NCBI GenBank assembly: GCA_030390025.1
Contig: CM059431.1
Location: forward strand, 99,822,001-99,886,000
Reading direction: 5' to 3'
From: Squalus acanthias
Taxonomy: Eukaryota
Length of the DNA: 64,000 nt
Part shown: piece after piece, positions 1 through 64,000 of the stretch
Position numbering within the stretch: position 1 is the stretch's first letter
Layout of the letters: the number at the start of each line of letters is the position of its first letter
Notes under the pieces: model-generated
Told to the model about the DNA's origin: nothing
What the model saw: the letters and a program-made list of their open reading frames with translations, nothing else
Database searches by the model: none
Position numbers and translations under genes: made by a program

Positions 1-3000
1 CCCTCCGACAATGCGGTGCTCCCTCAGCAATGCCCCTCTGACAGTGCGGCGCTCCCTCAGTACTGCCCCTTCGACAGTGCGGCGCTCCCTCAGCAATGCC
101 CCTCCGACAGTGCAGCGCTCCCTCAGTACTGCACCTCCGACAGTGCGGCGCTCCCTCAGTACTGCCCCTCCGACAGTGCGCGTCTCCCTCAGTACTGCCC
201 CTCCGACAGTGCAGCACTCCCTCAGTACTGCACCTCCGACAGTGCAGCGCTCCCTCAGTATTGCCCCTCCGACAGTGCGGGGCTCCCTCAGTACTGCCCC
301 TCCGACAGTGCGGCACTCCGTCAGTACTGCCCCTCTGACAGTGCGGCGCTCCCCCAGTACTGTCCCTCCGACAGTGCGGCGCTCCCTCAGTACTGCCCCT
401 CCGACAGTGCAGCGCTCCCTCAGTACTGCCCCTCCGACAGTGTGGCACTCCCTCAGTACTGCCCCTCCGACAGTGCAGCGCTCCCTCAGCACTGCCCCTC
501 CGACAGTGCGGCGCTCTCACAGTACCGCCCCTCCAACAGTGCAGCGATCCCTCAGCACTGCCCCTCCAACAGTGCAGTGCTCCCTCATTACTGTCCCTCC
601 AACACTGCGGCGCTCCCTCATTACTGCCCCTCCGACAGTGCGGCGCTCCCTCAGTACTGGACCTCTGACAGTGCAGCACTCCCTCAGTACTGCACCTCTG
701 ACAGTGCAGCGCTCCCTCAGTGCCGCCCCCCCGACAGTGCGGCGCTCCCTCAGTACTGCCCCTCCGACAGTGCGGCGCTGCGTCAGTACTGCCCCTCCGA
801 CAGTGCGGGGCTCCCTCAGTACTGCCCCTCCGACAGTGCAGCGCTCCCTCAGCACTGCCCCTCCGACAGTGCGGCGCTCTCTCAGTACTGCCCCTCCAAA
901 AGTGCAGCGTTCCCTCAGCACTGCCCTTCCGACAGTGCAGCGCTCCCTCAGCACTGCCCCTCCGACAGTGCGGCACTCCCTAAGTACTGGCCCTTCGACA
1001 GTGCGGTGCTCCCTCAGCAATGCCCCTCTGACAGTGCGGCGCTCCCTCAGTACTGCCCCTTCGACAGTGCGGCGCTCCCTCAGCAATGCCCCTCCGACAG
1101 TGCAGCGCTCCCTCAGTACTGCACCTCCGACAGTGCGGCGCTCCCTCAGTACTGCCCCTCCGACAGTGCGCGTCTCCCTCAGTACTGCCCCTCCGACAGT
1201 GCAGCACTCCCTCAGTACTGCACCTCCGACAGTGCAGCGCTCCCTCAGTACTGCCCCTCCGACAGTGCGGGGCTCCCTCAGTACTGCCCCTCCGACAGTG
1301 CGGCACTCCGTCAGTACTGCCCCTCTGACAGTGCGGCGCTCCCCCAGTACTGTCCCTCCGACAGTGCGGCGCTCCCTCAGTACTGCCCCTCCGACAGTGC
1401 AGCGCTCCCTCAGTACTGCCCCTCCGACAGTGTGGCACTCCCTCAGTACTGCCCCTCCGACAGTGCAGCGCTCCCTCAGCACTGCCCCTCCGACAGTGCG
1501 GCGCTCTCTCAGTACCGCCCCTCCAACAGTGCAGCGATCCCTCAGCACTGCCCCTCCAACAGTGCAGTGCTCCCTCATTACTGTCCCTCCAACACTGCGG
1601 CGCTCCCTCATTACTGCCCCTCCGACAGTGCGGCGCTCCCTCAGTACTGGACCTCTGACAGTGCAGCACTCCCTCAGTACTGCACCTCTGACAGTGCAGC
1701 GCTCCCTCAGTGCCGCCCCCCCGACAGTGCGGCGCTCCCTCAGTACTGCCCCTCCGACAGTGCGGTGCTGCGTCAGTACTGCCCCTCCGACAGTGCGGGG
1801 CTCCCTCAGTACTGCCCCTCCGACAGTGCGGCACTCCGTCAGTACTGCCCCTCTGACAGTGCGGCGCTCCCTCAGTACTGCCCCTCTGACAGTGCGGCAC
1901 TCCCTCAGTACTGCCCCTCCGACAGTGCAGCGCTCCCTCAGCACTGCCCCTCCGACAGTGCGGCGCTCTCTCAGTACTGCCCCTCCAAAAGTGCAGCGTT
2001 CCCTCAGCACTGCCCCTCCGACAGTGCAGCGCTCCCTCAGCACTGCCCCTCCGACAGTGCGGTACTCCCTCAGTACTGGCCCTTCGACAGTGCGGCGCTC
2101 CCTCACTACTGGCCCTTCGACAATGCGGCGCTCCCTCAGTACTGCCCTTCCGACAGTGCGGCGCTCCCTCAGTACTGCCCCTCTGACAGTGCGGCACTCC
2201 CTCCGTACTGCCCCTTCGAGTGCGGCGCTCCCTCAGTACGGCCCCTCCGACAGTGCGGCACTCCCTCAGTATTGCCCCTCCGACATTGAGGTGCTCCCTC
2301 AGTACTGCCCCTCCGACAGTGCGGCACTCCCTCAGTACTGCCCCTCAGACTGCGGCACTCCCTCAGTACTGCACCTCCGACAGTGCAGCGCTCCCTCAGT
2401 ACTGCCCCTCCGACAGTGCGGGGCTCCCTCAGTACTGCCCCTCCGACAGTGCGGCACTCCGTCAGTACTGCCCCTCCGACAATGCGGCGCTCCGTCAGTA
2501 CTGCCCCTCCGACAGTGCGGCGCTCCGTCAGTACTGCCCCTCCGACAGTGCGGCGCTCCCTCAGTACTGGCCCTTCGACAGTGCGGCGCTCCCTCACTAC
2601 TGGCCCTTCGACAATGCGGCGCTCCCTCAGTACTGCCCTTCTGACAGTGCGGCGCTCCCTCAGTACTGCCCCTCCGACAGTGCGGCACTCCCTCCGTACT
2701 GCCCCTTCGAGTGCGGCGCTCCCTCATTACGGCCCCTCCGACAGTGCGGCACTCCCTCAGTATTGCCCCTCCGACATTGAGGCGCTCCCTCAGTACTGCC
2801 CCTTCCGACAGTGCGGCACTCCCTCAGTACTGCCCCTCCGACAGTGCGGTGCTCCCTCAGTACTGCCCCTCCGACAGTGCGGCACTCCCTCCGTACTGCC
2901 CCTTCGAGTGCGGCGCTCCCTCAGTACGGCCCCTCCGACAGTGCGGCACTCCCTCAGTATTGCCCCTCCGACATTGAGGCGCTCCCTCAGTACTGCCCCT

Positions 3001-5140
3001 CCGACAGTGCGGCACTCCCTCAGTACTGCCCCTCCGACAGTGCGGCGCTCCCTCAGTACTGCCCCTCCGACAGTGCGGGTCTCCCTCAGTACTGCACCTC
3101 CGACAGTGCAGCGCTCCCTCAGTACTGCACCTCCGACAGTGCGGCGCTCCCTCAGTACTGCCCCTCCGACAGTGCGGGTCTCCCTCAGTACTTCTGCCTC
3201 CGACAGTGCAGCACTCCCTCAGTACTGCACCTCCGACAGTGCAGGCGCTCCGTCAGTACTGCCCCTCCGACAGTGCGGGGCTCCCTCAGTACTGCCCCTC
3301 CGACAGTGCGGCACTCCGTCAGTACTGCCCCTCTGACAGTGCGGCGCTCCCTCAGTACTGTCCCTCCGACAGTGCGGCGCTCCCTCAGTACTGCCCCTCC
3401 GACAGTGCAGCGCTCCCTCAGTACTGCCCCTCCGACAGTGTGGCACTCCCTCAGTACTGCCCCTCCGACAGTGCAGCGCTCCCTCAGCACTGCCCCTCCG
3501 ACAGTGCGGCGCTCTCTCAGTACTGCCCCTCCAACAGTGCAGCGATCCCTCAGCACTGCCCCTCCGACAGTGCAGTGCTCCCTCATTACTGTCCCTCCAA
3601 CACTGCGGCGCTCCCTCATTACTGCCCCTCCGACAGTGCGGCGCTCCCTCAGTACTGCACCTCTGACAGTGCAGCACTCCCTCAGTACTGCACCTCTGAC
3701 AGTGCAGCGCTCCCTCAGTGCCGCCCCCCCGACAGTGCGGCGCTCCCTCAGTACTGCCCCTCCGACAGTGCGGCGCTGCGTCAGTACTGCCCCTCCGACA
3801 GTGCGGGGCTCCCTCAGTACTGCCCCTCCGACAGTGCGGCACTCCGTCAGTACTGCCCCTCTGACAGTGCGGCGCTCCATCAGTACTGCCCCTCCGACAG
3901 TGCGGCACTCCCTCAGTACTGCCCCTCCGACAGTGCAGCGCTCCCTCAGCACTGCCCCTCCGACAGTGCGGCGCTCTCTCAGTACTGCCCCTCCAAAAGT
4001 GCAGCGTTCCCTCAGCACTGCCCCTCCGACAGTGCAGCGCTCCCTCAGCACTGCCCCTCCGACAGTGCGGCACTCCCTCAGTACTGGCCCTTCGACAGTG
4101 CGGCGCTCCCTCACTACTGGCCCTTCGACAATGCGGCGCTCCCTCAGTACTGCCCTTCCGACAGTGCGGCGCTCCCTCAGTACTGCCCCTCCGACAGTGC
4201 GGCACTCCCTCCGTACTGCCCCTTCGAGTGCGGCGCTCCCTCAGTACGGCCCCTCCGACAGTGCGGCACTCCCTCAGTATTGCCCCTCCGACAGTGCAGC
4301 ACTCCCTCAGTACTGCCCCTCCGACATTGAGGTGCTCCCTCAGTACTGCCCCTCCGACAGTGCGGCACTCCCTCAGTACTGCCCCTCCGACAGTGCGGCA
4401 CTCCCTCAGTACTGCACCTCCGACAGTGCAGCGCTCCCTCAGTACTGCCCCTCCGACAGTGCGGCACTCCGTCAGTACTGCCCCTCCGACAGTGCGGCGC
4501 TCCGTCAGTACTGCCCCTCCGACAGTGCGGCGCTCCGTCAGTACTGCCCCTCCGACAGTGCGGCGCTCCCTCAGTACTGTCCCTCCGACAGTGCAGCGCT
4601 CCCTCAGCACTGCCCCTCCGACAGTGCGGCGCTCCCTCAGCACTGCCCCTCCAACAGTGCAGCGCTCCCTCAGTACTGCTCCTCTGACAGTGCAGCACTC
4701 CCTCAGTACTGCCCCTCTGACAGTGCAGCGCTCCCTCAGCACTGCCCCTCCGACAGTGCGGCGCTCCCTCAGTACTGCCCCTCCGACAGTGCGGCACTCC
4801 GTCAGAACTGCCCCTCCGACAGTGCAGCGCCCCCTCAGTCCTGGCCCTTCGACAGTGCGGCGCTCCCTCAGCACTGCCCCTCGACAGTGCAGCACTCCGT
4901 CAGTACTGCCCCTCCGACAGTGCGGCGCTCCCTCAGTACTGGCCCTTCGACAGTGTGGCGCTCCCTCAGCACTGCCCCTCCGACAGTGCAGCGCTCCCTC
5001 AGTACTGCCCCTCCGACAGTGCGGCGCTCCCTCAGTACTGCCCCTCCGACAGTGCGGCGCTGCCTCAGTACTGCCCCTCCGACAGTGCGGCGCTCCCTCA
5101 GTACTGCCCCTCCGACAGTGCGGCGCTGCCTCAGCACTGC
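1..5140 (-). repeat. 33-bp minisatellite (+ strand CAGTACTGCCCCTCCGACAGTGCGGCGCTCCCT), >=155 units, expanded inside a minus-strand DeuSINE; runs off the left edge
   Basis: Direct 33-bp periodicity. At ~5130-5205 it passes into the reverse complement of the SINE 5' part. It explains all long ORFs in 1-5200. Confidence 0.97.
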
Positions 5141-5205
5141 ACTGGGAGTGTCAGCCTGGATTATGTGCTCAGGTCTCTGGAGTGGGGCTGTGAACCCATG
5201 ACCTT
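5130..5205 (-). mobile_element. 5' part (B-box region) of the DeuSINE hosting the 33-bp array
   Basis: Reverse complement reads ggttcacagccccactccagagacctgagcacataatccaggctgacactcccagtgcag, matching the SINE copy at 5790-5850. Confidence 0.9.
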
Positions 5206-5737
5206 GATTAAATGAAATATCAATGTAACAAAACTAATTGTGCCCGTGCCAATAACATGGACTCACTTCCTGCTGCCTGAGATTAAAACGCAATATTGCC
5301 GGGGCCTACCTGCTGCAGACACTTAAAGTGGATCCTTTTAAAATACAACACTATAATTAACGATAGAATTGCTCAAACCCTGACAACTGGCTGACTTTAT
5401 TTGCATTTTAAGCTCACTATGCTCTGGATGAAAGAAAGCATTATGTTTAACTAATCCTTGAGCAAAACATTCTGCCTATTCTCACAGTTTAAACATCACC
5501 GATCCACCATTTTAAATTCAGAGTGATTGAACAACCACCATTTTAATCTGGGTTAGCATAGTTTGTCTATCATTTATAAATGGTATTTTCCAAGGCAAAT
5601 GTGTTATTTCTAGTCACATTGAAGGATTTACAGGGACCAGGTAGGCAGAAACTGAATTCTGATTTGTAAAGGCACAGTCCATACACTGTTGGTTTTCAGT
5701 AATACTGATATGCTGGTAACCCAATGATGTCTTCAGG

Positions 5738-6425
5738 TGTCAGCCGTGGCTCAGTGGGCAGCACTCTCGCCTCTGAGTCAGAAGGTTGTGGGTTCAAGTC
5801 CCACTCCAGAGACTTGAGCACATAATCCAGGCTGACACTCCCAGTGCAGTGCTGAGGGAGCGCAGCACTGTCGGAGGTTCTGTCTTTCAGATGAGATCTT
5901 AAATCGAGGTCCCACCTGCTCTCTCAGGTGGATCATAAGAAATAGGAGCAGGAGTAGGCCATACAGCCCTTCAAGCCTGCTCCACCATCAACTCCACTTT
6001 CCCGCCTAATCCTTGAGTCCAAAAATCTATCGATCTCAGCCTTGAATATATGAACAACTGAGCATCCACAGCCCTCTGAGAATTCCAAAGATTCATGACC
6101 CTCTGACTGAAGAAATTTCCCCTCAATTCAGTCCTAAATGGCCAACACCTTATCCTGAGACTAAGCCCACTATTCGAAGAAGAGCAGGGGAGTTATCCCT
6201 GGTGTCCTGGCCAACATTTATCCCTCAACCAACATCACTAAAACAAACCGATTATCTGGTTAGCATCACATTGCTGTTTGTGGGAGCTAGCTGTGCAGAA
6301 TTGGTTGCCGTGTTTCCTACATTACAACAGTGACTACACTTCAAAAAGTACTTCATTGGCTGTAAAGCGCTTTGGGACATCCTGAGGTCGTGAAAGGCGC
6401 TGTAGAAATGCAAGTTCATTCTTTC
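5738..6425 (+). mobile_element. DeuSINE (SacSINE1/AmnSINE1-related tRNA-head SINE) interrupted by a minus-strand CR1 3'-tail fragment (~5935-6165)
   Basis: Pol III A box TGGCTCAGTGG and B box GGTTCAAGTCC; Deu-like core (gaagagcaggggagtt...ggtgtcctggcc); tail aaagcgctttggga...aaggcgct...aaatgcaag. Confidence 0.85.
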
Positions 6426-6439
6426 TTATTTACCAAAGG

Positions 6440-8212
6440 ATTTTCTTGATATATATTAATGACTTGGATGTGGGTGTACAGGGCACAATTTCAAAATTTG
6501 CAGATGACACAAAACTTGGAAGTACAGTGAGGAGGTTAGGGATCGATTTCAAGAGGACATTGACAGACTGGTGGAATGGGTGGACACGTGGCAGATGAAA
6601 TTTAACGCAGAAAAGTGCGAAGTGATACATTTTGATAGGAAGAACGAGGAGAGGCAATATAAACTAAATGGTACAATCCTGAAGGGGGTGCATGAACAGA
6701 AAGACCTGGGGGTATGTGTGCACAAATCATTGAAGGTGGCAGGGCAGGTTGAGAAAGCAGTTAAAAAGCAGACGGGATCCTGGGCTTCATAAATAGAGGC
6801 GAAGGGCTGGATTTTCCAAGCCCCGAGGAGGTGGGTATGGAGGCGGGACTGCCGGTAAACTCGGAGAAAGTGGGGGCGGATGGCAAACCTTTTGCCAGGA
6901 GGCGGGAAGATGTGCAGCTTCGGGTCCCGTCTCCTGGAGGCGGGAAAGGCATTTAATCCTTTTAACTGCCTGTTAACAGGCAGAAAAAAGGATTAGTGCC
7001 ATTTTACCTTCACAGGTGAAGGCTTCCCAACCTCGGAGAACCCCGCCGGGTTGGAGGAGACGTGGAGGAGGTCTGCGGGGGTCGGAGGCACCTGGAAGTG
7101 AGATGTAGAGGTGAGTGATGGGTGCAAGTGTGGAGTGGTAAGTATGCAAGGTGAGTGATAAGTTTAAAAAAATGTTCAGTTACCTTGTTTTCTTCCTACA
7201 GCCTTTAGCCGCGGTGGATTGGGAGAGCCGACATCCTCCTTGTCAATTTCACAGACTGGCTGTTCGAACCTCCGAACCAACAGCCATGTGAAATTTACAA
7301 AGTTGAAAGGTTTGATGAGTCCTGAACACAAGAACTCATCAAACTAAAGAGAATGTCAGTGTTTGGCAGCTTCACAGAGCTGTCAAATGCTAACATTTCT
7401 AACACGTCTGACGTTGGACGTGCTCTGTCAGTGACTTCCTCCCTAATTGGCCTGCTGAGCCCGCAGGGCGGGTTTAACAAGCTCAATCAGGGGAAAATCC
7501 CTCTGGTTGGTCAGGCGAGGATAGAGGTGGAACATTGACATGACAAGCAGCAGTCCCGTCTCTAACTCGTCTCCATTCACAAAATCCAGCCCATAGAGTA
7601 CAAAAGCAAGGAAGTTATGATGAACCTTTATAAAACACTGGTTCGGCCTCAACTGGAGTATTGTGTCCAATTCTGGGCACCACACTTTAGGAAGGATGTG
7701 AAGGCCTTAGAGAGGGTGCAGAAAAGAGGGTCCAGGGATGAGGGACTTCAGTTACATGGATAGACTGGAGAAGCTGGGGTTGTTCTCCTTCGAGCAAAGA
7801 AGGTTGAGAGGAGATTTGATAGAGATGTTCAAAATCATGAGGGGTCGAGACAGAGTAGATAGAAAGAAACTGTTCCCATTGGCAGAAGGGTCGAGAACCA
7901 GAGGACACAGATTTAAGGTGATTGGCAGAAGAACCAAAGGCGACATGAGGAAAAACTTTTTTCCGCAGCGAGTGGTTAGGATCTGGAATGCACTGCCTGA
8001 AAGGATGGTGGAGGCAGATTCAATCATGGCTTTCAAAAGGGAGTTGGATAAGTACCTGAAGGAAAAAAATTCACAGGGCTACGGGGAAAGGGCGGGGGAG
8101 TGGGACTAGCTGAAGTGCTCTTGCAGAGAGCTGGCACGGGCTCGACGGGCCGAATGGCCTCCTTCTGTGCTGTAACCATTCTATGATTGTATTCTATGAT
8201 TCTATGATTCTA
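6440..8212 (+). mobile_element. 5'-truncated CR1 LINE (RT C-terminus and 3' tail) split by a MITE
   Basis: [28 protein letters not shown] and LFSFEQRRLRGDL motifs; terminal (ATTCTATG)n. Confidence 0.93.
6804..7592. mobile_element. Non-autonomous Harbinger-like DNA element (MITE), 789 bp
   Basis: Perfect 12-bp terminal inverted repeats (TIRs) GGGCTGGATTTT/AAAATCCAGCCC. It interrupts CR1 at ...aatagaggc|atagagtacaaaag with 3 extra bases. Confidence 0.85.
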
Positions 8213-8552
8213 AAATACTGAACCTCCCTGTATCACTGGTCCCACTGAATGTTAGAAGTAATTCTATGTTCTGTTATTATAGCTAACTGTGACTAACCTA
8301 AATTTAATCTGCGAGACACCCGATCTCTTCACATCTGCTGTTGTTGCATTCCTCTCTCATTAGGCTGTGACTAGTCAATTAATCCTTTAATCCCCATTCT
8401 GGCACATTTCAGTTGCCTTTTCCATTCTTGCCTTGAATCTGTTTGTTCTCAGTTACTATCTAGTTTCCTGTTGGGTCCTTGTTTATTTTAGAAAGCATCC
8501 TTAATTTCACCGCCAATTTATCAGCTGAAAAGAGGATTCCAGCACAACAGTC

Positions 8553-9030
8553 AACCACAGCTTGCATTCATACAGCGCTCTTAACGTAGTAAAACATCCC
8601 AAGGCGCTTCACAGGAGCGATTATCAGACAAAATTTGACACCGAACCACTTAAAGAGATATTAGGACAGGTGACCAAAAGCTTGCTTAAAGAGGGAGGTT
8701 TTAAGGAGTGTCTTAAAGGAGGAGAGAGAGGTGGAGAGGTTTAGGGAGGGAATTCCAGAGCTTGGGGCCCAGGCAGCTGAAGGCACGGCCGCCAGTGGTG
8801 GGGCGATTAAAATCGGGGATGCGCGAGAAGCCACAATTGGAGGAGCGCAGAGATCTCGGAGGGTTGTGGGGCTGTAGGAGATTACAGAGATAAGGAGGGG
8901 CGAGGCCATGGAGGGATTTGAACACAAGGATGAGAATTTTGAAATCGGGGCGTTGCTTAACCAGGAGCCAATGTAGGTCAGCGAGCACAGGGATGACACG
9001 GGTGAACGGGACTTGGAGCGAGTTAGGATT
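8553..9030 (-). mobile_element. L2-clade LINE 3' fragment
   Basis: ORF2 C-terminus PVLADLHWL...KILILVFKSLHGLAPPYL...GGRAFS...PKLWNSLP; tail shared with the other L2 copies. Confidence 0.88.
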
Positions 9031-9940
9031 GGCCCCTAGTGTTGGTTGTCCCCACAATGGAAACATCTTCTCTGTGTCTACCCTAGCAAACCCTTTCTTA
9101 ATTTTAAAAGACCTCTAACAGGTCACCCCTCAGCCTTCTCTTTTCTAGAGAAAAGAGCCCCAGCCTGTTCAGTCTTTCCTGATAGTTACAATCTCACAGT
9201 TCTGGTATACATCATCTTAAGGATTAAAAAAATGGTAGCTGCATTCTACACCTTTGTGTTATATTCCTGTTGGAAAGATCTAGAAGCAGAATGTCATGCT
9301 CCTTGCTCTACAAGGCAAAAGATTTATTGGAAGATATTAATTTCTCAATGAAAATAATTTAATCTAATTCTATCGAGTAGATAAATATGCTTAATAAGGA
9401 TTGCAAAGAAACAACTGTTATTACATTATACAAATCTCTGTTCCTGAATGTAGGCTAATCTTCATATCTTTACTAGGAAAATACCTTTGTTGAACAGGTA
9501 ACTGGTTGATTAATTTATTCCCCACCCCACCTGTTATGTTAATTGAGATCATCAGCATTTAAAATAAAATATATTCTTTAGCTATCAGGTTTATAGAATC
9601 ATAGAAATTTACAGCACAGAAAGAGGCCATTCGGCCCATCGTGTCTGTGCCGGCCGACAAAGAACTATCCAGCCTAATCCCACTTTCCAGCTCTTGGTCC
9701 GTAGCCCTGCAGGTTACGGCACTTCAAGTGCATATCCAAGTACTTTTTAAATGTGATGAGGGTTTCTGTCTCGACCACCCTTTCAGGCAGTGAGTTCCAG
9801 ACCCCCACCACCCTCTGGGTGAAAACATTTTTCCTCAACTCCCCTCTAATCCTTCTACCAATTATTTTAAATCTATGCCCCCTGGTTATTGACCTCTCTG
9901 CTAAGGGAAATAGGTCCTTCCTATCCACTCTATCTAGGTT
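9030..9940 (-). mobile_element. Two CR1 fragments (~9030-9210 and ~9594-9940 with tail)
   Basis: TRGHRFK...FTQRVVGVWNSLP...AGKWD* and the CR1 tail. Confidence 0.85.
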
Positions 9941-10157
9941 CAGTGAAGGTGCACATTAAGGATGAAATCTATATTTGCACTTCAGTGCAGGTAATGTTCT
10001 GAATTTTCACAATGAGAAAGATGGACATGATGATCTAGAATGATTCCACCCAGCAAACTATGACAGATTCTAGTCCCTTGCCAATAGCGCTATAGTCGTA
10101 TAACACAGTGGCTTCCAAGGCGGAGTTCTTTACGTCATAGAGGCTTACAAACATCTT

Positions 10158-10828
10158 GGCCTAGAAATTCGGGCGCGCCTATTTCTGGGCGCCTTACCCG
10201 CAGAGTGTCAACAGCTCAAATAGGGAGGTCCGAGGAGCCCCGGATTTTGGGCCTCGGACTTCGTCATAATGTAGATGGCGCCATGGGAGGAGCCCGCACC
10301 GGTCAGTGCTCCGCCTTGCAGGTGAGTGATTGGGTTGGATCGCAGGGAGTTCTGGAGGAGGAACGATCGTCCTTGGAGTCGGTGGTCAGGGTTCGGTGGG
10401 GGATCGGGTAGTAAGATCGCAGGCCTCGGGAGTACTGTTGGGGGGGGGGTCGGGAGTGCTGTCGGTGGGGGGAGGGGGGTGCTAGGAGGTCGGGGCTGGG
10501 TGGGGGGAGGGAGATTGCGGGGGGCTAGGAGGTCGGAGACAGCACTGGGGCTGGCTGCCTCATGGCAAACCAAAGTTACAGCAGGGACCAGAACCAAGCA
10601 TTAGAACCCCCCCTCCCCCTTATCTGTATATGCAAATGGACTAACGCTTGCTTCAGGCGCGGGTAGAGGACGCCTCTTGTTTGTCCTTTACCAAGATGGC
10701 GTCCGGCGCGATTTGCTGCAGAAGCATGCGCGCGCGCGCATCGGACGCCATTTCGGTCCTCAAATGGCACCCGTGGCGCCCAAACAACGGTGGGGAGAGG
10801 GGGGGCTACCAATCCCAATTTCGCGCCC
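10158..10828. mobile_element. GC-rich Harbinger-like MITE
   Basis: Imperfect TIRs GGCCTAGAAATT / AATTTCGCGCCC (9/12 match), flanked by a 3-bp direct repeat CTT (10155-57, 10829-31). Confidence 0.65.
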
Positions 10829-11384
10829 CTTGTCATTTCGGAACATCCTACTGCACGAAACTCAGACGCTGAGGAGCGTTTAGTTGTCGAGCCGCAGGTT
10901 AACAAAGCTCGAGCTGTTCCACCAACAGGAAAAAATAATAACGCGATTGCCCGTTGTGGTGTACTTCTTAATAAGTATGCAAAAAGTGCACTGAGCACAA
11001 ACTGCAATTAGGAGATAAGGCTATTATCTTTGAATGCAAATTGGTGAAAGAGCTCCTCGCGTCAGATGCTGCTGGGGGGTGCAGATAAATCAATGCACGC
11101 TGGGAAAAATGAAGGGAGGAGAAATGAAATGCATTTCCAATGTCAGCTACTGTAGACCAAGGTGTCACTGGTGTAAGTCTTAACATTTATTTTTTGGTGA
11201 TGTTAGTGAACGGATGCTTAATGTGTTCTCCTGTATGACGTTCTTCTGCCTCTTGTTTTAATGTCAGTGTTAACTCATTCAAAATAAGAAGCCTTAAGCT
11301 TCTGTCAAGATAGTGGATGTAGTAAGAAAGAACATTAGCAGTACTTCCATTGGATCGCACTAGCAAGCATCTGGCATTGACACA

Positions 11385-12270
11385 AAGAAAGAAAGACTTT
11401 GCATTTCTCCAGCGCCTTTCACGACCTCAGGATGCCCCAAAGCACTTTACAGCCAATGAAGTACATTTTGGAGTGTAGTCACTGTTGTAAAGTAGGAAAC
11501 ACGGCAGCCAATTTCCACACAGCAAGCTCCCACAAACAGCAATGTGATAATGACCAGATAATCTGTTTTAGTGATGTTGGTTGAGGGATAGACATTGGCC
11601 AGGACACCGGGGAGAACTCCCCTGCTCTTCTTCTAAATAGTGCCGTGGGATCTTTTACGTCCACCTGAGAGCAGACGGGCCCTCGGTTTAACATCTCATC
11701 CGAAAGACGGCACCTCCGACAGTGCAGCACTCCCTCAGCCATGGCTCAGTGGGTTACACTCTCTCGCCTCTGAGTCAGAAGGTCGTGGGTTCACGTCCCA
11801 CTCCAGGGACTTGAGCACAAAAATCTAGGCTGACACTCCAGTGCAGTGCTGAGGGAGTGCTGCACTGTCGGAGGTGCCGTCTTTCGGATGAGACATTTAA
11901 ACTGAGGCCCCGTCTGCTCTCAGGTGGACGTAAAAGATCCCATGGCACTATTTCGAAGAAGAGCAGGGGAGTTCTCCCCGGTGTCCTGGGCCAATATTTA
12001 TCCCAACATCACTAAAACAGATTATCTGGTCATTGTCACATTGCTGTTCGTGGGAGCTTGCTGTGCACAAATTGGCTGCCGCGTTTCCCACATTACAACA
12101 GTGACTACACTTCAAAAAGTACTTCATTGGCTGTAAAGTGCTTTGGGACTGCCTGAGATCGTGAAAGGCGCTGGGGAAATGCATGTCAGCCTAGATTTCT
12201 GTGCTCAAATCTCATGAGTGGAACAACCCACTGACTTCAAGGCGAGAGCGATACCCACTGAGCCACAGCT
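11385..12270. mobile_element. Minus-strand DeuSINE (11385-11738 plus 12185-12270) with a plus-strand DeuSINE (~11736-12185) nested inside
   Basis: The two parts of the minus copy (tail/core and tRNA head) bracket a complete plus copy. Confidence 0.88.
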
Positions 12271-12389
12271 GTGTCAGGTGTAGAAGTAATGTTAGGTGGG
12301 TGGCAGCGAACTTGAGTTTAGAAAATCATAAAGATTGTAGGAGCAGTGGAAAACTGAGGAAGATGACCTGGATATTGGAATACGGAGTA

Positions 12390-13310
12390 GAATTTCTAAA
12401 TTTGCCAATGACACCAAACTTGGGGGTGTGGCAAACAGTGATGATGATATCAATCGACTGCAACAGGACATAGGAAGGCTAGCAGAATGGGCAGACAAGT
12501 GGCAGGTGGAATTTAATACAGAGAAGTGTGAGGTGATGCATTTTGACTGAAGGAACAGGAAGAGGCAATATACACTTAATGGCACAGTTTTAAAGAGTGT
12601 GCAGGGACAGAGGGACCTGGGAGTTAATGTGCATAGGTCCCTGAAGGTGGCAGGACATATTGAGAGAGTGGTTAGCAAAGCATATGGGATCTTGGGCTTC
12701 CTAAATAGAGGTATTGAGTACAAAAGGAGAGAAGTTATGCTGAACCTTTATAAAGCTCTGGTTAGGCCACAACTGGAGTATTGCGTCCAGTTCTGGTCAC
12801 CGCACTTTAGGAAGGATGTGAAGGCACTTGAGAGGGTGCGGAGGAGATTTACCAGAATGGTTGTGGGGATGGGGGATCTTAGCTACAAGGACAGGTTGGA
12901 GAAGCTGGATTTGTTTTCATTAGAGCAAAGGAGGTTGAGGGGTGATTTGATAGAGGTGTACAAGATTATGACGGGTTTGGATAGGCTAGACGGGGACAGG
13001 CTGTTCCCACTAGTTGATGGTACAAGGACTAAGGGACACAGATTTAAGGTTTTGGGCAAGAGATACAGGGATGTGAGTAAAAACTTTTTTGCGCAGCGAG
13101 TGGTGAGGACCTGGAACTCGCTGCCGACGGAAGTGGTGGAAGTGGAGACACTCAATGTTTTCAAGGGGAGACTGGATAGGCACTTGAGGGAAATAAACCT
13201 GCAGGGCTACGGGGATAGAGCGGGGGAATGGGACTGACTGGATTGCTCTACAGAGAGCCGGCACGGACTCGCTGGGCCGAATGGCCTCCTTCTGTGCCAT
13301 TTTGACTATG
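12390..13310 (+). mobile_element. CR1 LINE 3' fragment
   Basis: ORF 12599-13237: RDLGVNVH...[13 protein letters not shown]...AGEWD*, followed by the tail. Confidence 0.93.
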
Positions 13311-13564
13311 AGAAGTTCCATATTTTCATTGTGGTGGGAAGAATGATTTAAGTGAAAGATTGTGTTGAGTCTTCATTTCACATGAGTGAGGAGGAGGAGA
13401 TTTTTGATAAGATGGAAAATAAGAAGTTTGGTAGCAACTGAATTTTAGCAGTAGCAATAAAATCCAGGATATGAGTTCAAGAATGTCTTTTTTTTAAAGA
13501 TATAGATTGCCATCTGATTCAAACATTCGGTTAAAACCATTTTAATGTTGTTGTTGTTCCACAG

Positions 13565-13763
13565 GAACTTTTTACACCGGAATGCAAGTTTAAGGAATCA
13601 GTGTACGAGAACTACTATGTGATCTACTCGTCAATGCTTTACAGACAGCAGGAATCTGGTCGGGCTTGGTATCTGGGTTTCAACAAGGACGGCCAAATCA
13701 TGAAGGGAAATCGCGTGAAGAAAACTAAACCAGCGTCTCATTTTCTGCCCAAACCATTGGAAG
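13565..13763 (+). CDS. FGF14: FGF14 (intracellular FGF/FHF4) penultimate coding exon, 199 bp
   Basis: cag| [67 protein letters not shown]|gtaaag. Phase 0 to phase 1. FGF11-14 core; ELFTPEC...[13 protein letters not shown] is FGF14-type. Confidence 0.96.
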
Positions 13764-13797
13764 GTAAAGAGCTCAAACGTCATCGGTCATGTTTCGT

Positions 13798-14215
13798 TTA
13801 TGGGATGTGGGCGTCACTGGCGAGGCCAGCATTTATTGCCCATGAGAAGGTGGTGGTGAGCCGCCTTGTTGAACCTTCTTTGTAGCGGTTTGGTGCCACT
13901 GAGTTTCTTGCTGGGCCATTTCAGAGGGCAGTTAAGAGTCATCCACTTTGCTGTGGGTCTGAAGTCACATATCGGCCAGACCGGGTAAGGGCGGCAGATT
14001 TCCTTCCCTAAAGGACATTAGTGAACCAGATGGGTTTTTGCAACAATTTCATGGTCACCATCACTGAAACTAGCTTTCTATTCCAGATTTATTTAATTGG
14101 CTGAATTTAAATTCCCCAGCTGCCTCTGGTGAGTTTTCAACTCACATCTTCTGGATCATTAGTCCAGGCCTCTGAATTACTAATCCAGTAACATTAGCAC
14201 TATGCTACCGTACCC
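13798..14215 (-). mobile_element. tRNA-head SINE whose 3' tail is shared with the LINE at 21070-21710
   Basis: The reverse complement starts gggtacggtagcatagtg... and ends ...gctcaccaccaccttctc...gggcaataaatgctggcctcgccagtgacgcccacatccc, the same tail as that LINE. Confidence 0.75.
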
Positions 14216-14329
14216 ATTATGTCATGCTGGACCAGTTAGTTACTAGATTATATGATACATATCACCAAACCTATCCATTTTTCATTGCTCGTTAGATTGC
14301 AGACTGTAAAATGCTCTAGAATGGTGGTA

Positions 14330-14920
14330 TTCCCTAAGCTCTGGAATTCCCTGCCTAAACCGCTCCGCCTCTCCGCCTCTCTCTCCTCCTTTAAGACACT
14401 CCTTAAAACCCACCACTTTGACCAAGCACCTGCCCTAATATCTCCTTACGTCGCTCGGTGTCAAAGTTTGATTGATAATCTCTCCTGTGGGATGTTTTAC
14501 TACGTTAAAGGCGCTATATAAATACAAGTTGTTGTTCATTGAATCGTAGAAATTTACGACACAGAAGGAGGCCATTCGGCCCATCGTGTCTGTGCCGGTT
14601 GTAGGACACTCAGTGATGAAGTCCTACATGAGCGATCCAGGAATGAATGGGATAAAGTCTGTATCCCACAGATCCCCCACCCCCCCCACCCCCTCCCCCC
14701 ATTGTGTATTATATTTGTAACACACCGATAAATACAAGTAAAAACTAGTTTTAAATAAATCTTTGGGAATAAGCAACTAATTTTTGGATATTAATGGAAT
14801 CAAGGGATATGGGGATAGGAAAGTGGAGATGAGGTCGATGATCAGCCACGATCTTATTAAATGGCGGAGCAGGCTCGAGGGGCCGAATGGCCGACTCCTG
14901 CTCCTGATTCTTATGTTCTT
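14330..14920. mobile_element. Cluster of short tails: L2 (+, ~14330-14535), CR1 (-, ~14540-14600), CR1 (+, ~14785-14920)
   Basis: Identity to tails of longer copies elsewhere in the window. Confidence 0.8.
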
Positions 14921-15184
14921 AACTGTCTCTTGATTGCAGAAAGGAGCCATTCTGACATCAACGCCAACAGTATAATCATTAATTAACGCACCTAAGCAAA
15001 GGTGTGATCAATCTCATTCATGAATTCAGAATGCCGGTTTAAACGCTGTAAAGTACAATTTGATAAGACGATAAATGTTAATTTAAGTTAGTTTTAATAA
15101 TGAAAGCGAGAGAATAAACTCTCAGACATTGTTTACTTTTATAAAGGGACTTCAGTTTACCTTTTTGGAGGTGTCGTAACTTGC

Positions 15185-17378
15185 ACCAAGTCCCGTTCGC
15201 CCATCACCCCCTGTGCTCGCTGACCTACATTGGCTCCCGGTTAAGCAACGCCTCGATTTCAAAATTCTCATCCTTGTTTTCAAATCCCTCCATGGCCTCG
15301 ACCCTCCCTATCTCTGTAATCTCCTCCAGCCCCACAACCCCCCGAGATATCTGCGCTCCTCTAATTCTGCCTCTTGAGCATCCCTGATTATAATCGCTCA
15401 ACCTTTGGTGGCCGTGCCTTCAGCTGCCAAGGCCCTAAGCTCTGGAATTCCCTCCCTAAACCTCTCCGCCTCGCTACCTCTCTTTCCTCCTTTAAGACGC
15501 TCCTTAAAACCTACCTCTTTGACCAAGCTTTTGGTCACATCGAATCATAGAAAGCTACAGCATGGAAGGAGGCCATTTCGGCCCATCGTGTCTGCACCGG
15601 CCAACAAAGAGCTATCCAACCTAATCCCACTTCCCAGCTCTTGGTCTGTAGCCCTGCAGGTTAGAGCATCCCAAGTACACATCCAAGTACTTTTTAAACG
15701 TGGTTAGGGTTCCTGCCTCTACCACCCTTTCAGGCAGTGAGTTCCAGACCCCCACAACCCTCTGGGTGAAGAAATTTCCCCTCAAATCCCCTCTAAACCT
15801 TCCCCCAATTACTTTAAATCTGTGCCCCCTGGTTTTTGACCCCTCTGCTAAAGGAAATACGTCCTTTCTATCCACTTTATCTATGCCCCTCATAATTTTA
15901 TACACCTCAATAAGGTCTCCCTTCAGCCTCCTCTGTTCCAAGGAAAACAGACCCAGCCTATCCAGTCTTTCCTCATAGCTAAGATTCTCTACTACCGGCA
16001 ACATCCTTGTAAATCTCCTCTGTACCCTCTCTAGTGCAATCACATCTTTCCTGTAATGTGGTGACCAGAACTGCACACAGTACTCTAGCTGAGGCCTAAC
16101 TAGTGTTTTATACAGTTGAAGCATAACCCCCCTGCTCTTGTATTCTATGCCACAGCTAATAAAGGCAAGTATTCCGTATGCCTTCTTAACCACCTTATCT
16201 ACCTGGCCTGCTACCTTCAGGGATCTGTGGGCATGCACTCCAAGGTCCCTTTGTTCCTCTACGCTACTCAGTGTCCTACCATTTAATGTGTATTCCCTTT
16301 CCTTGTTAACCCTCCCCAAATGCATTACCTCACCCGTCTCCGGATTGAATTCCATTTGCCACTGCTCTGCCCACCTGACCAATTTATTGATATCTTCCTG
16401 CAGTCTACAGCTTCCTTCTTCAGTTTCAACCACACAGCCGATTTTAGTATCATCTGCAAACTTCTTAATCATACCCCCTATATTCAAGTCTAGATCATTG
16501 ATATATACCACAAAAAGCAAGGGACCTAGTACTGAGCCCTGCGGAACCCCACTAGAAACAGCCTTCCAGTCACAAAAACACCCATCAACCATTACCCTCT
16601 GCTTCCTGCCTCCGAGCCAGTTTTGAATCCAACTTGACACTTTGCCCTGGATCCCATGGGCTTTTAACTTCATGACCAGTCTGCCATGTGGAACCTTATC
16701 AAAAGCCTTGCTAAAGTCCATATACACTACATCAAACGCACTACCCTCATCTACCCTCCTTGTTACCTCCTCAAAAAATTCAATCAAGTTTGTCAGACAC
16801 GACCTTCCCTTAACAAATCCGTGCTGACTGTCCTTGATTAATCCGTGTCTTTCTAAATGAAGATTTATCCTGTCCTTCAGAATTCTTTCCAATAATTTTC
16901 CCACCACCGAGGTTAGACTGACTGGCCTGTAATTACTCGGTCTATCCTTTTCTCCCTTTTTAAACAAGGGTACCACATTAGCAGTCCTCCAGTCCTCCGG
17001 CACCACACCTGAAGCCAGAGAGGATTGGAAAATGATGGTCAGAGCCTCTGCTATTTCCTCTTTTGCTTTGCTTAACAGTCTGGGATACATTTCATCCGGG
17101 CCTGGGGATTTATCCACTTTTAAAGCTGCTAAGCCCCTTAATACTTCCTCTCTCACTATGTTTATTTCATCTAATATTTCACACTCCTCCTCCCTGATAG
17201 CAATGTCTGCTTCACCCCTCTCCTTTGTGAAAACAGACGCAAAGTATTCATTAAGCACCCTGCCCTAATTTCTCCTTATGTGGCTCGATGTCAAATATGT
17301 TGTCTTCCAACTCTCCTGTGCAGCGCCTTGGGACGTTTTACTATGTTAAAGGCGCTATATAAATACAAGTTGTCATTG
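15185..17378 (+). mobile_element. L2 3' fragment (15185-15539 plus ~17258-17378) split by a CR1 insertion
   Basis: L2 tail ...gaccaagcttttggtcac|...ctgccctaatttctccttatgtggctcg is contiguous in other copies such as 18270-18310. Confidence 0.85.
15540..17258 (-). mobile_element. 5'-truncated CR1 with an uninterrupted 545-codon RT-containing ORF2 segment (15621-17258)
   Basis: KSPGPD, NYRPVSLTS, QHGF, DFSKAFDKV, GVPQGSVLGP and FADDTK motifs; no stop codons. Confidence 0.96.
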
Positions 17379-17699
17379 TTGTTCCGTCTGAGCATCTTCC
17401 TGCGAACCACCACCATTATGATTGCGATGCTTTTGGTGTAACTCTCTGATCTGAAGGTAATAAGGGGATGGTAGCTCCCCCGGTTGATCAACTGGTTAAA
17501 ACAGTAATTAGTCGAATGGCAAAGGCTTCTCTTCAATTACTGGCCTGTGGTAGTAGGGTAACTGATCCCAGCCACACAGTGATCGCGGGTGCAATACATA
17601 GCCCCAGCATCTACAACAACAACTTCATTTATATTGCGCCTTTAACGGACTTCAACGTTCCCAGGCGCTTTGCTCAGAGTTCCCAGTGAAATGCTGCCC

Positions 17700-18400
17700 T
17701 GAGCTGAGCTTTTGACCCCATTTCCTCACCATAGCCAAGTCGGCCTATTTCCACCTCCGTAACATCGCCCGTCTCTGCCCCTGCCTCAGCTCATCTGCTG
17801 CTGAAACCCTCGTCCAGGCCTTTGTCCCTTCCAGTCTTGACTATTCCGTCGCTCTCCTGGCCAGCCTCCCAGCTTCCACCCTCCGTAAACTTGAGCTCGT
17901 CCAAAACTCTGTTCCCCGTATCCAACTTCATCCCAAGTCCGGTTCACCCATCACCTCCTGTGCTCACTGACCTACATTGGCTCCCAGTCTGGCAAACCCT
18001 CGATTTTAAAATTCTCAATCCTTGTTTTCAAATCCCTCCATGGCCTCGCCCCCCTCCCTATCTCTGTAATCTCCTCCAGCCCTACAACCCTCCGAGATAT
18101 CTGCGCTCCTCCAATTCTGGCCTCTTGCGAATCCCCGATTTCCATCGCTCCACCATTGGCGGCCGTGCCTTCAGCTGCCTGGGCCCTAAGCTCTGGAATT
18201 CCCTCCCTAAACCTCTCCACCTCTCTCTCCTCCTTTAAGACGCCCCTTAAAACCTACCTCTTTGACCAAGCTTTTGGTCACCTGTCCTAATATCTCCTTA
18301 TGTGGCTCGGTGTCAAAATTTTGTCTGATAATCGCTCCTGTGAAGCACCTTGGGACGTTCATGTACCAGGTGCTATATAAATACAAGGCATTGTTGTTGT
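17700..18400 (+). mobile_element. L2 LINE 3' fragment
   Basis: YFHLRNIARL..., DLHWLPV, GGRAFS motifs; tail ending in (ttg)n. Confidence 0.88.
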
Positions 18401-18721
18401 TGATTAATAATTGGATTCTGTTCCTACTAAGTACCAGTTGCCACTTTGAATAACCTTTTTGTTTTCCGAATTGAAATATTTAACCTTTACTATTCCCTTG
18501 TGCTGTAGCACTGGTACTGAAGATCGAGTGCTGTGAATCTTGGAGCACTATTCCTTGTGAAGCAACAACTACACAATACTATATATCTATCTCGCAACTA
18601 ACGCAAATGGTCCCTTATGTCAGAATCTACTGCAAAATATTGGTTTTGCTGATGAAACTTAAGTGAAATAGGGCCTCGTGTCTCAGAAGTGATAGTGAGT
18701 TATCGGTGTGTTTCTACTTGT

Positions 18722-19065
18722 GATTTAGATAGAGTAAATCAAGAGAAACTGTTTCCAATGGCTGAAGGGTCGATAACCAGAGGGCACAGATTTAAGGTGA
18801 TTGGCAAAAGAACCAGAGGCGACATGAGGAAAATCTTTTTACGCAACGAGTGGTTAGGATTTGGAATGCGCTGCCTGAGAGGGCGGTGGGTACAGATTCA
18901 ATAGTGGCCTTCAAAAGGGAATTGGATAAATACGGGAAGGAGAAAAAATTGCAGAGATATGGGGAAAGAGCGGGGGGAGTGGGACTAACTGGATTGCTCT
19001 TCGAAAGAGCCAGCGCAGACTCGATGGGCCAAATGGCCTCCTTCTGCTATACTATTCTATGATTG
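18722..19065 (+). mobile_element. CR1 3' fragment
   Basis: LDRVNQEKLFP...TRGHRFK and the CR1 tail. Confidence 0.88.
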
Positions 19066-20211
19066 TGTGTTGAACTGTCACAAGCTACTTGTGCTTCAAG
19101 GAACAGTCACGGATACCTGCTGTAACTCATTGTCACTAGGCAGGTATCCTCTGACACCCACTTCCTTTAATCTGATCGGGAGAAACAGAAGTTATGCTCT
19201 TCAGTTATTATAAACATCCTTTCCACCTTTCAGAACAAGCTTGAATCTGGCTGAGATAGGGCATCCCTCTGTCTCTCTCTGGGGGTTGTTAATGAACCTT
19301 TCTGGCGAGTGTTTCTGGCACCTAAACTCCCGGTTTGGATAGGAATAACCTCTATATCAGATAAATGGTCTAAAATGTTCGATTGCATTAAGTGTTTCTT
19401 GGAGACCATGGGGCTGCCTGGTGTAAATAGGGTGGTTCTGGCTTAAAACGACATCAGTTAACGTTATGTGACCGCCATCTCGGTAGCGGCTGGAATGCCC
19501 ACCTGTTTCAGGCGGGAGGATCTCTTTAGATATGCAAATCGGTGCCCTATGATGTACGTAGGACCCTATTGGAATTTTATGGTACAAAATGTCTCATGCA
19601 CACTCTGCCGATCTGTCGTGGCAGTGAGCGGCCTAACCAGGGGTCCTTGAAGAGGCCACTCAAAAAAAAAATAGACCGAACCCACTTTCATCTTTTATTT
19701 TTGTGGGACCAGAGGAGCAGGATTGCTCCACAAAAATACTTTGGCGCGCTACCAACCACCCACCCCAGGATTGCCCCTACCCCCATCACCTCAGGTGAGC
19801 CGATATCCCAGTGGGCACACACAACTCGCCGGATCCATGCAAATAAGGCCCAGACAAAAGGTCATCAAACTGAAACGTTAACTCTGTTATTCACTTTGCA
19901 ATTGGCCGTGGGAGGGCGGGGCACCCTGAGGATGGACATGTTGGCCGGCCAATGACGGGAGTGTGGGAGCGGGCGGTTAGAGGTTGGAGGTCATGTGATT
20001 GGCCCGGGAGTTCATAGAATCATTCCGCACAGAAGGAGGCCATTCGGCCCATCGTGCCTGTGCCGGCTCTTTGAAAGGGCTCTCCAATTAGTCCCACTCC
20101 CCCCCTGCTCTTTCCCCACAGCCCTGCAAATTTTTCCTTTTCAAGTTTTTATCCAATTTCGGATATATTCACCGCTCTGGAATTTTTGACAGTGGTTGCG
20201 TTTCGCACTGG

Positions 20212-20705
20212 TCTTTCCCCCCCCCACCCCACCCCCACCCCTCCACACCCCCCCTCCCCCCTCCCCATCCCCCCTCCCACCCACCCCCAACCCCCCACCA
20301 CCCCCATCCACCCCACCACTCCACATCCCCCTCCCATCCACCCCTCCACACCCCCACCCCCCTCCTCCCCATCCACCCCTCCACACCCCCACCCCCTCCC
20401 CCCTCCCCCATCCACCCCCCTCCCATCCACCCCTCCCATCCACCCCTCCACACCCCCACCCCCCTCCCCCTGCCCTCCCCTCCACACCCCCATCCCCCCT
20501 CCCCTCCCCTCCCATCCCACCCCTCCACACACCCCCACATCTTCCTCACCCCTCCCCTGCCTCCCCTCCACACACCCCACCCCCCCCTCCCCTCCCCAGC
20601 CTCCCCTCCCAACCACCCTCCACACGCCCCACATCCTCCTCACCTCTCCTCCCTCCCACCTCAATCCAGCCCCCACCTCCCGTCCCACCCCCACCCCGCC
20701 TGAAT
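20212..20705. repeat. C-rich low-complexity tract (CCACCCCTCC-like), G-rich on the minus strand
   Basis: Base composition; produces spurious Pro- and Gly-rich ORFs. Confidence 0.9.
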
Positions 20706-21061
20706 CCTGCATTTGGAAGCTGCAGTTGCTGAGAATGGAATTCCATTAGCGGGGCCGTTAATTGTAACGGAAAACCATATTCCCCAGTTTTTCAATGAAG
20801 CAGGAATGTTCTTTGGAATGATCGCTCGTTGATTTTTGCTTATGCTAAAGTGACAAGCTCTGCATGTTAAAGAGGCATTATCCGGATGAGAAAGTGTTTG
20901 GCAAACTTCCTCTTGCTTGTAAATGATGCTGAAATATACTATTGGATCTGAAGTTGCAATAAAAATGATATCTGACTCCCCAGGTTCATATTCTTTGCTG
21001 AACTAAACCGTACGGTTTTGTCAGTGAACACATGTTCGCCAAGACAGGGCCCTTTTAATTA

Positions 21062-21710
21062 TTTTTTTTTAATTCGGCTGCGGGGTGTGAGCGTCGGTGA
21101 CAAGGCCAGCATTTATTGCCCATCCCTAATTGCCCTTGAGAAGGTGGTGCTGAGCCACCTTCTTGAACCGCTGCAGTCCGTGTGGTGAAGGTACTCCCAC
21201 AGTGCTGTTAGGGAGGGAGTTCCAGGATTTTGACCCAGCGACGATGATGGATCGGCCGATATATTTCTAAGTCAGGATGGTGTGTGACTTGGAGGGGAGT
21301 TTGGAGATGGTGGTGTTCCCATGCACCTGCTGCCCTTGTCCTTCTAGGTGGTAGAGGTCACGGGTTTGGGAGGTGCTGCCGAAGGAACCTTGGCGAGTTA
21401 CTGCAGTGCATCTTGTAGATGGTACACACTGCAGCCACGGTGCGCCGGTGGTGGAGGGAGTGAATGTTTAAGGTGGTAGATGGGGTGCCAATCAAGCGGG
21501 CTGCTTTGTCCTGGATGGTGTCGAGCTTCTTGAGTGTTGTTGGAGCTGCACTCATCCAGGCAAGTGAAGAGTATTCCATCACACTCCTTACTTGTGCCTT
21601 GTAGATGGTGGAAAGGCTTTGGGGAGTCAGGAGGTGAGACACTCGCCACAGAATACCCAGCCTCTGACCTGCTCTTGTTGCCACAGTATTCATATGGCTG
21701 GTCCAGTTAA
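21062..21710 (-). mobile_element. Non-LTR retrotransposon 3' fragment, a third LINE family (CR1/Jockey group; clade uncertain)
   Basis: ORF 21358-21693: RLGILWRVSHLLTPQSLSTIYKAQVRSVMEYSSLAW...LDTIQDKAARLI...SLHHRR, a post-RT region, followed by a tail. Confidence 0.85.
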
Positions 21711-21830
21711 GTTAAGTCCAGTTAATTGAAAGGTTGTAGCAATTTACAGTCAGTTGTGAACGTTATAAATGTGGCTTGTCAAAAGCTCGGAAGGCTATTT
21801 CACGTGTGCATTTTCTCCAATCATTTGCAG

Positions 21831-21967
21831 TTGCCATGTACCGAGAGCCATCGCTGCACGATATTGGTGAAACAGTACCGAAGAACGCAACGACCCCAAG
21901 TAAAAGCACAAGTACTTCTGTAATAATGAACGGAGGGAAACAAGTCAAAAAGAACAAATCAACATAG
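21831..21967 (+). CDS. FGF14: FGF14 terminal coding exon
   Basis: tttgcag|TT GCC ATG...: VAMYREPSLHDIGETVPKNATTPSKSTSTSVIMNGGKQVKKNKST*. Phase 1 matches the previous exon; FGF14-type C-terminus. Confidence 0.96.
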
Positions 21968-24900
21968 CCAGCCAGATCTTGGTGAGGACGTGAATTCCTA
22001 AACCATTACACTGTTGAGCGATTTATCCCTGGCAGACTCTCACCTCCTAATGTCTGTGGATCAGGTAAAGCAAGTGAACAATCTTTGGACAATTTCATTG
22101 CAAGCGGATAAATCCCAACGCGTAACTACTTCCACAACAAGAAGAAATCTGGATAACCAGCGGAACTCTGACCATGGATGTCCTACCAAGATAATGGAAT
22201 GCCTTTTATCTATTTCCTGTTAACTGTGACACTCCATGAGAATGACGTATTTCACAACTTGCATTTGGTACATTTGCCTGCTAAACACACACCCGAAAGA
22301 GTGTCTCTTTTTCGAGTCCAGTTCCCGGAGAAGGTTAAGTGTTTCAGACCTGTCGATTTGTAACACAGCAGACAGCAGTGGGATCCCAGATCATCGCTGT
22401 AAATCTCTGCTCATTTAGGACCAAGTCCCTCTCGCCTTTTATACATGGCTGTTCTATGCACTGTCCTAACCTCTTTTTTTTTTGCAGGGACTATTGTGTG
22501 TTTTTTGCTATCAAAGAAAAGTAGATGACGGGAAAATTAAAACGGCACCGCTGGTTTGACTCCAGCGTTGGATTGGAAACACAAACCGGTTATCAGGGAT
22601 CCTCGGTGAATACTATCGCGAGAAAGTGCATCAATGAGGAATAGAATCAGTGTCTCAGGCTATTGATTAGATGTGTAGAGGAAAAGATTGCGCAGAGACT
22701 GGTAAACTGTTCTGTTAGATTGGTGGCAATGTAGAGGGAATTGTGTCAATCACAATCAGTAGAAGGTGCTCAGATTAGCACCATGCTGCTGCACAGTTCT
22801 CTTCTTGTGATGTCGCGCTGTACACACCTGGGACTGGTGCCATTTGCCTGGTCCAGCGAGCAGGGCCCACTATCCCCAAATTGTGTGTGGGCTCTCGGAA
22901 ATCTGGGTAGACCATGTAGTCCATGCGCAAAAAGCCAACCCTTCCTTCCCTCCCAACCCTTCCTTCCCTCCTTCCCTCCCAACCCTTCCTTCCTTCCTTC
23001 CCTCCCAACCCTTCCTTCCCTCCCAACCTTTCCCTCCTTCCCTCCCAACCCTTCCCTCCTTCCCTCCCAACCCTTCCTTCCCTCCCAACCCTTCCTTCCC
23101 TCCCAACCCTTCCTTCCCTCCCAACCCTTCCTTCCCTCCCAACCCTTCCCTCCTTCCCTCCCAACTCTTCCCTCCTTCCCTCCCAACCCTTCCTTCCTTC
23201 CTTCCCTCCCAACCCTTCCTTCCCTCCCAACCCTTCCTTCCCTCCCAACCCTTCCCTCCTTCCCTCCCAACCCTTCCTTCCTTCCTTCCCTCCCAACCCT
23301 TCCTTCCTCCCAACCCTTCCTTCCTTCCTTCCTTCCCTCCCAACCCTTCCTTCCTTCCTTCCCTCCCAATCCTCCCTCCTTCCCCCACCACCACCTTTGG
23401 AGATTTTGGGCGACACTTTCACCAGCACGGGGCTGTGCTTTGACCCGGCCCATTTGGGAAAAGTCTGATTTTTCTGCTGAATTACAACAGATGCTGAAAA
23501 TGACAAGGCGTCAGGCCGTGACCCTCGCCCCGGCCACAAGAGGGGTCGCTCAAAGTAGATCGTTTTTGTTTTCATCGCGGAGGATATATATAAAAAAAGG
23601 ATTTTAATGGTTGTGACGGAGATTTGTGAGGGTTTTTTTTAATGTTTTTTCTTTAAGCTCAGCATGTGGTGCCGCTGTTAGCTGCCCATGAACCAGTTCA
23701 CCTCTAGCTGGGCTTTGGTGACTGGAAGCTGCTGCCTGCTGGTGGCTCAGTGCAGACCCTAAACCAAGACCCCAGTGGAAGAGCAGGCAATTGCCATCAG
23801 TCATATTAACCTTCAGTTCATTGATTTTCTCCGAACTATTCAGTTATTCTAAGTACTCAAAATAGTATTTTTTTTTCTAACCACAAAACGTCAAAAAGCT
23901 GGATTTTATTTTAAATTTGATTTGCTCCATATTTTTGCACCAATTTTTTCTTTGTTTTATGCTACTGAAAAGGGCAAGCCAGAAATCAGAAAATGAGTTG
24001 GCTGAAAAAGACCCAATATTGTTCTGACTCGAACCTCTGATTACTTAGCTAGGTGACCACAGCCAGCAGTTATCTCAGAAGTGCTGAAATGTTGATCAGA
24101 ACCAATACCAAAATATCTTTATTTTAACTCTGCCCCGCCAGTAATGTTGACCCGCGTTAGACATGAATTAGTTGGTTCAACATACTTTCGACTGTAATTC
24201 TAGCAAGTGAGAAGTGCTTTATTCTGATGTACATCAAAAATACTGAATAAAAAGTGGAGATGTTCTTAATTCCTGAGCGTGGGACTCAAAGGGAAAATCA
24301 AACTAAGTAAAATGGCAAAAAAATTATAATTAATTCAGGAAAAAGCTATCCTTAATACACAATGACACTATCATCAAAATGAATTCTAGTAACCGTCCCA
24401 TACACCTCTCGCGAAGCGTTCATTTCTTGAATGAAAATTACTTTTAAAACATGTTTACGAACACCACTGCCTCAGAACAAAGATTAAAGAGTCGTGAGCT
24501 TCATGGCCGAGTAGGCCACTTACTATAAAATATAACAAGGTTCAACTCAATGGAGAATGGAAATCACACAAAAGGCAATTACAACGGGACAGAAAACGGA
24601 GAGAAGTGTGAATACCGAGTTCAATTTTTTTAAATCAGAAAGGAATGTGTCGCTGCACTGTGAGCTGTGTCATTATCTCAGAGAAGGAAAGGGACATTTA
24701 GTGTCCAGGAATCTGATGAGCGGGCCTTTATGAATAAGAATTCTAAAAGCCAAGCTTTGTACTATTTAAAAGCCATTCTGTCGTCTGGTACTATTCAGTA
24801 TGTTTCGACCATTTTATTTACAGCCAGATATTACAAACATTGTCATTTTCTCATCAGGTTTACTTGTAATATAGATGGCCCGAGTCTTTCTTGCATTACA

Positions 24901-25815
24901 AGTAATTGTTTGTCCAGCTGCTGGTTTCGCAGTTCTTACAAGCTTTGAAATCTATTTAACAAGTATTCCTTCTTTCTAATATTTCTGATTTATTTTACAA
25001 ACTATGACTTCTGCAGATTCTTATCGAGTAGGAAATGCCGCTAGACTGCTGCTAGGCTGCTAATGTATTAACATCCGATCACTTTTGGCAATTTATAATT
25101 CATTGTTTGTCCAGTGAAAGAACCTAGATCTGTGTTGATTTCTTTTTGGGTTTTTTTTTTAAAAAAGCAGGAAAAAAAAAGATTTAAGCACATCGGCCAG
25201 CGTCGGAGTCTCTGTGCTGGGCTAATTAAATGCTGTGATTAAAATGAAACCATTTGCAAGAGTCGTTTTGATTTGAGCTTTACGGGAGGCTGCTGTTCCT
25301 GGAGACCACAGACAACACGCAGTTTTCGACAGTGAACCTTATAGTTTCCCCCCCCCTTGCAGACCAGTTGACTGGTTAACCTTAGGCTGAATTTATTTTT
25401 GTAAATGACGATGGGTATATAACTGTTGACCCCCTCTGTGTTACATTTTTCTTTTGTTGTTTATATGAGTTGTCTGTGAGATTGTCTATCCCAATTGAAT
25501 GGTTGTCTTTGACAGGCTAATTCTTATCACCTTTTAAACAAAAAAGACAAAGTACAGCAGAGGGATATTTATTCTTTGTGCTTTGGTTAATATTTTGTCT
25601 ATTGTCTCATTTGTTGCATGGGAAGAGGATGGAAATGATGAAACAGAACTGCATGTAGTAGGTTGTCTGTAATGAACTGTTGGTATGTATTACTAAATTT
25701 ACATACATATATGCAAAAGAAGAGTTTGTCTGCATTGTACAGTTTAAATGTTTATTATCATTTGTTGTACACACAAATACAACATATTGAATAAAATATT
25801 TATATGAAGACGCAG
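21968..25815 (+). other. FGF14: Probable FGF14 3' UTR
   Basis: Nearly free of interspersed repeats and AT/U-rich. AATAAA at 24246 and 25790. The end point is inferred. Confidence 0.55.
22935..23390. repeat. Polypyrimidine minisatellite, unit ~CCCTTCCTTCCCTCCCAA with variable CCTT inserts
   Basis: Direct periodicity. Confidence 0.93.
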
Positions 25816-26121
25816 TGCGACCATGGCCCATACATAACCTTTCCGCAGATGCAGTGTGCTCTGGCACCATCCAGGATGAGAATGGGACAACACGGATACG
25901 CATTTCAGCTCCATTGCCCAGTCCTTTCATGTTGAACTTATCCTGAATTGTAAGTGTACGCGTCAGCCCAGCCTTGAGTCAGCTCTTGAATGTCTGTGGA
26001 ATCCTTTTCTCGCAGGGCATGTGGGGTAGGACTGCAGAATTTTGCTTGTAATACTGTGCAGAATTATACATAAAAGTATAGAGAACGCACGGAATTATTT
26101 TGCCACATGGTGTTCGGTTTT

Positions 26122-26830
26122 CTTTATTCGTTCGTGGGATCTGGGCGTCGCTGGCAAGGCCAGCATTTATTGCCCATCCCTAATTGCCCTTGAGAAGGTG
26201 GTGGTGAGCTGCCTTCTTGAACCGCTGCAGTCCGTGTGGTGAAGGTGCTCCCACAGTGCTGTTAGGGAGGGAGTTCCAGGATTTTGACCCAGCGACGATG
26301 AAGGATCGGCGATATACTTCTAAGTCAGGATGGTGTGTGACTTGGAGGGGAACTTGGAGGTGGTGGTGTTCCCATGCGCCTGCTGCCCTTGTCCTTATAG
26401 ATGGAAGAGGTCGCGGGTTTGGGAGGTGCTGCCGAAGGAACCTTGGTTTGCATATTCCTCGGGTGGACCAAGGAAATCGGTGTTGGATTGTGGTTCATGT
26501 TGGGTGCTTCTGTGTGAAGGGACTTTCGGAATCAAACAGGCATGTGGTTTTACATGGTCTCAAATAAAAACCCATCTGCACTGGGAGGCTGGTGTTTGGT
26601 GTTTGACTGGATCAAATACCTATCGACAAGTGTATAAGGTTTAACAGTCTATGATGCATGTGACATACAGTAGTTCATACTGTGTATTTGACTCTGAATT
26701 GGCCTTGAGAGCCACTCAGTTATAAACAAACGATCACTTGGTTCAAGACGAGGGCCCACCACCACCACCTGCTCAAACCAACTAGGGATGGGCAATAAAT
26801 GTATCCTCACCAGTTCTGCCCCCATCCCAC
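26122..26830. mobile_element. Third-family LINE tail (-, ~26122-26445) and a degenerate copy of its partner SINE (+, ~26560-26830)
   Basis: Near identity to 21070-21395; aaaacccatctg...gccactcagtt...gggatgggcaataaatg. Confidence 0.75.
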
Positions 26831-26926
26831 AACAAATAGTTTTAAAAAATGCTTTAGATAAACATGGTTAAAAAAATAACTCCATCTACACAAGAACATA
26901 AGAATTAGGAGCAGGAGTCGGCCATA

Positions 26927-27160
26927 CAGCCCCTCGAGCCTGCCCCACCACACGGCCCCTCGAGCCTGCTCCACCACACGGCCCCTCGAGCCTGCTCCAC
27001 CTCACGGCCCCTCGAGCCTGCTCCACCATACGGCCCCTTGAGCCTGCTCCGCCACACGGACCCTCGAGCCTGCTCCACCACACGGCCCCTTGAGCCTGCT
27101 CCGCCCCACGGCCCCTCGAGCCTGCTCCACCACACGGCCCCTCGAGCCTGCTCTGCCATT
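26927..27160. repeat. 9 x 26-bp tandem repeat CGGCCCCTCGAGCCTGCTCCACCACA
   Basis: Units start at 26927, 26953, ... 27135; a single copy is present in other CR1 tails. Confidence 0.93.
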
Positions 27161-27360
27161 CAATAAGATCATGGCTGATCTTTGACCTCAACTCCACTTT
27201 CCCGCCCATCTCCATATCCCTCGATTCCCCTAGAGTCCAAAAATTATCGAGCTCAGCCTTAAATATGCTCATGATGCGGAGATGCCGGTGTTGGACTGGG
27301 GTGGACAAAAATGAGAAGTCGCACAACACCAGGTTGTAGTCCAACAGTTTTATTTGAAAT

Positions 27361-27395
27361 TACGAGCTTTCGGAGCGCTGCTCCTTCATCAGGTG
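27361..27395 (-). ncRNA. Minimal type I hammerhead ribozyme motif (mirror copy)
   Basis: Reverse complement: CAC-CUGAUGA-A-GGAGC-agc-GCUCC-GAAA-GCUC^GUA. Confidence 0.72.
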
Positions 27396-27404
27396 CAGTC
27401 ACTG

Positions 27405-27440
27405 TACCTGACGAAGGAGCAGCCGCTCCGAAAGCTCGTA
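27405..27440 (+). ncRNA. Minimal type I hammerhead ribozyme motif
   Basis: UAC-CUGACGA-A-GGAGC-agcc-GCUCC-GAAA-GCUC^GUA: conserved core, 5-bp helix II, palindromic AGCU helix III, UAC/GUA helix I. Confidence 0.75.
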
Positions 27441-28064
27441 ATCTCAAATAAAACTGTTGGACTATAACCTGGTGTTGTGCGACTTCTCATTTTTAAATAT
27501 GCTCAACGACTCAGCATCCGCAGCCCTCTGGGGCAGAGAATTCCAAAGATTTATCACCCTCTGAGTGAAGAAATTATACCTTGTCTATTCCAGTACGTGG
27601 GACTGAACAGCACAGTTTACGGGCACTTGTAATAGAAATAATGGAGAATGAAAGACTGCAGAAAAAATATAAAAAGGCAGTCGCTGGCTAGGCTTAGTAA
27701 CCCCGGTTTGGAGAGGTACAGCGAGCATTGCGCTGGCCCAGTGCACGGGTGAACTCACCCCCACGGCTCAGTGGAGGTGGCACTGAATTTTGTGAGACAA
27801 GGCCTGCCCCCCTAATTTGAAAAGGGCTCAGGAAAAGCTTGCCTGGAGAGCTTGACCTGTGGGACAGGTTGGGTTTATTTTGGGGTGGGGGGTGGTGGGG
27901 GGCGGATGTAGAGAGCAAAACCTGGCAAGTAAGCAGGTCTTCCTAAAAGATGAATTTGTGATTGCCCGAGGTCGTAAGGTTTGGGGTTTGGATTTTCCTG
28001 GGCCTGTGGGAAACCTGAGAGGATGGGGGACTTCCACCAACCTCCAGGGTCCTGCCAGCAACTC

Positions 28065-29630
28065 AGGGTCGCCAACCCCCCAGGATTGCCCTGGAGTCTC
28101 CAAGAACTAATCTCCAGGACACTGCTGCCAGCAAAACCCGGGAGAAAAATCATAGATGGGGCAATAAAAAATAAATTGCGTGTTTTTTTGCATTTTCTCA
28201 ACGCTTTTGTTTATTTTTGATACAAAACATGGGAGATGGTGGGGGAAAAGCTATTTTTGGATTTTCAGAAGGCCTTTGATAAAGTCCCACATAAGAGGTT
28301 AGTGTGCAAAATTACAGCACATGGGATTGGAGGTAATATACTGGCATGGATTGAAAATTGGTTAACAGACAGGAAACAGAGAGTAGGAATAAATGGGTCT
28401 TTTTCGGGGTAGCAGGCGGTGACTAGTGGGGTGCCGCAGGGATCAGTGCTTGGGCCCCAGCTATTCACAATATATATCAATGATTTGGATGAGGGAACCA
28501 AATGTAATATTTCCAAGTTTGCTGACGACACGAAACTAGGTGGGATTGTGAGTTGTGAGGAGGATGCAAAGAGGCTTCAAGGCGATATAGACAAGTTGAG
28601 TGAGTGGGCAAATACATGGCAGATGCAATATAACATGGATAAATGTGAAGTTATCCACTTCGGTAGGAAAAACAGAAAGGTAGAATATTATTTAAATGGT
28701 GATAGATTGGGAAATGTTGATGTACAAAGGGACCTGGGTGTCCTTGTACACCAGTCACTGAAAGCAAACATGTAGGTGAAGCAAGCAGTTAGGAAGGCAA
28801 ATGGTATGTTGGCCTTCATTGCAAGAGAATTTGAGTACAGGAGCAAGAATGTCTTATTAGTTATACAGGGCCTTGGTGAGACCACACCTGGAGTACTGTG
28901 TGCAGTTTTGGTCTCCTTACCTAAGAAAATATATACTTGCCATAGAGGGAGTGCAGCAAAGGTTCACCAGACTGATTCCTGGGATGGCAGGACTGTCGTA
29001 AGAGGAGAGATTGGGTCGACTAGGCCTGTATTCACTAGAGTTTAGAAGAATGAGAGGGGATCTCATTGAAACGTATAAAATTCTGACAGGGCTAGACAGA
29101 CCGGATGCAGGGAGGATGTTTCCCCTGGCTGTGGGGTCTAGAATGAGGGGTCACAGTCTCAGGATACGGGGTAGGACATTTAGGACTGAGTTGAGGAGAA
29201 ATTTCTTCACTCAGAGAGTGGTGAACCTGTGGAATTCTCTACCACAGAAGGCTGTGGAGGCCAAGTCACTGAATATATTTAAGAAGGAGATAGATAGATT
29301 TCTAGACACAAAAGGCATCAAGGGGTATGGAGAGAGAGCGGGAATATGGTATTGAGATAGAGGATCAGCCATGATCATATTGAATGGCGGAGCAGGCTCG
29401 AAGGGCTGAGTGGCCGACTCCTGCTCCTATTTTACTATGTTTCTATGTTTGGTTGATGGTGAAGAATCAACCAATCGGGTAATGATCGTTCTGATTGGTA
29501 GAGGAGGGCGGGGCACCGCGAGGATGGACATGTCGGGCGACCAATGGCGGGAGCATGGGGTGGGGGCGTGGAGACAGGAGATCATGTGCTGAGACCTCCA
29601 GGAATATGTCCAACCAGAGTTTGCGACCAG
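28065..29630. mobile_element. Non-autonomous DNA element with degenerate AGGGTTGCCAAC-type ends (hAT-like), split by a CR1
   Basis: Left end agggtcgccaac, right end ccaaccagagtttgcgacca. The internal block 29494-29590 recurs at 19901-20000. Confidence 0.55.
28250..29450 (+). mobile_element. CR1 3' fragment (RT with stops and frameshifts)
   Basis: DFQKAFDKVPH, GVPQGSVLGP and FADDTK motifs; tail. Confidence 0.93.
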
Positions 29631-29739
29631 ACAGCAGCTCAAAGCAGTTTCCAAGGGCAGAGGCTATTTTAATAGGCAGGGCATGTGTACAGCAGGAATC
29701 TTACTCCTGACCTGCTCAATCACTGGGAGGGAGGTAACT

Positions 29740-30285
29740 ATAGTCCACAGCACACAAATAGGCCACTCGGCCCAACTGGTCCATGTTACTGCTCCACACG
29801 AGCCTCCTCCCACCCCTCTTCATCTCACCCTATCAGCATATCCTTCTATTCCTTTCTCCCTCATGTGTTTATCGAGCTTCCCCTTAAATGCATCTCTGCT
29901 ATTCGCCTCAACCACTCCCTGTGGCAGCGAGTTCCACATTCTCACCACTCTCTGGGTAAAGAAGTTTCTCCTGAATTCCCTATTGGATTTGTTAGTGACT
30001 ATCTTATATCTATGGCTCCTAGTTCTGGTCTCCCCCACAAGTGGAAACATCTTCTCTACGTCTACCCTATCGAACCCCTTCACATAATTCTAAAGACCTC
30101 GATCGGGTCACCCCTCAGCCTCTTTTCTAGAGAAAAGAGCCCCAGCCTGTTCAATCTTTCCTGGTAAGTGTATCCTCTCAGTTTTGGTATCATTCTTGTG
30201 AACCCTTCTTTGCACCTTCTACAGTGCTTCTGTATCCTGTTTATAATATGGAGACTAGAACTGTACACAGTAACTGCAGGTGTGG
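29740..30285 (-). mobile_element. CR1 3' fragment
   Basis: [14 protein letters not shown]...FFTQRVVRMWNSLP. Confidence 0.88.
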
Positions 30286-31074
30286 TCGGGTTCAGGTAAG
30301 TTTAGACAACAGATTACAAGAATGTCCCGGCCCCTTTGATCGCGTTTCCGCTTTGTGTCATTTTCCAAGCCAGTTACTATTCTGCTACTTATGCATATTA
30401 AGATTCATTGGAATATTGGGGGTGAAATTGGTCTTTGGCAATAGCACACAATGGCCGATAGCGAATCGACAGCCTGTTCTAAATCACATCTGTGGGAAAG
30501 AAAATCTGGCACAGTGCAAAACCAGCTGCCGGTTCCTTGTCACTCATTTCGCGCTATCACTGAAGACGAATTTCTATCCCTTTGGTTTTTTTGATGCTGC
30601 ATATTTGTGCCGTGTTCACTGACCAAAGATTAAATCTAAAGGACTTACCTGAGGAACTGAACATGCCAATATAAAAATTTTATTTCTTGATGTTCCGCTG
30701 TTCACAGTGCAAGTTCTCCACAAAGAACAAGTTTCCAGATTGCTCCCAACATTAATTTAATCGGTAGCATTTCTTCCTTTGATTAAGAACGTTCTTTGAA
30801 TCGAGATGACAAGGCTGAGGACCAATCCTGATGATAAGAACGAGTTCCTCTTGAAAGAAAGCATTCTTCATGCCTTAATATCTTCCATTAATTTGAATGT
30901 GACTAAATTCCTTATAAAAATGCGTTTGTTCTTCAGTTCTGGTGCATTAACTGTAGATGGCGAGAAAGCGTGGAACCATTGAGGGAAATATTGAACTGCT
31001 TTTTGATGAATAGATTTGATGTACCTTTTTAAAACACGCGACTGCATTTTATTGATTTTGCCAATTAAAAATAT

Positions 31075-31705
31075 AGTTTAAAGGAATTGGAGAAATACTT
31101 GAAGGGGAGAAAATTACAGGGCTCTGGGGAAAGAGCAAGGGGGAGTGGGACTAATTGGAGAACCCTTTCAAAGAGCCGGCACAGGCACCATGGGCCCAAT
31201 GGCCTCCTTCTGTGCTGTATCATTCTGTGAATTAGAAAGTGAGATAAGGAACAGTGGAAAGGTGGAGAGGGATGTGTTTGAGCGGCTGATTGGTGAGGTA
31301 TCTTGAGCATATTAACTTTTTCTGTTGAGGGATGACCCAATAGAGGTCTTTAAAATTATGAAGGGGTTCGATAGGGTAGACGTGGAGAAGATGTTTCCAC
31401 TTGTGGGGGAGACCAGAACTAGAGGCCATCAATATAAGATAGTCACTAATAAATCCAATAAGGAATTCAGGAGAAACTTCTTCACCCAGAGAGTGGTGAG
31501 AATGTGGAACTCGCTACCACAGGGAGTGGTTGAGGCAAATAGCGTAGATACATTTAAGGGGAAACTAGATAAACAGATGAGGGTAAAAGGAAAAATTCGC
31601 AGGGCTATGGGAAAAGAGCGGGGCGCGGGGGGGGCGGGGGGGGGAGCGGGACTAATTGGAGAGCTCGTTCAAAGAGCCGGCACAGGCACGATGGGCCCAA
31701 TGGCT
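31075..31705 (+). mobile_element. CR1 tail (~31075-31230) and CR1 3' fragment (~31322-31705)
   Basis: Same motifs as other copies. Confidence 0.85.
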
Positions 31706-32656
31706 ATTAATGCTCAAGAATCCATTTGTAACATCAGAAAGGTGAATTCTAAGAATAGAAATGCCTGATAAAAGCACATATTCTTAATAAATTGAACTTG
31801 TTAAAAGGGATTGTCCTTGTGCAATACATTATGATAAAACTACACACAACACTGGGTATAGGCGCTTTGTCTTTTAAAGTGGCAACATATTGTCTATCAC
31901 GTTGATTTTACAGGTTTTTATTGAAAGAATTCTAACGGAGAAAATAACCATTTTATCTGGTATTGTCCAAGTGGCATTTAGAAATAATGGATCGAACTCC
32001 TGGAATTACGCACAAACTGTAGAGTCACACTGGTTGCTTAAAAGTGTCATTCATTTTATTCAAACTGTAAGTACATCTTTATAAGAGCACGGTTAGGAAT
32101 AGGCTACACGAGGAAGCTCTAAAAGTTTTTTAAGTCGCTTAATGAATGACTGTCAGAACGGGCAGCTCCTGTACCAGTAAATATTTATTACAACAGTCAT
32201 TTGCAGGTCAGTCAAAAACTCTTAGCTGTTCGGAAATTTACTGTCAGCAGTATTTCCTCATAATTAGCTGCCCATTTACTCACAGCCAAAATAATACATT
32301 ACTGTTGTGACCTCAGTTCCTAAACATTTGCTTTGCATATCTGTAGATTATAAGTTATTGAAGCTAGTCCCATTAAAACGCGTCACATCCAACAGTGACA
32401 TGGCTGCCAGACTCCCATGCTCATAACCACAGTACATTATTAAAGGTCATTTTGCCATTCATACTGGTGTTTTGACGATGAAACTATTCGCTTCCTATGG
32501 TACTAGCCACGTAGCAAACCTAAAGTGGAAACATTAGCAAGTGAAGATGTTTAAGTGTGATTGCAGTGTGCTTCGAGTGCTGCGTCTGATCATTTCCTTA
32601 GTCAGGCGGCAGAAATGAGAACACATTCAAGAGTCTTTCCTGTTCCTGTTGAGCCT

Positions 32657-32748
32657 TCAGAAGCTTTCCAACCCGATCCAGATTTCACAGGCATTGCCAG
32701 TCCATTCATCCCAGCAGTCACAGATCCCACAGTTACAGACACCATTCC
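32657..32748 (-). CDS. ITGBL1: ITGBL1 (integrin beta-like 1) terminal coding exon, 92 bp
   Basis: ttttgaatgcag|GG AAT GGT...: (G)[29 protein letters not shown]. Integrin-type EGF cysteine spacing; matches the recalled ITGBL1 C-terminus [30 protein letters not shown]. Convergent with FGF14 as in other vertebrates. Confidence 0.92.
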
Positions 32749-32969
32749 CTGCATTCAAAAAGCCAAGGTGTCGCAATTAAAGTACGGAATATCGAGCGCT
32801 GCATCTCGAAATAAATTGCAGGTTAGAAAATCTTCTATTGTCCCTTAACATCATTTTATTCAGACAGCTGTTTCTTTTACCTTCATTATTGAGCTGTATA
32901 TTACAATATAAAATTTTAAGAAATATATAACCCCACCAAATATTAATTATTATACATTAATATCATTAT

Positions 32970-33345
32970 ACAAAAATCTAGGCTGACACTCCAGTGCAGT
33001 GCTGAGGGAGTGCTGCACTGTCGGGGGTGCCGTCTTTCAGATGAGATGTTAAACCAAGGCCCCGTCTGCTCTCTCAGTGGATGTAAAAGATCCCATGGCA
33101 CTATTTCGAAGAAGAGCAGGGGAGTTCTCCCCGGTGTCCTGGGGCCAATATTTATCCCTCAATCAAGATTATCCAGTCATTATCTCATTGCTGTTTGTGG
33201 GAGCTTGCTGTGCATAAACTGGTTGCCGCGTTTCCTACATTACAACAGTGACTAGACTCCAAAAAGTACTTCATCAGCTGTGAAGCGCTTTGGGACGTCC
33301 TGAGGTCGTGAAAGGCGCTATAGAAATGCAAGTCTTTGTTTTGCT
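32970..33345 (+). mobile_element. 5'-truncated DeuSINE
   Basis: Core and tail match other copies; single unexpanded 33-mer. Confidence 0.88.
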
Positions 33346-34439
33346 TTCTATTAGGAATGTTAAATAAAATCAGAAATTGCTGGAAATGTTGAGCAGGTTG
33401 ATCAGTTCCGGAGAGAGTCCCAACTGAAAGTTTCTCGTGCCTCAAGTGCTGACCGACCCATTCTACCTTTCCAGCATTTAGTGCTTTTCAAAAAAATTTC
33501 CGATATTCCAAATTTTTTTTCCTTTTAGCAATGTCGTTACTCTGAGATATATTAGTACCGTTTAAAAGTGATCTGGAGAGTCATTCAGTTTCGAAAGTAC
33601 TATTTAAAAATAATTGCAGCAATGACTGGAGGGCATGCAAAGGTGTTTTGTGGTAATAACTGCACGCCAGGAACGCTGTGTTATGACTTAATTCACTACA
33701 GAAGTCGCATTTGCTCTTCCTGCGATCCTGATGTATATTTAATACGGCATCATTGAATCTCTATGTAAATCGGCATCCTTCCAACTGAAATGTCAAACAT
33801 TGCCTCATTATGACAAAGTCCTACAATAAATTCGTTGCAGCACTGCAGCATTAAAGCTATTGCACGATCGGATGTAACATTCTGTAATAATACAATTCTC
33901 CAGTCTCAATTTTTGTGAGAAAGTAATTTACTTCCCCTCTTACTCTCCCAGGAACGTCTCACCATCTTCCATGCAATTTCCTAAAGGTTTGACAAGAAGT
34001 GTAATTGCAGCAAGGATTGATGTTTGGAGAAGCCGCCTGTTTTTGGCGGGTGTCTGTCGGGGTGCGGTGTAAATGGAGGTTGCAGCAAAATGGTACGACA
34101 AGACTGTGTGAGCAAGTAGAGAATTTGAAAAATATCTTGGAGAGATCTTAAAAGTAACACACTGTTGCCACGCAAAATGGTCTCTTACTTACGCAACGCT
34201 ACCATGGCAACATTTTTAGATCTATTTTAAGCTGCTTCCAGATGATTATGGTCCTGAAATTCCTTGGAAAGTACGTTGACAACAAGTACGAAGTTATGCC
34301 AATTTTTCAGCGTAAAGGGTCGAGGAAGTTCGCGTGCAAGTGAGTTGATCGCTTGCTCCATTACGCCTGAATTTCCTCCATCTTCAGTGAGCCCTTGGCC
34401 AAAACCCTCTTCATCTCTTTAACATAGCCCCCCCCCCCC

Positions 34440-34662
34440 ATTCAGCAACTTCAGGACATCACAAAGCGCTTTACAGCCAATGAAGTATTTTTGAATTGTA
34501 GTCACTGTTGTAATGTAGGAAACGCAGCAGCCAATTTGCACACAGCAAGCTCCCACAAACATCATTAAGATAAATGATCAGATAATCTGTTTTAGCGATG
34601 TTGGTTGAGGGATAAATATTAGCCAGGACACCGGGGAGATCTCCCCTGCTCTTATTCGAAAT
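34440..34662 (-). mobile_element. DeuSINE fragment, adjoining a GC-rich MITE-like end (34663-34945)
   Basis: Deu core on the minus strand; the neighbour ends in gaattttgcccc. Confidence 0.7.
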
Positions 34663-35507
34663 AGGGCCGCACGTACGCCCCCGACCCTGTCAGACATGGC
34701 GTCCGGCGGTGCGTCAGGGGTCGCAACCCAAGTTTGCGGCCGGGGTGCGAGCAGGGCGCTGCGCACGGCGATGATGTCATCGCCGGAGGCACAGCGCCAC
34801 GGGGCGCTACCGGCTACCGCCGCTGCTAAGCTCCCGCTGAATTTCGCAGGAGGCGTTAGCGGCGCCGTGCCTGGGTGCTAGTTGCTTTGCGCCCCATTAG
34901 CTTAGGGCGCTAACGGGAGGCGCAAAGCAACCGAATTTTGCCCCCCTGATGTTTAATTGTAATGTTTTTAAGCCACCTCAATGAGACCGGCACTGGATTT
35001 TCTGTATTTTTGAATTCATTTTTATAACATCAGAATTAGTTGCATTAAAAATTGAAAAGGCTTCGCGATTGCATATTCTGTGCTTAATGTGCATAAATGA
35101 AGACTTCGTGGTTTAAATGTTTGAAATTGAAATGCTCTTATGTGCCTTCCCCTGGGCCCCGATTGTTTACGCCGGTTAATGCTGGATTACGCCAGCTTTT
35201 ATGTTCCGAGGTTTGCACCTGAGATTGTCAGGAAATTTCGGTGTAAATACCTGCGGGCAATATCGGCGTAACTTGCCGATTATGCCGTTTGAGAAAACTC
35301 TGGGCCAATTACACCATTTAATTATTCGTAATCTCAAACTCATTTCAACCTTATTTGAAAAAGTATTAGACAATATACTGTTACTTTGCAGTATTTAAAA
35401 GGAACACATCTGAAGGCACAATGTACGATGACACAAAGTGGTCAGACATTATATATTCCCCTCCTGCTCCCCCTTTCCCTCTCTCCCTCTCTCCCTCTTT
35501 CCCTCTC

Positions 35508-36007
35508 NNNNNNNNNNNNNNNNNNNNNNNNNNNNNNNNNNNNNNNNNNNNNNNNNNNNNNNNNNNNNNNNNNNNNNNNNNNNNNNNNNNNNNNNNNNNN
35601 NNNNNNNNNNNNNNNNNNNNNNNNNNNNNNNNNNNNNNNNNNNNNNNNNNNNNNNNNNNNNNNNNNNNNNNNNNNNNNNNNNNNNNNNNNNNNNNNNNNN
35701 NNNNNNNNNNNNNNNNNNNNNNNNNNNNNNNNNNNNNNNNNNNNNNNNNNNNNNNNNNNNNNNNNNNNNNNNNNNNNNNNNNNNNNNNNNNNNNNNNNNN
35801 NNNNNNNNNNNNNNNNNNNNNNNNNNNNNNNNNNNNNNNNNNNNNNNNNNNNNNNNNNNNNNNNNNNNNNNNNNNNNNNNNNNNNNNNNNNNNNNNNNNN
35901 NNNNNNNNNNNNNNNNNNNNNNNNNNNNNNNNNNNNNNNNNNNNNNNNNNNNNNNNNNNNNNNNNNNNNNNNNNNNNNNNNNNNNNNNNNNNNNNNNNNN
36001 NNNNNNN
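35508..36007. other. Assembly gap (500 N, probably a nominal size)
   Basis: Run of N preceded by a CT-rich tract. Confidence 0.99.
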
Positions 36008-36332
36008 AACAGTAGATGGCATTGCCTCGCAAATTTCCTGCTCCTCCCGGCTCTGCAATAAGCTAAGTCGATGAATTAAAACTTACCTCTCTGACGGCAG
36101 TCTCCCGTGGCTCCTCTCTAAGGATTGCTGGTTTGGTTGCTGGCGCCTGAGGATACTGATGGCGGCACGCGGGGCTCAGACAGGCCTTGGGACTCCTAAC
36201 CGCACGTGCAAAGGGCCTAATGCCCAAATCAGGCGCGTGCTCTGGACGAGCCTGTATCTATATGGCGGTTGCTGCGGGAATGAGTGCTTGCACGTAGCCT
36301 GCCATATTGGGCCCTTAGGTGCCCATTTTAAG

Positions 36333-36815
36333 ATCATAGGAACAGGAGGAGGCCATTCAGTCCCTCGAGCCTGTTCCCCCATTCAGTGAGATCATGGCTG
36401 ATCTGTGACCTAACTCCATATACCCACCTTTGCCCCGTATCCCTTAATACCTTTGGTTAACAGAAAACTATCAATCTCAGATTTAAAATTAACAATTGAT
36501 CGAGCATCAATTGCCATTTGCGGAAGAGAGTTCCAAACTTCTACCACCCTTTGTGTGTAGAAGTGTTTCCTAATTTCACTCCTGAAAGGTCTGGCTCTAA
36601 TTTTTAGACTATGCCCCCTAGTCCTAGAATCCCCAACCAGCGGAAATAGTTTCTCTCTATCGACACTATCTGTTCCCCTTAATATCTTGAAAACTTCGAT
36701 CAGATCACCCCTTAACCTTCTCAATTCTAGGGAATACAACCCAAGTTTGTGTAATCTCTCCTCGTAACTTAATCCCTGGAGTCCGGGTACCATTCTGATA
36801 AATCAACGCTGCCCT
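36333..36815 (-). mobile_element. 5'-truncated CR1 with an 11-bp TSD
   Basis: CCCATTTTAAG at 36322-32 and 36816-26; ORF 36410-36793 is the CR1 ORF2 C-terminus. Confidence 0.92.
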
Positions 36816-37174
36816 CCCATTTTAAGCCCGTCTAGCGGGTGCAGCGCGATCTAATTTCTAACTTGCGATGGAGGAAAATGTCAAAAATAAGTGACTGCAT
36901 TTATGTAATTAAAACAAACGAGATTGCTGCACTTGATATTTCTCTCTCTCTATCGCTCTGTTTTTTAGCGTGAGTGGAGAACTAAAGGTAGCTGTGAGAT
37001 CTGTGTAACTTTTAACTTTATCATACCAGTTGTAACCATAGAATCATAGAATCTTACAGCACAGAAGGAGGCCATTCAGCCCATCGTGCCTGTGCCGGCT
37101 CTTTGAAAGAGTGATCCAATTAGTCCCACTTCCCCCTGCTCTTTCCCCATAACCCTGCAAATTTTTCCCCTTCA

Positions 37175-40100
37175 AGTGAGGCATGTATGGGGACCCAGGA
37201 GGTAGTGATGGAGGAGCCTCAGCCCTTGCTCTTGTCCAACAGTTACGAGGTTCTTACTCTCTGTGTGGGCGAGAGCAGGGACTGCAGTGAGGATGAGCAA
37301 ATTGACCACAGCACCGTGGTACAGGGAGCCATTCAAGTGGGGGGAGCAAAAAGAAATGTGGTAGTGGTAGTGGTAGTGGTAGGGGACAGTATAGTTAGAA
37401 GGATAGACACTGTTCTCTGCAGCCAAGAGCATGAGTCCCAAAGGCTGTGTTGCCTGCCCAGTGCCAAGGTTAAGGACATCTCCTCTGGGCTGTAAAGGAA
37501 CTTAGAGTGGGAGGAGAAAGATCCAATTGTCATGGTCCATGTAGGTACTAACAACATAGGTAGGACAAAGAAAGAGGTTCTGCTGAGGGAGTCTGAGCAG
37601 CTAGGGACTAAATTAAAAAGCAGAACCACAAAGGTAATAATCTCTGGATTACTACCTGAGCCACGTGCAAATTGGCATAGGGTAAATAAGGTCAGAGAGA
37701 TGAACGAGTGGCTCAAAGATTGGTGTGGGAGAAATGGGTTTCGATTCTTGGGGCACTGGCACCAGTACTGGGGAAAGAGGGAGCTGTTCCGTCGAGACGG
37801 GCTTCACTTTAACCATGCTGGGACCAGTGTCCTGGCGAATCGAATAACTAGGGCTGTAGATAGGGCTTTAAACTAAATAGTGGAGGGGAGGGATACGCTG
37901 AGAGAAAATTAAAAAAGTTAAAGAAAAATGAAAAGGCAAAAGTGCAGGGTTGCAATTATGGTAATAATAACCAGAGTGTGACAGGAAGGGACAGAGCGTA
38001 TACACAGAAAGAGGGGTCAGAGTAGGGAAAAATGGTAAAAAGACAAAATTAAAAGCTCTATATCTGAATGCACACAGCATTCGTAACAAGATAGATGTGT
38101 TGACAGCACAAATAGAAATAAATGGGTATGATCTGATAGGCATTACAGAGACGTGGTTGCAAGGTGACCAAAGCTGGGAACTGAATATTCAGGGGTATTT
38201 GCCATTTCGTAAGGATAGGCAGAAAGGAAAAGGAGGTGGTGTAGCTCTGTTAATAAGGGATGAGATCAGTGCAGTGGTGAGAAATGATATTGGCTTGGAA
38301 GATCAAGACTCAGGGGGTGATTTTGCCAGCCCTGGGGAGGTGGATTTGGAGGCGGGACTGCCAGGAAAATGGCAGAATCTGGGGGCGGTACCCATCCCGC
38401 CCCCAACCCGCCTCTGTGCCATTTTCCCAGGAGGCGGGTAGCCGACCCGCGCCGCGTCCCGTCTCCTGGAGGCGGGAAGGGGATTACAGCCACTGAACTG
38501 CCTGAAACTTTGTTTCTCTCTCCACAGATGCTGTCTGACCTGCTGAGTATTTCCAGTATTTTCTGTTTTTATTTCAGATTTCCAGCATCTGCAGTATTTT
38601 GCTTTTGTATAAAGAGAGAGAAGATAGATTATGAGAGTAAGCTAGCAAAAATATAAAAACAGATAGTAAAAGCTTCTACAGGTATATAAAAAGGAAGAGA
38701 GTAGCTAAAGTAAACGTTGGTCCCCTAGAGGATGAGTCTGGGGAATTAATAATGGGAAACAGGGAAATGGCGGAGATTTTGAACAAATATTTTGTATCGG
38801 TCTTCATGGTAGAAGACACTAAAAGCATCCCAATAATAATAGATAATCAAGGGGCTATTGGGGTGGGGTGGGGGTGGGGATGGGGGTGGGGGCGGGGAGG
38901 GGGGAACTTAAAACAATCACTATCACTAGAGAGAAAGTACTAGGCAAACTAATGGGACTAAAGGTGGACAAGTCCCCTGGACCCATTGGCCTGCAGCCTA
39001 GGGTCTTAAAAGAGGTGGCTGCAGAGATAGTGGATGCATTGGTTGTAATCTACCAAAATTACCTGGATTCTGGAGAGGTCCAGCGGACTGGAAAACCGCA
39101 AATGTAACACACCTATTTAAGAAAGGAGGGAGACAGAAAGTAGGCAACTATCGACCAGTTAGCCTAACATCTGTCACTGGGAAAATGCTGGAGTCCATCA
39201 TTAAGGAAGTGGTCGCAGGACATTTAGAAAATCATAATATATTCAAGCAGAGTCAGCATGGTTTTATGAAAGGGAAATCATGTTTGACAAATTTGCTGGA
39301 GTTCTTTGAGGATGTAACGAGCAGGGTGGATAAAGGGGAACCAGTAGATGTGGTGTATTTGGATTTCAAGAAGGCATTCGATAAGGTGCCACATAAAAGG
39401 TTCCTGCACAAGATAAGAGCTCACGGGGTTGGGGGTAATATTTAAGCATGGATAGGGGATTGGCTAATTGACAGAAAACAGAGAGTCGGGATAAATGGGT
39501 CACTTTCAGGTTGGCAAACTGTAACTAGTGGGGTGCCGCAGGGATCAGTGCTGGGGCCTCAGCTGTTTACAATCTATATTAATGACTTGGATGAAGGGAC
39601 CAAGTGTAATTTAGCCAAATTTGCTGATGATACAAAGATAGGTGGGAAAGCAAATTGTGTGGAGGACGAAAAGAATCTCCAAAGGGATATAGATAGGCTA
39701 AGTGAGTGGGCAAATATCTGGCAGATGGAGTATAATGTGGGAAAATGTGAGGTTATCCACTTTGGTAGGAAAAATAAAAAAGCAAATTATTTAAATGGAG
39801 AGAGATTACAAAATGCTGAGGTACAGAGGGATCTGGGGGTCCTTGTACATGAATCACAAAAAGTTAGCATGCAGGTACAGCAAGTAATTAGGAAGGCAAA
39901 TGGAGTGTTGGCCTTTATTGCAAAGGGAATGGAGTATAAAAGTAGGGAAGTCCTGTTACAACTGTACAGGGCATTGGTGAGACCACACCTGGAGTACTGC
40001 GTACAGTTTTGGTCTCCTTATTTAAGGAAGGATAAACTTGCTTTGGAGGCAGTTCAGAGAAGGTTCACGAGGTTGATTCCAGAGATGAAGGGGTTGTCTT

Positions 40101-40550
40101 ATGAAGAAAGATTGAGCAGGTTGGGCCTATACTCATTGGAGTTTAGAAGAATGAGAGGGAATCTTATTGAAACATATAAGATTCTGAAGGGGCTTGACAG
40201 GGTAGATGCAGAGAGGATGTTTCCCCTCGTGGGGGAATCTAGAACTAGGGGGCATAATTTCAGAATAAGGGGGCACCCATTTAAGACGGAGATGAGGAGG
40301 AATTTCTTCTCTCAGAGGGTCGTGAATCTTTGAAATTCTCTTCCCCAGAGAGCTGTGGAGGCTGGGTCAGTGAATATATTCAAGGTGGAGATAGACAGAT
40401 TTTATGAACGATAAGGGAGTCAAGGGTTATGGGGAGCGGGCAGGGAAGTGGAGTTGTGGCCAAGATCAGATCAGCCATGATCTTATTGAATGGCAGAGCA
40501 GGCTCGAGGGGCCAAGTGACCGACTCCTGCTCCTATATCTTATGTTCATA
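37175..40550 (+). mobile_element. Long degenerate CR1: ORF1 SGNH-esterase, ORF2 endonuclease start, RT and tail; internal deletion filled by a MITE end (38313-38490) and a PLE-like piece (38500-38610)
   Basis: GDSIVR, HVGTNNI, DGLHFN; YLNAHSIRNK, GITETW, RKDR...GGGVAL; PQGSVLGP, FADDTK; several stops and frameshifts. Confidence 0.93.
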
Positions 40551-40919
40551 TGAATAAATATTTATCCAATTCCCCTTTTGAAAGTTACTATTGAATCTGC
40601 TTCCACCGCCCTTTCAGGTAGAGCATTCCAGATCACAACAACTCGCTGAGTAAAACTTTTTTTCCCTCATCTCCCCTCCGGTTCTTTTGCCAATTATCTT
40701 CAATCTGTGTCCTCTGGTTACCCACCCTCCTGCCACTGGAAACAGTTTCTCCTTATTTACTCTATCAAAACCTTTCATAATTTTGAACACAGTACGTATG
40801 GGTTCAAAGAGCAGCATGATTGCACAATGCATTATATATCCAAATATTGTTTGAGGAAGTAGTCAGAGGCAGGTTGTCAGTTATAATTTATGATGAGGTG
40901 CCATGCAAAGGTGCAAATG

Positions 40920-42062
40920 AGCCATGGCTCAGTGGGCAACACTCTCAGCTCGGAGTCAGAAAGTTGTGGGTTCAAGGTCCACTCCAGAGACTTGAGCACA
41001 AAATCCAGGCTGACACTCCACTGAGGGACTGCCGCACTGTCGGAGGGGCGGTACTGAGGGAGCGCGGCACTGTCGGAGGGGCAGTACTGAGCGAGCGCGG
41101 CACTGTCGGAGGGGAAGTACTGAGCGAGCGCGGCACTGTCGGAGGGGCAGTACTGAGCGAGCGCTGCACTGTTGGAGGGGCAGCACTGAGGGAGCGCCGC
41201 ACTGTCGGAGGGGCGGTACTGAGGGAGCGCCGCACTGTCAGAGGGGCGGTACTGAGGGAGCGCCGCACTGTCGGAGGGGCAGTACTGAAGGAGCGCGGCA
41301 CTGTCGGAGGGGCGGTACTGAGGGAGCGCTGCACTGTCGGAGGGGCAGTACTGAGGGAGCGCTGCACTGTCGGAGGGGCAGTACTAAGGGAGCACCGCAC
41401 TGTCGGAGGGGCGGTACTGAGGGAGCGCCACACTGTCAGAGGGGCAGTACTGAGGGAGCGCTGCACTGTCGGAGGGGCAGTACTGAGGGAGCACCGCACT
41501 GTCGGAGGGGCAGTACTGAGGGAGCGCTGCACTATCAGAGGGGCAGTACTGAGGGAGCGCCGCACTGTCGGAGGGGCAGTACTGAGGGAGCGCCGCACTG
41601 TCGGAGGGGCAGTACTGAGGGAGCGCTGCACTGTCGGAGGGGCAGTACTGAGAGAGCGCCGCACTGTCGGAAGGGCAGTACTGAGGGAGCACCGAACTGT
41701 CGGAGGGGCGGTACTGAGGGAGCGCCGCACTGTCAGAGGTGTCATCTTTTGAATGAGACACTAAACTGAGGCCCCCATCTGGCCTGTCAGGTCGACATAA
41801 AAGATCCCACGGCACTATTGGAAGAAGAGCAGGGGAGTTCTCCCCGGTGTCCAATATTTATCCCTCAACTAACATCACTAAAACAGATTATCTGGTCATT
41901 TATCACATTGCTGTTTGTGGGAGCTTGCTGTGCGCAAATTGGCTGCTGCGTTTCTCACATTACAACAGTGACGACACTTCAAAAGCACTTCATTGGCTGT
42001 ACAGCGCTTTGAGACGTGCAGTGGTCATGAAAGGCGCTGGAGAAATGCAAGTCTTTCTTTTT
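40920..42062 (+). mobile_element. Full-length DeuSINE containing 22 units of the 33-bp repeat (~41020-41740)
   Basis: A/B boxes, array, Deu core and tail in order; cactgt-type motif every 33 bp from 41035 to 41728. Confidence 0.93.
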
Positions 42063-42589
42063 CTGTAAGGACAGAGGAGACACGAGAGAGAGTCTCCCTG
42101 CACTGCTCTCACACACCTTGTAACAGATGGTTATGGAGCAGAATTGGCAAACCGGTCACGTCCCTGTGCCAGGAATGGTGTGAAGCATGGCGGTGACGGG
42201 GGCCGAGGGGGGGGAGAGACCCAAGAAAGGAAAGATAATAAAAAAAGAACCTTCCAAAATCTGGAAAATAGAAATTGGTCTGTACAAAATTTTAAATATA
42301 ATCCTGATCTCAATTTTGAAGAGATTTAAATCTAATACTGAAACCTTTTCCTTCAGTCTGCTGTGTTAAATATGGAAACATAAAAAACAATTTTGAAGTA
42401 TAACCAGTTAGTAGTTACTATTTATTCCAGTCAGTAACTCACAGCCGGTGCTAATTTACTGCCTCATTTGCGCTGCATTAATTCTTGTCAGGCCTCTTCA
42501 ACTCTGGAGTTCCTGCACTTTACTGCACCAATACTTCTCTTACTACATCCTCTGAAAATATGGGCCCTGAATACTAGATATCACTGTGA

Positions 42590-44045
42590 ATCTAGGGGAA
42601 AGAGCAGGGGGGAGCGGGACTAATTGGAGAGCTCTTTCAAAGAGCCGGCACAGGCACGCTGGGCAGAATTGCCTCCTTCTGTGCGGTATCGTTCTATGGT
42701 CTCAGAATACATAAGAACATAGGAATTAGGAGCAGGAGTCGGCCATTCGGCCCCTCGAGCCTGCTCCGCCATTCAATGAGATCATGGCTGATCTCTGACC
42801 TCGACTCCACCTTCCCGCCCGATCCCCGTATCCCTCGATTCCCCAAGTTGGTGAATTCAGTTGCATTCTTAGTGCAGATGTTATGTTTTTCTGTAATTCT
42901 TCTGTAATTAATGTTTATTCTCTCCCTGGGATTTGAAGTATGAGGGTGTTATTGAAGTAAGAAAATGGGGTATTAGGCGAGGTGATTCATCCACTGGTTC
43001 CTGACCTCTGCTTCTTTTGAGATTAAATGTTGAGCGTGACTGTTACAGCCCACAAAAACCCCAGCAGCCAAACAGCATATTATTTATCCGCTCGAAGTGT
43101 ATGTTTCTTTTTGTTTTACTGATTTGTAGCTTGACTCTTCAAAGCAGCAACGAGTTGAGGAAGATGAAAACAAAATTACAATCTTTACACTTTCAGTTCA
43201 ATGTAGAGGATTAAATCGTCGATGTGCCAATGCAGAACATCCACCGTAATTAAAGGGCACGGTGCAACTCGGCTAAATGATGCTGCTGACTCAGGAAAGC
43301 AGGCAAGGACTGCTCAAAGATCAAGAGATCAGTTTACATAGAATTTACAAGCTATACACAGGCCATTCGGCCCAACTGGTCGGTGCCGGTGTTTCTGCTC
43401 CACACCAGCCTCCTCCCTCCCCTCTTCATCTCACCTCATCAGCATATCCTTCTATTCCTTTCTCCCTCGTGTGTTTATCTAGATTCCCCTGAAAGGCATC
43501 TCTGCTCTTCGCCTCAATCCCTCCCTGTGGTAGCGAGTTCCACATTCTCACCACTCTCTGGGTGAAGAAGTTTCTCCTGAATTCCCGATTGGATTTATTA
43601 GTGACTATCTTATATTGATGGCCTCAAGTGTTGGTCTCTCCCACAAGTGGAAACATCTTCTCTACGTCTACCCTATCGAACCCCTTCAGAATTTTATAGA
43701 CCTCTATCAGGTCGCCCCTCAGCCTTCTCTTTTCTAGAAAAAAGAGCCCCAGCCCGTTCAATCTCTCCTGATAGGTATAACCTCTCAGTTCTAGTCACAG
43801 AATCCTCATCAGTGATCTGTATCTTAACTCCATCTACCCCCCTAGGTTCTGTAACCCTTAATACCTTTACCCAACAAAAACCTATCAATCTCAGTTTTGA
43901 CATTTTCAATTGACCCCCAGCCTCAACAGCTTTTTGGGGGAGAGAGTTCCAGATTTCCACCACCCTTTGTGTGAAGAAGTGCTTCCTGACATCACCCCTG
44001 AACGGCCTGGCTCTAATTTTAAGGTAATGACCCCCTTGTTCTGGA
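42590..44045. mobile_element. Several CR1 fragments: 42590-42700 (+), 42708-42845 (-), 43335-43795 (-), 43800-44045 (-)
   Basis: Similarity to CR1 tails and the ORF2 C-terminus. Confidence 0.8.
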
Positions 44046-44293
44046 TGTTTCAGCCAAGGAAAAGAGAACTCTTTTAAAACATAATGCTTAATATGCAAGG
44101 TGAGTACACTGCAATTCTCAAAAAGTATAAATGGGGCAATTAAACAGAGAGGTCTGAGAATATGCTGTAACTGATTAAAAGCGAACAATTGGGAACTAGT
44201 GACCACCACATAATTAAGATCAATGTAAAAATAGAAAAGGATAATGGAGAGTCGAAGATAGGGCTCTGGACTGGTAAAAGACCCTTTTCAGAT

Positions 44294-44722
44294 GCGGTGG
44301 CATAGTGGTTAGCACTGGTGCCTCACAGCGCCAGAGACCCGGGTTCGAATCTGACCTCGGGTGACTGTCTGTGTGGAGTTTGCACATTCTCCCCGTGTCT
44401 GCGTGGGTTTCCTCCGGGTGCTCCGGTTTCCTCCCACAGTCCAAAAATGTGTGGGTTAGGTTGATTTGGCTATGATAAATTGACCCTTAGTGTTAGGGGG
44501 GATTAAATATGTGGGGTTATGGGGATAGGATGGGATATGTTAGGGGGAATTAAATACGTGGGGTTACGGGGGTAGGGTGGGATATGTGTACTGTGGGGAT
44601 TAAAGCAGGGACAGGGTACTGGATTTGGATGATCAGCCATGATCGTATTGAATGGCGGAGCAGGCTCGACGGGCCGAATGGCCTACTCCTGCTCCTAGAT
44701 TCTATGTTTCTATGTTTCTATG
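44294..44722 (+). mobile_element. HE1-type V-SINE (elasmobranch) with a CR1-derived tail
   Basis: tRNA head (TGGCATAGTGG, GGTTCGAATC); V-domain tgtgtggagtttgcacattctccccgtgtctgcgtgggtttcctccgggtgctccggtttcctcccaca; tail gatcagccatgatc...ggcctactcctgctcct(tctatgtt)n. Confidence 0.9.
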
Positions 44723-44879
44723 TATTAACCGGACAGAAAAGATAGCAAACAGGACATTGGCTCAAGATTGAGATTTCTTCAACTATATGATGGATAGAGT
44801 ACAAAACTACTGAATGATGGGAAACCAAAACTAGGGACCATAAACATAGAATCATCGAAACTTACAGCACAGAAGGAGA

Positions 44880-45860
44880 GGGCTGAATTTTGCCGGCGCT
44901 CAGAGGGCGGGTTTGGAGGCGGGTCCGCTGTCAAAATCGAAATGATTGACAGTGGGTCGGGAACCCGCTCCGAACCCGCCTCCATGTAAGTTTCCAAAGT
45001 GTCGGGTCTGCGATTTCAGAACAGGGGAGGCATTTAATGTAGTTAAATACTTGTTAACTACTATTTTGCCAGCCTATTTCTATTTTACCACTTTTTTAGC
45101 GAGGTTCACGTTGTTCGGAGATCACGTCAGGTAAGTAGGTCGGGTTCTCGATGTCTCCCCATTGCTGTGAATAGCTGACAGCTGCAAAAGTGGTATAAAG
45201 GCTACCATTTCACAGCTGGTCACTTTCCAATGTCAGAAGCTTGAGTCTTCAGGACTTGGAAGACACTTTTGAGCTGTATGCAGTTTCGAATAAACTCTCT
45301 ATCCAGTGTCACCTCCTTGGAGCAACCTCTCTCACCATTGACAGATCGCTTCTGTCATCTCAACTTTTGCTGCCATCTATTCCAGCAACATCGGTGCCCT
45401 TGAAAAAATCTCACCTTGGTCCTCTGAATCCCTCCACGATCAGCCCCAACACCAACATCACCAGGCATACCAACATCACCAACAACAACACCAACCTTCT
45501 CCGCAATCACCTGATGCTGCACAGGACACAGGGCATCAGCACCCGACAACATTGCTGCCCGGGAGGCCAGCGAGGCATCACCATGGCAAGATTTACTTCA
45601 CTTGACGCTGTAAACCCTGGCTGCCACATGATGCGCCAGGTTGACACCACCCCACACCAGCACCATAAAGCATCCCTACAATGTCCAAGCCATTCCTTAC
45701 ACACTCATCACCATTGTGGGCGGGGGTGGGGGGAGTTATGTCTCAGCATTCACTGGAACTTACTAAGACACTTCCAAAGGTGCACATGGATCTGTCCAAT
45801 AAGGAAAAGTGTTGAAAATAAAGATTTCAATGTTTGACAACACATTAACAGAAAATTTAC
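44880..45860 (+). mobile_element. Truncated Harbinger element with an internally deleted transposase relic
   Basis: Starts GGGCTGAATTTTG, identical to 47131. Relic (I)GALEKISPWSS...QH-rich...IAAREA/ITMARFT resembles the 49577-49744 peptide. Confidence 0.65.
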
Positions 45861-45864
45861 ATGA

Positions 45865-46450
45865 ACTCTCGCCTCTGAGTCAGAAGGTCGTGGGTTCAAG
45901 TCCCACTCCAGGGACTTGAGCACATAAAGCTAGGCTGACACTCCAGTGCAGTACTGAGGGAGTGCTGCATTGTCGGAGGTGCCACCTTTCGGATGAGACG
46001 TTAAACCGAGGCCTCCGTCTGCTCTCTCAGGTGGGCGTAAAAGATCCCATGGCACTATTTCGAAGAAGAGCAGGGGAGTTCTCCCCGGTGTCCTGAGGTC
46101 AATATTTATCCCTCGATCAACATAACAAAAACAGATGATCCCACATTGCTGTTTGTGGGAGCTTGCTGTACACAAATTGGCTGCCGCGTTTCCTACATTA
46201 CAACAGTGACTGCACTCCAAAAGTACTTCATTGGCAGTAAAGCGCTTTGAGATGTCCGATGGTCGTGAAAGGTGCTATATAAATGCAAGTCTTTCTTTCT
46301 TTAAGACGCTTCTTAAAACCTACCTCTTTGAGCAAGCTTTTGGTCACCTGTCCCAATATCTCTATATGTGTCTTGGTGTCAATCTTTATCTGATTACGCT
46401 CCTGTGAAGCGCCTTGGGGCATTTTACTACGTTAAAGGCGCTAAATAAAC
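45865..46450 (+). mobile_element. DeuSINE (45865-46300) joined directly to an L2 tail (46300-46450)
   Basis: Identity to other copies. Confidence 0.88.
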
Positions 46451-47411
46451 ACGACAATCCTTCTGAAAGCACATGTAGACAACCTGCTTCCAGGCCTACA
46501 CTCTGAAATCAATTGCCAGGAAATATATAACTAAGCCCTATGGTGTTACTCACCTGATCTTCCCTCGTTCCTGCTCAATACTTTCCCACAATGTGCGGCC
46601 AAGAAACAGTTTCTGTTTTAAAGATAATGTTCCCCCTAATGAAATCCTGCACTGCGTGTAACACAAGTACTTACTGATGATTGCATTTTCAGTTTTACAT
46701 TCTGTACACTGCGCTCAGCCTCAACCATTCCTGTAAACCACTGTGTAATAGTCACTCTGCACATACTGCTAGCTCTCTGGCTGGTTTATTCCCATCAAAG
46801 TGCACAGCATGCTGTACAGGTTCCATTACACGCTTAAAGTCACTGTACCTACAGCACCCGAAACTGCAAAATCCGAACCCTGACTTTGTTTTAATCATAC
46901 AATTCCAGTTAGAATTTAAACAGGCGCTACCAGATTACCACCCTCAGCGTCTGTGTACAAACCAGGCACTTTGAAGATTCAACCAAGGTTACCAAGTAGT
47001 CCCAGTCACACACCACATTTGGACATTAAAGATGCCTCGGCTGTCGACTAATGTGGTATTAGTCACCAGCAGAAATGCAATCTGTCCATTTACATATCTC
47101 TCTTTTGATACGTCACACTGCACGCACTCCGGGCTGAATTTTGATACTGGGGCGGGCTGGGGTCGTGTTATCCGAATTCCGTGTTATCCACCCGACTCTC
47201 ATGAGATGTGTGTAACAAACGCGATTTTCCCCTGATTGGGCAATTGAGTTCCAGTGTGTGGGAACCCCTGGCCCAATTAGCTTTTCCAGTCTGAAAGTCG
47301 CCTCTGATGACGCCATCATTGCTGCTGCTTTTTAAGGTCTGCAAGAGGCCTTGCTTCCTTTGCAGACTGCCAACCTTCTGGCCTTTGTTCCTACAGTGAC
47401 CTGGAGGCATC

Positions 47412-49322
47412 ATGTGCACCAGCAAACCCAAGTTTGCTCCAAGATTCGAGGACGCCGCCCTGCAAGCCCTGATAGATGGAGCAAGAGATCATAAGGAGGT
47501 GCTCTTCCCTTCTTCAGGGAGAAAGAAGCCTCCTCAGCAAACAAAGACTGTGTGGCTCCAGGTGGCCCAGGAGGTGACTCCTCTATCCTTGATCAACAGA
47601 TCTTGGATTCAATGCCGCAAAAGATTTCATGACCTTGTGCGCACTGGAAAAGTGAGTATGACTTTCCCATCACCCTCAATCTGATACCCTTTGCCTCTCC
47701 TCACCAGCACTCAGCTTTAGCAACCTCTTCCTCCACATCCCACTTGACACTGACATCCCTGCACCCTTACCCATTTCCTCTCTCTCTATGGTCACATTCA
47801 CCTAACTATTCCACTATGCAGCCCTCACACTCCCTATCACTGTCATGCTATGCAAACAACTTACAACACACAGGATGGGCCCTTGGTCTTGCCACCTCAC
47901 TCCATCTTTGCCTCCTTATAAGCATCTATGAGATGGATTCTATAAACTCTCTCCTTCATTCTCACTCAAACTCCACTTGTCTCCCTCATTGCAGGAAAAG
48001 AGAGCTCACAATAAGCACGAAAGAGTGAGGACAGGAGGAGGGCCACCCTCAGTAGCCCAGCTCACCACCTGGGAGGAGGTGGCCCTGGAGATCGTGGGAC
48101 TCGATGATGATGCGCAAGTGGGGGACGGGCAGACGGGCGCAGCAGAGCAAGCCGGTAACAGAATAGTTGTTCATCTCTCTCATTGACATTGCATGAGTCG
48201 CTGATAATGATTCTGAAGCTCTAACAGTTGGACTTATGATCATCTGCAATATGCACTGTGCATGTCACCTTGGCCTCACATCTCTGACTTTTTCCTTTAC
48301 TCCCCCACAGGACCATCGCAAGCACCCGTCCCCACCATCCAGGAGGAACAGCCTGAGGCTCAAGACTCCTCAGAGGAAGCTGAAACCTCTGAGGGCGCAG
48401 CGTCAGCACAATTCAGCCAGGCCAGCACCAGTGCAGAGACTCACACCTCGGTGGGACCCTCGCGAGATAGAGTAGTGTTGTCACCTGGTAATCACAGCTC
48501 ACAAGTGAGCCTCAGCAGATGGTGGAGACAGGGAAAGCAGTAGAGCGTCCTCGTCAGAGGGCGCAGGACTCTCCCAGCTCGGCTCAGCTGCATGTCGACC
48601 CTCTGCTTCTAGGTCCATCCAGAAGAACAGCGGTGCTGGAACTCCAGGAACAGATGCAGGAGTCTCTGGCAGGTTTTGTCTCCAGGATTGCTGCAAGTGT
48701 GGAGCGAATGGAGGAGTCCATTGCGAACATGAGCAGAGCCTTTGTGGAGTCATTGGCGCATGAATGCATCACCATGGAAAGGATGGCAACCTCCATGGAG
48801 GTGATAAGTCGCCAGAGTGCAGAAAACATGGTGAGTGTTCTGAATAGGATGACATCTCTGGAGGAGCGATGGACATCTATTGAACAGAGAAACCAGACCT
48901 TCATGGAAGTCCTTCTGAGTAGGACTGCCAGTGCAGATACGGGTCCCCATGGCCCCCCTGATGTGCAGCAAGGTGCTCTCAAGCCACTTGCAAGCGCTGA
49001 GGTAGGCCTGACCCATGAGAGGGATGATGGTGGCAGAGAACAAGGAAGTGGGGGCTCCTTTCCAAGCGCTCACACTTCCATGCCACTGACAAGTCCTCGG
49101 TCAGAGCCCCACCAGAGTCTGCACCCAAGTGAGATCGGCGTCTCAACCCCTGCCCAACCGCAGGAGCAGCAGACTGTTGGCAAGCCCTCACAGGCTCGGC
49201 ACCCCAGAGGATGCCCACCCAAGGAGCAGCAACAGAGTGAGCAAGGGGCCTCCACATCTGCTGATGCCAAGGGGGAACCACCACGTAGAAGCACGCATAA
49301 GAGAAAGAAACTGCACAAATAG
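47412..49322 (+). pseudogene. Harbinger Myb/SANT-like DNA-binding protein gene, 3 exons (47412-47651, 47995-48154, 48311-49322), with one 1-nt deletion near 48490
   Basis: APRFEDAALQALI...LFP...W..VA..V...RSWIQCRKRFHDL|EKRAHN...RTGGGP; GT-AG introns with matching phases 0 and 1. Restoring 1 nt gives 470 aa ending PPRRSTHKRKKLHK. Confidence 0.85.
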
Positions 49323-49576
49323 TTACAAGGTTTGTCACTTGGGTGAAATGTTATGTTTAATTGTGATAAGCCATCAGTAGCTTCCTGTAACTAAAAAATC
49401 TGATGGCTACTGCTGCAGTTGTGGCCTGTGTCATCTCGCTATTGGGACTTCCACATTGCGGGCTTAGGAGGAGTAGCTGTCAGAATGATGGTCAGAGTGC
49501 TAGGAAGACGATGGGTCCTGGCCATTAACGGTGCTGTGGCAAGAAGCTGCGAGGCACAAATGGTTGCTTGGCTAGG

Positions 49577-49744
49577 CTAGGCAAATCTGGCCAAGATGAG
49601 TGCATTCCTTGCGTCCCGGCCAGCAATGGTCTCGTGTATTGCCGCCGCTGGTTGATGCGCCTCTGCCAGATGTTCGTTTTCTCTCTCCTCCTCCTCCTCG
49701 TCCTCATCTGATGTCCAGGGGGAAAGGAACCGAATGGTTCCCAT
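49577..49744 (-). pseudogene. 55-aa Harbinger transposase remnant (N-terminus joined to C-terminus)
   Basis: MGTIRFLSPWTSDEDEEEEERENEHLAEAHQPAAAIHETIAGRDARNALILARFA*. An acidic tract plus R..LI..RF is typical of PIF/Harbinger transposase C-termini; the DDE core is absent. Confidence 0.6.
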
Positions 49745-50384
49745 TCTTCTGGTAGATGCCTCAGTTGAGGAAGCGCTGAGTCAGGGTGGGGTGAGGGGTT
49801 TTCCAGGAGCTCACACTGGAGATGGGTGTCAGGCTCCAAACTTCCACAACAATGAGTAGGCCTGCTAAAGTTTCCCCAGACCTGAAACAACTAAGTTCTG
49901 CCACCTGCAAATGATGATTGCTCCAAACTACTCTTTAATGGTGGAGCTGCAGCCGAAAGCCAGCAAGCCAAATGTGTACCCGCCAGGTTTCACCGTCGTG
50001 TTCCAGAGGAGACGGCATCACGTGGAAAACCGGTAAAAATCCGAAAGGCCTGTGAAAATGGCATTATGGAGCCAATTAGGAGCTTGACAATGGCCTTAAG
50101 GGCCTATCCCGCCTCTTGGAGGCGGGTCGGGAACTGGATCTGAAAACGCGCATCTGGGAAAATTCAGTGGAGGCGGGATGGGGGCGGGGGCGGGATCGGG
50201 CCCACCCGCCATTTTTTCCAATTTTAACCCCCCACACGCCTCCAATCCTGCCTCAACGGCCCTATGAAAATCGAGACCTCTCTCTCAGACAACACCTTCC
50301 CATCTTGGACACACTTACTGCTTCTTCCTCTCAACATACGCACCAGGCTAAAGTGCCTCACACATCCTCCCCACCCTTTCACAA

Positions 50385-50743
50385 GCCCCCACCACCCTGC
50401 ACACCCCACACACCCCACACACACCCACCCACACACCCCACACACACACACACCCCACACACACACACCCCACACACACACCCCACACACACACCCCACA
50501 CACACACACCCCCCACTCACACACCCACCCACACACCCCACACACACACACACCCCCCACACACACACACACCCCACCCCACACACACACACCCCACACA
50601 CACCCTACACACACCCCACACACACACACCTCACACACACACACCCCACACACACACACCTCACACACACCCCCCACACACACCTCACACACACCCCCCC
50701 ACACACACACACACACACACCCCACACACCCCACACACACACT

Positions 50744-50777
<34 letters not shown>

Positions 50778-51172
50778 CACACACACTCTCCCCACACACA
50801 CACACCCCCCACACACAAACTCCCCACACACACACACACCCCACACCCCCCCCCACACACACTCCCCACACACACACACACACCCCACACACACACACTC
50901 CCCCCACACACACACACACACCCCACACACACACACACATCCCACACACACACATCCCACACACACACACACACGCACACCCCACACACACAGACCCCAC
51001 ACACACAGACCCCACACGGACCCCACACGGACCCCACACCCCACACACACCCCACACACACCCCACACACACACACCCCACACACACCCCACACACAGAC
51101 CCCACACCCCCCCACACAGACCCCACACCCCCCCCACACACACACACCCCCCCACACACACACACGCACAAA
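50385..51172. repeat. Degenerate (CA)n / CACACACCC simple repeat
   Basis: Base composition. Confidence 0.95.
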
Positions 51173-51354
51173 CACAGTTTTTAGTCAACAATAAATTGGC
51201 CAGCAGACATTGACAGATCTTGTGTTCGTACCGAATTTAGAAATTATATACCATCAAGCAAGCACAACGAAGCATGGGATCAGCAGTTTCACGAAGATCA
51301 AGATGACATGATGTTATCATCATTTGAAGCTTCAATTCCCACCTGTGTTCATGA

Positions 51355-52405
51355 ACTCCAGAGCCTTGAGCACATAATCCAGGCTGACACTCCTAAATAG
51401 TACTGAGTGCAGTACTGAGGGAGCATCGCACTGTCGGAGGATCAGTACTGAGGGAGCGCCGCACTGTCGGAGAGGCAGTACTGAGGGAGCGCTGCACTGT
51501 CGGAGGGGCAGTACTGATGGAGTGCCGCACTGTCGGAGGGTCAGTACTGAGGGAGCGCCGCACTGTCGGAGGGGCAGTACTGAGGGAGCGCGGCACTGTC
51601 GGAGGGTCAGTACTGAGGGAGTGTCGCACTGTCGGAGGGGCAGTACTGAGGGAGCGCGGCACTGTCGGAGGGGTAGTACTGAGGGAGTGCCGCACTGTCG
51701 GAGGGGCAGTACTGAGGGAGTGCCGCACTGTCGGAGGGGCAGTACTGAGGGAGCGCCGCACTGGCGGAGGGGCGGTACTGAGTGAGTGCTGCACTGTCGG
51801 AGGGGCAGTAATGAGGGAGCGCTGCACTGTCGGAGGGGCAGTACTGAGGGAGTGCTGCACTGTTGGAGGGTCAGTACTGAGGGAGCGCTGCACTGTCAGA
51901 GGGGCGGTACTGAGAGAGCGCCGCACTGTCGGAGGGGCAGTACTGAGGGAGCGCCGCACTGTCGGAGGGGCAGTACTGAGGGAGCCCCGCACTGTCGGAG
52001 GGGCAGTACTGAGGGAGTGCCGCACTGTCGGAGGAGCAGTACTGAGGGCGTGCTGCACTGTCGGAGGGGCAGTACTGAGGGAGCGCCGCACTGTCGGAGA
52101 TGCCGTCTTTTGGATGAGATGTTAAACCGAGGCCTCTCGGGTGGACATAAAAAATCCCACTGCACTATTTTGAAGAAGAGCAGGGGAGTTCTCCCCGGTG
52201 TCCTGGGGCCAATATTTATCCCTCAAACAACATCACTAAAACAGATTATCTGGTCATTATCACATTGCTGTTTGTGGGAGCTTGCTGTGCGCAAATTGGC
52301 TGCCGCGTTTCCTACATTACAACAGTGACCACACTTCAAAAAGTACTTCATTGGCTGTGAAGCATTTCGGGACATCCTGAGATTGTGAAAGGCGCTGTAG
52401 ATATT
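51355..52405 (+). mobile_element. DeuSINE (5'-clipped) containing 21 units of the 33-bp repeat (~51400-52100)
   Basis: cactg motif every 33 bp from 51429 to 52089, then Deu core and tail. Confidence 0.93.
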
Positions 52406-53204
52406 ATTATTTTTTCCTCGATCTCTTCCTTTCTCTCTCGCTTTCTCTCATCATCGGGACTTCTACTTTTGAGCTCGGCTCCACTTCTCTGGGTAATGCT
52501 GAAGTGTTCCCAGTCGGTTGTGGGACGCTTATGCTGGTAATCCCTTCAGGACCCCATGCTCGAGATATAAACAGCCCTCTCCCAGGGCCTGAACCACCTG
52601 GACAAGATCTCAATCAAGATCACTAGCATTTAGCAAAAGAATCAATTCTTCGTTTTCTCCACTCCTCCACCTCCAATCCAGTATGTTCACAGAAGAAATC
52701 ATTGATATCATTCCAACCGAACGCCCAGGGTATCTTTCCTTATGCTTCACATTTCACAGCTGTCCTCTATACAGCTCAACTCACCCACAAGTATCCTGTT
52801 AATACCCAATTAACATTGGATGATGGATCCCAATTAGTTCCAATGGTTCTGCCAGTAAGATAATCCTATAAACCTCAAACTAAGTTAAGACAACGCCCAA
52901 GGCCCTTCCCTTAATCACTGAGATGGACGTTAAGTCCAGGTGGAGAATTTGGCCAGAAAAGATCGCACGTGACTCGAGTAGTTTTAGCTGAGAGTAGATG
53001 TTGTTTTATTTCACCGTGCAGCCCCATAATTTAAGTGAGATTAGTTACTCTGAAAGGAGAGAGTTCAAAATAAAACTAAACAGGACTTTCGACAGACTGC
53101 TCTATATCTGTGCTCTATACAACCAAATGTGCAGAGTGTTAAAATAAATATTGATAATTAATTATGCTGTGAAGAAAGACTTGCATTTATATAGCGCTTT
53201 TCAC

Positions 53205-55929
53205 TAACGCTGTGTGTTCTCTAAACTGTGGGGAGTGACAGACTGTCTGAACTCAGGAGTGTTGGCGCTGTGCGTTCTCTGAACTCGGGAGTGTGAGCGC
53301 TGTGCGTTCTCTGAACTCGGGAGTGTTGGCGCTGTGCGTTCTCTGAACTCGGGAGTGTGAGCGCCGTGCGTTCTCTGAACTCGGGAGTGTGAGCGCCGTG
53401 CGTTCTCTGAACTCGGGAGTGTGAGCGCTGTGCGTTCCCTGAACTCGGGAGTGTGAGCGCTGTGCGTTCTCTGAACTCGGGAGTGTGAGCGCTGTGCGTT
53501 CCCTGAACTCGGGAGTGTTGGCGCTGTGCGTTCTCTGAACTCGGGAGTGTGAGCGCCGTGCGTTCTCTGAACTCGGGAGTGTGAGCGCTGTGCGTTCCCT
53601 GAACTCGGGAGTGTGAGCGCTGTGTGTTCCCAGAACTCGGGAGTGTGAGCGCTGTGCGTTCTCTGAACTCGGGAGTGTGAGCGCTGTGCGTTCCCAGAAC
53701 TCAGGAGTGTGAGCGCTGTGCGTTCTCTGAACTCGGGAGTGTGAGCGCTGTGCGTTCTCTGAACTCGGGAGTGTGAGCGCCGTGCGTTCTCTGAACTCGG
53801 GAGTGTTGGCGCTGTGCGTTCCCAGAAATCGGGAGTGTGAGCGCTGTGCGTTCTCTGAACTCGGGAGTGTGAGCGCTGTGCGTTCTCTGAACTCGGGAGT
53901 GTTGGCGCTGTGCGTTCCCAGAAATCGGGAGTGTGAGCGCTGTGCGTTCTCTGAACTCGGGAGTGTGAGCGCCGTGCGTTCTCTGAACTCGGGAGTGTGA
54001 GCGCTGTGCGTTCCCAGAAATCGGGAGTGTGAGCGCCGTGCGTTCTCTGAACTCGGGAGTGTGAGCGCCGTGCGTTCTCTGAACTCGGGAGTGTGAGCGC
54101 CGTGCGTTCTCTGAACTCGGGAGTGTGAGCGCCGTGCGTTCTCTGAACTCGGGAGTGTGAGCGCTGTGTGTTCCCTGAACTCGGGAGTGTGAGCGCCGTG
54201 CGTTCCCAGAAATCGGGAGTGTGAGCGCTGTGTGTTCCCAGAACTCGGGAGTGTGAGCGCCGTGCGTTCTCTGAACTCGGGAGTGTGAGGGCCGTGCGTT
54301 CTCTGAACTCGGGAGTGTGAGCGCCGTGCGTTCTCTGAACTCGGGAGTGTGAGCGCCGTGCGTTCTCTGAACTCGGGAGTGTGAGCGCTGTGCGTTCTCT
54401 GAACTCGGGAGTGTGAGCGCTGTGCGTTCCCTGAACTCGGGAGTGTGAGCGCTGTGCGTTCCCTGAACTCGGGAGTGTGAGCGCCGTGCGTTCTCTGAAC
54501 TCGGGAGTGTGAGCGCTGTGCGTTCTCTGAACTCGGGAGTGTGAGCGCTGTGTGTTCCCTGAACTCGGGAGTGTGAGCGCCGTGCGTTCCCTGAACTCGG
54601 GAGTGTGAGCGCCGTGCGTTCTCTGAACTCGGGAGTGTGAGCGCTGTGTGTTCCCTGAACTCGGGAGTGTGAGCGTTGTGCGTTCTCTGAACTCGGGAGT
54701 GTTGGCGCTGTGCGTTCTCTGAACTCGGGAGTGTGAGCGCTGTGCGTTCCCTGAACTCGGGAGTGTGAGCGCCGTGCGTTCTCTGAACTCGGGAGTGTGA
54801 GCGTTGTGCGTTCTCTGAACTCGGGAGTGTGAGCGTTGTGCGTTCTCTGAACTCGGGAGTGTTGGCGCTGTGCGTTCTCTGAACTCGGGAGTGTGAGCGC
54901 CGTGCGTTCTCTGAACTCGGGAGTGTGAGCGCCGTGTGTTCCCTGAACTCGGGAGTGTGAGCGCTGTGCGTTCCCTGAACTCGGGAGTGTGAGCGCTGTG
55001 CGTTCTCTGAACTCGGGAGTGTGAGCGCTGTGCGTTCTCTGAACTCGGGAGTGTGAGCGCCGTGCGTTCTCTGAACTCGGGAGTGTGAGCGCTGTGCGTT
55101 CTCTGAACTCGGGAGTGTGAGCGCCGTGTGTTCCCTGAACTCGGGAGTGTGAGCGCTGTGCGTGCTCTGAACTCGGGAGTGTGAGCGCTGTGCGTTCTCT
55201 GAACTCGGGAGTGTGAGCGCTGTGCGTTCTCTGAACTCGGGAGTGTGAGCGCTGTGCGTTCTCTGAACTCGGGAGTGTGAGCGCTGTGCGTTCTCTGAAC
55301 TCGGGAGTGTGAGCGCTGTGCGTGCTCTGAACTCGGGAGTGTGAGCGCCGTGTGTTCACTGAACTCGGGAGTGTGAGCGCCGTGCGTTCTCTGAACTCGG
55401 GAGTGTGAGCGCTGTGTGTTCACTGAACTCGGGAGTGTGAGCGCTGTGCGTTCTCTGAACTCGGGAGTGTGAGCGCCGTGCGTTCTCTGAACTCGGGAGT
55501 GTGAGCGCTGTGCGTTCGCTGAACTCGGGAGTGTGAGCGCTGTGCGTTCTCTGAACTCGGGAGTGTGAGCGCTGTGCGTTCCCTGAACTCGGGAGTGTGA
55601 GCGCTGTGCGTTCTCTGAACTCGGGAGTGTGAGCGCCGTGCGTTCCCTGAACTCGGGAGTGTGAGCGCTGTGCGTTCCCTGAACTCGGGAGTGTGAGCGC
55701 TGTGCGTTCTCTGAACTCGGGAGTGTGAGCGCTGTGCGTTCTCTGAACTCGGGAGTGTGAGCGCCGTGCGTTCTCTGAACTCGGGAGTGTGAGCGCCGTG
55801 CGTTCTCTGAACTCGGGAGTATGAGCGCGGTGCGTTCTCTGAACTCGGGAGTGTGAGCGCTGTGCGTTCTCTGAACTCGGGAGTGTGAGCGCTGTGCGTT
55901 CTCTGAACTCGGGAGTGTGAGCGCTGTGC
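53205..55929. repeat. 32-bp minisatellite GAACTCGGGAGTGTGAGCGCTGTGCGTTCTCT, ~85 units
   Basis: Exact 32-bp period; register is kept at 53281, 53761, 54721, 55201 and 55681. Confidence 0.97.
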
Positions 55930-56165
55930 CTTCACAGGAGCGTAATCAGACAAAATTTGACACTGAGCCACATAAGGAGATATTAGGACAGGTGACCAAA
56001 AGCTTGGTCACAGAGGTTAATTTAAGGAGCATCTTAAAGCAGGAGAGAGAGGCGGAGAGGTTTAGGGAGGGAATTCCAAAGCTTAGGGCTCAGGCAGCTG
56101 AAGGCACGGCCGCCAAGTGACACCGAGACACATAGGAGGTATTCGGACAGGTGACCAAAAGCTTG
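55929..56165 (-). mobile_element. L2 3' fragment; a matching terminal tail lies across the array at 53172-53204
   Basis: cttcacaggagcgtaatcagacaaaatttgacac... as at 8607 and 58470. Confidence 0.85.
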
Positions 56166-56639
56166 ATCAAAGTCGGCTACAAAACACCATCCAAAACAGG
56201 TGGCTCTTTCTTCAGCTGTGCGATTCCAGTTTCCTAATTTGGTCGGACTGCAGGAAATATTGTCAACAGGAAAGTTACTGCCTCAAGTTTGGAATTTGCT
56301 TCGGTTTTCAGCCCTGTTTTCCTGTGCAATGCCTCTGCCTGGGATAATTGGCTCAACAATCACTCGCTGCTCATTACCTCTTTCAATCCACTCAGAATTT
56401 CCCAGCTGTAATAACGGCGCCTCTTTCTAAGCGTAGCAATTCAACAAACTCGTCAGCAAGTGTTCTGGGTTCCACATATTTGTTTTGGCAACGGTGGAAG
56501 TGAATTCATCGGAGACTCCGGAATCTTCCAGAATAATGAGACAGCAGTCTGGCAAACTGTTCCAATATAAGGGCTGATTTTCCAAAGCTTAATCCAGAAT
56601 GGGTCACGGCAGGATTAGAATCATAGGACCGTGATTGGC

Positions 56640-58875
56640 CCGGGGGTTCATAGGACCTTACAGCACAGGAGGAGGCCATTCGGCCCATCGTGTCTGTGCC
56701 GGCTCTTTGAACGAGCTCTCCAATTAGTCCCACTCCCCCCTACTCTTTCCCCGGAGCCCTGTAAATTTCTCCTTTTCAAGTATTTATCCGATTCCCTTTT
56801 CGGTTACTGACCCTGCTAGCAATGGAAACAGTGTCTCCCTATTTACTCTATCGAAGCTCCTTCATGAATTTGAGCACCTCTATTAAATCTCTCCTTAACC
56901 TTCTCTGCTCTAAGGAGAACAATCCCAGCTTCTCCAGTCTCTCCACGTAACTGAGGTCTCTCGTCCCTGGAACCATTCTGGGAAATCTCCTCTGCACCCC
57001 TCTCACATTGTGAGTCATAAATGTGTTTTTTGTTATACTATTTGCACATCATATTTGATTCTGCTTTTTCCACCATCTCAGCACTGAAGTGATTATAAGC
57101 TGTGTTGGTTTCCATGACAATGGCACTCCGATGGCCACAGTGCATTTGCAGAAATGCGTTGTACTGTGGGATCATTGAAGCTACTAAATTAGAGCATTTT
57201 CCCTGACTGTGATTCGCAAAGCAAGGACAACAGCAGAAAGGTTAAAACGAATGACAGCTTCGCCCAACCTCGGGAATCAAAACTCGTTCACGCCCCATTC
57301 AACTGAAGCAAAATCCAATTGTACTGCCGTTTAACATATTGCACGGTTCACATACGAATATAGAAGATTAAGGGGTGATCTAATTGAGTTGTTTAAGATG
57401 ATTGAAGGAGTTAATGGGGTAGATAGAGAGAAACTATTTCCTCTGGTGGGGGGAGTCCAGAACAAAGGCGGCAGAACCTTAAAATTAGAGCCAGGCCGTT
57501 CAGGGGTGATGTCAGGAAGCACTTCTTCACACAAAGGGTGGTGGAAATCTGGAACTCTCTCCCCCAAAAAGCTGTTGAGGCCGGGGGTTCAATTGAAAAG
57601 TTCAAAATTGAGATTGGTAGATTTTTGTTAGATACGGGTATTAAGGGTTACGGAACCAAGGCGGAGAGATGGAGTTAAGATACAGATCAGCCATGATCTC
57701 ATTGAATGGCGGAACAGGCTCAAGGGGCTGAGTTGCCTCCCCCTGTTCCGATGTTCCTCTACCAGGAGTTATGTAGAGTCTACGAAATTACTGTTTAACA
57801 AAAAAAAATACAATGGGATCATTAATATCAATACTCATGATCAGCCTCTTCATTATTGAGGGCACCATAGCATGGAAGGAGCAAATGTCAGCACCTGGTT
57901 ATCTTAGAAATGGCTGGGGAGGGGCGGGGGAGGAGCGGGGGGAGGGGCGGGGTCTGGGGAGGGGTGGGGCAGTGGGGGGAGGGGCAGGGTCTGGGGGGGC
58001 GGGGGAGAGGGTGGTAAGATTAGGAAATCTCACTGGGAAACAAGAGCGTTTAATGAGCATCTAAAGTAACAGTCATATCTAGGAACTTCATTTTGTTCAA
58101 GTAATGCATGTTATTTTTATCCATTTTCTTTTTTTGTTAAAGATTTTAAACATAAAAAGAAAGACTTGCATTTCTACAGCGCCTTTCACAACCACCGGAC
58201 GTCCCAAAGCGCTTTACAGCCAATGAAGTACTTTTTTGAAGTGGAGTCACTGTTGTATTGTGGGAAACGCGGCAGCCAATTTGCGCACAGCAAGCTCCCA
58301 CAAACAGCAATGTGATAATGACCAGATAATCCTGTTTTTGTTATGTTGGTTGAGGGATAAATATTGGCCCAGGACACCGTGGATAATCGGGGATAGACAA
58401 AAGGTAGCATTTCAAAACAACAACTTGCATTTATATAGCGCCTTTAACATAGTAAAACGTCCCAAGGTGCTTCACAGGAGCGATTATCAAACACATTTTT
58501 GACACCGAGCCACATGAGGATAAATTAGGGCAGGTGACCAAAAGCTTGGTCAAAGAGGTAGGTTTTAAGGAGCGTCTTAAAGGAGGAGAGAGAGGTAGAG
58601 AGGCGGAGAGGTTTAGGGAGGGAATTCCAGAGCTTAGGACCCAGGCAGCTGAAGGCACGGCCGCCAAAGGTGGAGCGATGGAAATCAGGGATGCTCAAGA
58701 GGCTAGAGTTGGAGGAGCGCCGAGATCTCAGAGGATTATGGGGCTGGAGGAGATTACAGAGATAGGGAGGGGCGAGGCCATTGAGGGATTTGAAAACAAG
58801 GATGAGAATTTTAAAATCGAGGCGTTGCTGGACCGGGAGCCAGTGTAGGTCAGCGAGCACAGGGGGTGATGGGCG
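56640..58875. mobile_element. CR1 (-, 56640-57000), CR1 (+, 57360-57760), DeuSINE tail (-, 58155-58380), L2 (-, 58415-58875)
   Basis: Identity to other copies and ORF motifs. Confidence 0.85.
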
Positions 58876-59529
58876 AATGAAAAGTAACATTGCAAAAAGG
58901 CTATAATCACAAGTCAGAACAGCGATTATTCCAGTTATGAAGCTGAGGTGAGTAAATACGAGCACAGTTCGTCCAGTCCAGCCTGTTAGCAATAAGCTGG
59001 AACAGAATCCTGAGACCATTCACTGGAAATCCAGATTTACAGCCGGGAAGGTAACTGGGAATTTTAGATTTACGTCAGTGTGTTGCCCAATCCTGCAAAC
59101 AAGATTAAAAATGACAAGCTCTAAAGGGCAGATTTCCGAGTCAGTGGGCTGATTCCTGCTGGTGTGGGACAGGCATGTGAGGGGTGGCAATCAGGCAGTG
59201 GATCCAGTTCACAGAATCCCACTTGAAGGATAAGCAATATCTTTTTCACCCATCCTAAAGTACTCTCAATCAAAATGTGCAAGAGCTCAATTTGAATACT
59301 GAGTTTGATGAAATGACATGGTAATGCATCTTTGTGCAATTTCCTCGTCTTCACCCCAGGAGTACTGCACTTTGTAGTTAAGCCACCCATATAAACGAGC
59401 GTTAAAGGCTAGAGTCCCACTGGTCTTTCTCACAGTGATTGCTTCAACCCAAACAGTGGCTTCCTCATGATAAAGTAGTTTAACAGCTTCCATTGCTTAA
59501 ACATGTTTAATTTGGTTTGGCATAGAACC

Positions 59530-62500
59530 TACTAAATGGAACAATTTTAAAGGGGGTGCAGGAACAGAGAAGACCTGGGGTTGATGTACACAAATCTTTG
59601 AAGGTGGTAGGACAAGTTGAGAAGGTTGTTAAAAAAACATACGGGATCCTTGGCTTTATTAATAGAGGCATAGAGCACAAAAGCAAGGAAGTTACACTAA
59701 ACCTTTATAAATCACTGGTTAGGCCTCAGCTGGAGTATTGTGGCCAATTCTGAGCACCACACTTCAGGAAGAATATCAAGACCTTGGAGAGGGTGCAGAG
59801 GAGATTTACTAGAATGGTTCCAGGGATGAGGGACTTCAGTTACGTGGAGAGACTGGAGAGGCTGGGGTTGTTCTCCTTAGAGCAGAGAATGTTAAGGAGG
59901 AGATTTATAAGGGGTGTTCAAAATTATGAAGGGTTTTGATAGAGTAAATAAGGAGAAACTGTTTCCAGTGGCAGAAGGGTCGAGAGGGTGAGAGAGTTCC
60001 AGATTTCTACCACCAAAAACACAAAAGGTTAGCATGCAGGTACAGCAAGTAATCAAAAAGGCAAATGGAATGTTGGCCTTTATTTCAAGGGGGTTGGAGT
60101 ATAAAAGCAGGGAAGTCCTGCTACAACTGTACAGGGTATTGGTGAGACCACACCTTGAGTACTGTGTACAGTTTTGGTCTCCTTATTTAAGGAAGGATAT
60201 ACTTGCATTGGAGGCAGTTCAGAGACGATTCACTAGGTTAATTCCAGAGATGAGGGGTTTGACTTATGAGGAAAGGTTGAGCAGGCTGGGCCTATACTCA
60301 TTGGAATTTAGAAGAATGAGAGGTGATCTTATCGAAACATATAAGATACTGAGGGGGCTCGACAGGGTAGATGCAGAGAGGATGTTTCCCCTCATGGGGA
60401 AATCTAGAACTTGGGGGCACAGTCTCAGAATAAAGGGTCGCCCTTTTAGAACTGAGATGAGGAGGAACTTCTTCTCTCAGAGGGTCGTAAATCTGTGGAA
60501 TTTTCTTCCCCAGAGAGCTGTGGAGGCTGGGTCATTAAATACATTTAAAGTGGAGATAGACAGATTTTTGCAAGGCTATATGGGTAGAACTTAAAAACAA
60601 AAAGGGGGCAAGCACTTTGCTGGGAGTGTACTATAGGCCCCCAAACAGTCAGGGGGAGATAGGGGAACAGATATGTAGGCAAATCTCAGAGAAGTGTAGA
60701 AATAATAGGGTAATAATAGTAGGGGATTTCAACTTCCCCAATATTAACTGGGATAGTCAGAGTGTGAAAGGCTTAGAGGGTGCGGAATTCTTAAAGTGCA
60801 TCCAGGAGAGCTTTTAGAGCCAGCATGTAGAAAGTCCTACAAGAGAGGAGGCGGTACTGGACCTAATTCTAGGGAATGTAGCCAGGCAAGTGGTAGAAGT
60901 GTTAGTAGGAGAGCATTTTGGTGACAATGACCATAATTCAGTGAGATTTAAGGTAGTCATGGAAAAGGACAAAGATGGACCAGAAATAAAGGTTCTAAAT
61001 TGGGGGAAGGCCGATTTTAATATGATAAGGCAGGATCTGGCCAAAATGGACTGGGATCAGCTACTTGTAGGAAAATCCACATCAGAGCAGTGGGAGTCTT
61101 TCAGAAAGGAAATAGAGAGAGTACAATGCCAACATGTTCCCGTAAAGGTCAAGGGTGGGACCAACAAGTCCAGGGAACCCTGGATGTCAAGGGATATACG
61201 AGAATGGATTAGGAAAAAAAGGGAGGCTTTTGGCAGATACAAAGGACTAAAAACAGTGGAAGCCCTAGAGGAGTATAGAAAGTGCAGGGGGGTACTTAAA
61301 AAGAAATTAGGAGAGCGAAGAGGGGCCATGAAAAAACACTGGCGGGCAAAATAAAGGAAAATCCCAAGGTGTTTTATAAGTATATTAAGGGCAAGAGGAT
61401 AACCAGGGAAAGAGTAGGGTCCATTAGGGACCAAAGTGGCAATCTGTGTGTAGAGCCAGAAGATGTAGGTGAGGTTTTAAATGAATATTTTGCATCTGTG
61501 TTCACGATGGAGAAGGACGATGTAGGCATAGAAATCAGGCAGGGAGATTGTGATATACTTGAAAAAATTAGTATTGAGAGGGAGGAGGTACTAGCGGTTT
61601 TAGCGAGCATAAAAGTGGATAAATCCCCAGGCCCAGACGAGATGTATCCCAGGCTGCTGTGTGAGACAAGGGAGGAGATTGCTCTGACACAAATTTTCAG
61701 AACCTCTCTGGCCACAGGGGAGGTGCCAGAGGACTGAAGAACAGCTAACGTAGTACCATTATTCAAGAAGGGTAGTAGGGATGAACCAGGGAATTACAGG
61801 CCAGTGAGCCTAACATCAGTGGTAGGGAAATTATTGGAAAAAATTCTGAGGGACAGAATTAGTCTCCACTTGGAGAGGCAAGGATTAATCAAGAATAGTC
61901 AGCATGGCTTTGTCAGTGGGAGATCATGTCTAACCAATTTGATTGAATTTTTCGAGGGGGTGACTAGGTGTGTGGATGAGGGTAGTGCAGTTGATGTGGT
62001 CTACATGGACTTCAGTAAGGCTTTTGACAAAGTCCCGCATGGGAGACTGGTCAAGAAGGTAAGAGCCCATGGGATCCAGGGCAACTTGGCACATTGGATC
62101 CAAAATTGGCTTAGTGGCAGGAGGCAGAGGGTGATGGTCGAAGGTTGTTTTTGTGACTGGAAGCCTGTGTCCAGTGGTGTACCGCAGGGATCGGTGCTGG
62201 GTCCTTTGCTGTTTGTAGTGTACATTAATGATTTAGATATGAATGTAGGAGGTATGATCAGTAAGTTCGCAGATGACACGAAAATTGGTGGGGTGGTAAA
62301 TAGCGAGGAAGGAAACCTCAGGCTACAGGACGATATAGACGGGTTGGTCAGATGGGCAGAACAGTGGCAAATGGAATTTAACCCTGAAAAGTGTGAGGTG
62401 ATGCATTTTGGGAGGACTAACAAGGCAAGGGAATACACAATGAATGGTAGGACCTTAGGAAGGACAGAGGATCAGAGGGACCTTGGTGTGCATGTACATA

Positions 62501-63177
62501 GATCCCTGAAGGCAGCAGGACAGGTAGATAAGGTGGTTAAAAAGGCATATGGGATACTTGCCTTCATTAGCCGAGGCATAGAATATAAGAGCAGGGAGGT
62601 TATGATGGAGCTGTACAAAACGCTAGTTAGGCCACAGCTGGAATACTGTGTGCAGTTCTGGTCGCCACACTATAGGAAGGATGTGATTGCATTGGAGAGG
62701 GTGCAGAGGAGATTCACCAGGATGTTACCTGGGCTGCAGCGCTTCAGCTATGAAGAGAGACTGGACAGGCTGGGGTTGTTTTCCTTAGAGCAGAGAAGGC
62801 TGAGGGGGGACCTGATTGAGGTGTACAAAATTATGAGGGGCATAGATAGGGTAGATAGAAAGGAACTTTTCCCCTTAGTAGAGGGGTCAATAGCCAGGGG
62901 GCATAGCTTCAAGGTAAGGGGCAGGAGGTTTAGAGGGGATTTGAGGAAAATCTTTTTCACCTAGAGGGTGGTTGGAATCTGGAACTCACTGCCTGAAAGG
63001 GTTGTGGAGGCAGGAACCCTCACAACATTCAAGAAGCATTTAGATGAGCACTTGAAATGCCATAGCATACAAGGCTACGGACCAAGTGCTGGAAAATGGG
63101 ATTAGAATAGACAGGGCTTGATGGCCGGCACGGACACAATGGGCTGAAGGGCCTCTTCCTGTGCTGTATAACTCTAT
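59530..63177 (+). mobile_element. Three tandem or nested CR1 segments; the last (60575-63177) spans the endonuclease C-half, RT and tail
   Basis: GVYYRPPN, GDFNFP, LDLIL, NDH; QHGF, PQGSVLGP, FADDTK; several in-frame stops. Confidence 0.93.
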
Positions 63178-64000
63178 GGGGTAAAAATTAGGTCGCGCCC
63201 CATTTGGGGCGCAAATATCGTCTGGACGCAAATATTAGTGCCTGGCGCTAATTATCGGCACTGACTGGAAACTTCACTTTTACCGCCCCGGGAGGTGAGT
63301 GGAGCGCTAAATCAGGCGCTGCACACCTGTCTTAAGGCGCAAAGGCCAAGGAGTGAGGCGCTAACTCAGAGCGCTGGCGAAGCTCATGTAATGTCAGTCA
63401 GCAATGGAACACACACACAATGGCACGGGCCAGTTCTTAAAGGGGATGGTTAATCTTGCTTTCCATCCACATCCTGTTCATTGCAGCCTTGAATCTCGGC
63501 CTGGAGAGACTTGCACATCAAATGTGCTGGAAAGAACAATGGAGAGTACCAGGCAAAGAGCTCAGAGTGCAGCTCCCACAGTCTCTGCTAAATCGATACA
63601 AGGAATGGCAAATCAAAATGAACCTGCAAAGTGCTGCTCAGTACCCAAAACTCCTTCACACAACGTTGAATCTCTCCAGAAGTCTCTCCCTCTCTCTCTC
63701 AGAATGCGTAGTTCAAAAATGCCACCAACAATAAAAGACAGGAAGAGGCCCCCTTTAAATAGCGCCCCCCCCAGCCCCACAGCGATTGATAGCGTTCCAG
63801 TCTTCTGGTCGTTGCTAGCGTCAGGCGGTAAGGCAGGGGGCGCCACTCAATTTCCGCTCCGGGGTGCCACAAGGGCGTTGCACCATGGAATGACGTCACA
63901 ATCTGCGCGCGCAGGTGGTCGCAGCGGTAAAGTTTAGCGCCGCCGCACAATGTCTAGTTAAGTTCCCGAGCGGCGCAAACATCGCTGCACCCGGGCGTTA
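63178..64000. mobile_element. GC-rich Harbinger-like non-autonomous element, right end outside the window
   Basis: Starts GGGGTAAAAATT directly after the CR1 tail; repeated gcgct/gcgcc subterminal motifs resemble 10158 and 34663-34945. Confidence 0.5.

Follow-up and report, generated by a model that had tools for sequence, protein, structure and literature searches.

A 221-bp palindromic insertion with two hammerhead motifs in Squalus acanthias is very probably a doubly truncated Penelope-like retroelement

In the window, by which we mean the whole 64-kb stretch of Squalus acanthias DNA analysed here, a CR1-type LINE remnant is interrupted by a 221-bp insert (27272-27492) that consists of two inverted arms, each with a minimal hammerhead motif, and a short extension at one end. 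We are confident that an abundant Penelope-like retroelement of the endonuclease type left this insert, which is now dead and consists of two copies that are both 5'-truncated, and marginally more confident of the insert's origin from a Penelope-like element (PLE) as such. The truncated inverted pLTR, the one-sided tail, the target-site duplication (TSD) and the minimal hammerhead match the published PLE pattern, and a PLE insertion is therefore the most likely explanation. An initial annotation of this DNA had proposed a link to PLEs; the inverted truncated pLTR anatomy, the one-sided tail, the TSD and three hallmarks of PLE minimal hammerheads (min-HHRs) all support it.

The 13-mer TTAAATATGCTCA borders the insert on both sides (Table 1) and occurs at no third place on either strand of the 64 kb; the chance of an exact 13-mer match at a given place is 1.7e-8. 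All three aligned uninterrupted copies of the host, taken from the window, are colinear across the site, and the equivalent of the 13-mer is present once in each, so the duplication was made at insertion and is a true TSD. The arms (27307-27399 and 27401-27494) are 94.7% identical over 94 columns, differing by four substitutions and by one indel that lies in loop II. The unpaired extension is confined to the left end and is 35 nt long, or 37 nt if the two T's common to the right arm and the TSD are assigned to the TSD. These results confirm the 221-bp insertion with its 13-bp TSD, as well as the 35-bp unique end and the near-perfect inverted repeat of ~94+94 bp, that had been described in the initial annotation. 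Folding of 27259-27505 gave -171.6 kcal/mol (z = -22.7), and none of 200 shuffles was as stable. The insert is present in one copy within the 64-kb window.

Table 1. Coordinates of the insert, its host and other features of the window
Feature	Position	Strand	Basis or remark
Host: CR1-type LINE remnant, 5'-truncated (ORF2 end and 3' end), split by insert	26892..27583	-	alignments, tblastn
Left TSD, 13 bp	27259..27271	+	last 1-2 bases also match family 3' end (microhomology)
One-sided extension, 35 nt, read as PLE 'tail'	27272..27306	-	3' terminus of minus-strand copy; unpaired
Main copy, 128 nt: 5'-truncated, tail-bearing family 3' end	27272..27399	-	arm alignment and contigs
Minimal type-I hammerhead motif, main copy	27361..27395	-	motif boxes in arm alignment
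Inverted copy, tail-less, 5'-truncated, 93-95 nt	27400..27494	+	last two T's common to right TSD
Minimal type-I hammerhead motif, inverted copy	27405..27440	+	motif boxes in arm alignment
Right TSD, 13 bp	27493..27505	+	13-mer repeat and intact host copies
Long CR1-type RT frame	15621-17264	-	Pfam RVT_1 E 9e-32
Long CR1-type RT frame	39446-40333	+	
Long CR1-type RT frame	61738-62964	+	Pfam RVT_1 E 7e-36
Assembly gap, 500 N, between simple repeats	35508-36007		
Large minisatellite / simple-repeat arrays with spurious long open frames	517-5200, 50080-52300, 53204-56007		

The initial annotation placed the insertion in a CR1 tail; the host is indeed a CR1-type LINE, but tblastn locates the site within the last ~30 codons of ORF2 and not in the 3' UTR. 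The host ORF2 aligned to the window's own RT ORF with 58% identity over 31 aa (tblastn, E 6e-10). The insert lies between two converging 3' ends, as originally described: an FGF-domain exon (Pfam FGF E 3e-17) approaches on the plus strand, its stop codon 5.3 kb from the insert, and an EGF-like exon (EGF_2 E 2e-5) approaches on the minus strand, its stop codon at a distance of 5.2 kb. The converging genes are presumably FGF14 (FGF-domain exon) and ITGBL1 (EGF-like exon).

Two further repeats in the window were noted. The CR1 remnant that hosts the insert contains, inside its 3' end, 8.9 repeats of a 26-bp unit (90% matches; 26922-27153), a tandem array by which LINE tail sequence has expanded locally. 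The other, at 11400-12183, is again a long inverted repeat; it is 84% self-complementary over 810 columns and has ~330-bp arms, a short spacer that by eye resembles a SINE fragment, and no hammerhead motif; it is probably a non-autonomous DNA transposon.

The catalytic boxes CUGANGA, GAAA and UH are present in both arms of the insert, and helix II in each arm comprises 5 bp (GGAGC/GCUCC) opened by a G-C pair (G10.1-C11.1); GCUC with the palindromic AGCU is likewise found in each arm. In the minus-strand motif, CUGAUGA (27392-27386) is followed by an extra A (27385), helix II (27384-27380/27376-27372) and GAAA (27371-27368), with a predicted cut after 27364 and a helix I of only 2 bp. In the plus-strand motif, CUGACGA (27408-27414) is followed by an extra A (27415), helix II (27416-27420/27425-27429), GAAA (27430-27433) and the palindromic AGCU (27433-27436), with a predicted cut after C27437 and a helix I of 3 bp. 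Only 15 nt separate the two cores. The motif string given in the initial annotation for two back-to-back minimal hammerheads is correct for both arms, and its cut site at C27437 is correct as a prediction.

A relaxed hammerhead descriptor matched three places in the window, compared with 0.05 per shuffled window (20 shuffles), and two of the three matches were these motifs; the descriptor search suggested earlier thus recovered both. The third match (minus strand, 15283) has a variant U3-A8 core within unrelated repeat DNA and was judged to be due to chance. A search with covariance models had also been suggested, and here Rfam returned no hammerhead family at E<=5 (5 matches) or at E<=10 (2 matches). 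Its matches were limited to generic hairpin (miRNA) and lncRNA families below the gathering score, and identity as a miRNA was rejected.

The copies point outward from the centre, so that whichever side a transcript enters from, the antisense arm is synthesized ahead of the ribozyme. In a 550-nt read-through transcript, the computed probability of helix II was about 9e-16 on both strands; on this folding evidence, both ribozymes are almost surely silent at this locus, held in the long hairpin in which the initial annotation had already expected them to be sequestered. Unconstrained cofolding did not yield the helix-III dimer for either arm. Run X6, which is RNA by guess only, contains the family, but its locus-specific junction bins had depths of 0.6-255 versus ~1e5 on repeats, and this run gave no evidence of transcription of this locus.

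To describe the family to which the insert belongs, we used contigs and reads aligned to 27165-27400, that is, the left flank and the left arm. These came from four of 21 public runs (X1, X2, X6 and X21); runs X19 and X20, with small word shares, were left out of the contig alignment, and X21 represents another organism and contributed 18 reads only. Bins of the element reached a summed X1 contig depth of 0.2-6.9 million; the CR1 flank reached 0.45-2.3 million, and single contigs had depths of 9-29. Summed contig depth is no copy number, and by this measure the abundance of the family appears to be on a par with that of the CR1 tail.

Many contigs with long, unrelated flanks end at the left boundary of the insert. 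In X1, at least 62 and at least 70 such contigs end at 27270 and 27271 (agreement 0.37 and 0.38, respectively); in X6, at least 13 and at least 16 end at 27269 and 27270, and X21 adds at least three reads. Since contigs with unrelated flanks end at 27270/27271, the extension represents a fixed 3' terminus of the family, which overlaps the TSD by 1-2 bases. The contig data also suggest a second, tail-less family terminus near 27307-27314. Depth in X1 steps from 1.6 to 6.5 million over 27293-27324, a step that is weak in X2 and X6, and this region contains pieces starting at 27312, three X21 reads that come loose at 27314, and a go-back joint to 27309 found in X1 and X2. The go-back joints (27387>27272 in X1, 27340>27309 in X1 and X2, and 27303>27272 in X2) may be read as partial tandems at both end classes.

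The family does not stop at the centre of the palindrome. In X2, 33 contigs continue past 27399, and their consensus (agreement 0.54) leads into new upstream sequence and does not fold back. Strand changes account for four of the 12 joints recorded (27311/27398, 27330/27369, 27342/27376 in both X1 and X2, and 27347/27384), each represented by one contig per run, whereas none of the 12 lies at 27399/27400. Contigs break at near-perfect palindromes, so additional copies with exactly the same centre would be invisible in these data. Based on the 33 contigs that pass 27399 and the inversions found elsewhere, the palindrome is best described as two 5'-truncated ends of a longer element, joined at insertion. 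For the same two reasons, the proposal in the initial annotation of a distinct small, non-coding, ribozyme-bearing retroelement is not upheld.

For three of the four strand-change joints, the arms are offset by 34-39 nt, which is near the length of the tail. Equal-length cDNAs from two start sites could produce such offsets; however, contigs built from 31-mers span only junctions with offsets of about 34-39 nt or more, and we therefore draw nothing from these values.

The contigs also provide information on individual positions. The upstream continuation of the family, a consensus of low agreement, would place C27400 in the right arm. At 27336, the difference between the arms is a private change, as the other allele makes up 98% of X1 depth; the five arm differences, of which at least this one is private, are consistent with decay after insertion. 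At 27361, the majority allele (80% of X1, 59% of X2 and 94% of X6 depth) would restore a third pair of helix I. Position 27364 is the cleavage-site base C17, and U occurs there in 38-42% of X1 and X2 depth and in 92% of X6 depth, which points to subfamilies with different cleavage triplets. Finally, by eye, the low-agreement upstream consensus could form ~7 bp with the end of the first box and the start of helix II (27385-27399); in full-length RNA this pairing would form an alternative hairpin masking the core, and it is at the 5' side of this hairpin that both arms end.

The features that characterize insertions of EN+ PLEs were found here in combination: a head-to-head inverted and 5'-truncated copy, a tail of 30-40 bp at one end only (here 35-37 nt, 27272-27306/8), and a fixed 3' end (27269-27271 in X1, X6 and X21) with variable 5' truncation. 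Both motifs also carry three of the four hallmarks of PLE min-HHRs that lie outside the descriptor, namely the extra nucleotide 9/10.1 (A27415/A27385), the pair G10.1-C11.1 and the palindromic positions 15.2-16.2 (AGCU). The insert contains no ORF, and no GIY-YIG motif was found in the 64-kb window. Seven DNA pattern scans of viral, metagenome and prokaryote contigs found no loci; vertebrate repeats are not expected in such collections, and the result has no bearing on the family.

A 43-residue open frame in the minus arm was considered as a candidate gene and rejected. It gave 35 candidates among longer proteins, none with E<=0.01, and had no Pfam match; against 1.84 billion representative proteins, no match reached E<=0.001. 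The frame is open only through the private change at 27336, where a stop allele makes up 98% of X1 depth, and it is therefore not a gene.

Given a PLE origin, we slightly favor twin target priming as the route by which the two arms arose; fold-back self-priming is appreciably less probable, and there is a small chance of some other route. Twin priming, with two cDNAs, one per nicked strand, is the most likely mechanism; it offers the simplest mapping of the biochemistry of PAc, a PLE of Anolis carolinensis, onto the anatomy of the insert. In this mechanism, the GIY-YIG/RT protein of the element, supplied in trans, would introduce two nicks, one per strand and 13 nt apart, at an A+T-rich site. 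On the top strand, the free 3' end would prime cDNA synthesis at the tailed end of the RNA, with 1-2 nt of microhomology; on the bottom strand, the 3' end (...AA) would prime internally, at the tail-less start on a U-run, with 2 nt of microhomology. Both cDNAs would halt 7-8 nt upstream of the hammerhead core and be joined head-to-head almost bluntly, and fill-in would yield the 13-bp TSD. The hammerheads would be carried along as part of the pLTR, and RNA reading through from either of the flanking genes would fold into a duplex of ~94 bp instead of an active ribozyme. The observations to which this scheme applies are the TSD, the 5' truncation of both arms, the presence of the two end classes on opposite arms, and the short matches (1-2 nt) that each target end makes with the element.

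The truncations of the two arms end <=1 nt apart, however, which exceeds what twin priming alone predicts. An explanation that retains the PLE origin but derives the second arm from the first, either through fold-back self-priming or with an antisense template, would account for a junction that is symmetric within 1 nt. It would also fit the allele at 27361, as both arms carry the minority allele (20-41% of X1 and X2 depth), which implies one template or one subfamily, and Arkhipova et al. 2013 (PMC3846280, available part) read palindromic inverted junctions as self-priming. With 5' ends that coincide to within 1 nt and this minority allele common to both arms, fold-back is a real rival, although we consider it unlikely on balance. 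It offers no reason for the second arm to end precisely at the tail-less terminus, where it matches the TSD over 2 nt; for PAc, RT initiation at two sites and extension of both strands have been demonstrated in vitro (PMC11167929, available part); and the 5' ends are unequal in other copies, though contigs reveal only large-offset junctions.

It is improbable that the palindrome of 221 bp represents a non-autonomous family in its own right, one whose members are transcribed and mobilized whole. Such a family would have the clean TSD and both family ends that we observed, and precedents appear in the accessible parts of two sources: pLTR sequence alone was mobilisable in trans in the NRPS case (PMC3846280), and retrozymes are non-autonomous PLE derivatives (bioRxiv 10.64898/2026.07.22.740005). 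The breakage of short-read contigs at perfect palindromes could also leave copies with the same centre unseen. Nevertheless, there is a single copy in 64 kb, the 33 X2 contigs follow new upstream sequence past 27399, the 12 joints include four strand changes elsewhere and none at 27399/27400, and the internal start site would be buried in duplex. A related proposal, to which we assign a low probability, is that the near-blunt centre results from a defined 5' end or an RT stop 7-8 nt upstream of the core; stereotyped hairpins of ~220 bp would then recur or move as a unit, and between converging genes the 94-bp duplex in read-through RNA would disable the ribozyme and feed editing or small-RNA silencing of the entire PLE family.

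Two explanations outside the PLE framework are both very improbable. A long inverted repeat and a TSD would also be seen in a fold-back DNA transposon or MITE whose terminal inverted repeats are long, but here the repeat stops 35-37 nt short of the left end and reaches the centre without a spacer, hammerhead cores are present, and the family, like retroelements, combines a single fixed end with 5' truncation of variable extent; with 35-37 unpaired bases at the left and a 5'-truncated family, the ends do not behave as the DNA-transposon TIRs that the initial annotation had named as a counter-indication. An assembly or amplification artefact (fold-back chimera) would be in keeping with the observation that, among the contig pieces listed, none spans the flank-element junction, but there are differences between the arms in 5 of 94 columns, the host resumes in register after an exact TSD at the end of the second arm, and five DNA runs contain 0.52 of the sampled words, though one of these may be the assembly source.

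As one among very many stumps of an abundant repeat, this single locus carries little weight. As a class, however, short inverted PLE stumps preserve, within some 220 bp, a record of the two priming events and of the joining that followed, and their centres, microhomologies and TSD lengths, collected genome-wide, could decide between twin priming and fold-back, a point left open in the available text of Craig et al. (10.1101/2021.04.23.441226) and Frangieh et al. (PMC11167929). Read-through transcription, if it occurs, would make the locus a source of long dsRNA beside two developmental genes.

The systems compared below are cited from the accessible portions of the respective papers. A shark PLE hammerhead was not found in the literature covered, which included few subscription journals and in which the one match to 'shark' described the shape of a ribozyme, and the accessible part of Cervera and De la Pena 2014 (PMC4209133) yielded no shark min-HHR. 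That study gives the extra nucleotide, G10.1-C11.1 and the palindromic positions 15.2-16.2 as hallmarks of PLE min-HHRs, and reports that min-HHR monomers are inactive and dimers weak. Like the metazoan PLE min-HHRs, the Squalus motifs have a type I core, an extra nucleotide before helix II, G10.1-C11.1 and a palindromic helix III position. The min-HHRs of S. mansoni have a helix II of 7-8 bp and a helix I of 4-5 bp (2 bp in D. virilis), whereas the Squalus helix II has 5 bp and helix I has 2-3 bp; opposite-strand motif pairs in S. mansoni are 100-700 bp apart, whereas the Squalus cores are 15 nt apart.

According to the available text of bioRxiv 10.64898/2026.07.22.740005, tandem retrozymes derive from PLE pLTRs and are non-autonomous. 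The Squalus insert resembles animal non-LTR retrozymes, which are present in the only chondrichthyan sampled in that work, in being non-coding, hammerhead-bearing and derived from PLE pLTRs. Unlike the tandem retrozymes, for which a rolling circle has been proposed, the Squalus pair does not form a tandem head-to-tail unit; the two copies are head-to-head, and their ribozymes cannot release a monomer.

Closer in anatomy are the inverted PLE insertions. In the accessible text of Craig et al. (bioRxiv 10.1101/2021.04.23.441226), PLE insertions are 5'-truncated, often with an inverted 5'-truncated copy beside the 5' end, and have a 30-40-bp tail on one end only and variable TSDs. Pen2a_Av of Adineta vaga, as described in the available part of Arkhipova et al. 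2013 (PMC3846280), combines inverted pLTRs with a tail of 31 bp and a TSD of 9 bp; palindromic head-to-head junctions are interpreted there as self-priming. Inverted pLTRs and short 3' extensions are likewise routine in PLEs according to the accessible part of a curation guide (PMC8969392). The Squalus insert shares with Pen2a_Av and the scheme of Craig et al. a head-to-head truncated copy, a 30-40-bp tail at one end, a TSD of ~10 bp and a retroelement target. Unlike in Pen2a_Av, both Squalus copies end within the pLTR, so that neither an ORF nor a direct pLTR is left and the entire insert forms a 221-bp hairpin whose centre is near-blunt.

According to the available text of Frangieh et al. 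2024 (PMC11167929), the PAc (Poseidon) protein of the anole cuts A+T-rich DNA on both strands and extends each of them, and its RT begins at two sites whose spacing equals the tail. The PAc hammerhead cleaves only with the protein and is dispensable for insertion. Whereas the ORF of PAc starts in the hammerhead, the AUG in the Squalus core meets a stop nine codons later. The Squalus insert is like PAc in the following features: the hammerhead lies near the 3' end, two 3' end classes occur one tail apart, the target is A+T-rich, and both of its strands are used.

What the first reader, a model, noticed from the sequence alone, without database searches (positions are those of the whole stretch)
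40920..52405. DeuSINE as a minisatellite generator: the same internal 33-mer expanded at three loci
Seen: unexpanded DeuSINEs (e.g. 11841-11880) have GTGCAGT and GTGCCGT exactly 33 nt apart, overlapping a hairpin (CAGTGCAGT[A/G]CT-gaggg-AGTGCTGCACTG). That interval is repeated 22x (41020-41740), 21x (51400-52100) and >=155x (1-5140). All three arrays share derived variants (GGAGGGGCAGT junction, GAGCGCCGCAC) that are absent from single-unit copies. Inference: microhomology-plus-hairpin slippage seeded the array in a master SINE. An array-bearing subfamily then retrotransposed, which would explain the similar 21/22 counts, and some copies expanded further locally.
Basis: partly seen in the sequence, partly recalled or inferred. 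Interest (0 to 1): 0.7.

Follow-up and report, generated by a model that had tools for sequence, protein, structure and literature searches.

The report
SINE-embedded 33-bp minisatellite family
A short jumping element in this shark-like genome carries a 33-base stretch that has grown into tandem arrays at thousands of places, and the arrays seem to have grown in place after insertion, not copied at full length.

Summary
[quoted passage not shown] Single-unit copies carry GTGCAGT and GTGCCGT exactly 33 nt apart. The array-specific variants occur only inside the arrays in this window.

Genome-wide this is a large family: 7,804 array-to-body junctions against 53,992 single-unit ones, and 179,120 exact inter-unit junctions of one derived type.

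The reading is only partly right. Seeding by the 7-bp repeat is supported: rare arrays (L082, L079) carry exactly the predicted underived junction. Local growth is shown directly by block duplications in the giant array, by locus-private unit variants, and by paralogs with identical flanks but 15 versus 37 or more units.

A retrotransposing 21/22-unit master is not supported:
- Unit numbers run from 2 to about 158.
- Unit order is not shared between arrays.
- Array-bearing copies scatter on the SINE tree and are as old as single-unit copies.
- 27 of 28 scorable copies keep a head, although heads are often 5'-truncated.
- Arrays are confined to megabase domains.

How the one dominant unit type reached thousands of resident copies is open: DNA-level transfer, or a short two-unit subfamily. 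This is a new member of a known kind, SINE-derived satellites.

The parts
1..5140 (-). Giant 33-bp array, window part. It continues 66 bp to the left into L069, for about 158 units in all, and is built from repeated multi-unit blocks.
   Evidence: TRF. Unit parse: 157 units; blocks 33-56, 94-122 and 127-152 repeat, and 24-31 recurs at 65-68, 71-77 and 86-92. Left end read.
5141..5204 (-). 5'-truncated SINE head fragment that bounds the giant array.
   Evidence: Read: reverse complement of ...gggttcacagccccactccagagacctgagcacataatccaggctgacactcccagtgcagtg.
40920..41019 (+). tRNA-like head of array-bearing SINE copy A, starting at consensus position 9.
   Evidence: A-box-like TGGCTCAGTGG and B-box-like GGTTCAAGGTCC read by eye; the box consensus is recalled.
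41020..41745 (+). Array A: 22 units of 33 bp. Units 3-4 carry a double variant that is almost private to this locus.
   Evidence: the variant unit has 5 exact matches in the genome, 2 of them adjacent here.
41746..42060 (+). Body and 3' tail of SINE copy A, complete to the TCTTTCTTT end.
51355..51408 (+). 5'-truncated head of array-bearing SINE copy B, starting at consensus position 70.
51409..52106 (+). Array B: 21 units. The unit order is not colinear with array A.
52107..52404 (+). Body and tail of SINE copy B, reaching consensus position 323 of 337.
11739..12185 (+). Reference single-unit SINE copy. GTGCAGT lies at 11841-11847 and GTGCCGT at 11874-11880; the hairpin lies at 11839-11867.
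11388..11738 (-). Single-unit SINE copy in minus orientation, cut off at the start of the unit, abutting the head of the next copy.
32970..33341 (+). Single-unit SINE copy (TGCTG type).
45866..46298 (+). Single-unit SINE copy (GTACTG, TGCTG type).
5744..5932 (+). Head and unit part of a single-unit SINE copy (CGCAG type).

Best explanation
This is a minisatellite family embedded in a SINE.

1. Seeding (inferred; fits the Haber-Louis type of origin). The 33-bp interval between two 7-bp near-repeats (GTGCAGT ... GTGCCGT), at the junction of the SINE head and body, is prone to tandem duplication.

2. Recurrence (shown). Duplication has happened more than once. Rare arrays carry the underived junction and the single-unit haplotype.

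3. One dominant lineage (shown). One unit lineage, with a T-to-G change that makes GGAGGGGCAGT and with CGC[C/T]G in place of TGCTG, accounts for almost all units in the genome.

4. Unit number is set in place (shown). DNA-level gain and loss decides the count at each locus: single-unit and multi-unit block duplications, spread of locus-private variants, inversions. It is not inherited from a master of fixed length.

5. Arrays were absent or only one to three units long when the SINE copies inserted. This is inferred from the retention of heads.

6. Arrays are concentrated in megabase-scale, tandem-repeat-rich domains at chromosome ends and at some internal sites (shown for C1 and C7).

7. Spread of the dominant unit type (inferred, weakly). 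I lean slightly to homology-guided DNA transfer, that is ectopic gene conversion or unequal exchange with the SINE head and body as homology arms, among copies already resident in these domains. The close alternative is retrotransposition of a short proto-array subfamily. The confidence given is for the core points, items 1 to 6.
For: Scale and single lineage:
- Array-to-body junctions: 7,804; single-unit junctions: 53,992 (both at <=3 mismatches, controls 0).
- Exact inter-unit junctions: 179,120 derived, 1,872 T-a and 112 T-g.
- Of 100 listed single-unit rows, 75 are TGCT, 12 TGCC, 11 CGCT and 2 CGCC.

Independent births:
- L082: all 26 junctions underived, TGCTG haplotype, locus-private variants in blocks.
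- L079: all junctions T-type, two private unit types alternating.

Growth in place:
- Block repeats in the giant array.
- Private variant blocks in L070, L072, L076, L080, L083 and L084.
- Adjacent units are more alike than non-adjacent ones (2.217 vs 2.546 differences). Within-array differences are 2.514 against 2.645 between arrays; 0 of 500 permutations reach this gap.
- Position 14 C/T differs between arrays (chi-square 122, 30 df, p 4e-13).
- Array units are less diverged than their flanks at non-CpG sites (2.9% vs 7.3%).
- L069 6310-7001 has 8 identical CpG-intact units beside decayed flanks.
- Four paralogs of a 14.5-kb tandem duplication have flanks with 0 of 400 mismatches (three of the four). 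One holds 15 units behind a head; three hold 37 or more units behind an inverted array.

Arrays short or absent at insertion:
- Array set: 16 full heads, 11 truncated inside the head, 1 headless, 2 not scorable.
- Single-unit set: 15 full, 15 truncated.
- My arithmetic: a truncation hazard of about 0.5-0.7% per bp would leave only a few percent of heads behind ~500-bp arrays.

No distinct subfamily:
- Tree changes 21 against 21.5 for shuffled labels.
- Flank divergence 6.8% in both classes.

Domains:
- On C7 (159.8 Mb), 29 of 30 listed junction hits lie at 0.5-4.6 Mb or 97.8-103.4 Mb.
- On C1, 65 of 66 T-a rows lie at 3.3-5.2, 92.0-92.9 or 251.5-265.9 Mb. Perfect single-unit rows are spread over 0.9-76.8 Mb.

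Lean to DNA transfer:
- The 33 two-unit copies lie in the same domains.
- The GCGGT junction variant clusters on C24: 14 of the placed hits at <=2 mismatches.
- About half of the SINE copies in the 74 kb around the window bear arrays.
- A second, unrelated TE-embedded 32-bp array is multi-locus in the same domains.
Against: - Sampling. The 30 array loci were chosen by a perfect, CpG-rich 45-nt junction, out of 7,804 matches at up to 3 mismatches. The 30 single-unit loci all come from the first 12.7 Mb of C1, out of 53,992 matches. The sets are small and not random.
- Listings show only the first 100 rows, so the domain picture rests on C1, C7 and parts of other contigs. Contig lengths are known only for C7, C13, C15 and C1857.
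- The head-retention argument assumes that truncation is roughly uniform per base and arose at insertion. A hazard specific to the tRNA-like head would weaken it.
- CpG decay is similar overall in arrays (34%) and flanks (39%). By that clock many units are nearly as old as the insertions. Only after setting aside the polymorphic site 14 do arrays look about half as old.
- Within-array homogeneity is weak and not significant at non-CpG sites.
- Two body markers are commoner in array copies (25 of 32 vs 12 of 30, p 0.004; 17 of 32 vs 6 of 30, p 0.009). This fits an array-prone subfamily, though 5 of 6 single-unit copies from the same regions share the first marker.
- The AU test does not reject a single clade (p 0.377).
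- No direct case of gene conversion was shown.
- Three of five neighbouring arrays have 21-22 units, which I cannot explain.
Confidence: 0.7

Rival explanations
1. Short proto-array subfamily. A master SINE acquired one duplication (two or three units, with the derived junction) and retrotransposed like any other subfamily. Its copies then expanded where the chromosomal context favours tandem-repeat growth, and collapsed back to one unit elsewhere.
For: - One derived junction type dominates.
- Heads are retained, as expected if only about 33-66 extra bases were present at insertion.
- Two body markers are enriched in array copies.
- 13 of 100 listed single-unit rows carry CGCT or CGCC and could be collapsed copies.
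- Two- and three-unit copies with the derived junction exist. One of them, L029, has a 17-bp target-site duplication and a truncated head.
Against: - Two-unit copies are rare: about 33 of 44 matches. All lie in the same domains as the long arrays.
- Flank age and tree position do not set array copies apart.
- The marker enrichment may be regional: 5 of 6 local single-unit controls carry the first marker.
- About half of the local SINE copies bear arrays, which would need very uneven insertion of one subfamily that uses the same tail.
Confidence: 0.35
2. A master SINE with a long array (about 21/22 units) retrotransposed, so array length is largely inherited, with further growth at a few loci.
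For: - Three of five arrays within 74 kb have 21-22 units.
- The unit has no run of four T's, by my reading of the unit. That Pol III would therefore not terminate inside an array is my inference from recalled knowledge.
- RNA libraries hold many reads with unit-to-unit junctions.
- Overall CpG decay of arrays (34%) is close to that of flanks (39%).
Against: - Unit numbers run from 2 to at least 46 in 30 other loci, and only 1 of 30 has 21-22 units.
- No shared unit order, with local pairs at z -0.87 to 1.10.
- 27 of 28 scorable copies keep a head despite frequent truncation within heads.
- The two headless arrays examined (L009, L080) show no target-site duplication.
- No clade and no age difference.
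- Strong regional confinement.
- A structural marker, the inverted-array junction of L007, is unique in the genome.
- RNA reads show no sharp starts at the head and lie on both strands.
Confidence: 0.08
3. All arrays arose independently at each locus, and the shared variants are convergent, for example because the GGGG junction and CpG-rich units expand better and sweep each array.
For: - Independent births at the same register do occur (L082, L079).
- Mixed arrays hold both junction types (L070, L072, L083, L084).
- The T-to-G change creates a G4 run in a G-rich strand (my reading of the unit; the link to instability is recalled from work on human minisatellites).
Against: The same transversion, together with the same two T-to-C differences, would have to arise and sweep in thousands of arrays. 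Underived junctions make up only about 1.1% of exact junctions.
Confidence: 0.05

Closest known systems
SINE-derived satellites (sSats) of squamate reptiles (Vassetzky, Kosushkin and Ryskov 2023, PMC10702118; abstract, Background and Discussion read)
   Same: - Tandem repeats made from part of a tRNA-related SINE.
- Terminal units run on into SINE sequence.
- Many loci, with a few to hundreds of units.
- Preference for chromosome-end regions.
- Independent origins of different variants, with one variant coming to dominate.
- Weak, incomplete homogenisation.
   Different: - The host is a cartilaginous fish. Those authors wrote that they did not know whether sSats exist outside squamates.
- The unit is 33 bp.
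- Both SINE termini are usually retained, which is a minor variant in squamates.
- There are thousands of loci with at least 179,120 units of one type.
- Internal as well as terminal chromosomal domains are involved.
- Evidence here bears on whether arrays predate insertion.
TE-derived minisatellites of the human genome and the Haber-Louis origin model (Ahmed and Liang 2012, PMC3389668; abstract and sections 3.3-3.4 read)
   Same: - Initiation of a repeat from a segment flanked by short direct repeats. That paper finds most such flanking repeats to be 7 bp.
- Later expansion by local duplication of units.
- Hotspots within particular TE regions.
- The explicit distinction between arrays propagated by transposition and arrays that start after insertion.
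   Different: Most human cases have two units and are private to a locus. Here one unit lineage is shared by thousands of loci and arrays reach about 158 units.
VNTR composite retrotransposons SVA and LAVA (Lupan et al. 2015, PMC4432496; abstract and outline only)
   Same: - A non-autonomous retroelement with an internal array of GC-rich units of similar size (30-50 bp there).
- Remodelling of the array at the DNA level through microhomology.
   Different: In SVA and LAVA the array is carried through retrotransposition and has conserved ordered unit blocks at its ends. Here no ordered map is shared, and the evidence argues against long arrays being present at insertion.
SacSINE1 / Deu-SINEs of cartilaginous fish (Luchetti et al. 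2017, PMC5499810; passages found by term search)
   Same: A tRNA-related head, a long conserved body and an L2-type tail in shark SINEs, as that paper describes for SacSINE1. The element here has a tRNA-like head, a ~340-bp body and a TCTTTCTTT end.
   Different: That paper does not contain the word 'tandem' (0 occurrences).

Membership tests
tRNA-derived SINE | Pol III A and B boxes in a tRNA-like 5' head | tested here: inconclusive
   TGGCTCAGTGG and GGTTCAAGTCC-like motifs are read in the heads, but the box consensus is recalled. ARAGORN finds no tRNA in the window. Rfam finds nothing in 40800-52500 at E <= 0.1.
tRNA-derived SINE | High copy number, dispersed, with 5' truncation and target-site duplications | tested here: met
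   53,992 plus 7,804 junction matches. Truncated heads in 11 of 27 and 15 of 30 copies. A 17-bp duplication flanks L029, with shorter ones at L020, L022 and L027. No duplication of 6 bp or more was found for the two window copies.
DeuSINE superfamily (SacSINE1-like) | Presence of the conserved Deu domain in the body | not testable with these tools
   No Deu or SacSINE1 reference sequence was available. The papers give none in text.
DeuSINE superfamily (SacSINE1-like) | 3' tail shared with a partner L2 LINE | not tested
   The tail ends in TCTTTCTTT. No LINE was compared.
SINE-derived satellite (sSat) | Tandem unit is a segment of a SINE, and terminal units continue into SINE sequence | tested here: met
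   The unit equals the interval 11841-11873 of the single-unit copy. Head and body flank the arrays in the window and in 27 of 28 scorable loci.
SINE-derived satellite (sSat) | Many loci, concentrated in chromosome-end or heterochromatin-like regions | tested here: met
   7,804 loci. C7: 29 of 30 listed hits in two domains. C1: 65 of 66 rows in three domains. Some domains are internal, and only C1 and C7 were examined in full.
VNTR-carrying retrotransposon (SVA-like) | Array transmitted by retrotransposition: ordered unit map shared among copies | tested here: not met
   Across 435 array pairs the mean z is 0.44, and no strong colinearity is seen. Local pairs give z -0.87 to 1.10. Unit numbers run from 2 to about 158.
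VNTR-carrying retrotransposon (SVA-like) | 5' truncations fall within the array in proportion to its length | tested here: not met
   1 headless copy of 28 scorable, against 11 truncated inside the ~100-bp head.
Classical GC-rich hypervariable minisatellite | Unit of 10-100 bp, GC-rich with strand asymmetry, interspersed unit variants | tested here: met
   33-bp unit. GC 0.66 and GC skew -0.31 over 1-4000. Variant maps.
Classical GC-rich hypervariable minisatellite | Length polymorphism between individuals | not tested
   Only short reads were on hand. Recent paralogs differ (15 against 37 or more units, with identical flanks), which shows fast change but not allelic polymorphism.

The most novel reading that the evidence does not exclude
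The array behaves as a DNA-level passenger of the SINE family. Once formed, it copies itself into resident single-unit SINE copies by ectopic gene conversion or unequal exchange, using the conserved SINE head and body as ready-made homology arms. A dispersed repeat family thus becomes a landing pad that lets one minisatellite colonise thousands of sites within recombination-active chromosomal domains, without any new retrotransposition.
Probability: 0.35. Interest if true: 0.75.

Novelty: new member of a known kind. Interest (0 to 1): 0.5.

Why it matters
How short tandem arrays are born from transposable elements, and how the same satellite comes to sit at many places, is an open question. 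[quoted passage not shown]

This genome offers a very large natural experiment:
- one 33-bp interval of one SINE, with a visible seeding motif;
- rare independent births that keep the predicted junction;
- one derived lineage with at least 179,120 units at thousands of loci.

Because each array is framed by datable SINE flanks, the order of events (insertion, array birth, growth, transfer) can be read locus by locus and across species. That would separate retrotransposition from recombination-based spread.

My searches of the held library listed no title that describes this array in cartilaginous fish. Only titles and abstract starts were seen for most hits.

Tried and rejected
- tRNA and RNA-family scans of the window found nothing.
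- A base-level autocorrelation of the giant array failed, because small indels shift the register. It was replaced by a unit-level parse.
- The tree test has little power. Labels scatter as at random, yet a single clade is not rejected.
- Local sharing of rare variants among the five neighbouring arrays was dominated by the giant array's own duplications. Only the CGGT variant looked regionally enriched (14 of 228 local units against 8 of 464, p 0.004). I do not lean on it.
- Headless arrays L009 and L080 gave no target-site duplication, and L016's apparent lack of a head is an assembly gap.
- Public runs. Runs under six organism codes (A-F) hold all 5 sampled words of a 99-nt array stretch.
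- Of the laid runs, DNA run X21 gave 17 reads and X22 none, so there was no cross-species test. RNA runs X23 and X24 gave thousands of reads on head and units, none on the unique flank, on both strands and with no sharp starts. That shows array-containing RNA exists but says nothing for or against Pol III transcripts.

Full report
**What is in the window.** Tandem Repeats Finder reports three period-33 arrays with one unit: 1-5140 (156 copies, minus orientation), 41020-41739 (21.8 copies) and 51409-52099 (20.9 copies). [quoted passage not shown] A BLAST of one copy against the window finds that family about ten more times.

Copy A spans 40920-42060, with its head starting at consensus position 9. 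Copy B spans 51355-52404, with its head starting at position 70. The first array runs 66 bp beyond the window's left edge and stops at a SINE body fragment (L069). My parse gives 157 units plus the boundary unit. The 10 kb to the left hold two more array-bearing copies, of 14 and 21 units.

They hold.
- GTGCAGT (11841-11847) and GTGCCGT (11874-11880) are 33 nt apart.
- The hairpin folds at -12.4 kcal/mol, but only 191 of 200 shuffles fold worse.
- All 104 GGAGGGGCAGT and all 62 GAGCGCCGCAC in the window lie in the arrays. Four of the 5 single-unit copies have TGCTG.
- The dominant array unit has lost the hairpin's left arm and folds no better than shuffles. The hairpin can therefore matter only for seeding.

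**Scale in the genome.** The window is C7:99,822,001-99,886,000 of a 3.71-Gb assembly.
- A 45-nt pattern spanning the end of one unit, the last unit and the start of the body has 7,804 matches at <=3 mismatches. The reversed control has none.
- The matching single-unit pattern has 53,992 matches.
- The exact 24-nt derived inter-unit junction occurs 179,120 times.
- The junction expected from a fresh slip occurs 112 times for the G-type head boundary and 1,872 times for the A-type.
- Among the first 100 exact single-unit-type rows I tallied 75 TGCT, 12 TGCC, 11 CGCT and 2 CGCC. A and G at GT[A/G]CTG are in roughly equal numbers. A few of these rows lie inside T-type arrays.
- In 578 inner array units the first CpG is intact in 73% and position 14 is C in about half.

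So the arrays do carry a distinct, shared unit lineage.

**Independent births.**
- L082 (C13) is a full SINE with 27 units. All 26 of its junctions are the underived GGAGGTGCAGT|GCTGAGG. Its haplotype is the single-unit TGCTG, and private variants are amplified in blocks.
- L079 (C3) has 10 units, all with T-type junctions, and two private unit types alternate.

These are what a new duplication between the two 7-bp repeats should look like. They support the seeding idea and show that the interval is intrinsically prone to duplication. This matches the origin model cited for human TE-derived repeats, where flanking direct repeats are mostly 7 bp (PMC3389668, section 3.4).

**Growth in place.**
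- The giant array contains a block of roughly 24-29 units three times (units 33-56, 94-122, 127-152). A shorter block occurs four times.
- L070, L072, L076, L080, L083 and L084 each hold unit variants, seen in no other sampled array, repeated in runs or with a period of several units.
- A double-variant unit of array A occurs 5 times in the genome, twice side by side in array A.
- Adjacent units differ less than non-adjacent ones (2.217 vs 2.546). Units within an array differ slightly less than between arrays (2.514 vs 2.645; 0 of 500 permutations reach this gap). This is not significant at non-CpG sites alone.
- Position 14 differs strongly between arrays (p 4e-13).
- Non-CpG divergence from consensus is 2.9% in units against 7.3% in flanks. 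CpG decay is 34% against 39%, and 27% and 16% at the two CpGs other than the polymorphic one.
- Four paralogs of a 14.5-kb tandem duplication on C1857 have identical flanks (0 of 400 mismatches among three of them). One has 15 units behind a head; three have 37 or more units behind an inverted array.

**Was the array present at insertion?** In the 30 loci with a perfect junction, 16 have a full head (start <=14), 11 are cut within the head, 1 has no head, and 2 cannot be scored because of a locus edge or an N gap. In 30 single-unit loci, 15 are full and 15 are cut.

If these cuts are 5' truncations at insertion, the hazard is about 0.5-0.7% per base (my arithmetic). An array of the median 16 units, about 530 bp, would then leave a head in only a few percent of copies. 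Observed: 27 of 28. This points to arrays of at most one to three units at insertion. It assumes that the hazard is not peculiar to the head. The two headless arrays examined show no target-site duplication.

**Is there an array-bearing subfamily?**
- On a maximum-likelihood tree of 322 nt of body (63 rows, 32 with arrays), the array state needs 21 changes. Label shuffles give 21.5 +/- 2.1, and 144 of 300 shuffles need as few.
- The AU test does not reject one clade (p 0.377), so the data are weak either way.
- Flank divergence is 6.8% in both classes (Mann-Whitney p 0.56).
- Two markers are enriched in array copies (25 of 32 vs 12 of 30, p 0.004; 17 of 32 vs 6 of 30, p 0.009). However, 5 of 6 single-unit copies lying near arrays carry the first marker too, so the difference may be regional.
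- Unit numbers in the 30 loci are 2, 3, 3, 5, 6, 7, 7, 8, 11, 12, 12, 12, >=12, 15, 16, 16, 18, 18, 18, 19, 19, 22, 26, 26, ~31, 31, 34, 37, ~39, >=46.
- Unit order is not shared. Across 435 pairs the mean z is 0.44, and the neighbouring arrays give z -0.87 to 1.10.
- That three of five neighbours have 21-22 units remains unexplained.

**Where the arrays are.**
- C7 is 159.8 Mb long, so the window is not terminal.
- Of the 30 C7 rows in the two junction listings, 16 lie at 0.49-4.56 Mb, 13 at 97.8-103.4 Mb and 1 at 37.1 Mb.
- All 66 C1 rows of the T-a junction are listed: 20 at 3.27-5.17 Mb, 8 at 92.0-92.9 Mb, 1 at 131.2 Mb and 37 at 251.5-265.9 Mb.
- Perfect single-unit rows on C1 run from 0.9 to 76.8 Mb and thin out only gradually.
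- The roughly 33 true two-unit copies (44 matches, 11 of them the first two units of longer arrays) lie in the same kinds of places.
- A CGGT junction variant is concentrated at C24:46.8-53.6 Mb (14 rows among the complete <=2-mismatch list).
- The window itself is rich in other tandem repeats.
- Earlier notes of this scan report a CR1-derived 49-bp satellite and a 54-bp satellite 2.3 and 3.9 Mb upstream (not checked by me).

**Reading.** The robust part is this. The 33-bp interval duplicates recurrently. One derived lineage dominates. Unit number is made in place. Arrays were short or absent at insertion. Arrays live in particular domains.

The open step is how the derived unit came to sit in thousands of SINE copies of ordinary age and mixed subfamily. 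Two models fit.
- A two- or three-unit subfamily retrotransposed and then expanded or collapsed.
- The array was passed between resident copies by gene conversion or unequal exchange, through the flanking SINE homology.

I lean slightly to the second, for four reasons: short arrays are confined to the same domains, variants are shared regionally, the local fraction of array-bearing copies is high, and a second, unrelated 32-bp array embedded in another element behaves alike. No conversion event was shown.

**Expression.** Two RNA libraries give thousands of reads at >=88% likeness on the head and more on the units. None falls on the unique upstream flank. Reads lie on both strands and there are no sharp starts. 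Array-containing RNA exists, but discrete Pol III transcripts are not shown.

**Comparison with what is known.**
- The nearest described kind is the SINE-derived satellites of squamates (PMC10702118). They share the SINE-framed arrays, the many loci, the independent origins with one variant taking over, and the preference for chromosome ends.
- SVA and LAVA share the internal array of GC-rich units and DNA-level remodelling (PMC4432496, abstract). They carry an ordered array through retrotransposition, which is not seen here.
- The 'DeuSINE' label could not be tested for want of a reference sequence. The description of SacSINE1 (PMC5499810, passages) fits in outline.

**Limits.**
- Samples are small and chosen by pattern.
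- Only the first 100 rows of each listing are visible.
- Several tallies were made by hand from listings.
- Divergences are measured against a majority consensus that mixes subfamilies.
- The exact length of the giant array depends on the assembly.

Noticed in passing
window 53246-55933 (flanks 53160-53245 and 55934-56110): A second minisatellite: 32-bp unit, 84 copies, 94% matches. It is embedded in a different repeat, whose left flank is the reverse complement of a SINE-type 3' end (gaaagacttgcatttatatagcgc). A two-unit pattern has 5,167 matches at several loci, including C2:209.4-213.6 Mb, C6:21.2 Mb, C7:37.3 Mb and C1:251.9 Mb. These are partly the same domains as the 33-bp arrays.
   Followed up: partly
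L085-L088 (C1857:610900-656550): A 14.5-kb tandem segmental duplication in four copies. Three paralogs have an inverted array abutting a direct array of 37 or more units (a palindromic arrangement). The fourth has 15 units behind a normal head. Flanks are identical, and nearly all units are of the rare CGGT type.
   Followed up: partly
L007 (C651:69340-72660), about 1150-1500: An array in inverted orientation joined directly to a SINE body at ...cccctccga|ggtgccgtc. This junction is unique in the genome.
   Followed up: yes
C24:46.8-53.6 Mb (table rows only): Array-to-body junctions whose last inter-unit junction reads GGGGCGGT cluster on one chromosome arm: 14 rows among the complete list of hits at <=2 mismatches. 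Many more lie on unplaced contigs.
   Followed up: no
window 11388-12185: Two SINE copies lie head to head. The minus-strand copy is cut exactly at the start of the 33-bp unit and abuts position 1 of the plus-strand copy's head.
   Followed up: no
window 20218-20697, 22935-23384, 26922-27153, 50386-51176: Further tandem repeats: C-rich arrays, a TCCC-based array, a 26-bp unit in 8.9 copies, and a CA/C-rich array directly upstream of SINE copy B. My rough sum of the TRF intervals puts about a sixth of the window in tandem repeats.
   Followed up: no
window 35508-36007: A run of 500 N, an assembly gap. Another N gap lies directly upstream of the array in L016.
   Followed up: no
window 41020-41118, as laid: In RNA run X24 the array units are covered about five times more on one strand than the other (about 4,700 vs 950), while the head is covered equally on both. 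Run X23 shows no such bias. This suggests one or a few abundant array-containing transcripts.
   Followed up: no
window plus L069 (C7:99,812,001-99,886,000): Three of the five array-bearing copies within 74 kb have 21 or 22 units, while only 1 of 30 sampled elsewhere does. Their unit orders are unrelated. Unexplained.
   Followed up: partly
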